The notes: generated from the sequence alone by a model not told the origin. Positions 1 through 32,000 are shown, counted from the stretch's first letter. The stretch is 32,000 nucleotides of DNA from Breznakia sp. PF5-3 (GCF_029504745.1 NZ_JAQFIQ010000020.1:9553-41552), one strand, 5' to 3'. Translations and numbers: made by a program.

Positions 1-1
1 T

Positions 2-637
2 TCAAAGATGGAGAAATTGAGTGATTATTGCTTTGTTTATAAAGATGGAAGACCACAAGAATTAGTAATGTATTTGTTGATTGGAAAGATTTTATATAAT
101 AAAGGCTTTTTTAAAGATTATATGAAGTTTGCAAAAGAGTTAGAGCAATTACCTGCTGTATTAGTTGCAGTACGTAAGCAAGCGGATGCACAAGCGCTTG
201 CTTATTGCGAAAAATATTATGCAGAACCATACAATATCTGGATTGCTTCAGGTAGTTTGTGGCCTGTTTGTTATGCTTATGCAATGTGTGTATTGGAAGA
301 AAGTCAATGGATTCGCACCAAATCTGTATCGAGTCCAGAGTTTTTCCATGGAACCTTGGAATTGGTGGAAAAGGACGTATGTTGTACATTGTTAATTGGC
401 GAAGGGAAAACACGAAGTATTGATTTGCGAGTAAAGAAATTTATTGAAACATATAGTGATAAAGCAAACGTTTTTGATTGTGCAGATTATGCTTATCCAG
501 GAATATCAGATGAATTCAGATCTTTATTATCTCCCGTTGTAATGAATGCAATTCTACAAAGGATTTCAAAGAATATGGAAGTTGTTACTGGACATTCTTT
601 GGATATCCGAAGATATTATCGTAAAGTAGAATATTAA
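2..637 (+). CDS. SIS-domain sugar-phosphate isomerase/deglycase (FrlB/GfrE-like), 5' end truncated by window edge
   Basis: The frame is open from nt 2 with no stop before the first ATG at 8, so the gene starts upstream of the window. The sequence (SGSLWPVCYAYAMCVLEE, SPEFFHGTLELVEKD) resembles the C-terminal SIS module of FrlB/GlmS-isomerase-type proteins. Stop TAA 635-637 overlaps the next start (TAATG). Confidence 0.7.
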   Translation, partial: SKMEKLSDYCFVYKDGRPQELVMYLLIGKILYNKGFFKDYMKFAKELEQLPAVLVAVRKQADAQALAYCEKYYAEPYNIWIASGSLWPVCYAYAMCVLEESQWIRTKSVSSPEFFHGTLELVEKDVCCTLLIGEGKTRSIDLRVKKFIETYSDKANVFDCADYAYPGISDEFRSLLSPVVMNAILQRISKNMEVVTGHSLDIRRYYRKVEY

Positions 638-2769
638 TGAAAGTATTAGGATTAGGAGATAATGTAGTAGATGTATATCGGAATTTAGAAAAGAGTTATC
701 CTGGTGGGAATGCATTAAACAATGCAGTAAATGCAGCTAAATTAAATTATCAAAGTGCTTATTTAGGGAATTTTGCAGATGATATGTATGGAGAATACAT
801 GCAATTTATTTTAAAGTCCATGGGGATTGATATTTCAAAGTGTGTTTGTATTCATGATAGCACTACTAAAAAGTGTATTGTTGATGTATTTGAAGGGGAA
901 CGAAACTTTGTAGGTGTTGATTTGGGTGAGCATTATGCAGGATGTATTAATATTACAGCTCAACAACAATCATATATTGAAGATTTTGATATTATCTTTA
1001 CTAGTTGTAATGCTAAGATTGAAGAACAGTTATATAAATTGGCAAAGGTGAAAGGAATCGTTAGTTATGATTTTGGTGAAAAAGAAAAATATCGTACAAC
1101 CACATATCTTTCTAAAGTACTTCCTTACATTGATTTTGCACAGTTCTCAATCAATGGTATTTCTGCAGAGGAAGCATTAGCGCTTGTTAATCAACTGCAA
1201 ATTGATAAGCCAACCTTGATTACGCGAGGTGGGGAATCACCTATTTTTATATATCAAGGGACTTATTATTTAGGAAAAATGCATAAAATAAAAGCCAAAG
1301 ATACTATGGGGGCAGGAGATGCGTTTATTACCAAGTTTATAACGCAATTATATACTACAACTAAGGGTGACAAATTAGCGGAAGAACAGATTGGAAAAGC
1401 ACTTCATGATGCAGGATTATATGCTTCAGAAGTTTGTAAGATAGATGGAGGATTTGGGTTTCCATACTTGAAATATAATCTTCAAGGTGTCTTATTTGAT
1501 ATGGATGGTGTACTTGTTGATAGTGAACAATATTGGGTGGAAATAGCAGAAAAAATTCTTTATCAACACGGATATCACTTTAATGAAATTGACAAAGAAC
1601 GATATTATGGTTGTTCTTTAAAGCAAGAGGTTGAATTAATTAATCAATATATAGAAATTTCAGAAAAGAATTTTCTTGATCAAAAACAAACGATGGTAGA
1701 ACGATATCCATGCGACTATCAACAGATGTTGATGCCATATGCGAAAGATTTGATTATATGGTTAAAAAGCAAGGGTGTAAAATTGGGTATTGTTTCATCA
1801 AGTACTAGAAAAGAAATAAATGAAATGCTTATACAATGTCAGTTACAAGATGTTTTTACTGTGATTGTTTCTGGAGATATGGTAAAACATTCCAAGCCGA
1901 ATCCTGAAATTTATCAATATGCTATGAAAGAAATGAAAATAACAAATGATAAAGTAATTGTAATAGAAGATTCTGGTTATGGAATAAAGGCAGCACAAGA
2001 AGCGGGATTGAATGTAATTGCAATGAAGAATCAAGCAAATAATCAAGCATTAAAAGAAATGAATGTGTATTTTGCTTCTCATGATGATATAAAAACGTAT
2101 TTAACGTTCATAAGTAAAGATAAAAAACTATTATGTCCTAGCATGATGTGCGCAGATTATGGCTCGTTAAAAGAGGAAGTTTTAAACTTAGATGCAGCTG
2201 GTGTAGATATTTTTCACTGTGATGTAATGGATGGTAGTTTTGTACCAAATATGACGATGGGCATAATGGATATAAAGACGATTCGAAAGTATACAAAGAA
2301 GATGATTGATGTACATTTAATGGTTGAAAATCCTTTGGCAAAGATGGATTTATTTATTGATGCTGGAGCTGATATCATTTATATTCATCCTGAGGCGGAA
2401 CGCTATGTAATTAAAGCGATTATGTATATTAAATCAAAAGGAAAACTTGCAGGGATTGCAATTAATCCAGATACGAGTGTGGAAACGATTAAAGAGATGT
2501 TGAAGCTAGTTGATTATGTCATGATAATGAGTGTAAATCCAGGATTTACAGGACAAGATTTTATAGAATTTACAATTGATAAAATTAAGCAATTAGCAGA
2601 AATAAAAAAACAAAGACCGTTTAAGTTGATTGTTGATGGTGCGATAACGATAGAGAAAATGAAGCGTTTAAATGTGCTTGGTGTTGATGGCTATGTGCTT
2701 GGAACGAGTTCTTTGTTTAAAGAAAATGTGAATTATAAAGAACAAATGAAAAAATTAAGAAATTTATAG
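637..2769 (+). CDS. Tri-domain fusion: PfkB-family ketoamine (fructoselysine) kinase FrlD-like + HAD-IA phosphatase/beta-PGM-like + ribulose-phosphate 3-epimerase-family domain
   Basis: Uninterrupted 710-aa ORF. aa 1-~280 resemble E. coli FrlD (LGDNVVDVY, GGNALN, DTMGAGDAF). aa ~283-495 carry HAD motifs (FDMDGVLVDSE with nucleophile Asp at nt 1498-1500, VSSS, KPNPEIY, EDSGYG). aa ~498-710 carry RPE-family motifs (CPSMMCAD, HCDVMDGSFVPN, HLMVENP, MSVNPGFTGQ, VDGA). Confidence 0.85.
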   Translation: MKVLGLGDNVVDVYRNLEKSYPGGNALNNAVNAAKLNYQSAYLGNFADDMYGEYMQFILKSMGIDISKCVCIHDSTTKKCIVDVFEGERNFVGVDLGEHYAGCINITAQQQSYIEDFDIIFTSCNAKIEEQLYKLAKVKGIVSYDFGEKEKYRTTTYLSKVLPYIDFAQFSINGISAEEALALVNQLQIDKPTLITRGGESPIFIYQGTYYLGKMHKIKAKDTMGAGDAFITKFITQLYTTTKGDKLAEEQIGKALHDAGLYASEVCKIDGGFGFPYLKYNLQGVLFDMDGVLVDSEQYWVEIAEKILYQHGYHFNEIDKERYYGCSLKQEVELINQYIEISEKNFLDQKQTMVERYPCDYQQMLMPYAKDLIIWLKSKGVKLGIVSSSTRKEINEMLIQCQLQDVFTVIVSGDMVKHSKPNPEIYQYAMKEMKITNDKVIVIEDSGYGIKAAQEAGLNVIAMKNQANNQALKEMNVYFASHDDIKTYLTFISKDKKLLCPSMMCADYGSLKEEVLNLDAAGVDIFHCDVMDGSFVPNMTMGIMDIKTIRKYTKKMIDVHLMVENPLAKMDLFIDAGADIIYIHPEAERYVIKAIMYIKSKGKLAGIAINPDTSVETIKEMLKLVDYVMIMSVNPGFTGQDFIEFTIDKIKQLAEIKKQRPFKLIVDGAITIEKMKRLNVLGVDGYVLGTSSLFKENVNYKEQMKKLRNL

Positions 2770-2778
2770 GAGGTATAT

Positions 2779-3210
2779 ATGATCGGATTAGTATTAACAG
2801 GGCATGGGGAGTATGCTTCAGGATTAACATCATCATTAAAGTTAATCGCAGGAGATCAGCTTGAACAGTATGAGTATATAGATTTTAAAAAAGAAGATGA
2901 CGTGGATACTTTAGAAAGGAACATAAAAACCGCTTTTGATCGCTTGGAAAATTGTGATGGAATTCTTGTATGTTGTGATTTAATTGGTGGTAGTCCATTT
3001 AAAAGTGCAGTTACATTGGGAATGGAAAAAGAAAATGTGAAAGTAGTAGCAGGAACAAATTTGCCAATGCTTTTAGAAGTGAATACAATGCGCTTTGCGC
3101 ATGATGATGTAGCAACACTGGCTCATCAAATTGCAGAAGTTGGAAAACAGATGATAATGGTATATGAGTACGAAGAGGTATCGGATACGGAAGGAAGTGA
3201 TGGTATCTAA
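2779..3210 (+). CDS. PTS mannose/fructose/sorbose-family EIIA component
   Basis: 143 aa with SD TAGGAGG 5-10 nt upstream. The N-terminus MIGLVLTGHGEYA carries the conserved phosphorylatable His, and CDLIGGSPF follows later, as in Man-family EIIA. Confidence 0.85.
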   Translation: MIGLVLTGHGEYASGLTSSLKLIAGDQLEQYEYIDFKKEDDVDTLERNIKTAFDRLENCDGILVCCDLIGGSPFKSAVTLGMEKENVKVVAGTNLPMLLEVNTMRFAHDDVATLAHQIAEVGKQMIMVYEYEEVSDTEGSDGI

Positions 3211-3211
3211 A

Positions 3212-4033
3212 ATGAAAAAGGGATATTTGTATTTGTTTATCACTGCTTTTTGTTGGAGTACAGCAGGTACATTTATTCGCTTTAATTCACAATCAGGCTT
3301 ATTGATTGCTTGTATTGGCTCAGTAGTAGCATTATTTTTTAATCTATGTTTTTATCGTAAACAATGGAAGTTCAATTCCACTATCTTAGCAGTAGCAATT
3401 TTTCAGGTAATCTGTGGTATTACGTTTATCTATGCAAATCAATTAACGAGTGTTGGAAATGCAATTGTTTTACAGTATACATCGATGATTTTTGTACTAA
3501 TCTTTGAAAGCGTTGATAAACGCAGATTACCAATGTTAAGGCAATTGGTTATCATTGCAATTGTAATATTTGGAATGGTATTGTTCTTTTTAGATAGCAT
3601 CAGTGTGAAGGGGATGATTGGGAATGCTTTAGCAATCATCTCTGGTGCTTTTTTTGGATTGCAATTTTATATCAATACCAAACCATTAGCAGATGCATAT
3701 AGTTCAACCAATATCAGTTACTGTCTAACGATGCTTTTTTTGGTTTTTATTTTTCATGATCTTTTTAAAGTTCGTTCATTAGAATGGGGAGCTATGCTTG
3801 CCAGTGGCGTTTTTCAAACGGCACTTGGAGGGATTTTCTTTGCGAAAGGGATTAAAGAAGTATCTGCATTTACAGCAAATGTAATTTGTATGTCAGAAAT
3901 CATTTTGGCACCTTTATGGACATTTATACTGTTTCATGAAACCATTAGCATCGTTTCACTTTTTGGTGCATTTATTATTGTGTTGGGTATTTTGGCGAAT
4001 ATTTATATTGAATTTCACCAGAGCACAGACTAG
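3212..4033 (+). CDS. EamA/DMT-superfamily permease (10-TM type)
   Basis: The protein is hydrophobic throughout, with two EamA-like halves. I place the start at ATG 3212 (MKKGYLYLFITAF), 1 nt after the EIIA stop and behind a GGAAGGAAG purine tract. The track start at 3164 would overlap EIIA with a non-hydrophobic extension. Confidence 0.75.
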   Translation: MKKGYLYLFITAFCWSTAGTFIRFNSQSGLLIACIGSVVALFFNLCFYRKQWKFNSTILAVAIFQVICGITFIYANQLTSVGNAIVLQYTSMIFVLIFESVDKRRLPMLRQLVIIAIVIFGMVLFFLDSISVKGMIGNALAIISGAFFGLQFYINTKPLADAYSSTNISYCLTMLFLVFIFHDLFKVRSLEWGAMLASGVFQTALGGIFFAKGIKEVSAFTANVICMSEIILAPLWTFILFHETISIVSLFGAFIIVLGILANIYIEFHQSTD

Positions 4034-4363
4034 TCTTACAAGAATCTGCTTGTTATCAACTAGGCTGCTTATGAGAAATGTGTTATAATTTTAATACATA
4101 TTAGTTTATACTATCAGAATATTTATAATATAACAGAAACATATAAATGGTTGTATAGATTTTAAGCTTTGAATGTGAAGACAAACTTGTTCATATGGTT
4201 TTTTTATATATAAAGGTATTAGAATTATAAGGGAAAACATGAAAAAAACGAGTGATATTTATTAGTGAGGGAAATATCATTGTTTAGTAAGCATTTTAGA
4301 TTTATGAAATAAGAAAAATTATATATTTCTTCGAAAGGATGAAATAGTAAAGGAGAAGGCTAC

Positions 4364-5140
4364 ATGGGTGATTATGTAACGGACAAAAGATATAAACATT
4401 TAAATAGAAATTCGGCATTGCCTTTATATTATCAATTGAAAGAACATATCAAAGAAGCGATTGTAAAAGGGCAATATAAGGCAAATGATAAATTGCCAAC
4501 GGAAGAAGAACTATGTAAGGAATTTTCTATATCTCGTCCAGTTGTTCGTCAAGCATATGATGAATTAATCAAAGAAGGATTGGTAGGAAGACACAAGGGA
4601 AGAGGAACATTTGTAAAGAAAACGGCAGATAAACACTCTTTATTTAAAGACTTTATTGGCTTTTCATTTGAAGAAAATGTGAGGGATTTAGAAAAAGAAT
4701 CTAAAATAGTAAAAGTAGAAAAAATTACTGATCCGTTGATTGCTATGCGGATGGAAATTCCTAAAGATAGTGAACTTTTGCATATTATTCGTATTGTTCA
4801 TGATCTTGAATATCCAGTATCGATGATTGAATCGTATTTGCCAGTTGATTATTTTATTAATATCGAAAAATATATGTTGATTTCAATAGATAAAACAATT
4901 ATTGAATTAATTGAAAGCTTGTATGGAATTCATATTGATAAAGCAATTAGATCGCTTACAGCAATGAAGATTTCAAAAGAGAGAGCAGACTTTCTTCATG
5001 GAAATATCGATGATTTGGTATATGAAATAGAAACCCAATATGTTGATGTATTTGAACGTAATGTGATTTTGGAATATGTTACTTATTTAGTGAGTAAAAT
5101 GAATATTAATATTGAAGTAAATCGAAAGCAGTCATTATAA
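4364..5140 (+). CDS. GntR-family transcriptional regulator, HutC/FrlR-like (winged HTH + UTRA-type effector domain)
   Basis: SD AAAGGAG lies upstream. The N-terminal segment LPTEEELCKEFSISRPVVRQAYDELIKEGLVGRHKGRGTFV is a classic GntR HTH. The ~170-aa C-terminal domain is of HutC-subfamily size. Confidence 0.85.
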   Translation: MGDYVTDKRYKHLNRNSALPLYYQLKEHIKEAIVKGQYKANDKLPTEEELCKEFSISRPVVRQAYDELIKEGLVGRHKGRGTFVKKTADKHSLFKDFIGFSFEENVRDLEKESKIVKVEKITDPLIAMRMEIPKDSELLHIIRIVHDLEYPVSMIESYLPVDYFINIEKYMLISIDKTIIELIESLYGIHIDKAIRSLTAMKISKERADFLHGNIDDLVYEIETQYVDVFERNVILEYVTYLVSKMNINIEVNRKQSL

Positions 5141-5158
5141 AACATGAATTGAAATTTT

Positions 5159-5187
5159 AGCTATACCACAAGGTATGGCTTTTTTTG
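5159..5187 (+). terminator. Rho-independent terminator after the GntR gene
   Basis: AGCTATACC-acaa-GGTATGGCT forms a 9-bp stem with one G-U pair, followed by a T7 run. Confidence 0.75.
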
Positions 5188-5389
5188 TTATAATAGAAAG
5201 AGATAGATATAGGTATATATTAAAAATATTTTTTAAATGTTGTATATTTCACAAATTATTAACATTATTGAGATATTTCATTTTAGTAAAATTTAATTGT
5301 TATGAAATAAAAGATGGATTATATAGAACAGGGAAGGGTTTCATTTTGTATATCATCCAATTGTGATTATTCCAAGAAAGGAATTATAT

Positions 5390-8300
5390 ATGTTAAAACT
5401 TACTAATATTCGCAAATCATATAAAACTTATAATTTTACTCAAGTTGCATTGAATGATGTTTCAATTTTGTTTCGAGATAATGAGTTTGCAGCAATACTG
5501 GGTTCTTCAGGGTCTGGGAAAACGACAATGTTAAATATTATTGGAGGACTTGATCGTTATGATTCTGGTGATCTTGAAATTGATGGAATATCAACCAAAA
5601 AGTATACATCATCTGATTGGGATGCTTATCGTAATAATCGAATTGGATTTGTATTTCAAAGTTACAATTTAATTCCTCATCAAACAATATTGTCAAATGT
5701 TGAATTAGCGCTTACGTTAAGTGGCGTATCAAAAGCAGAGCGTAGAAAAAAAGCAAAAGCTGCACTGGAAGAAGTAGGACTTTTGGATCATATAAGAAAA
5801 CTGCCAAGCCAGCTTTCTGGAGGGCAAATGCAGCGTGTTGCGATAGCACGTGCATTAATTAATGATCCAGAGATATTGCTTGCAGATGAGCCTACTGGAG
5901 CATTGGATACCAAAACAAGTGAACAGGTAATGGAACTGTTAACAAGAATTGCCAAGAACCGTTTAGTTATTATGGTTACACATAATCCTGCATTGGCTGA
6001 TAAGTATGCTAATCGAATTATTCAATTGAAAGATGGAGAAATCATAGACGATACAAATCCATTGTCTTTGCATGAAGAAATGGCTGTAACAAAGAAGGCA
6101 CCACGTAAAGTTAGTATGTCTTTTCTTACTGCCATTTCATTATCACTTAGTAATATGATGACCAAAAAGGGAAGAACGTTCATTACGTCTTTAGCTGGAT
6201 CGATTGGGATTATCGGAATTGCTGCAATTTTGGCTTTGGCTAGTGGAATAAATGCATATATTGCCAATATCGAAGAAGAGACGATGAGTGTCTACCCGCT
6301 TACCATTCAAGCTTCTGGTATTGATATAACGAGTATGCTGGGAGATCCTGAAAATATGACTACCAAAGGTAGTAGTAAAAATGAGGATAGTGATGTAGGG
6401 GTACGTAATATTTTTGAAACGATGTTTAGTTATCAAAATCAAAACGATTTAACTTCTTTAAAAGCCTATATTGAGAAAAACAATGATAAAATTGATCCGT
6501 ATGTTAAAAATATTCAGTATAAATATGATATTATTCCGCAAATATACTTAACAGATACTAGCAAGGGAATTTATCAAGTGAGTCCAGACGCTATATTGAA
6601 GAGTTATGGTATAGGTTCTAGTACAGGGATGAGTGCAATTATGGGGAACAGTTCTATGATGGGAATGAATAATTTTCATGAATTACCTGGAGATAGCACA
6701 ATGTTTGAGAATCAATATGATATCAAGGCAGGACGATGGCCCAAAAAGTATGATGAAACAGTATTGGTTTTAACATCAAACGGGAATGTATCAGATTATG
6801 TACTATATTCTTTGGGGTTGAAAGATCGAGATGAGCTAAAAAAGATGTTAGATACTTTTGTAAATGAACCAGGAAAAAGCGTCAATATAAAAGCAGATGA
6901 TAATAATATTACCTTTAACAAATTAATGAATTCTAAGCTTACGGTGATTCATCCATCTGATAAATATGTGTATGATGAAAAATATAAGGTATGGATAGAT
7001 AAATCAGATAATGATACACATATGAAGCAAACGATTGAACAAGGGGTAGATTTAAAGATTGTAGGTGTTGTACAAGCGGATCCAGATGCTACTGCTACCT
7101 CATTGGCTTCAGGTATCAACTATACACCAGAGTTAACACAATATTTAATTACAACATCTGCTGATACGAAAATTGTAAAAGAGCAATTAAACAAACCAAC
7201 GATGAACATTTTCACAGGAAAATCATTTGTTGAAGAAAAGAATGAAAGCAACTCACAATTTGACTTTAAAGAGTTATTCACAATTGATGAGGATGCAATA
7301 CGTAATGCTTTTCATATTGATACATCACAATTGAATGTGGATATGTCTTCTTTTGATATCAATATGAATGATATAACTCTTCCTGAAATGAATTTAGGAA
7401 ATTTAAACCAAGAGATTGCGGGTCAAATCAATATCCCTGCAGATAAGTTAAATGCAATCATGGAAAATGTATTAAGAGACTTTGTTCAAGAACAAATACG
7501 AGATGGAGTAAGTGATCCAGAAGTAGTTATTCAAAATCTAATTGCATATTTAAATAGAGATGATGTACAAGCAAACATCAATAGACAGCTTGCGGAAGCA
7601 ATTGATACTAGTCAACTTAGTGATCAACTCAGTAAAGTAATTCAAGAGTATATGACAAATGCAATGCAGACATATGTTACACAAATGATGACTACTTTAC
7701 AAAATCAGATTCAAAATCAAATTCAAAGTGCTCTTGAACAGTTTCCTCAACAGATGCAAAATGCAATGTCGATTGATCAAGAAGCCTTTGCAGCAGCATT
7801 TAAATTGAATATTAGTGAAGATGATATCCTGGATTTGATGACGACGATGTTAAGCCCGAATGAAACAACGTTAGAGAGCAATTTATCAACGTTAGGATAT
7901 GCGGATATAAAAACACCAAATCAAATTAATATATATCCTAAAGATTTTACATCAAAAGAAAATGTAATTCATTTCTTACAAGATTATAATCATAAAATGG
8001 AAAAAGCTGGAAATGATGATAAAGTTGTTCGCTATAGTGATATTGTAGGGACAATGATGTCTTCTGTAACAGATATTGTGGATACGATTAGCTATACATT
8101 GGTTGCTTTTGTAGCGATTTCTTTAATTGTATCTTCCATTATGATTGGAGTAATTACTTATATATCTGTACTGGAAAGAAAAAAAGAAATTGGGATTCTT
8201 CGAGCGATTGGAGCCAGCAAACGAGATATTCGTTGGGTATTTAATGCAGAGACACTAATTATTGGTTTTATTGCTGGAATGATTGGTATCGTAGTAACAT

Positions 8301-8488
8301 ATTTATTAAGTATCGTTGCTAATATTATCGTTTATAATGAATTGGGAATTGCAAATATTGCACAATTGCCACCAACTGCAGCAGCGATATTAGTCTTAAT
8401 TAGTATGGCATTAGCTTTTATTTCTGGATTATTCCCATCTTCAGCAGCAGCACGCAAAGACCCTGTAGAAGCACTTAGAAGTGAATAG
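5390..8488 (+). CDS. Fused ABC transporter: MacB/LolD-type ATPase + FtsX-type permease with very large extracytoplasmic domain
   Basis: The N-terminal ~225 aa carry Walker [10 protein letters not shown], signature LSGGQMQR and Walker B ILLADEPT. One TM helix lies at ~nt 6175-6250, followed by ~600 aa of hydrophilic sequence. A C-terminal FtsX-like 3-TM bundle spans nt ~8085-8440. I moved the start to ATG 5390 ([11 protein letters not shown]) behind AAAGGA; the track start GTG 5363 is less likely. Confidence 0.85.
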
Positions 8489-8497
8489 AAATTAAAA

Positions 8498-8529
8498 AGC
8501 TATACATTTTAATGATGTGTAGCTTTTTG
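8498..8529 (+). terminator. Rho-independent terminator after the ABC gene
   Basis: AGCTATACA-N9-TGTGTAGCT forms a 9-bp stem with one wobble pair, followed by TTTT. Confidence 0.7.
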
Positions 8530-8687
8530 AGTTAAGCCTTCAATGGTAAAAGTTCTTTACTTTTAAAGGATATATGATAAGTTGTAATTATAAATATTTT
8601 TCTTATATTCAGTATGATGATTGTAATTGATTATATGAAATGTTTTAAAAGATTATAATAATAAGTAAAGGGAGTAAGTTGAAAGTG

Positions 8688-9071
8688 ATGAGTAATTATA
8701 CAAATTCGGATTTTTCTGAGGCATTATTAGAAGTACTTTCGATTATAAATAAATGTGAAAAGATGCATGGTAAATTTGAAGTTGGATCTTCCCAATATAC
8801 ATTGCTTACGAATAGAATAAAAGCAATGTATATTGCGAAAATGCTGTTAACTCACAAATTAGATGATGATTTAAATCTGGGAAAAGATATTAACGAATAT
8901 AGTAAAAAAGAGTTAAGTGCATCATTGGAACCAATATCTTCAATTCTTAGAAAATGTGAAAAGGCACAGCGAAAATATGAAGAGGGTACAACAAATTATA
9001 ATCGGTTTGTAAAGCAGATAAAAACTATGTACATTGTAAAGATGCTTGTTGAAGAAGCGTTGGAGAAATAA
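8688..9071 (+). CDS. Hypothetical small helical protein built from two tandem ~45-aa repeats
   Basis: SD AAAGGGAG at 8667-8674. ATG 8688 is preferred over TTG 8679 and GTG 8685. Internal duplication: LLEVLSIINKCEKMHGKFEVGSSQYTLLTNRIKAMYIAKMLL versus LEPISSILRKCEKAQRKYEEGTTNYNRFVKQIKTMYIVKMLV. Confidence 0.6.
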   Translation: MSNYTNSDFSEALLEVLSIINKCEKMHGKFEVGSSQYTLLTNRIKAMYIAKMLLTHKLDDDLNLGKDINEYSKKELSASLEPISSILRKCEKAQRKYEEGTTNYNRFVKQIKTMYIVKMLVEEALEK

Positions 9072-9086
9072 AAAGGAGGAATATAT

Positions 9087-9440
9087 ATGACACCAAAAGA
9101 GATATTATTAAAATGGGTAGAGGCATTTAATGCCAAAGATTATGAGGGGATTTCAAACCTATATGCAGAAAATGCAACAAACCATCAAGTAGCCAATGAA
9201 CCAGTAATAGGAAAAGAAGCGATTAAAGAGATGTTTAAAAGTGAATTTACTATTGAAGAGATGGTTTGTATTGTTGAAAATATATTTGAAGATAGAGAAT
9301 GGGCAATTTTAGAATGGAAAGATCCATTGGGCTTAAGAGGTTGTGGTTTTTTTCATATTGTAAATGATAAGATTATTTTTCAAAGAGGATATTGGGATAA
9401 GTTATCATTTTTAAAACAACATAACTTACCAATTGAATAA
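9087..9440 (+). CDS. SnoaL-like / NTF2-fold protein (ketosteroid-isomerase-like superfamily)
   Basis: SD AAAGGAGG lies upstream. The size (117 aa) and the N-terminus LKWVEAFNAKDYEGISNLYAENATNHQV are typical of SnoaL-like domains. Confidence 0.65.
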   Translation: MTPKEILLKWVEAFNAKDYEGISNLYAENATNHQVANEPVIGKEAIKEMFKSEFTIEEMVCIVENIFEDREWAILEWKDPLGLRGCGFFHIVNDKIIFQRGYWDKLSFLKQHNLPIE

Positions 9441-9469
9441 TAGAAACAGAAAGGGTAGATGGAGAAAGC

Positions 9470-10957
9470 ATGGGAAAATATATATTATCTTTGGATTTAG
9501 GGACTACTTCCATTCGGGCGGTATTATTTGATAAACATAGTAATATCTGTGCTATGGAACAAAAGGAATTTACGCAATATTTTGAACATCCAGGATGGGT
9601 AGAACAAGATGCCGAAGAAATATGGCAGACTTTGCAAATCCTTCTTGCAGGCTTGCTTGTAAATCAAAAAATTGATTTTGATGAAGTTGAAGCAATAGGG
9701 ATTACGAATCAAAGAGAAACAACAATTATCTGGGATAAACAAACAGGACTACCAATCTATCGGGCAATTGTATGGCAGTCAACGCAGACAAATGAAATCT
9801 GTGAAGCTTTAATTGAACAAGGGCATACGGAATTTATAAAGCATAAAACAGGATTACCAATTAACTCTTATTTTTCGGCAACTAAAATTCGGTGGATATT
9901 AGATCGTGTTCCAGAAGCCCAAAAACGTGCTGAGGCTGGTGATTTGTTGTTTGGTACAGTGGATAGTTGGATTTTGTGGAAGTTGAGTAATGGCGTTCAT
10001 GCAACAGATTATTCTAATGCTTCACGAACGATGCTATATAATATATTTTCATTAGAATGGGATGGTGAAATATTATCGCTCTTGAATATTCCAAGAAAAC
10101 TATTACCAGAAGTAAAAGATTCATCTGGTTATTTTGCAACAACATCAAAAACACAATTTTTTAATTATGAAATTCCAATTATGGCTATAGCTGGAGACCA
10201 ACAAGCTTCTTTGTTTGGCCATGGATGCTATGAACCTGGAATTGTTAAAAATACCTATGGAACAGGTTGTTTCATGTTAATGAATACATTGGATAAGCCA
10301 ATTATTTCTAAAAATGGACTTTTAACAACAATTGCTTGGGGAATTGATGGTTCTATTGAGTATGCGATTGAAGGTTCGATTTTTGTTGCAGGTAGTGCAG
10401 TACAGTGGCTTAGAGATAGCTTGAAATTAATTGATACTGCTGCAGAAAGCGAGCAGCAAGCTTTATCACTTAATGATAATCAAGGAGTATATCTAGTTCC
10501 AGCATTTGTGGGGTTAGGTTCACCATATTGGGATAGTGAAGCGAAAGGTTCTATTTTTGGACTTACAAGAGGGAGTGGAAGGGAAGCGATTGTTCGTGCA
10601 ACTTTGGAATCCATCTGCTATCAAACTAAAGATGTTTTAGATGTCATGGTCGAAGAATGCAATTGTGATTTGAAGATGCTGAGAGTTGATGGTGGTGCGG
10701 TTGAGAATGCATTTTTAATGCAATTTCAAGCAGATATTTTAGGCGTTGAAATTGATGTAGCACATGTAAGTGAAACAACCGCTTTAGGAGTTGCTTATCT
10801 TGCAGGACTGAGTTCAGGATTCTGGACGACAAAAACGGAAATTCTTCAATACCGTCAAATAAAGAAGCATTATAGTGCGAAGATGAGCAAAGAAAAACAA
10901 AATCAATACTATGAAAAATGGAAAAAAGCAGTGGCAGCAACAAAAATGTTTAAATAA
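9470..10957 (+). CDS. glpK: Glycerol kinase
   Basis: 495 aa with FGGY-kinase motifs: LSLDLGTTSIRAVLFD, GITNQRETTIIWDK, AIAGDQQASLFG, GTGCFMLMNTG-like and VDGGAV. Confidence 0.92.
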   Translation: MGKYILSLDLGTTSIRAVLFDKHSNICAMEQKEFTQYFEHPGWVEQDAEEIWQTLQILLAGLLVNQKIDFDEVEAIGITNQRETTIIWDKQTGLPIYRAIVWQSTQTNEICEALIEQGHTEFIKHKTGLPINSYFSATKIRWILDRVPEAQKRAEAGDLLFGTVDSWILWKLSNGVHATDYSNASRTMLYNIFSLEWDGEILSLLNIPRKLLPEVKDSSGYFATTSKTQFFNYEIPIMAIAGDQQASLFGHGCYEPGIVKNTYGTGCFMLMNTLDKPIISKNGLLTTIAWGIDGSIEYAIEGSIFVAGSAVQWLRDSLKLIDTAAESEQQALSLNDNQGVYLVPAFVGLGSPYWDSEAKGSIFGLTRGSGREAIVRATLESICYQTKDVLDVMVEECNCDLKMLRVDGGAVENAFLMQFQADILGVEIDVAHVSETTALGVAYLAGLSSGFWTTKTEILQYRQIKKHYSAKMSKEKQNQYYEKWKKAVAATKMFK

Positions 10958-10994
10958 ATAGAGAATGTAGGTATTTTGATTTCGTAAAAGATAT

Positions 10995-11044
10995 TTGTAG
11001 AATATAACAAGTTGTGATAAACTTGTATTATAACAATACAAGTT
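10995..11044 (+). promoter_or_regulatory. Candidate sigma-A promoter with overlapping inverted repeats (putative HutC-type operator) upstream of the second GntR gene
   Basis: TTGTAG (10995-11000), a 17-nt spacer, then TAAACT (11018-11023). A near-palindrome TATAACAAGTTGTGATA sits at 11003-11019. A 9-bp inverted repeat ACTTGTATT-N5-AATACAAGT sits at 11021-11043. The heptamer ACAAGTT/AACTTGT occurs three times (11007, 11020, 11038). Confidence 0.5.
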
Positions 11045-11085
11045 TGATGTTATTTTAATACAGGTGATATTTACTAGGAGGAATT

Positions 11086-11814
11086 ATGAGTCAAAAACCA
11101 ACTACTACACCTTTATATTTACAAGTATATAAAGAGTTGTTGAAAAGAATTGAAAATGGTATTTATGAAGTGAATGATATGCTTCCTTCAGAAGCGGAGC
11201 TTCAAAAAGAATTTAGCGTCAGCAGAATTACGATTCGAAGATCCTTGCAGGATTTAGAACTTGCTGGTTATATAAAGATATCGAGAGGAAAAGGAGCTCA
11301 TGTATTGCCACATCGTCAATATACAAATCTTGTTGGAGCATCTAGTTTCTCACAAGAAGCAGTAAAATCAGGTGAGCGACCTTCATCCATTATTTTGGAT
11401 TTCCATGAGATGAAAGCAAGTGGTATTATATGTGAGTACTTGCAAGTGAATGAAGGTGATGATATCTATTATTTGAAGCGTTTACGGCTGAAAAATGGAC
11501 GTATTATTGGAATGAATGAAACATACATATCAAAGAAATTTGGACTTATAATCAGCGATCAGGATTTGGATGAGAAGACATCTATATATGCACTATATGA
11601 AAAGCATGGAGAATCAATTGAACGTGCCGTTGAAACCATTGAAGCACAAATGCCATCTTCAAGTATGCGCAATGAATTGTATATGAGCGAGGGTGAACCA
11701 GTCTTTCGAAGAGAGCGGATAACGTATGGAAGTAATAATCTAGCTTTAGAGTTTTCAATCAATACGTATAAAGCAAATGAATATAAATATGTAATACAAT
11801 TAAAAAAAGGGTAA
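11086..11814 (+). CDS. GntR-family transcriptional regulator, HutC subfamily (HTH + UTRA domain)
   Basis: SD TAGGAGG lies upstream. The N-terminal HTH reads LPSEAELQKEFSVSRITIRRSLQDLELAGYIKISRGKGAHV. The C-terminal ~165 aa are of UTRA-type size. Confidence 0.85.
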   Translation: MSQKPTTTPLYLQVYKELLKRIENGIYEVNDMLPSEAELQKEFSVSRITIRRSLQDLELAGYIKISRGKGAHVLPHRQYTNLVGASSFSQEAVKSGERPSSIILDFHEMKASGIICEYLQVNEGDDIYYLKRLRLKNGRIIGMNETYISKKFGLIISDQDLDEKTSIYALYEKHGESIERAVETIEAQMPSSSMRNELYMSEGEPVFRRERITYGSNNLALEFSINTYKANEYKYVIQLKKG

Positions 11815-11836
11815 CAGGAAAACTGTTACTCTTTTA
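11811..11836 (+). terminator. Rho-independent terminator overlapping the GntR stop codon
   Basis: GTAACAG-gaaaa-CTGTTAC followed by TCTTTT. Confidence 0.6.
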
Positions 11837-11837
11837 G

Positions 11838-11885
11838 TTGACATACATATTATAATAAGTTAAGATATGAATATAACATGTTATA
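11838..11885 (+). promoter_or_regulatory. Candidate operon promoter plus perfect 14-bp palindromic operator
   Basis: TTGACA (11838-11843), a 17-nt spacer, then TAAGAT (11861-11866). It is immediately followed by the perfect palindrome TATAACATGTTATA (11872-11885), at or just after the expected transcription start. Confidence 0.55.
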
Positions 11886-11909
11886 ACAAGATAGAGTAGG
11901 AGGTATCGA

Positions 11910-12647
11910 ATGAAGATATATGATATTCATTCCCATTTGGGAAAAACAAGTTCTGGAGATGAAAATACGCCAACGCAATTGGTGGAGGATCTGGCAAAGT
12001 TTGGTGTAAGTAAAGTAGGAATCAGTTGTCTTTCTGGAATATCTACAAAGGAACAAAACAACTTGATTGCTCGAGCAATGAAAGCATATCCAGAGCAGAT
12101 TGTAGGTTATGGTTTTATTAATCCAAAAGCCCCAGATGCATTACATGAAGTAGATGTATGTTTAAGTGAATATAAGATGAGTGCAATTAAATTTCACTCG
12201 TGGAAACATGGATATTATCCTGATAATACACCCGCTCTAGATGCTATATTAGATAAAATTGAGAGTTATGGAGTACATGTCCAAACGCATGTGGGAACGG
12301 CGCCAATTAGCAATCCATATGTATGGGCAGAATATGCAAAAAAACATCCTAATTTACGCTTTGTTTTCACCCATATTGGATATTACGAATTTGGGCATTC
12401 AACACTGATGGCAATTAAGGATTGTCCAAATGTTTGGGTAGAAACATCCGGACAAATGGATGCACAGGTACTTAAAGATGCAATTAATATATTAGGATCA
12501 AAACGAATTTGCTTTGGTACGGATTGGCCATATAAACCAATTAATATTGAAATTAGTAAATTTGAGGAACTGGAATTGAATGAGGAGCAAAAAGCAGATA
12601 TCTTTTATCGAAATGCTGAAAAGCTCTGGGAGAGAAAGAATGATTAA
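11910..12647 (+). CDS. Small metal-dependent TIM-barrel hydrolase, amidohydrolase-2 (COG2159/PF04909-like), paralog 1
   Basis: SD GGAGG lies upstream. The protein starts MKIYDIHSHLG (HxH metal motif), has later His residues in QTHVG and FTHIG, and carries the strand-8 Asp in FGTDWP (D205, nt 12522-12524). Confidence 0.75.
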   Translation: MKIYDIHSHLGKTSSGDENTPTQLVEDLAKFGVSKVGISCLSGISTKEQNNLIARAMKAYPEQIVGYGFINPKAPDALHEVDVCLSEYKMSAIKFHSWKHGYYPDNTPALDAILDKIESYGVHVQTHVGTAPISNPYVWAEYAKKHPNLRFVFTHIGYYEFGHSTLMAIKDCPNVWVETSGQMDAQVLKDAINILGSKRICFGTDWPYKPINIEISKFEELELNEEQKADIFYRNAEKLWERKND

Positions 12648-13029
12648 CATATTGATAACAACACATGGAGAGCTGGCAAAAGGAATTGTAAATTCAGCGA
12701 AAATGATTATTGGGAAATTTGAGAATGTGGAATATCTTGTCTTTGATGAAACAATGGGTATTTCAATATATGAAGAGAAACTTGCTCAAATTCTAATGAA
12801 TGTAGATGAAGAGAGACAATGGTTGATTTTTACGGATATTCTTGGGGGAACCCCATTTAATACAGTGAGTAAATTTTCCTTTAACAATGATAATATTGCT
12901 GTTTTTTATGGAATAAATTTACCTTTATTAATGGAAGCAATTCTAACAAAAGAAGGAAAAAAAGTTCAAGAAATGGCACAGTCACTTATTAAAACACTAC
13001 CTGATACAGCGGGTTTAAGTACTATTTAG
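12640..13029 (+). CDS. PTS mannose-family EIIA component
   Basis: I place the start at ATG 12640 (MINILITTHGELAKGI, conserved His), overlapping the upstream stop (ATGATTAA). The track start at 12580 lies inside the upstream gene. A later DILGGTPFN motif is present. Confidence 0.85.
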   Translation: MINILITTHGELAKGIVNSAKMIIGKFENVEYLVFDETMGISIYEEKLAQILMNVDEERQWLIFTDILGGTPFNTVSKFSFNNDNIAVFYGINLPLLMEAILTKEGKKVQEMAQSLIKTLPDTAGLSTI

Positions 13030-13041
13030 GAGGTATAAAAA

Positions 13042-13509
13042 ATGAATATTAAAGTATTTAGAATTGATGATCGATTGATTCACGGACAAATTGTTACTGC
13101 GTGGATTGCACAAGCAGAAGCAAAGCAGATTGTAGTAATTGATGATCTTGCAGCAAAAGATACGCTTCAACAATCACTATTACAAATGGCGACGCCTAAA
13201 AATATTAATTTAAAAATTTTGAATGTTGCAGATGGAATTGCTTTTTTGAAGAGTGATGAAGGAAATGATAATACCTTACTATTAGTACGTGGACCTAAAC
13301 AAGCACTTATGATTATTGATGAGTGTACAGGTGTAGAAAGTATTAATGTAGGAAATATCAATATGAAAAAAGGTAAGAAAAAAATCTTAGACAATGTTTG
13401 GGTCGATGAAGATGAAGTAAAAGATTTAAAAGAATTGGGTACAAAAGTAGAAGTGGAAGTACGTGCTGTACCTAATGATCATAAGCAAAATTTAATTGAT
13501 TTATTATAA
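13042..13509 (+). CDS. PTS mannose/sorbose-family EIIB component
   Basis: SD AGGAGG lies upstream. The N-terminus FRIDDRLIHGQIVTAW carries the phospho-His signature of Man-family EIIB. Confidence 0.88.
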   Translation: MNIKVFRIDDRLIHGQIVTAWIAQAEAKQIVVIDDLAAKDTLQQSLLQMATPKNINLKILNVADGIAFLKSDEGNDNTLLLVRGPKQALMIIDECTGVESINVGNINMKKGKKKILDNVWVDEDEVKDLKELGTKVEVEVRAVPNDHKQNLIDLL

Positions 13510-13524
13510 AAAAAGGAGACTAAT

Positions 13525-14274
13525 ATGAGTTTATTTATTCAAGCACTACTTGTGGCTGCAGTAGTTACAATTGCTTTTATTGATGCACACACATTTCAAA
13601 CACATATATTTAGACCAATCGTAATTGGACCTGTTGTTGGGGCAATTATGGGAGATTTTGACACTGGATGTCAGGTTGGGGTGACGGTGGAATTAATGTT
13701 CTTAGCTGTTATTTTCGTAGGAACAGCAGTACCTCCTAATCCAACGATTAGTACAGCGATTGCAACAGCTGTAGCGATTTTGGGAGGCGGAGGAACAGAT
13801 TTAGCTGTTGCTACTGCTTTGCCGGTATCATTTATTGGACAGATTGCAGAGACGGTACAAAATTCGGTTATTAATGTTTGGTTTATGCATCGTGCAGAAC
13901 ATGCAATAGAGAAGTTAAATACAAAGGGATTAGTTTTAAATAATACAATTTTACCAATGGCAATGAATGCACTACTTTATGGAGTACCAACATTCTTAGC
14001 TGTATATTATGGAGCAGATTTTGTTGCTTCGATAATTAGCGCAATACCTGATGAAATTATTACTGGATTATCAGTAGGTGGTAATATGGTTGGAGCTGTT
14101 GGATTTGCATTATTACTTAGTTCAATTAAAAGTAGAACGATGTGGCCATTCTTATTTCTAGGATTTTTCTTTGCATCGTATTTAGCAATTAATATGATTG
14201 GAATAGCATTGTTAGCAGTCGTATTCTCTGCCTTGTATTATTACTTTAAATTAGCAGATGAAGGTAAGGAGTAA
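13525..14274 (+). CDS. PTS mannose/sorbose-family EIIC component
   Basis: SD AAGGAG lies upstream. This is a 249-aa polytopic membrane protein of ManY/SorA type, positioned between EIIB and EIID. Confidence 0.85.
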   Translation: MSLFIQALLVAAVVTIAFIDAHTFQTHIFRPIVIGPVVGAIMGDFDTGCQVGVTVELMFLAVIFVGTAVPPNPTISTAIATAVAILGGGGTDLAVATALPVSFIGQIAETVQNSVINVWFMHRAEHAIEKLNTKGLVLNNTILPMAMNALLYGVPTFLAVYYGADFVASIISAIPDEIITGLSVGGNMVGAVGFALLLSSIKSRTMWPFLFLGFFFASYLAINMIGIALLAVVFSALYYYFKLADEGKE

Positions 14275-14280
14275 TTAGAG

Positions 14281-15096
14281 ATGGAAGCAAAAAAATTAAC
14301 AAAAAAAGATTTATGGCGTGTTTTTTGGAATCAGATGGCAATCCGAGGAACAAATAATTATGAACGTCAACAAAATGGTGGATTTACACAAGCAATGATG
14401 CCAGTGATTGAAAGGGTTTATGACAATGATGACGATAAGCGTGCAGCTTATGAGCGTCATATGGAATATTTCCTTACACAAGATATGGTATCTGCAATTC
14501 CAGTAGGAATAGCAGCTGCAATGGAAGAAATGCATGCAAATGATCCAGAGATGGATCCTAGTTCAATCAACGCAGTGAAAACAGCATTGATGGGACCACT
14601 TGCTGGATTAGGTGATTCTTTGTTGAATGGAACGGCAAGACCAATTTTAGCTAGTTTAGCAATTTCATTAGTACAAGCAGGCCTAGGTTGGGCTGGTCCA
14701 ATTCTCTTTGTTGTTGGAATGAGTATTGTATCGATTGGAATACGTTATCTTGGTGTTTTTCAAGGATATAAGCAAGGAGTTAAATTAGTAGAAAAAATTA
14801 ATTCAAGTGGACTTATTACAAAAATAACAGATATCGCAGCAATCGCTGCCTATACGATTGTTGGTGGATTTATTCCAGCTCTTGTATTTATTAATATTCC
14901 AATTGAAATTGCTTCAGGGGATACAGTAATCAATATTCAAGAAACACTTGATGGACTTATGCCAGGAGTACTTGGGTTATCATATACCTTTTTGATGTAT
15001 TGGTTAGTTACAAAGAAAAAAATATCAGCAGTTAAGTTGATTTTCTTAACAATGGTAGTAGCAATTGCTGGTGTATATTTAGGCATTTTAGGATAG
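14281..15096 (+). CDS. PTS mannose/sorbose-family EIID component
   Basis: The N-terminus LTKKDLWRVFWNQMAIRGTNNYERQQNGGFTQAMMPVIERVY is the characteristic ManZ/EIID amphipathic region, followed by TM segments. Confidence 0.88.
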   Translation: MEAKKLTKKDLWRVFWNQMAIRGTNNYERQQNGGFTQAMMPVIERVYDNDDDKRAAYERHMEYFLTQDMVSAIPVGIAAAMEEMHANDPEMDPSSINAVKTALMGPLAGLGDSLLNGTARPILASLAISLVQAGLGWAGPILFVVGMSIVSIGIRYLGVFQGYKQGVKLVEKINSSGLITKITDIAAIAAYTIVGGFIPALVFINIPIEIASGDTVINIQETLDGLMPGVLGLSYTFLMYWLVTKKKISAVKLIFLTMVVAIAGVYLGILG

Positions 15097-15115
15097 TATT
15101 ACGGAGGTGAAGATA

Positions 15116-15835
15116 ATGAAATTTGATATTCATGCACACATTGTTAAAGATAAAAATGAGTATGCAATTGATGAATTATTAGCTGATATGACAAAGAATG
15201 ACATTGAAAAAAGAGTCATCTCAACGTTTGATGGAGATACAATCAAGCAAGGAAATGAAGATGTAGCAGCTTTGGTAAGACAATATCCTGATAAATTGAT
15301 TGGATGTGCATTACTAAATCCAGCGTTGCATTCGATTGAAGATGATATTGAACATGCATTATCTTTGCCTGAAATTAAAATGATTGAATTAAATTCATTT
15401 ATACATGGTTATTTTCCAGATCATTGTGAAGGTGTAGAAATTTTATTTCAATACCTTGCAAAGCATTCAATGCCCATAAAAATATTTTCTGGACTTGGTG
15501 CACATGCTTTGCCACATCAGTGGGAGAGGTATGTTAAAAAGTATCCAATGATACCTTTTGTTTTTCTACATTTGGGTTGCTTTGATTATGGATATGGTTG
15601 TGTTGATATTATAAAACGAAATGCTAACGCTTATGCAGAAACGTCAAATCAATATGAGCTTCAAATTTTAAAGAAGGCGTTTTCAGAAATTGATATCAAT
15701 AAAATTGTATTTGGATCTAGTTATCCTGAACGATTTACAAGGAATGGTTATGAAATCTATGATTTATTCCCTTTGTCAAAAGAAGATAGAGAGCAAATCG
15801 AAAAAGAAAATATGAAGATACTGTTAAAGGTATAA
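15116..15835 (+). CDS. Small amidohydrolase-2-type TIM-barrel protein, paralog 2 (divergent, strand-8 Asp not evident)
   Basis: ATG 15116 sits 8 nt after GGAGG (15103-15107). The protein starts MKFDIHAHIV and is colinear with paralog 1 (YPxxIxG..NP, HGYxPD, KKxPxxxFVFxHxG, ETSxQ, FGxxxP). It reads FGSSYP where paralog 1 has FGTDWP. Confidence 0.7.
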   Translation: MKFDIHAHIVKDKNEYAIDELLADMTKNDIEKRVISTFDGDTIKQGNEDVAALVRQYPDKLIGCALLNPALHSIEDDIEHALSLPEIKMIELNSFIHGYFPDHCEGVEILFQYLAKHSMPIKIFSGLGAHALPHQWERYVKKYPMIPFVFLHLGCFDYGYGCVDIIKRNANAYAETSNQYELQILKKAFSEIDINKIVFGSSYPERFTRNGYEIYDLFPLSKEDREQIEKENMKILLKV

Positions 15836-15862
15836 CTATGTATATAAGAGTAAGGAGTTTTT

Positions 15863-16855
15863 ATGGAAAGAAAAATAAATGCCGATGAGGTAAGAAAAAT
15901 TCTTCCATCAACGGTTATTAAAGATTTTGATGATATTGTATTTCAAAAGGTTTTAGGAGCTAGTAAGCATATTAAAATGATTGGCAATATGATAGAAGCA
16001 ATTTGTATTGAAGACTGTAAAGCAAATGTAAGTGCAGTAGAGTTTCATAAGCATATTCATTTGTTAGGTGATTTCTTCATTCAAACTAGGGGAGAAGCAT
16101 CACAAGCGGTTACGAATGCAATTTATCTGATGTTAGATGGAATGAAAGAAAAAGTAGAAAATAGTAATATTGGTGAAATAACGAATCAAGTAATTAAACA
16201 AAAAAATTGTTATTTTATAAATGCAGAAAAGAATATGCAGCAAGTTGTAAAGTATGGGGTGGAAATTGCAGAAGCTTGTGAAAATATCATGATTTATGAT
16301 TATTCGAGTACAGTAGAAGCCATTTTATGCAGTGTAGAACATCCTAAAACAATATATATTGCAGAAAGTAGAGCTATCAATGGAGGGTATCCATTTGTTC
16401 AACCTTGCTTAGATAAAGGACATAAAATAAAATTTTTTCCTGATGCAAGTGTTATGTATTATATAAAGGATTGTGACCTTGCATTTATGGGTGCTGAAAC
16501 ATTTTATCCTGATGGAACTGGTTTCAATACGATTGGATCGGACATGGTTGCTTTAGCGTGTCAATATTACAAAGTTCCATTATATATGGTAACACCATTC
16601 ATAAAACTTGATGTTCGTCCTGTATATGGAAAAAAGAAAGAATTGGTAATCAATGATCTTCAAGAGAAATTAGGGAAGATTGCTACACCTAAAAGAAATG
16701 TGGCAGCAATTGATTATCGTACACCCGAATTGATTGGTGTATGTCCTGAACATATTTATGCTTTTATCACAGAAAAGGGAATAATTCCAAGTACCCAAAT
16801 GTATGATATAAGTATGAAATATATAACAGAGTTGAGAGGCAAAAATTATGTTTAA
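15863..16855 (+). CDS. IF-2B/MtnA-family protein (sugar-phosphate isomerase-like; eIF-2B alpha/beta/delta-related)
   Basis: SD AAGGAG lies upstream. Family-typical segments are IMIYDYSSTV, YIAESRAINGG, MGAETFYPDGTGFNTIGSDMVALACQYYKVPLYMVTP and FITEKGIIP. Confidence 0.75.
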   Translation: MERKINADEVRKILPSTVIKDFDDIVFQKVLGASKHIKMIGNMIEAICIEDCKANVSAVEFHKHIHLLGDFFIQTRGEASQAVTNAIYLMLDGMKEKVENSNIGEITNQVIKQKNCYFINAEKNMQQVVKYGVEIAEACENIMIYDYSSTVEAILCSVEHPKTIYIAESRAINGGYPFVQPCLDKGHKIKFFPDASVMYYIKDCDLAFMGAETFYPDGTGFNTIGSDMVALACQYYKVPLYMVTPFIKLDVRPVYGKKKELVINDLQEKLGKIATPKRNVAAIDYRTPELIGVCPEHIYAFITEKGIIPSTQMYDISMKYITELRGKNYV

Positions 16856-17648
16856 ACCAGATTGTACAGTATTTGCGATGATTCAACCAAGCCCCCTTCC
16901 TGGAAGTTATCGACATGATTCAAAAACAATTGATGAGATTGTTGAAGAAGTATTGAAAGAAACCCAGATGGTTGTGGATAATGGTTTTGATGGGGTCATC
17001 TTACAAAATATGAACGATATGCCAATTAAGCAAATTGCATCACCTGAAGCAATCGCATATATGAGTAGGATTGGCTATGAGATAAAACAAAAATATCCAT
17101 CTTTAACACTTGGTGTGTTATTGAACTGGGATGGTGTTGCTAGCTTAGCAGTTGCTGATGCAATTGGTGCAGATTTTGTTCGTGTTGAACATTTGTTTAC
17201 GGGAGCTAGTGTAACAAGTGCTGGTATTTTACAAGCACAGTGTGTAGAGATAGCCAATATTAGAAAACGTACCAAATCTAAAATACCTGTATATGTTGAT
17301 ATACAAGAAGTTCATGGAGTGGCTTTAGGTGCCAAACCAATGGAGGACGCAGCTTGGGAAGCGGTTCATGAGGCTTTTGCAGATGGATTGTTTATTTCTG
17401 GAAAGAATGTTGAAGAAAGTATCCAGATGGCCAAAGCAGTACGAACGAAACTTCCTAATACACCGATGATTTTAGGAGGTGGTGCAACAGGCGACAATAT
17501 TTATGAGTTGTTGCATTATTATGATGGAGTCTCAGTAGCTACATGGATTAAGAATGGAGATATGAAAAATAACATAGACCCACAAAGAGCTGAAATATTT
17601 AATGCCGAAGCACAACGTGCGAAAGAAGACAAAAAACACCGATCATAA
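16848..17648 (+). CDS. BtpA/SgcQ-family TIM-barrel protein
   Basis: The start overlaps the upstream gene by 8 nt. It is colinear by eye with E. coli SgcQ: an N-terminal segment ending PLPGS, then NGFDGVILQN, then LNWDGVASLAVADAIGADFVRVE, and a C-terminal YDGVSVATWIKNGD. Confidence 0.7.
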   Translation: MFKPDCTVFAMIQPSPLPGSYRHDSKTIDEIVEEVLKETQMVVDNGFDGVILQNMNDMPIKQIASPEAIAYMSRIGYEIKQKYPSLTLGVLLNWDGVASLAVADAIGADFVRVEHLFTGASVTSAGILQAQCVEIANIRKRTKSKIPVYVDIQEVHGVALGAKPMEDAAWEAVHEAFADGLFISGKNVEESIQMAKAVRTKLPNTPMILGGGATGDNIYELLHYYDGVSVATWIKNGDMKNNIDPQRAEIFNAEAQRAKEDKKHRS

Positions 17649-17665
17649 ATGATTAGGTGTTTTTT
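17631..17665. terminator. Bidirectional terminator shared by convergent genes
   Basis: AAAAAACACC (17631-17640) pairs with GGTGTTTTTT (17656-17665). The loop contains the stop codons of both convergent genes. A-run and T-run flanks allow function in both directions. Confidence 0.65.
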
Positions 17666-19902
17666 ACTGCTTTACGTAAACTATTAGCTGTATGTGTTTT
17701 ACTATATTGAAGCATATCAAGTGGAGTTCCTTGAAAAACAACTTCTCCACCATTTTTTCCACCATTAGGACCAATATCAATAATCCAATCTGCCTGTTTG
17801 ATTACATCAAGATTGTGTTCAATGATAATTAATGTATTTCCTTTATCAGCCAGATGATTGAATAGCTTTAATAATTTTTTTATATCTGATATATGCAATC
17901 CTGTTGTAGGTTCATCAAAGACATATACTTTGCCTTTTTTATTTAGATGTTTAGCTAGTTTTATTCGTTGTAATTCTCCACCAGATAAAGTCGAAAGAGG
18001 TTGTCCTAAGGACATATATGCAAGTCCTACATCTTTCATTGCTTGAAGTTTCGTGTTTATCTTCTTATGGTCGAAGAACATCAATGCTTCTTCAATGCTC
18101 ATATTCAATACATCAACAATGTTTTTATGCTTATACGTATAAGAAAGTGCTAATTGATTATAGCGATTACCCCCACAATGTTCACAAGTGTTGATAATAG
18201 GATCCATGAATATAAGTTCAGTAATTAAAACACCCTTTCCTTGACATTTTTCACAGGCTCCAGTTGAATTGAAACTAAAATGGTCCTTTCCAACGTTACA
18301 ATGGTTGGCAAACAATGTACGGATATCACTTAAAATATCTAAATAGGTAGCAGGTGTAGATTTTGTTGAAGTGGTAATTTGCGATTGATCTACGTGAATA
18401 ATATCATTAGGATAAGTATTCGTAAAAACTTTGGATATTAAGGTACTTTTTCCAGATCCAGCTACACCACTAATCACATTTATAATGTGTTTAGGAATAT
18501 TTACATGAACATGCTTTAAGTTGTGTTGGTTTGCGTCTTTGATAGAAAAAGATGTATTCCATTTTCGAGGGGTATGATTAATATCTGTTTCTTCAAGTAA
18601 CGCTCTAGCAGTAAGTGTATCTGTAAGTAGTAGCTCTTTATAGTCTCCTTGAAAAACAATATTGCCTCCGTGTGTTCCTGCGTATTTTCCTATGTCGATA
18701 ATTTCATCAGCTATGGCGATGATATCACGGTCATGTTCAACAACAATGACCGTATTTCCTTTATCACGTAAATCTTGAAGTAATAATATCATTCTTTCGA
18801 CATCATGAGGATGCATGCCAACACTAGGTTCATCAAAAATATAAATCATATCTGTTAAACTACTCCCCATATAACGGACAAGTTTTAGACGTTGTGCTTC
18901 ACCACCTGACAAAGATGAGGATTCTCGATTTAAATGAAGATAGGGAAGACCAATATCAATCAATCGTTTGATACCTGACTTCAAAGTGTCTAAAACAGAT
19001 TGGACAGAAGCATCATGAATGGTTTCTAATACATGAATTAAATCACTTAATTCCATTTCACACATATCATTAATTGTATAGTTCATAATTTTACAATTCA
19101 AAGCAGCAGAGTTTAACCTTTTTCCCTGGCAATCAGGACAAAGATTTTGACTAATAAAAGAGTTTCCTTTATCTTTTATGGGGGTTATTAATTTACTTAA
19201 ATCTCTTGTTAGATATTTCTGTGTTATTTTGTGATAGACTCCTGTGATTTTTTCGTTAACAAGTTTTTTATCATGATTTCGTCTACCATAGAGAAGCAAT
19301 GATAATTCTTCATCTGAATATTGAGCAATTGGTTTATCCATGTCAAAAAGTTTTGATTCTTTATATTGTTTCCAATACCAAGTATTTGGAGCAAAAGTAG
19401 ATTCTTTTATACAACCTTGGTTAAGTGATTTATCAAAATCAACGAGTTTATTGATATCAACAGTCTTGGTTATTCCTATTCCTGAGCAGGTAGGGCACAT
19501 ACCGTTTGGATCATTGAAAGAAAAGTGTGATGCGCTACCAACAAAAGGTTTTCCAATTCTTGAATAGAGTAATCGTAAGCTGGTATACAAATCACTAATA
19601 GTTCCTACAGTGGAACGAATATTACCTCCTAGTGGTGTTTGATCAATGATGATGGAAGCACTTAAGTTTTCAATTTTATCAACATCTGGTCTTGGATATT
19701 TTGGCATTCTACCACGGATGAATGCAGGATAAGTATCTTTCATTTGTCGTTGTGATTCAGCTGCAATGGTATCAAAAACAATACTGGATTTACCAGAACC
19801 TGAAACACCTGTAAAGACAATTAATTTGTGTTTGGGTATCTGCAATGATACGTTTTTTAAATTATTTTGTTTTAATCCTTGAATGATAATGTTATTGTTC
19901 AT
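17653..19902 (-). CDS. UvrA-like ABC ATPase paralog lacking the UvrB-binding region (class II UvrA / DrrC-like)
   Basis: Two ABC modules are present (GVSGSGKSS with LSGGEAQR; GVAGSGKST with LSGGELQR). Zn-finger pairs are CPTCSGIG, CPDCQGKR, CEKCQGKG and CEHCGGNR. At ~750 aa it is much shorter than the ~940 aa of canonical UvrA. I moved the start to ATG 19902 (MNNNIIIQG), 6 nt after GGAGGAG. Confidence 0.85.
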   Translation of the reverse strand: MNNNIIIQGLKQNNLKNVSLQIPKHKLIVFTGVSGSGKSSIVFDTIAAESQRQMKDTYPAFIRGRMPKYPRPDVDKIENLSASIIIDQTPLGGNIRSTVGTISDLYTSLRLLYSRIGKPFVGSASHFSFNDPNGMCPTCSGIGITKTVDINKLVDFDKSLNQGCIKESTFAPNTWYWKQYKESKLFDMDKPIAQYSDEELSLLLYGRRNHDKKLVNEKITGVYHKITQKYLTRDLSKLITPIKDKGNSFISQNLCPDCQGKRLNSAALNCKIMNYTINDMCEMELSDLIHVLETIHDASVQSVLDTLKSGIKRLIDIGLPYLHLNRESSSLSGGEAQRLKLVRYMGSSLTDMIYIFDEPSVGMHPHDVERMILLLQDLRDKGNTVIVVEHDRDIIAIADEIIDIGKYAGTHGGNIVFQGDYKELLLTDTLTARALLEETDINHTPRKWNTSFSIKDANQHNLKHVHVNIPKHIINVISGVAGSGKSTLISKVFTNTYPNDIIHVDQSQITTSTKSTPATYLDILSDIRTLFANHCNVGKDHFSFNSTGACEKCQGKGVLITELIFMDPIINTCEHCGGNRYNQLALSYTYKHKNIVDVLNMSIEEALMFFDHKKINTKLQAMKDVGLAYMSLGQPLSTLSGGELQRIKLAKHLNKKGKVYVFDEPTTGLHISDIKKLLKLFNHLADKGNTLIIIEHNLDVIKQADWIIDIGPNGGKNGGEVVFQGTPLDMLQYSKTHTANSLRKAVKNT

Positions 19903-19994
19903 ATTACACTCCTCCATACCGTTTATTCTATAGGAAGGTAGATAGAAATTCTTGATATTTTTTGCTATACTTTAGCCAGATATATGGAGAATGT

Positions 19995-20870
19995 ATGAAC
20001 TATTTGCAAGCATTAGAGATTGCTATAAATTATATAGAAGATAATATGGAAAAGAATATTACAGTTTTTGATATTGCAAGGACTACAGGTTATTCATATT
20101 ATCATTTTTCACGTGTTTTCCAAGCTATAATTGGAGAATCGATTGGTTCGTATTTGAAGAGCAGACGTTTGAGTGAAGCAGCAGATGATTTGTTAAATAG
20201 TAATACAAATATATTGGAGATTGCTTTAAAGTATGGTTTTACAACGCATGAAGCTTTCACAAGAACGTTTAAGAAGCGATACCATAAGTCTCCATCATCA
20301 TATCGAAAGCACGGGGTTAGCTATTTTATAGAGAAAAAGAAAGTTATCGATTTTTCGATGTTAGAATATCTTGAAAAAAATCATAAGATTCAAAAACCAA
20401 AAATCATGAGAGTAGAGACTTTTACAACGATTGGAAAAAACTATCAAACAAGTCTTTTAAATAATGAAATAGTAAATGCATGGAAAGATTTTATTTCTTA
20501 TATTAAAAAAAATATAACGTCTATTCCCATTAGAAGTTATGCCTTATGCAATACAGATACTCCATATTATGATGAAAAAGGAGATGTTTTATTTTCGCAT
20601 CAATTATCAATTGATTATAGTAGTACTTATAAGAATATTCCTGATACTATGGAAAAACGTATTGTATTGGGGGGAAGATACGCAGTGTTTTTGCACCAGG
20701 GCAAAGTAAGAGATTTAGTAAAAACTTATGAATATATCTGGGGGATTTGGTTGTTAAATAATGAAGAGGAATTTGATGAATCAAGAGTGGATTTTGAAGT
20801 TTACGATGAACGCTTTTTAGGAACTGAACACTTGGAAAGTATCGTTGAAATTTTTATTCCTTTAAAATGA
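19995..20870 (+). CDS. AraC-family transcriptional regulator with C-terminal GyrI-like small-molecule-binding domain
   Basis: ATG 19995 lies behind TGGAGA. The N-terminal HTH pair reads ITVFDIARTTGYSYYHFSRVFQ and ILEIALKYGFTTHEAFTRTFKKRY. The C-terminal ~160 aa, ending FEVYDERF, are typical of GyrI-like/AraC_E_bind domains. Confidence 0.8.
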   Translation: MNYLQALEIAINYIEDNMEKNITVFDIARTTGYSYYHFSRVFQAIIGESIGSYLKSRRLSEAADDLLNSNTNILEIALKYGFTTHEAFTRTFKKRYHKSPSSYRKHGVSYFIEKKKVIDFSMLEYLEKNHKIQKPKIMRVETFTTIGKNYQTSLLNNEIVNAWKDFISYIKKNITSIPIRSYALCNTDTPYYDEKGDVLFSHQLSIDYSSTYKNIPDTMEKRIVLGGRYAVFLHQGKVRDLVKTYEYIWGIWLLNNEEEFDESRVDFEVYDERFLGTEHLESIVEIFIPLK

Positions 20871-20893
20871 AACACTTTTAGAAGTGTTTTTTA
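20870..20893 (+). terminator. Rho-independent terminator after the AraC-family gene
   Basis: AAACACTT-ttag-AAGTGTTT followed by TTTT. Confidence 0.8.
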
Positions 20894-20991
20894 TTAAGGG
20901 AAAAGTAAATCCTACCTTTTTAGTTCTTTATGTTAGGGACTATAGGAATAATTTGAATACTTTATGTTTATATTTGTTGCTATACTTTTAG

Positions 20992-21196
20992 AGTAGGTTT
21001 TAGGTTTTCTTTTCGATCCTTTCCTGTCCGGAAAGAAAACTTACCTACAACAGAGTCAATTTCCAACAATCTAATTTATGATTATGGCGCCCTTCATCCG
21101 TATTTTAAGTTTTTGTTTGGAAATTGAATCATGCAAAAAAGAGTTGTAATTTGATAGTTGATATAATAATAACTATTCAGTTACAACTCCTTTTTT
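20992..21196 (+). ncRNA. Candidate ~205-nt structured RNA (orphan sRNA or cis-regulatory leader), three hairpins ending in an intrinsic terminator
   Basis: An extended -10 TGCTATACT at 20978-20986 predicts a start near 20992. Hairpin 1 (20993-21048) has 6 bp, a UUU bulge and 14 bp. Hairpin 2 pairs TCAATTTCCAA (21056-21066) with TTGGAAATTGA (21117-21127). Hairpin 3 (21141-21189) is followed by T6. G-U pairs occur only on the + strand fold. No credible ORF is present. Confidence 0.35.
21141..21196. terminator. Long hairpin flanked by A6 and T6 (bidirectional intrinsic terminator)
   Basis: GAGTTGTAA pairs with TTACAACTC (9 bp) and an inner GATAGTT pairs with AACTATT (7 bp). A6 (21135-21140) lies upstream and T6 (21191-21196) downstream. 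It could terminate the + strand RNA and also the convergent regulator transcript from the minus strand. Confidence 0.65.
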
Positions 21197-21281
21197 ATGT
21201 TTGGGGTGTTTTATCAGCAATTCGTATACAGCAAGTGGAGCAGGAGAAGAATAGAAAGAAAGCGTAAGTGAGGAGGAAGAA

Positions 21282-21344
21282 ATGGATCTTCAAATAACAT
21301 CACCAAATGTGAGGATTTCTATTTATAGATGTATTATTCAATAG
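21282..21344 (+). CDS. Tentative 20-codon small ORF (MDLQITSPNVRISIYRCIIQ)
   Basis: AGGAGG at 21271-21276 sits exactly 5 nt before ATG 21282, inside a long purine tract. The 3' end overlaps the convergent regulator gene by 11 nt. I recognise no homology. Confidence 0.25.
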   Translation: MDLQITSPNVRISIYRCIIQ

Positions 21345-22761
21345 CTGCAATGATTTGATTAATTGTATCAGTTTCTAAAAAATCATCAATTAGTAAGATT
21401 TTTTGTCCGCTTGCATTTGCTGGTAGGGGAATGGTTGATAAAATGATATCAAAGGATTGAAAGAAGGCCCGTGAACTAGTAATTACTTGTTCATAGCGGA
21501 GCTTTGTGATATCAACTTTTTGAACATTACCAATATTAATTGAATTTTCAATTTTTGATGCCAAATAGGTAGCATGTTGATGACTGAAATCACTAATTAC
21601 TAAAATCATTTTCATTTTTGGCAAATGAATATACTTTGATGTATACACATTAAAATAATAAATAAACACATCAAATAAGACACAAAGGTTTAAACCAACT
21701 TTTTTAGATAATTTTTCAAGATGTACATAAGTGATTTTTGCTTTGTCTGGCTTTGTCTGTTGATATTTTTTTGCGAACCATTGCATTCGGCTATAAAATA
21801 GATAGGAAGGATATGGGAATATTTTACAATCTAGATAGATTCGATATAGTATGAAATATACAAAGTCTTCAACTTCGCCAATATGACCGATAGGAGAATG
21901 TTTTAAGATTGCTTTTGCTGTGTTTCTAAGTTCTTTAGTAACGCTTTCTCTTTCCTGAGAAGTTTCAAAAAAATCATAGGATATAATAATTAAGGAAAAA
22001 GATCGTTCTAACCCCGCAGGTGTTAGGTTAGGAAAAGAAAACTTATAACCATCATAAATACTTTTTTTAATATTTAAATTCACTTGATACTTTTTATCCA
22101 AAGGAAACCCTTGATTTTCTCTAACTAAAGATATAGCTAATAACATGGAATAATATAATGATTCTACACCATTGAAACTATCGACTGCAAATCGCTCTTG
22201 AATGATATTTTCTACATTTTTTTTACTAAAACTCAAATCAAAGGAAAAAGGTAATTCAAATCCATGAGATTCAATAAATGCAAAGGTAAAAAATTTACGG
22301 ATATAAGCTTCATTATCTCCAGCAATAAAATATTTACCTCGTTGAACTTCGATTTTTATTTTATATTTTATAAGTTCGTTATTAATTTTTGAAATTAGTC
22401 TTTTTAAGGTGGAATTGCTTACATAGAGTTTTTCACTATAAAAATTGATGTTTTGTTCTGGATTTATGAATAATTCTAATAGCCATTGAACACTTAATGA
22501 TTCGTTAATCATCTGGTGAAAAACTATTTTGTTGATAGCGTAGTTACGATTGGCTAAACGAATTCCATATTTTTTTGATGTTTCAATTGTTAGTAAATGC
22601 CCCCATTTTTTTCTAATGATATCCACATCTTTGGAAATCGCTCTAGTTGAGCATCCTATTGTTTGTGCTAATTGATTTACGGTAGTTCTTTCTACATCGT
22701 AAGAAAGGATTTCAATAATTTGAACAATCCTTTGGGTAGTACTGTCTAAAAGTTGTCTCAT
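21334..22761 (-). CDS. Mga/PRD-type (PCVR-like) HTH transcriptional regulator
   Basis: 475 aa. The N-terminal double HTH reads RIVQIIEILSYDVERTTVNQLAQTIGCSTRAISKDVDIIRKKW, followed by SNSTLKRLISKINNEL. The size and the C-terminal EIIB-like segment (MKMILVISDFSHQHATYLASKIE) match Mga/AtxA-like regulators. Confidence 0.65.
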   Translation of the reverse strand: MRQLLDSTTQRIVQIIEILSYDVERTTVNQLAQTIGCSTRAISKDVDIIRKKWGHLLTIETSKKYGIRLANRNYAINKIVFHQMINESLSVQWLLELFINPEQNINFYSEKLYVSNSTLKRLISKINNELIKYKIKIEVQRGKYFIAGDNEAYIRKFFTFAFIESHGFELPFSFDLSFSKKNVENIIQERFAVDSFNGVESLYYSMLLAISLVRENQGFPLDKKYQVNLNIKKSIYDGYKFSFPNLTPAGLERSFSLIIISYDFFETSQERESVTKELRNTAKAILKHSPIGHIGEVEDFVYFILYRIYLDCKIFPYPSYLFYSRMQWFAKKYQQTKPDKAKITYVHLEKLSKKVGLNLCVLFDVFIYYFNVYTSKYIHLPKMKMILVISDFSHQHATYLASKIENSINIGNVQKVDITKLRYEQVITSSRAFFQSFDIILSTIPLPANASGQKILLIDDFLETDTINQIIAAIE

Positions 22762-22813
22762 TCGACCTCATGCTTTCTCCCTCCAACAACCAATGGGTTG
22801 TTTTTTACCAAAT

Positions 22814-22843
22814 GAAAACACATTGCGTATGTAATGTGTTTTC
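22814..22843 (-). terminator. Possible terminator downstream of fda
   Basis: An 11-bp stem GAAAACACATT/AATGTGTTTTC. On the minus strand it is followed only by a weak U tract (ATTT). Confidence 0.4.
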
Positions 22844-22878
22844 TGTAAGTATAGTTATATCATATTTTTTTTCTAAAA

Positions 22879-23766
22879 TTAAGTAATAGATGCTTTATAA
22901 ATTGAATTAATTGACACAGAAAGAGTATCATTAAATTCCGTATCACTTTGTTGTACGCTTAGTCCTTCTGCTAAGGCTCTAGAGAAGCTAGCAATCAGAC
23001 CATGATTTTCTACCAATAATGCATTCGCTTCTTCACGAGAATAACCGCCAGACAGTGCTACAACGCGAATTACATGTGGATACTCCATAAGCTCTGCATA
23101 GAAGTCAGGTTCACTAGGAATAGATAATTTAAACATTATTTTTATTTTCTTATCCAATAATTCCAACTGCTTGAAAATCTCTTCTTTTAAAATTATTTCA
23201 GCTTCCTTTTTATCTGGAATGTGAATATCTACTTCAGGTTCTAAGATAGGGACAAGTCCAAAATCAGCGATTTGTTTACCAATTTCAAATTGTTGTCGAA
23301 CAATTTTTTTAATTCCTTCCCGATTTGCTTCTTTGATAACAGAGCGCATCTTTGTACCAAAAATATTTCTTGCTTTTGCTTTTTCTAATAGTTCATCTAA
23401 ATTTGAAATAGGTTTCATTACTTGAACACCATATTCTAATTCTTCTAGTCCTTTGTCAACTTTTAAAATTGGTATAATCCCTTTCACATCCCATAAATAA
23501 TCTGCAGTCAATTTGCCATCAATTTCACGATCCATAGTATTTTCGAATAAGATAGCCGCCAAGATATGTCTAGAAGTAAACGCAGGGCTTTTAATAATAC
23601 GTGTTCGCATTTGATGGACGAGTGAAAACATTTCTTCATCATTTGTGTAAGCATCTTTTGCAATTCCATACTGTGCAAGTGCTTTTGGTGTGCTACCACC
23701 ACTTTGATCAAGAGCTGCTATAAATCCTTTACCTGTATGCATACGATTTAATTGTTCATTATTCAT
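22879..23766 (-). CDS. fda: Class I fructose-bisphosphate aldolase (Staphylococcus Fda type)
   Basis: The protein is nearly colinear with S. aureus Fda as I recall it ([71 protein letters not shown]). I moved the start to ATG 23766 (MNNEQLNRM), 8 nt after GGAGG. Confidence 0.9.
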
Positions 23767-23794
23767 AAGTATATCCTCCATTTCATATATTTTA

Positions 23795-23803
23795 ATTATA
23801 ACA
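23795..23803 (-). promoter_or_regulatory. Extended -10 element (TGTTATAAT) for fda
   Basis: The minus strand reads TGTTATAAT about 30 nt upstream of the fda start. The -35 element is weak. Confidence 0.4.
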
Positions 23804-23963
23804 CTCGTTAAGAAGGGAAAGATAATGGTTTACTCAATTAAATATGGTATACTGTATGAAACAATATACATCATAAGAGAGAAGGAGGGAGGAAGTCCAA
23901 CCATTTGATATTATACAATCGATAATATAAATGTTCTGTGGAAAAGTTAAGTTAATTATCACG

Positions 23964-24001
23964 ATTACTAAAACAATACTGATGACAGTAGTTTTAGTAA
24001 T
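23964..24001. promoter_or_regulatory. 38-nt near-perfect palindrome/hairpin upstream of the methyltransferase-phosphohexomutase genes
   Basis: ATTACTAAAAC pairs with GTTTTAGTAAT (11 bp) and TACTG pairs with CAGTA (5 bp), around loop ATGA with an AA bulge. No adjacent T-run is present, so it is not a typical terminator. Confidence 0.4.
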
Positions 24002-24060
24002 GATAATGACTTTGCATTTCACAGTTTTTTTATGATGTATATTGTTTTTAGGAGGAAATC

Positions 24061-24894
24061 ATGAATAAGAAATTAATCGATATTTATAAAGATTTACCAT
24101 TTCCATATCAAAAAAGCAATGAATTATTTTGGGATGATGAGTATATATCTAAACAGATGTTAAAAGCACATTTAGATAAAACAAGTAATTCAGCTTCAAG
24201 AAATTTAAAGACAATTATAAAATCAACAAAATGGATTTTATCTTTGAATTGTAGAAAGCAAAATCCGATGGTTTTGGATTTAGGATGTGGACCAGGTATT
24301 TATACGGAGCAATTTTATAATCTTGGATGTAAAGTAACAGGCGTTGATTTTTCGAAACGCTCGATTACTTATGCAAAACAAGTAGCGAATCAAAAAGGAT
24401 TAAACATAGATTATTTATATCAAGACTATTTAACACTATCCTTAAAGCAGGTATATGATATCATCACGATGATTTATTGTGATTACGGAGTATTAAATTT
24501 AGAGGAACGCAAACATATTTTAACTATGGTTTATGAGAACTTGGTAGAAAAGGGTGTTTTTGTTTTTGATGTTTTCACAAAAGCAAACTACCTTACATTT
24601 AAAAATAATGTAGAAGTTACATACGAAGAAAAAGGATTTTGGCGTAATCATCCTTATGTATGTATTAAACGTAATCATCAATATGACAATCATATATATT
24701 TGGAACAATATCTAATTGTTGATGATCAAGATGCGCAGTATTATAATATATGGAATACTAGTTTTAGTGTTGAGATGATTTTAGAAGAATTAAGTCAAGT
24801 GGGGTTTATTGATGTTACTATATATGCAGATTGCACAGGTAAGAAATACCACAAAGATAGTGAAACAATTTGTATCGTTGCAAGAAAGAAGTGA
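24061..24894 (+). CDS. Class I SAM-dependent methyltransferase
   Basis: SD TAGGAGG lies upstream. Motif I is VLDLGCGPGIYT, followed by VTGVDFS as the post-I acidic loop. Confidence 0.8.
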   Translation: MNKKLIDIYKDLPFPYQKSNELFWDDEYISKQMLKAHLDKTSNSASRNLKTIIKSTKWILSLNCRKQNPMVLDLGCGPGIYTEQFYNLGCKVTGVDFSKRSITYAKQVANQKGLNIDYLYQDYLTLSLKQVYDIITMIYCDYGVLNLEERKHILTMVYENLVEKGVFVFDVFTKANYLTFKNNVEVTYEEKGFWRNHPYVCIKRNHQYDNHIYLEQYLIVDDQDAQYYNIWNTSFSVEMILEELSQVGFIDVTIYADCTGKKYHKDSETICIVARKK

Positions 24895-24950
24895 TTGCAT
24901 TTCTAATTTGGTTTCGTTATGATGATTGTTGAGAGAAAAGAGGTATAATT

Positions 24951-26465
24951 ATGGATTTACTAAAATTACAAAATGGCAGTGATATTCGTGGTGTAGCAGT
25001 TGATGGTGTGGAAGGTGAGCCAATAACATTAACAGCAGATATTGTTTATGCTTTTGCAAAAGGTTTTGCAAAGTATTTGCAAGACAAAACGAATAAAGAG
25101 AAACTTCGTGTTGCGGTAGGACATGATTCAAGAATTAGTGCAGATGATTTAAAACATGCAGTATGCCAAGGTCTTAGTGATAGTGGTTGTCTTGTTTATG
25201 ATTGTGGATTAGCGTCTACTCCATCTATGTTTATGTCAACGCTTTTTGAAGAATTTCAAAGTGATGGAGCAATCATGATTACTGCTAGTCATTTACCATT
25301 TAATCGAAATGGGATGAAGTTTTTTGATAAAGATGGTGGACTCAACAAGAAAGATATTACGACTTTGATTACACATGCAAAAGAAGCGCAATTTCTATCA
25401 GGAATAGGAAATATTGAAAAACAAAATTTATTATCTACGTATTCGCAGTTTTTAGTGGATACGATTCGCAAACAAGTGAATGATCAAGAAGATTATGATA
25501 AACCATTAAAGGGCATGAAGATTATTGTTGATGCGGGAAATGGAGCAGGAGGATTTTATGCTGAAAAAGTATTATCTGTACTTGGGGCAGATATTACTGG
25601 TAGTCAGTTTTTAGAGCCAGATGGAATGTTTCCAAATCATATTCCAAATCCAGAAAATAAAGAAGCGATGGCTGCAATATGCAATGCAGTAAAAAAGAAT
25701 CATGCTGATCTAGGGTTGATTTTTGATACCGATGTAGATCGTAGCAGTGCAGTAGATAGATTTGGGAATGAAATTAGCAGAAACGCAATTGTAGCATTAA
25801 GTGCAGCTCTTGTTAGCGAAGACCATCCAGCAACAACGATTGTTACAGATAGTGTAACGAGTGATGAGTTACATACCTTTTTAGAAGAAGTATTGAAGGT
25901 AAAGCATTTGCGCTATCAACGTGGATATAAAAATGTAATTAATAAAGCGATTGAATTAAATGATAAGGGAATTGATTGTCAATTGGCAATTGAGACAAGT
26001 GGCCATGCAGCGTTAAAAGAAAATTATTTCTTAGATGATGGAGCTTATTTGGCAACTAAAATAGTTATAAAAGCGGCTAAATTGTTTAAAGAGGAAAAAT
26101 ACATTGATGAGTTAATTAGTGAATTAAAACATCCTTTAGAAGAACAAGAATTACGATTCCAAATCAAAAATACAGATTTTTCTGCATATGGAGATGATGT
26201 GTTGAAAGCTTTAGAGGTGTATTCTAAAGCACATCCACAGTTTCAATTGGCAAAAGAAAATTATGAAGGATTGCGGTTTTCGTTTGATAAAGAACATGGA
26301 AATGGATGGTTTTTGCTTAGAAAATCATTACATGATCCAATTATGGCATTGAATATTGAATCAAATACAAAGGATGGATGTAAGAGTATTGCAAAACAAC
26401 TCCTTGAATTTTTGAAAGAATATGATGGTCTTGATGTTTGCTCATTGGTTGACTTCATCAAGTAA
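24951..26465 (+). CDS. Phosphohexomutase (phosphomannomutase/phosphoglucomutase family)
   Basis: An active-site Ser loop variant is present (MITASHLPFNRNGMKFF), with the metal loop FDTDVDRS and the sugar-binding segment ETSGH. Confidence 0.85.
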   Translation: MDLLKLQNGSDIRGVAVDGVEGEPITLTADIVYAFAKGFAKYLQDKTNKEKLRVAVGHDSRISADDLKHAVCQGLSDSGCLVYDCGLASTPSMFMSTLFEEFQSDGAIMITASHLPFNRNGMKFFDKDGGLNKKDITTLITHAKEAQFLSGIGNIEKQNLLSTYSQFLVDTIRKQVNDQEDYDKPLKGMKIIVDAGNGAGGFYAEKVLSVLGADITGSQFLEPDGMFPNHIPNPENKEAMAAICNAVKKNHADLGLIFDTDVDRSSAVDRFGNEISRNAIVALSAALVSEDHPATTIVTDSVTSDELHTFLEEVLKVKHLRYQRGYKNVINKAIELNDKGIDCQLAIETSGHAALKENYFLDDGAYLATKIVIKAAKLFKEEKYIDELISELKHPLEEQELRFQIKNTDFSAYGDDVLKALEVYSKAHPQFQLAKENYEGLRFSFDKEHGNGWFLLRKSLHDPIMALNIESNTKDGCKSIAKQLLEFLKEYDGLDVCSLVDFIK

Positions 26466-26470
26466 TATAG

Positions 26471-26497
26471 AGAATAGCTTACATGCTATTCTTTTTT
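26471..26497 (+). terminator. Rho-independent terminator after the phosphohexomutase gene
   Basis: AGAATAGC-ttacat-GCTATTCT followed by TTTTT. Confidence 0.8.
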
Positions 26498-26508
26498 CTT
26501 TATAAAAC

Positions 26509-26523
26509 CTTTCGAAATTCTTT
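26509..26523 (+). repeat. 15-nt box CTTTCGAAATTCTTT, copy 1 (upstream of the TVP38-family gene)
   Basis: This is an exact 15-mer match to 27245-27259. It lies about 20-35 nt upstream of -10-like TATTAT/TATAAA at 26542-26550. Confidence 0.6.
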
Positions 26524-26589
26524 TTCTTTATTGCCCATAGATATTATAAATCTTTGTTTATAGTTATCTTCGTCGGAGGTGAATATAGA

Positions 26590-27243
26590 GTGAAAAAGTA
26601 CAAACCATTATTTTTAAGTGCTGGTGTTTTTCTATTTGTGTTAGCTGCATTTTGTTTGATGGTATATAAGCCATTTATGAATTTTATTGAAAATCCGAAA
26701 ACCTTGCAACAGAGTTTATTATCACTTGGTATTATTGGGCAAATGGTAATGATTCTTATTATGGCGGTTCAAGTCGTTCTTGTTTTTCTGCCTGGTGAAC
26801 TTGTTGAAATAGGAGCTGGATTTATTTATGGACCTATTCATGGAATGATATTATGTTTGCTAGGCGCTGCTTTAGGCTCAATTATTATTTATGTTTGCAT
26901 AAGTAAATTGGGGGTAAAACATCTTAAGAAGAAAGTGGATAATGAGCAGATAAAGCATATTGAGAAAATGAAAGAAAAAAAGAATATTCAGATGATTATC
27001 TTTACTATTTTTTTCATTCCAGGAACACCAAAAGATATTTTAACGTATGCAGCGCCTTTTACAGGAATATCCTTAAAACAATTTCTAATCATAACAAGTG
27101 TTGCAAGAATTCCATCCGTTATTTCTAGTACCTTTGGTGGAAGTACACTTCATACAAATAACTTAACTTTAACACTATCTATTTTTATTGTAACGGCACT
27201 TATCTCTGTTTTAGGTTTGTGGTTTTATAAGAATAAGTTATAA
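26590..27243 (+). CDS. TVP38/TMEM64 (DedA-related, SNARE-associated) family membrane protein
   Basis: GTG 26590 (VKKYKPLF) sits 10 nt after GGAGG (26575-26579). The family motif is VFLPGELVEIGAGFIYG, and multiple TM segments are present. Confidence 0.75.
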   Translation: MKKYKPLFLSAGVFLFVLAAFCLMVYKPFMNFIENPKTLQQSLLSLGIIGQMVMILIMAVQVVLVFLPGELVEIGAGFIYGPIHGMILCLLGAALGSIIIYVCISKLGVKHLKKKVDNEQIKHIEKMKEKKNIQMIIFTIFFIPGTPKDILTYAAPFTGISLKQFLIITSVARIPSVISSTFGGSTLHTNNLTLTLSIFIVTALISVLGLWFYKNKL

Positions 27244-27265
27244 TCTTTCGAAATTCTTTCGAATT
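27244..27265 (+). repeat. 15-nt box copy 2, embedded in a tandem 11-nt direct repeat TCTTTCGAAAT/TCTTTCGAATT (upstream of the response regulator)
   Basis: There are two consecutive 11-nt units with 10/11 identity, a one-helical-turn spacing typical of OmpR/PhoB-type binding sites. A -10 TGTATAAT lies at 27293-27300. Confidence 0.55.
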
Positions 27266-27326
27266 ATATACTAGGTTTCTTTCTGTTTGAAATGTATAAT
27301 GAAAGGCGTGAAAGAGGTGTGTGGTT

Positions 27327-28028
27327 ATGGTGTATAAGATATTGATTGTTGAGGATGAAATAGAAATTGCAAATGCAATTGAGATATATTTAAAAAATCA
27401 AGGGTATATTGTTTTTAAAGCAGCAAATGGAAAAGAAGGTTTAAGTATCATCGAACAAGAAGATATTAGTTTAGCTTTGGTTGATGTTATGATGCCAATT
27501 ATGGATGGTATTACAATGATTATGAAATTGCGAGAGCAATATGATTTTCCAGTAATTGTATTATCTGCTAAGTCTGAAGATATTGATAAAATCACAGGGC
27601 TTAATATAGGAGCAGATGACTATGTGACAAAACCTTTTGTACCAATGGAATTGTTAGCGCGTGTAGCGGCACAATTACGACGTTATACAAGGTTTATTGA
27701 ATTAGCTAAGAAGGAAGAATCTGCCAATCGTTATGTTGTTGGTGGATTGGAAGTAAATATAGATACAAAAGAAGTGTTTGTAGATGGGGAGCTAGTAAAG
27801 ATTACACCAATAGAATTTAAAATATTAGAACTGTTAATGAAACATCCAGGAAAGGTATTTTCTGCCGATACAATTTATGAACTTGTATGGAAAGAGGATG
27901 CAATTAATACAGAAACTGTAATGGTTCACATTCGTAATTTAAGAGAAAAAATTGAAATTAATCCAAAAACCCCAAAATACTTAAAAGTTATTTGGGGTGT
28001 AGGATATAAAATTGAAAAACAATCGTGA
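27327..28028 (+). CDS. OmpR/PhoB-family response regulator
   Basis: ATG 27327 lies behind AAAGAGG. The receiver domain shows ILIVEDE, LALVDVMMP and the conserved Lys in VTKPF. The winged-helix output domain shows LTPIEFKILELL-like sequence and VWGVGYKI. Confidence 0.9.
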   Translation: MVYKILIVEDEIEIANAIEIYLKNQGYIVFKAANGKEGLSIIEQEDISLALVDVMMPIMDGITMIMKLREQYDFPVIVLSAKSEDIDKITGLNIGADDYVTKPFVPMELLARVAAQLRRYTRFIELAKKEESANRYVVGGLEVNIDTKEVFVDGELVKITPIEFKILELLMKHPGKVFSADTIYELVWKEDAINTETVMVHIRNLREKIEINPKTPKYLKVIWGVGYKIEKQS

Positions 28029-28035
28029 GGGTTAT

Positions 28036-30183
28036 ATGAACAAGAAAAGAATATGTAAAGTATCATCTGTTTTATTGCTACTTGTGCTGTCATGTTTTAT
28101 GGTTATTAACTATGATGCAATGAAAGAAAGAGATGGAAAAGATGATGAAAGTTTAAGAGATTACATTTATCAAAAGTGTGAATTACTTCCAAGATATGAA
28201 TTGATGCTAACGTCACATTTACTAAGTGAACAGGGAACAGACTTAAAGTCATTAGTAAAAGAAGTGAAAACAAAAAATATTAATGTAGATTTACAACAAA
28301 TAGAGCAATTTCAAGGACATTCATTATCGGAACTTGAAGGAGAGCCATTAAGATATTATGCAATTGATCATACCAAGGGAACGATTTTTACCAATGATAA
28401 AGCATTAGGGAAAAAACAGGATGTCGATCGTATAAAAGAAAATTATTACTATTATCTTCGTGTTGATTATGACCAACAAGGAGAGGCAAAAGCAAGTGGC
28501 GATTATGATGATTATGATAACTTTGCAGATGAAAAATATCTTCTTGAAGAGCTTGAAGCTCAGAAATATTATGTGTTAGGAGCAACACTTTATGATGAAA
28601 ATACAAATAGTGAAATAAGGACATTGACATTAGAAAATCCTAAAAACATGACTTTTGTATATGCAATTCCTAGGACATACACATTAAGTGATTTTCATAT
28701 GTATGGTTATAATAATAGAGCAGAAGTTTATACAAGTTATTTATTTCCTTATGTAAGTTTGTGTGTACTTGTAATAATACTATTTATTATGTTTTATCCA
28801 ATGGCAATCATAAAGGAATGTAACCCTTATAAGAGCCTTAAAAAAGTAAAGTTCGAAATTGCTTTTATAGTATCAATTATAGCAACTTGCCTTAGCGTTT
28901 TGATTGCGCCTGAGATTACAGCTGTAACCAACAGTGGAAGACTGATGGATTCAATTATGGAAGTTGGAGTCAACAAAGGAAGTCCAATAATTGAAGGAAT
29001 TATAAGTATTATTATGTGGATGTTGATATTTCAATTTGTTGCGTATATTGTATTTATTTTGAAGTATATAATAATGAAAGGGTTTCAATATTTTAAAGAA
29101 AGAACCCTTGTTGCATGGATGATAAACAAATTAATGGAATTACTCGATAAAATTACAAAGTTTGATTTTAGCGATTCGCAAAATAAAGCAATTCTTCGTT
29201 TTGTAGCTTTTCATTTTATCATCATTAGTATTCTTAGTATGATTGGTTTAGTTAGTAATTCGTTCCTATTGGTTTTAGTCTTTATCACTTTATATTCTAT
29301 TGCTTTATTTTACTTCTTAAGAAAAAAGTTTAGCACAATAAAACAAGATTATATGATTTTATTAAATTCTACGAAGAAATTGTCAGATGGTAATTTTGAT
29401 ATAGAGATTGATCAGAATTTGGGGATTTTCAATTCTTTGGGAAATGAATTTAGTAACATCAAAGATGGATTTGAAAAAGCTGTGAATGAAGAGGTGAAAT
29501 CACAGCGGATGAAGACAGAATTAGTATCGAATGTATCACATGATTTGAAAACGCCATTGACAACGATTATTACTTACATAGATTTATTAAAGAATGATAA
29601 TACATCTGATCAACAAACGGCAGAGTATATTCAAACATTAGATCGAAATGCAATGCGTTTGAAAAATTTAATTGATGATTTGTTTGAAGTGAGTAAAGCA
29701 AATAGTGGAAATATTCATTTAGATATAGAAAAAATAGATGTGGTTTCTTTATTAAGGCAAGTGAACTTTGAATGTATGGATAGTAATCAAAGCAAACAAT
29801 TAGAGTTTAGGATTACTACTTCATCTGATAAAATTGACATTCATTTAGATAGTAATAAAACATATCGTATTTTTGAAAATTTATTTATGAATATTTATAA
29901 ATATGCACTTGCTAATACACGTGTGTATATAGATGTGGTTGAACAGGATGATACTGTACATATTTCTTTTAAGAATATTTCTGAGCAGGAAATACAGTTG
30001 AGTGAGGATGAATTGGTAGAGCGTTTTGTTCAAGGAGATAAATCAAGAAATAGTTCTGGATCAGGTTTGGGATTGGCAATTGCGAAAAGCTTTACAACTG
30101 TTCAAGGGGGAACGATGAAGATACTTATTGATGGTGATTTGTTTAAAGTAGAATTGGTCTTTAAGAAAGATAAGCGTTCATAA
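28036..30183 (+). CDS. Sensor histidine kinase with ~200-aa extracytoplasmic domain and multi-TM region
   Basis: ATG 28036 lies behind GTGAGGG. An N-terminal anchor helix is followed by a hydrophilic ~200-aa region and about 6 TM helices. The H-box is SNVSHDLKTPLT, the N-box is NLFMNIYKYA and the G-box is GSGLGLAIAKS. Confidence 0.88.
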   Translation: MNKKRICKVSSVLLLLVLSCFMVINYDAMKERDGKDDESLRDYIYQKCELLPRYELMLTSHLLSEQGTDLKSLVKEVKTKNINVDLQQIEQFQGHSLSELEGEPLRYYAIDHTKGTIFTNDKALGKKQDVDRIKENYYYYLRVDYDQQGEAKASGDYDDYDNFADEKYLLEELEAQKYYVLGATLYDENTNSEIRTLTLENPKNMTFVYAIPRTYTLSDFHMYGYNNRAEVYTSYLFPYVSLCVLVIILFIMFYPMAIIKECNPYKSLKKVKFEIAFIVSIIATCLSVLIAPEITAVTNSGRLMDSIMEVGVNKGSPIIEGIISIIMWMLIFQFVAYIVFILKYIIMKGFQYFKERTLVAWMINKLMELLDKITKFDFSDSQNKAILRFVAFHFIIISILSMIGLVSNSFLLVLVFITLYSIALFYFLRKKFSTIKQDYMILLNSTKKLSDGNFDIEIDQNLGIFNSLGNEFSNIKDGFEKAVNEEVKSQRMKTELVSNVSHDLKTPLTTIITYIDLLKNDNTSDQQTAEYIQTLDRNAMRLKNLIDDLFEVSKANSGNIHLDIEKIDVVSLLRQVNFECMDSNQSKQLEFRITTSSDKIDIHLDSNKTYRIFENLFMNIYKYALANTRVYIDVVEQDDTVHISFKNISEQEIQLSEDELVERFVQGDKSRNSSGSGLGLAIAKSFTTVQGGTMKILIDGDLFKVELVFKKDKRS

Positions 30184-30190
30184 CAAAAAA

Positions 30191-30232
30191 AGAGCATCTT
30201 GTTTCAAATAGAAGCCAAGTAGATGCTCTTTT
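30191..30232. terminator. Terminator hairpin after the histidine kinase gene (A-run/T-run flanked)
   Basis: AGAGCATCT (30191-30199) pairs with AGATGCTCT (30221-30229). It is preceded by A7 and followed by TTTT. The 21-nt loop is long. Confidence 0.6.
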
Positions 30233-30290
30233 GCTTATCATGGATATGAAGGACTTGAGTACCTAACGCCCTGACATCTCCAGTCCTTCC

Positions 30291-30722
30291 CTATTCTAAT
30301 AAATCCATATCATAATCATATAATAAGTTATTTGTCTCAAAGACATTTAACTTTTTTTCAATTGCGTGAATCAAAACGGCATCACGTTTATGTTTAGCAT
30401 ATAGTTTACCATTATTAGTGAGTTGTAGAAGTTTGTTGCATTCATCTAAAGTACAATGAATACCTAAAGAAAATTGAATGATTTTATCTTTTCCACCTAA
30501 CTTTTTACCTTGTAATATTTGATAAGCGTATGTACGATCCAATAATGTATTAGCGATGACATCACTTTTTTTAGCCTTATATTTAACTAGAAGTAATTCA
30601 AAATATTCAATGAATGTTATTTCTTCTAGCTGGTCTACAATATCCTTAAGGTTGTCTTGTGAAGAATGCTTTAAGATTGATTCTAACTCGGTTGTTTTAT
30701 GGTGTTTTGTATATTTTTTCAT
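30291..30722 (-). CDS. Small XRE-like HTH protein (function uncertain)
   Basis: 143 aa from ATG 30722. The central segment KSDVIANTLLDRTYAYQILQGKKLGGKDKIIQFSLGIHCTLDECNKLLQ resembles the short Cro/C1-type HTH proteins common in Clostridia-like genomes. Confidence 0.55.
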   Translation of the reverse strand: MKKYTKHHKTTELESILKHSSQDNLKDIVDQLEEITFIEYFELLLVKYKAKKSDVIANTLLDRTYAYQILQGKKLGGKDKIIQFSLGIHCTLDECNKLLQLTNNGKLYAKHKRDAVLIHAIEKKLNVFETNNLLYDYDMDLLE

Positions 30723-30738
30723 CAACTATATTATACAA

Positions 30739-30764
30739 TAAAAAAAGCTACTTTTATAGTAGCT
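30739..30764 (-). terminator. Rho-independent terminator after the SDR gene
   Basis: The minus strand reads AGCTACT-ataaa-AGTAGCT followed by T7. The hairpin begins at the SDR stop codon. Confidence 0.7.
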
Positions 30765-31531
30765 TATACAATTGACATTCCTCCATCAATAATGATGAAT
30801 TGACCTGTTACATAGCTTGATGCATCACTAGAAAAATATAAGATTGTGCCATTTAATTCGCCTCGTTTTCCAGGACGATTCATTGGATTTAATCCATTGT
30901 ATAGATTCAAGAATGCTTCTGATTTAAACAATGTGTTTTCGGTCATTTCAGATTCAAACAATCCAGGACCAATGGCATTTACAGTAATGTTGTATTTACC
31001 ATAAGATGCAGCCATTCCTTTGGTAAGTCCCAATACAGCTGCTTTACTCGCATTGTATGAATGACGGATGAAGGTATCATCTTTGTCTGCAATAATTGCA
31101 TTTATGGAAGCTGTGTTAACAATTTTTCCATAGTTGTTATCTATCATATGTTTTACAACATATTTACTAACTAAGAAAATTCCTTTTACATTCACATCCA
31201 TAGATTTGTCAAAATCTTCAACACTCAATGTATCAACACCACCGCGAACTGCAACACCTGCGTTATTTAATAAGATATCTAAATGTCCAAAATGATCAAA
31301 GGCTTTTTGGATTCCATCTTTTACACTTTCTTCGTTTGTGACATCCATCTTAATTGGTAAGACATCACGCCCCAAAGTTTTGATCTCCGCTGCCACCGCT
31401 TCTAAACGATCAAGTCTTCTTGCTAACAATACAACATCTGCTCCTGCTTTTGCATAAGCGATTGCAGCATCTTTTCCTAAACCACTACTAGCACCAGTTA
31501 CAACTGCTACTTTACCTGTTAAGTCAAACAT
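30764..31531 (-). CDS. Short-chain dehydrogenase/reductase (classical SDR, gluconate-5-dehydrogenase/KduD/FabG-like)
   Basis: ATG 31531 (MFDLTGKVAVVTGASSGLG) sits 7 nt after GGAGG. The protein carries the NNAG motif and the catalytic YNASK. Confidence 0.88.
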   Translation of the reverse strand: MFDLTGKVAVVTGASSGLGKDAAIAYAKAGADVVLLARRLDRLEAVAAEIKTLGRDVLPIKMDVTNEESVKDGIQKAFDHFGHLDILLNNAGVAVRGGVDTLSVEDFDKSMDVNVKGIFLVSKYVVKHMIDNNYGKIVNTASINAIIADKDDTFIRHSYNASKAAVLGLTKGMAASYGKYNITVNAIGPGLFESEMTENTLFKSEAFLNLYNGLNPMNRPGKRGELNGTILYFSSDASSYVTGQFIIIDGGMSIV

Positions 31532-31633
31532 AGTATTACCTCCCATCTTTGTTTGTGTTAACTTTACATACATTATACGAGTGATCTAAGAAAACAACAA
31601 TTTATGTGCTTAAGATAATTATTTGAAAAAGGC

Positions 31634-31662
31634 TTGCATTTTTTATTGTTAACGTGTAATAT
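31634..31662 (+). promoter_or_regulatory. Candidate sigma-A promoter of the T-box leader
   Basis: TTGCAT (31634-31639), a 17-nt spacer, then TAATAT (31657-31662). Confidence 0.55.
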
Positions 31663-31668
31663 GTCTAT

Positions 31669-31899
31669 ATTAAAAGTAATGATCAGGAGTAGTACCTAAA
31701 TAAAGTGCTTATAGAGACTAGTTGGTTGGTGAAAAACTAGAGCATGAAGTAGGGAACGTGACTGTGAACTGGGATATCGAACGATGATGAGGTAATCCTC
31801 GCTTGCTAGCGTTATAGTAAAGAGCCAATACAGAGAGTGTATTGGAAACATGGTGGTACCGCGAACTATTCGTCCTTGTATGTAAGGATGAATTTTTTT
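31669..31899 (+). promoter_or_regulatory. T-box riboswitch leader (tRNA-sensing transcription attenuator)
   Basis: A K-turn (UGA...UGA) sits at the base of Stem I. The S-turn AGUA/GAA specifier loop is at 31754-31761, with an AGAGA bulge and the distal loop GGUUGGUGAAAA. The T-box sequence is AACATGGTGGTACCGCGAA (31847-31866). The terminator pairs TTCGTCCTT with AAGGATGAA (31869-31892) and is followed by T7. Confidence 0.85.
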
Positions 31900-32000
31900 A
31901 TTTATAGGAGCTAACTATAAGGAAGTCAAGCAATATTGACCAACTTTAAAAAGTTTTTAAAGATCTTTGAAAAGTGAATAAGTGTACACTGAAAATAACT

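Follow-up and report, generated by a model that had tools for sequence, protein, structure and literature searches.

The evidence supports a widely shared nine-gene bacterial operon for the uptake and breakdown of a sugar by an undescribed route. In Breznakia sp. PF5-3 (Erysipelotrichaceae) it lies within a 32,000-nucleotide stretch of DNA (NZ_JAQFIQ010000020.1:9553-41552), hereafter the window, at positions 11086-17665, where a gene for a HutC-type regulator is followed by genes for AmhA, four phosphotransferase system (PTS) subunits EIIA/B/C/D, AmhB, an IF-2B-fold protein and a BtpA/SgcQ barrel. An earlier note on this DNA had proposed a PTS-linked pathway, not described before, that would process a phosphorylated sugar derivative, and this core proposal is borne out by a conserved gene unit, by proteins that score below NCBIfam equivalog cut-offs and by the literature. 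Full-text literature searches found no published description of the gene set, no paper placing it in a characterised pathway and no enzymatic activity for the BtpA/SgcQ family. We consider it about an even call that the operon is a self-contained mobile catabolic cassette for a monosaccharide derivative, acting by uptake with phosphorylation, hydrolysis, isomerisation, and epimerisation or cleavage.

A conserved, co-regulated gene unit

All nine genes were found where the earlier note had placed them, and Pfam and NCBIfam searches upheld each family assignment (Table 1). The eight genes that follow the regulator are packed co-directionally as tightly as had been claimed, with computed intergenic distances of -8, +12, +15, +6, +10 or +19 (depending on the AmhB start), +27 and -8 nt. 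None of the nine proteins has an equivalog-level NCBIfam match and, as had been claimed, Pfam and NCBIfam searches recognised no kinase, aldolase, dehydrogenase, glycosidase or enzyme of the nag/aga type. The neighbouring FGGY gene (9470-10957) encodes a bona fide GlpK, which does not accompany the cassette in other genomes.

Table 1. Features of the cassette and its flanks, in window coordinates
Feature	Position	Strand	Details
Overlapping inverted repeats with TATAACA half-sites, 5' of the regulator gene	11002..11045	+	ATATAACAAGTT/AACTTGTATTAT and AAACTTGTATT/AATACAAGTTT
GntR+UTRA regulator, HutC subfamily (winged HTH and UTRA effector domain)	11086..11814	+	Pfam GntR E 2e-17, UTRA E 7e-29
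Hairpin over the regulator stop codon	11805..11835	+	13-nt arms, 92% complementary, A- and T-runs alongside
Sigma-70-like promoter	11838..11866	+	TTGACA 11838-11843, 17-nt spacer, TAAGAT 11861-11866; consensus match only, 10/12 positions
Predicted operator, perfect 14-bp palindrome	11872..11885	+	TATAACATGTTATA, directly 3' of the -10 element
AmhA, Amidohydro_2 (PF04909) barrel, 245 aa	11910..12647	+	Pfam E 8e-36
PTS EIIA, mannose family	12640..13029	+	Pfam E 2e-22; phosphorylatable His within MINILITTHGE; start per gene call
PTS EIIB, mannose/sorbose family	13042..13509	+	Pfam E 8e-43; His within RIDDRLIHGQ
PTS EIIC, mannose family	13525..14274	+	Pfam E 2e-65
PTS EIID, mannose family	14281..15096	+	Pfam E 1e-88
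AmhB, divergent PF04909 paralogue	15107..15835	+	Weak Pfam match, E 8e-10; alternative ATG start 15116
IF-2B-fold protein, distinct subfamily	15863..16855	+	Pfam E 5e-25
BtpA/SgcQ-family (beta/alpha)8 barrel	16848..17648	+	Pfam E 2e-50; TIGR00259 180 vs cut-off 153
Hairpin shared with a convergent uvrA-like gene	17631..17665	.	-13.6 kcal/mol, z = -5.5; 0/200 shuffles fold as well

The promoter/operator and terminator hairpin described as bracketing the operon are both present, as is the operon's own regulator ahead of them, with its GntR and UTRA domains. The regulator's best NCBIfam match is NF041547 (119 bits against a cut-off of 275); its gene accompanies the cassette in nearly all loci, and the protein is presumed to be the cassette repressor. 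To judge from their sequence, the inverted repeats 5' of its gene are possibly an autoregulatory site. The hairpin over its stop codon is probably a weak terminator between gntR and the operon, and the hairpin at the 3' end is presumed to be a bidirectional terminator, since the A-run and T-run on either side could let it act in both directions. The long loop and inner stem of the latter kept it from being listed by a simple terminator scan.

A 16-nt pattern search of the window yielded just one other operator-like site, with three mismatches. Of 31 PTS-linked loci whose promoter region could be searched, 28 carry the motif TATAAC-N0-2-GTTATA there; its density is 2.7 per kb in these regions and 0.14 per kb in the remainder of the loci (~20-fold). 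It is shared by the cassette promoters of distant taxa and travels with the whole cassette in Bacilli, Clostridia, Erysipelotrichia and Coriobacteriia. The same gene order was found in more than 25 independent loci of these four classes, so the recurrence of the arrangement is far beyond chance. Its chromosomal setting is unrelated from case to case: a common Clostridiaceae species of the gut carries the cassette between rpoC and rpsL, Enorma phocaeensis carries it between dnaX and ybaB/recR, and further sites are found in Neobacillus, Ruminiclostridium, Blautia, Isobaculum and Erysipelotrichaceae. Across the compared loci no further enzyme gene is constantly found beside it, and the eight genes thus appear sufficient. 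The cassette is a conserved, self-contained and co-regulated unit, and it may be horizontally mobile.

Transport and hydrolase genes

The PTS subunits reach the cut-off of no substrate-specific model. EIIA matches AgaF best (97 bits against a cut-off of 130) and EIIC matches AgaW best (170 against 300), while every NCBIfam match of EIIB and that of EIID fall under their cut-offs. These AgaF and AgaW matches, together with a HutC-type regulator typical of amino-sugar operons, might be taken to mean that the cassette is an unrecognised version of a known pathway that uses a mannose-family PTS, such as that for GalNAc/GalN (aga), GlcNAc (nag), fructoselysine/glucoselysine (gfr), glucosaminate (dga) or sorbose (sor). 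We regard this as extremely unlikely, since every subunit scores under the cut-offs of all substrate-specific models and profile searches of the cassette found no NagA/AgaA (PF01979), NagB, SIS deaminase/deglycase, tagatose-6-P kinase/aldolase, DgaE/DgaF or sorbose-1-P reductase. The nag and aga pathways do resemble our favoured model in their order, a mannose-family PTS followed by an amidohydrolase-superfamily hydrolase and an isomerase, and in the regulator type; the fold class of the presumed cassette isomerase also contains NagB and RpiA. In contrast, the enzyme families all differ (PF04909 versus PF01979, and IF-2B versus Glucosamine_iso or SIS), and the cassette adds the BtpA barrel and has neither a tagatose-6-P kinase nor a tagatose-6-P aldolase.

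Two amidohydrolase-2 paralogues had been reported, and both are indeed PF04909 proteins, but they are not equivalent. AmhA has the complete metal and catalytic set (HxH, His, His, Asp). Its AlphaFold model (pLDDT 92) aligned in Foldseek with PF04909 decarboxylases, lactonases and hydratases at TM 0.7-0.8 and 13-19% identity, the closest structures and profile matches being decarboxylases; it is presumed to be a metal-dependent hydrolase (deacylase or lactonase) or a decarboxylase. AmhB is 26% identical to AmhA and retains the HxH motif and the beta6 His, but all six orthologues have Phe in place of the beta5 His and Ser or Asn in place of the beta8 Asp. AmhB is always found together with AmhA and a Man-type PTS, and it either works as a non-canonical enzyme or partners AmhA without being catalytic itself.

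These matches bear on an alternative modelled on ascorbate utilisation (ula), in which the PTS would take up and phosphorylate a sugar-acid lactone such as an aldono-lactone or one of the ascorbate/erythorbate type, AmhA would hydrolyse the ring, AmhB or BtpA would decarboxylate the keto-acid phosphate, and the IF-2B-like protein and/or BtpA would isomerise or epimerise a pentulose-5-phosphate towards the pentose-phosphate pathway. Characterised PF04909 enzymes are all lactonases, decarboxylases or hydratases of carboxylates rather than deacetylases, and the top PDB profile and fold matches of AmhA are LigW/gamma-resorcylate-type decarboxylases and LigI-like lactonases; for the hydrolase step, these precedents favour lactone opening or decarboxylation. 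However, the mannose-family PTS is not known to carry lactones, ascorbate being transported by the SgaT/UlaA family. We judge this alternative unlikely overall, with further evidence given below.

The IF-2B-like/BtpA pair

Membership of the IF-2B family, as earlier reported for the seventh gene of the operon, was confirmed, and the best NCBIfam and PDB matches of its product are R15P isomerase and MtnA, at scores far under the equivalog cut-offs (74 against 314 and 30 against 279). When its active site was mapped onto PH0208/Tk-R15Pi, Asp146 and Glu212 were found to replace the catalytic Cys135 and Asp204, and the 1-phosphate site has lost three of its four ligands (Arg22, Gln166 and Lys215 becoming Leu31, Gly174 and Thr223). 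The 5-phosphate ligands Ser148, Lys248 and a GAS loop (Ser137, Lys240 and a GAG loop in the reference), the sugar ligand Asn222 (reference Asn214) and Arg65 are kept, and the mapped residues do not vary among 21 PTS-context sequences or among the ABC-context sequences described below. By this residue mapping the protein is presumed to be an aldose/ketose isomerase for a sugar terminal monophosphate.

The same residues count against assignment as an enzyme of MtnA, R15P isomerase or DrdI type, which we rejected. A salvage route of that type (DHAP shunt or pentose-bisphosphate-like) for 5-deoxyribose, methylthioribose or ribose-1-phosphate derivatives would fit the Pfam family and top matches, and the PfkB kinases of the ABC variants score about equally against ribose-1-phosphate kinase and ribokinase, both far below cut-offs. 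Yet profile searches of the cassette found no MtnK/DrdK kinase, phosphorylase or class II aldolase, aldose-1-phosphates are not made by a PTS, and the known isomerases belong to nucleoside or methionine salvage whereas this one occurs with a PTS; among the readings weighed here, this is the least credible. A 5-deoxyribose- or MTR-like substrate is disfavoured because the protein has neither the catalytic Cys/Asp pair nor most of the 1-phosphate ligands, and uronates, which had been suggested earlier, fit poorly because the pocket retains the terminal-phosphate site.

The BtpA gene overlaps that of the IF-2B-like protein by 8 nt. This BtpA subfamily is very conserved, members from different classes sharing 65-80% identity. 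The structure model, a TIM barrel predicted with confidence (pLDDT 87.5), has TM 0.55-0.7 to phosphate-binding barrels (TrpA, ThiE, HisF, KDPG aldolase, ribulose-phosphate epimerase). N54, D57, R112 and D151, polar residues at strand ends, and a GGG phosphate-loop motif after beta7 are invariant family-wide, as expected of an enzyme. A class I aldolase was rejected since the family alignment contains no invariant Lys, nor is the family known to have a metal site. BtpA is presumed to be the last enzyme, and we would guess at an epimerase or C-C lyase acting on a ketose phosphate.

Could the two proteins instead be non-enzymatic sugar-phosphate sensors, like eIF2B-alpha, or a 'PTS chaperone', leaving the chemistry to the amidohydrolases? 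The eIF2B regulatory subunits share the fold, are non-catalytic and bind sugar phosphates. In cyanobacteria, BtpA is known solely as a factor for photosystem I biogenesis, so that a non-enzymatic role for the family is conceivable. A 2026 paper ascribes 'PTS chaperone-like features' to E. coli SgcQ. We nevertheless consider this reading very unlikely: the catalytic positions hold invariant Asp and Glu in the IF-2B-like protein and Ala/Gly in eIF2B-alpha, BtpA has invariant polar residues on its catalytic face, and without the pair nothing in the cassette would lead a sugar phosphate into central metabolism. Since the pair is also found beside ABC transporters and PfkB kinases where there is no PTS, it is not a PTS chaperone.

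The gene-neighbourhood check proposed earlier showed that the BtpA, IF-2B, amidohydrolase and PTS genes recur as a cassette, and that the IF-2B-like/BtpA pair is its invariant functional core. An IF-2B-like gene lies directly 5' of every full-length gene of this BtpA subfamily (54 loci), usually with an overlap of 1-8 nt. Elsewhere its partners are an ABC transporter of the CUT2 type, a PfkB kinase resembling ribokinase and a protein with a CE4 domain, or ABC and PfkB alone; the pair would thus act on a phosphorylated monosaccharide, whatever added the phosphate. The gene content of these ABC variants suggests that a deacetylase-fold protein can stand in for the hydrolase step, the CE4 assignment itself being weak (Pfam E 3e-8 and 6e-5, and no PDB sequence match below E 0.4). 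Their binding proteins and kinases are ribose-type, the former scoring against RbsB and AlsB.

Several of these features return to the lactone alternative. BtpA resembles ribulose-phosphate-binding barrels, and the ribose-type binding protein and kinase fit a pentose-level intermediate. A Peptoniphilaceae MAG carries genes for a UlaG-like metallo-beta-lactamase, EIIC-GAT, EIIB and EIIA_2 directly 5' of the cassette, and EIIC-GAT, EIIB and split transketolase genes occupy that position in several Erysipelotrichaceae-like contigs, Ruminiclostridium and an Erysipelotrichaceae MAG; the presence of a ula-like PTS and split transketolase in two lineages may point to pentulose chemistry rather than a hexosamine route. 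However, these neighbours are missing from most loci and lie 5' of the operator, probably in neighbouring operons. In addition, the hydrolase slot of the ABC variants holds a CE4 protein rather than a decarboxylase, and BtpA, on a by-eye reading of its invariant residues, does not have the Asp-x-Lys-x-x-Asp of KGPDC/OMPDC-type decarboxylases.

Proposed route and related systems

In the favoured model of a mobile catabolic cassette, the HutC-type repressor would sit on TATAACATGTTATA over the transcription start when inducer is absent. The mannose-family PTS, whose components are all encoded, would import the substrate and phosphorylate a terminal hydroxyl. AmhA, probably with the degenerate AmhB, would then remove an N- or O-acyl group or open a lactone; we rank acylated sugars, such as an N-acetylated rare amino sugar, slightly ahead of a lactone. 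The IF-2B-fold enzyme, as its active-site mapping suggests, would bind the sugar terminal monophosphate and isomerise C1/C2, possibly joined to deamination, with Asp146 and Glu212 as acid/base. The translationally coupled BtpA barrel would carry out the last conversion, a ketose-phosphate epimerisation or C-C cleavage, to fructose-6-P or a pentose-phosphate-pathway intermediate. Other bacteria would keep these last two steps and swap uptake and hydrolysis for a ribose-type ABC transporter, PfkB kinase and CE4-domain hydrolase.

The parallel drawn earlier with E. coli sgcRAQCBXE stands as an analogy: there too a BtpA/SgcQ-family barrel lies in a PTS operon with a sugar-phosphate-converting enzyme, and the operon is still unassigned according to the 2026 paper. 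SgcQ is not an orthologue, being 27% identical to the cassette BtpA, and sgc differs in its galactitol/ascorbate (EIIC-GAT) rather than mannose type PTS, its DeoR-type rather than HutC-type regulator, and its RPE-like epimerase SgcE and M42 hydrolase SgcX in place of the IF-2B-like protein and PF04909 barrels. The L-ascorbate pathway would share the proposed order of PTS uptake, lactone hydrolysis, a ribulose-phosphate-binding-barrel enzyme and pentulose-phosphate interconversions, and likewise has no kinase or dehydrogenase; in contrast, the cassette contains none of UlaA-G, and its PTS, barrel and lactonase families differ (PF04909 versus metallo-beta-lactamase). D-allose catabolism (AlsBAC, kinase, RpiB/AlsI, AlsE) also uses an isomerase and then a barrel epimerase to bring a rare aldose phosphate to fructose-6-P, but with an isomerase and barrel from other families, and the PTS-form cassette has an extra hydrolase step. 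The proposed route would thus be built on an IF-2B-like isomerase and a BtpA/SgcQ barrel, drawn from families to which no reaction of this kind has so far been ascribed.

Gene content and promoter of the cassette

Breznakia sp. PF5-3 is a member of the Erysipelotrichaceae from the insect gut, and nine genes running in one direction fill positions 11086-17665 of the window. The earlier note had called for profile searches, and these recovered the Pfam families of all nine encoded proteins; the tight packing that it had described was also found, with a spacing of -8 to +27 nt between the genes. BtpA/SgcQ is the sole family of the cassette whose membership is confirmed by NCBIfam (TIGR00259), and none of the nine proteins reaches an equivalog or substrate-specific NCBIfam cut-off. 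All four separate subunit families of a mannose-family PTS are present (EIIA-man, PTSIIB_sorb, EII-Sor and EIID-AGA). At the phosphorylatable His, EIIA reads MINILITTHGE and EIIB reads RIDDRLIHGQ, in which we take T-H-G and R-I-D-D-R-L-I-H-G-Q to be the phospho-His motifs. No PTS substrate subfamily (Man, Aga, Sor, Lev, Gfr or Dga) could be assigned, all NCBIfam matches lying under their cut-offs (AgaF 97 against 130, AgaW 170 against 300, TIGR00828 219 against 293). Pfam and NCBIfam find no enzyme of the nag/aga type in the cassette, as had been claimed from the first reading: NagA/AgaA (PF01979), NagB (PF01182) or a SIS deaminase, and tagatose-6-P kinase and aldolase are absent. The PTS scores below the substrate-specific models and the missing nag/aga enzymes both argue against a known pathway in disguise, which we consider unlikely.

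Features of the window within and around the cassette
Feature	Position	Strand	Evidence or remark
PfkB kinase-HAD hydrolase-ribulose-phosphate 3-epimerase fusion ORF	637-2769	+	710 aa
Orphan EIIA-man	2779-3210		follows the 710-aa fusion ORF
EamA transporter	3164-4033		follows the 710-aa fusion ORF
Second GntR/UTRA regulator	4364-5140		follows the 710-aa fusion ORF
ORF with apparently two alike halves	8679-9071	+	130 aa
GntR+UTRA regulator	11086-11814	+	Pfam GntR E 2e-17, UTRA E 7e-29
Hairpin	11805-11835		overlaps stop codon of regulator gene
Promoter	11838-11866		TTGACA, 17 nt, TAAGAT
Candidate operator TATAACATGTTATA	11872-11885		perfect palindrome, directly 3' of -10 element
AmhA, Amidohydro_2	11910-12647	+	Pfam E 8e-36
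EIIA-man	12640-13029	+	Pfam E 2e-22
EIIB, PTSIIB_sorb	13042-13509	+	Pfam E 8e-43
EIIC, EII-Sor	13525-14274	+	Pfam E 2e-65
EIID, EIID-AGA	14281-15096	+	Pfam E 1e-88
AmhB, second Amidohydro_2, weak	15107-15835	+	Pfam E 8e-10
IF-2B-like protein	15863-16855	+	PF01008 E 5e-25
BtpA	16848-17648	+	Pfam PF03437 E 2e-50; TIGR00259 180 bits, cut-off 153
Short UvrA paralogue	17653-19917	-	754 aa; convergent with btpA
AraC/GyrI-like regulator	19962-20870		after the UvrA paralogue

The regulator carries an N-terminal GntR winged HTH and a C-terminal UTRA domain, the domain order of the HutC subfamily, and the palindromic operator expected of that subfamily in the regulated promoter has a candidate in TATAACATGTTATA. 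The AmhA start codon is preceded at 7 nt by a ribosome-binding site, AGGAGG, and the operon ends in a hairpin (-13.6 kcal/mol, z -5.5) flanked by A- and T-runs. TATAAC-N0-2-GTTATA occurs in the promoter regions of 28 of the 31 PTS-linked loci whose promoter region could be searched, at a density of 2.7 per kb compared with 0.14 per kb in the rest of these loci; the two half-sites stand 2 nt apart in Erysipelotrichia-like loci and adjoin each other (0 nt) in Clostridia and Bacilli. Given this conservation and enrichment across cassette promoters, the palindrome is no local accident, and the regulator and its candidate operator have therefore co-evolved with the cassette.

The upstream FGGY gene was considered as the kinase of the pathway and rejected, as it encodes a canonical GlpK (glycerol kinase; 769 bits, cut-off 498); nor was it retained as a cassette member, its adjacency not being conserved in other loci. 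The downstream UvrA paralogue shares the terminator hairpin with btpA and does not travel with the cassette. It scores 744, narrowly passing the TIGR00630 cut-off of 730 and failing that of NF001503 (1147), and a class II/UvrA2-like protein, not the repair UvrA, is suggested. Farther upstream, the PfkB-HAD-epimerase fusion is unusual and may be part of another uncharacterised sugar pathway. The 130-aa ORF has no family match and appears to consist of two alike halves of ~55 residues, one containing LEVLSIINKCEKMHGKFEVGSSQYTLLTNRIKAMYIAKMLL and the other LEPISSILRKCEKAQRKYEEGTTNYNRFVKQIKTMYIVKMLV.

Distribution of the cassette and of its IF-2B-like/BtpA pair

The cassette recurs with its gene order kept in Ruminiclostridium sufflavum, a Bacillaceae genome, Blautia, an Erysipelotrichaceae MAG, a Peptoniphilaceae MAG, Enorma phocaeensis (Coriobacteriia), a gut Clostridiaceae species that is very common, Isobaculum melis and ~25 metagenomic contigs. 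Its cultivable carriers are Breznakia sp. PF5-3, I. melis, R. sufflavum, Neobacillus niacini and Enterocloster citroniae. The sole rearrangements are a 3' position of EIIA or the regulator and, in some loci, fusion of EIIC and EIID. Flanking genes differ at each site (rpoC/rpsL, dnaX/ybaB-recR and others) and no extra enzyme gene is constant beside the cassette among the compared loci, therefore the eight genes look sufficient for the pathway, and the cassette is both conserved and mobile. One Clostridiaceae variant alone matches 778 index blocks of gut metagenomes. In the loci L080 and L081, from a gut Clostridiaceae species that is abundant, the entire cassette (7996-15206) sits between rpoC and rpsL and interrupts the otherwise very conserved rpoBC-rpsLG-fusA region.

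Some neighbours of the cassette resemble L-ascorbate (ula) genes. In the locus L001 (918-5374), a UlaG-like metallo-beta-lactamase, EIIC-GAT, EIIB and EIIA_2 lie directly upstream of the cassette, and in five further loci (L010, L012, L017, L026 and L071, ~300-4100) EIIC-GAT, EIIB and a split transketolase take that place. The occurrence of Ula-like genes in unrelated lineages could reflect a coincidental sugar island or an ascorbate-like functional link. Such genes were found only as neighbours in other genomes; the UlaA/B/C PTS, the UlaG metallo-beta-lactamase lactonase, the UlaD decarboxylase and the UlaE/UlaF epimerases are absent from 11086-17665. A Ula-like route through a lactone or decarboxylation would be in keeping with the known chemistry of PF04909 and with the ula-like and transketolase genes adjoining the cassette in some genomes, and we regard it as rather improbable. 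Transketolase genes stand beside the cassette in only ~7 loci, upstream of the operator and grouped with the neighbouring EIIC-GAT PTS genes, and are probably not members of the pathway. Linkage to a Glc-family PTS in Peribacillus and Lactovum was rejected as weak, EIIBC being separated by 4 kb within a plasmid-like mosaic in one case and split into fragments in the other.

The gene-neighbourhood analysis proposed at the outset showed that the whole cassette order recurs and that the IF-2B-like/BtpA pair is its core. The IF-2B-like gene lies directly upstream of full-length subfamily BtpA in all 54 loci with enough upstream DNA, the two genes usually overlapping by 1-8 nt; the sole exceptions to the pairing are truncated BtpA fragments. 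In a second architecture, seen in soil contigs and about 17-20 human-gut contigs, the pair follows a HutC-type regulator, a ribose/allose-type binding protein, a CUT2 ABC transporter, a ribokinase-like PfkB kinase and a protein of ~500 aa that contains a CE4 (polysaccharide-deacetylase) domain and gave only E ~0.5 in a PDB sequence search. Two contigs carry ABC transporter, PfkB and the pair with no hydrolase whatsoever, and in the compared loci AmhA and AmhB occur only beside the mannose-type PTS and always together. Since the pair follows either a PTS or an ABC transporter with PfkB, it would process a phosphorylated monosaccharide, however phosphorylated, after a hydrolase step that can be replaced.

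In high-GC contigs of the ABC type, an apparent loss of the IF-2B-like gene was dismissed after tblastn found a normal gene in another frame; 'x217', a 355-aa BtpA and a 403-aa antisense ORF of these contigs are false ORFs. A 164-aa protein of the ureidoglycolate-lyase family (PF04115) precedes the hydrolase-free clusters in the loci L039 (1553-2047) and L067 (1742-2236). Another pairing of an isomerase with BtpA, in which the isomerase has a different fold, stands beside the ABC-type cluster of L044 (279-1868): its members are a distant second BtpA paralogue (25-29% identical) and a SIS protein of 204 aa that is of the KpsF/GutQ (arabinose-5-P isomerase) type but lacks CBS domains. In Peribacillus loiseleuriae (locus L004, ~12500-14400), a second, uncalled copy of the two genes follows the intact pair and is probably decayed; because Rep3 replication and Fic genes are present, the region is probably an integrated plasmid remnant.

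Predicted active sites of the cassette enzymes

The IF-2B fold is supported by the Pfam match and by PDB matches to 3a11 and 5yfs (E 1e-13 to 1e-11), and HMMER aligned the protein confidently to the R15P isomerases of Thermococcus and Pyrococcus. The ligand residues of PH0208, as given in the structure paper on the Pyrococcus enzyme (PMC5789824), were transferred to the window protein by this alignment. The catalytic Cys135 of R15P isomerase (Cys133/135) is replaced by Asp146 and Asp204 (Asp202/204) by Glu212. The 5-phosphate ligands are kept (Ser137 as Ser148, Lys240 as Lys248, the Gly-Ala-Gly loop as Gly-Ala-Ser), as is the sugar ligand Asn214 (Asn222). Among the 1-phosphate ligands only Arg65 is kept (Arg76), Arg22 having become Leu31, Gln166 Gly174 and Lys215 Thr223. 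All these positions are invariant in 21 subfamily members (43-58% identity) and in the orthologues of the ABC context. The protein also falls below the cut-offs for aldose-1-phosphate isomerases (TIGR00511 74 against 314, TIGR00524 63 against 186, TIGR00512 30 against 279), and identity with MtnA, R15P isomerase or DrdI was rejected on the replaced catalytic Cys/Asp and the loss of three of the four 1-phosphate ligands.

In eIF2B-alpha, the 5-phosphate site is kept, the 1-phosphate site is absent and Ala or Gly occupies the Cys position (PMC5789824). The IF-2B-like protein has the same monophosphate pocket but carboxylates at both catalytic positions, and a non-enzymatic role for it and for BtpA is unlikely. 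Carboxylate bases are usual in sugar-phosphate isomerases (RpiA, TIM, PGI), and to our knowledge aldose-1-phosphate isomerases are the only catalytic members of the IF-2B fold. From the mapped residues, we infer that the protein would isomerise a sugar terminal monophosphate, a reading that fits the product of a PTS or a ribokinase-like enzyme and speaks against a role in the DHAP shunt or on a pentose bisphosphate. A Pfam search of the cassette found none of the DHAP-shunt partners (MtnK/DrdK kinase or phosphorylase, class II aldolase) beside the isomerase, and their absence makes an MtnA-type salvage route unlikely as well.

The BtpA subfamily is 65-80% identical across classes, compared with ~50% for its IF-2B-like partner, and 30-46% identical to its nearest BtpA relatives outside. 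Orthology to the photosystem I BtpA of cyanobacteria or to E. coli SgcQ was rejected, given a NF045918 score of 120 against a cut-off of 400 and 27% identity to SgcQ. A PDB sequence search gave no match at E <= 1. The AlphaFold model is a (beta/alpha)8 barrel (pLDDT 87.5) that matches phosphate-binding barrels at TM 0.55-0.7 and 12-18% identity, namely tryptophan synthase alpha, ThiE, HisF, KDPG/KDPGal aldolase, ribulose-phosphate 3-epimerase and GGGP synthase. In a set of 120 diverse members of the family, N54, D57, R112, D151, D179 and the loop G210-x-G212, which follows beta7, are invariant, and position 13 is Gln in the subfamily and His across the family. This pattern is that of an enzyme binding a phosphate ester. 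Since the same 120 members have no invariant Lys, BtpA is unlikely to work as a class I aldolase, and an epimerase or a metal-dependent lyase is plausible.

At E <= 0.001, a search of 1.84 billion representative proteins gave 1,241 members of the BtpA/SgcQ family. A Rosetta-stone search of long BtpA proteins for fusion partners yielded no more than a chimera with a phage integrase and extensions that lack annotation. This chimera (P0245, a 402-aa protein representative) joins a phage-integrase N-terminus to the C-terminal 160 residues of the subfamily, and several gut contigs (L069 and the L073-L077 range) hold a C-terminal BtpA fragment only, with no IF-2B-like gene; together they suggest an integrative element targeting btpA.

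AmhA has the complete set of metal-barrel positions of its family, HxH (H7/H9, beta1), H127 (beta5), H155 (beta6) and D205 (beta8), invariant in 28 sequences. At 13-19% identity, the AmhA model (pLDDT 92) resembles PF04909 decarboxylases, LigI-type lactonases and the LigJ hydratase, as well as several small barrels that are uncharacterised; AmhA, like BtpA, falls in a broad superfamily in which fold searches do not discriminate reaction types. AmhB is 26% identical to AmhA and keeps HxH and the beta6 His, and departs from the canonical set at the beta5 His (Phe) and the beta8 Asp (Ser or Asn) in six of six orthologues. Its mean column identity is 65%, a clear constraint, which together with the residue loss suggests either a partner subunit or an enzyme of non-canonical chemistry.

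Proposed pathway and its meaning

In the general scheme, which we consider about evenly balanced between right and wrong and whose pathway chemistry is throughout what we infer, the repressor would be released, with a pathway intermediate as the probable ligand, the PTS would import the substrate and phosphorylate its terminal position, AmhA with AmhB would hydrolyse it, the IF-2B-fold enzyme would isomerise at C1/C2 and BtpA would epimerise or cleave to give a central metabolite. Within this scheme an acylated sugar would be favoured, most simply an N-acetylated rare amino sugar deaminated at the isomerase step, because in the ABC variants a CE4 protein takes the hydrolase slot of AmhA/AmhB, the PTS subunits match Aga-like models best and the logic is self-contained and nag-like. 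For the pair itself we tentatively propose, at slightly less than an even chance, a new two-enzyme sugar-phosphate module, formed by a carboxylate-dependent isomerase or deaminase, evolved within the eIF2B/MtnA fold towards terminal monophosphates, and then by the first enzymatic activity of the BtpA/SgcQ family.

No paper on the cassette gene set or on any BtpA/SgcQ reaction was found in the literature searched, which leaves out many subscription papers. Searches for SgcQ/BtpA, BtpA with PTS, PF03437, and isomerase with amidohydrolase, PTS and GntR gave nothing relevant except a 2026 E. coli atlas, which states that the substrate and biochemistry of sgc remain to be established and so bears out the earlier note, in which sgc had no assigned substrate. 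A PTS-linked catabolic operon is a known sort of system; the enzyme complement of this cassette is new.

The cassette is common in gut metagenomes, therefore its substrate is probably a real constituent of dietary, host or microbial glycans, and being small and self-contained with a clear operator, the cassette is directly testable. As the terminal-phosphate site of eIF2B-alpha is kept with a new proposed acid/base pair, the IF-2B-like subfamily is a natural intermediate between metabolic enzymes and translation-factor subunits. BtpA/SgcQ is a widespread family without a known reaction, be it in E. coli sgc or in cyanobacteria. If the proposed module is true, the identity of its substrate would point to a new nutrient of common gut and soil Firmicutes and open a way into the biochemistry of E. 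coli SgcQ and of cyanobacterial BtpA.
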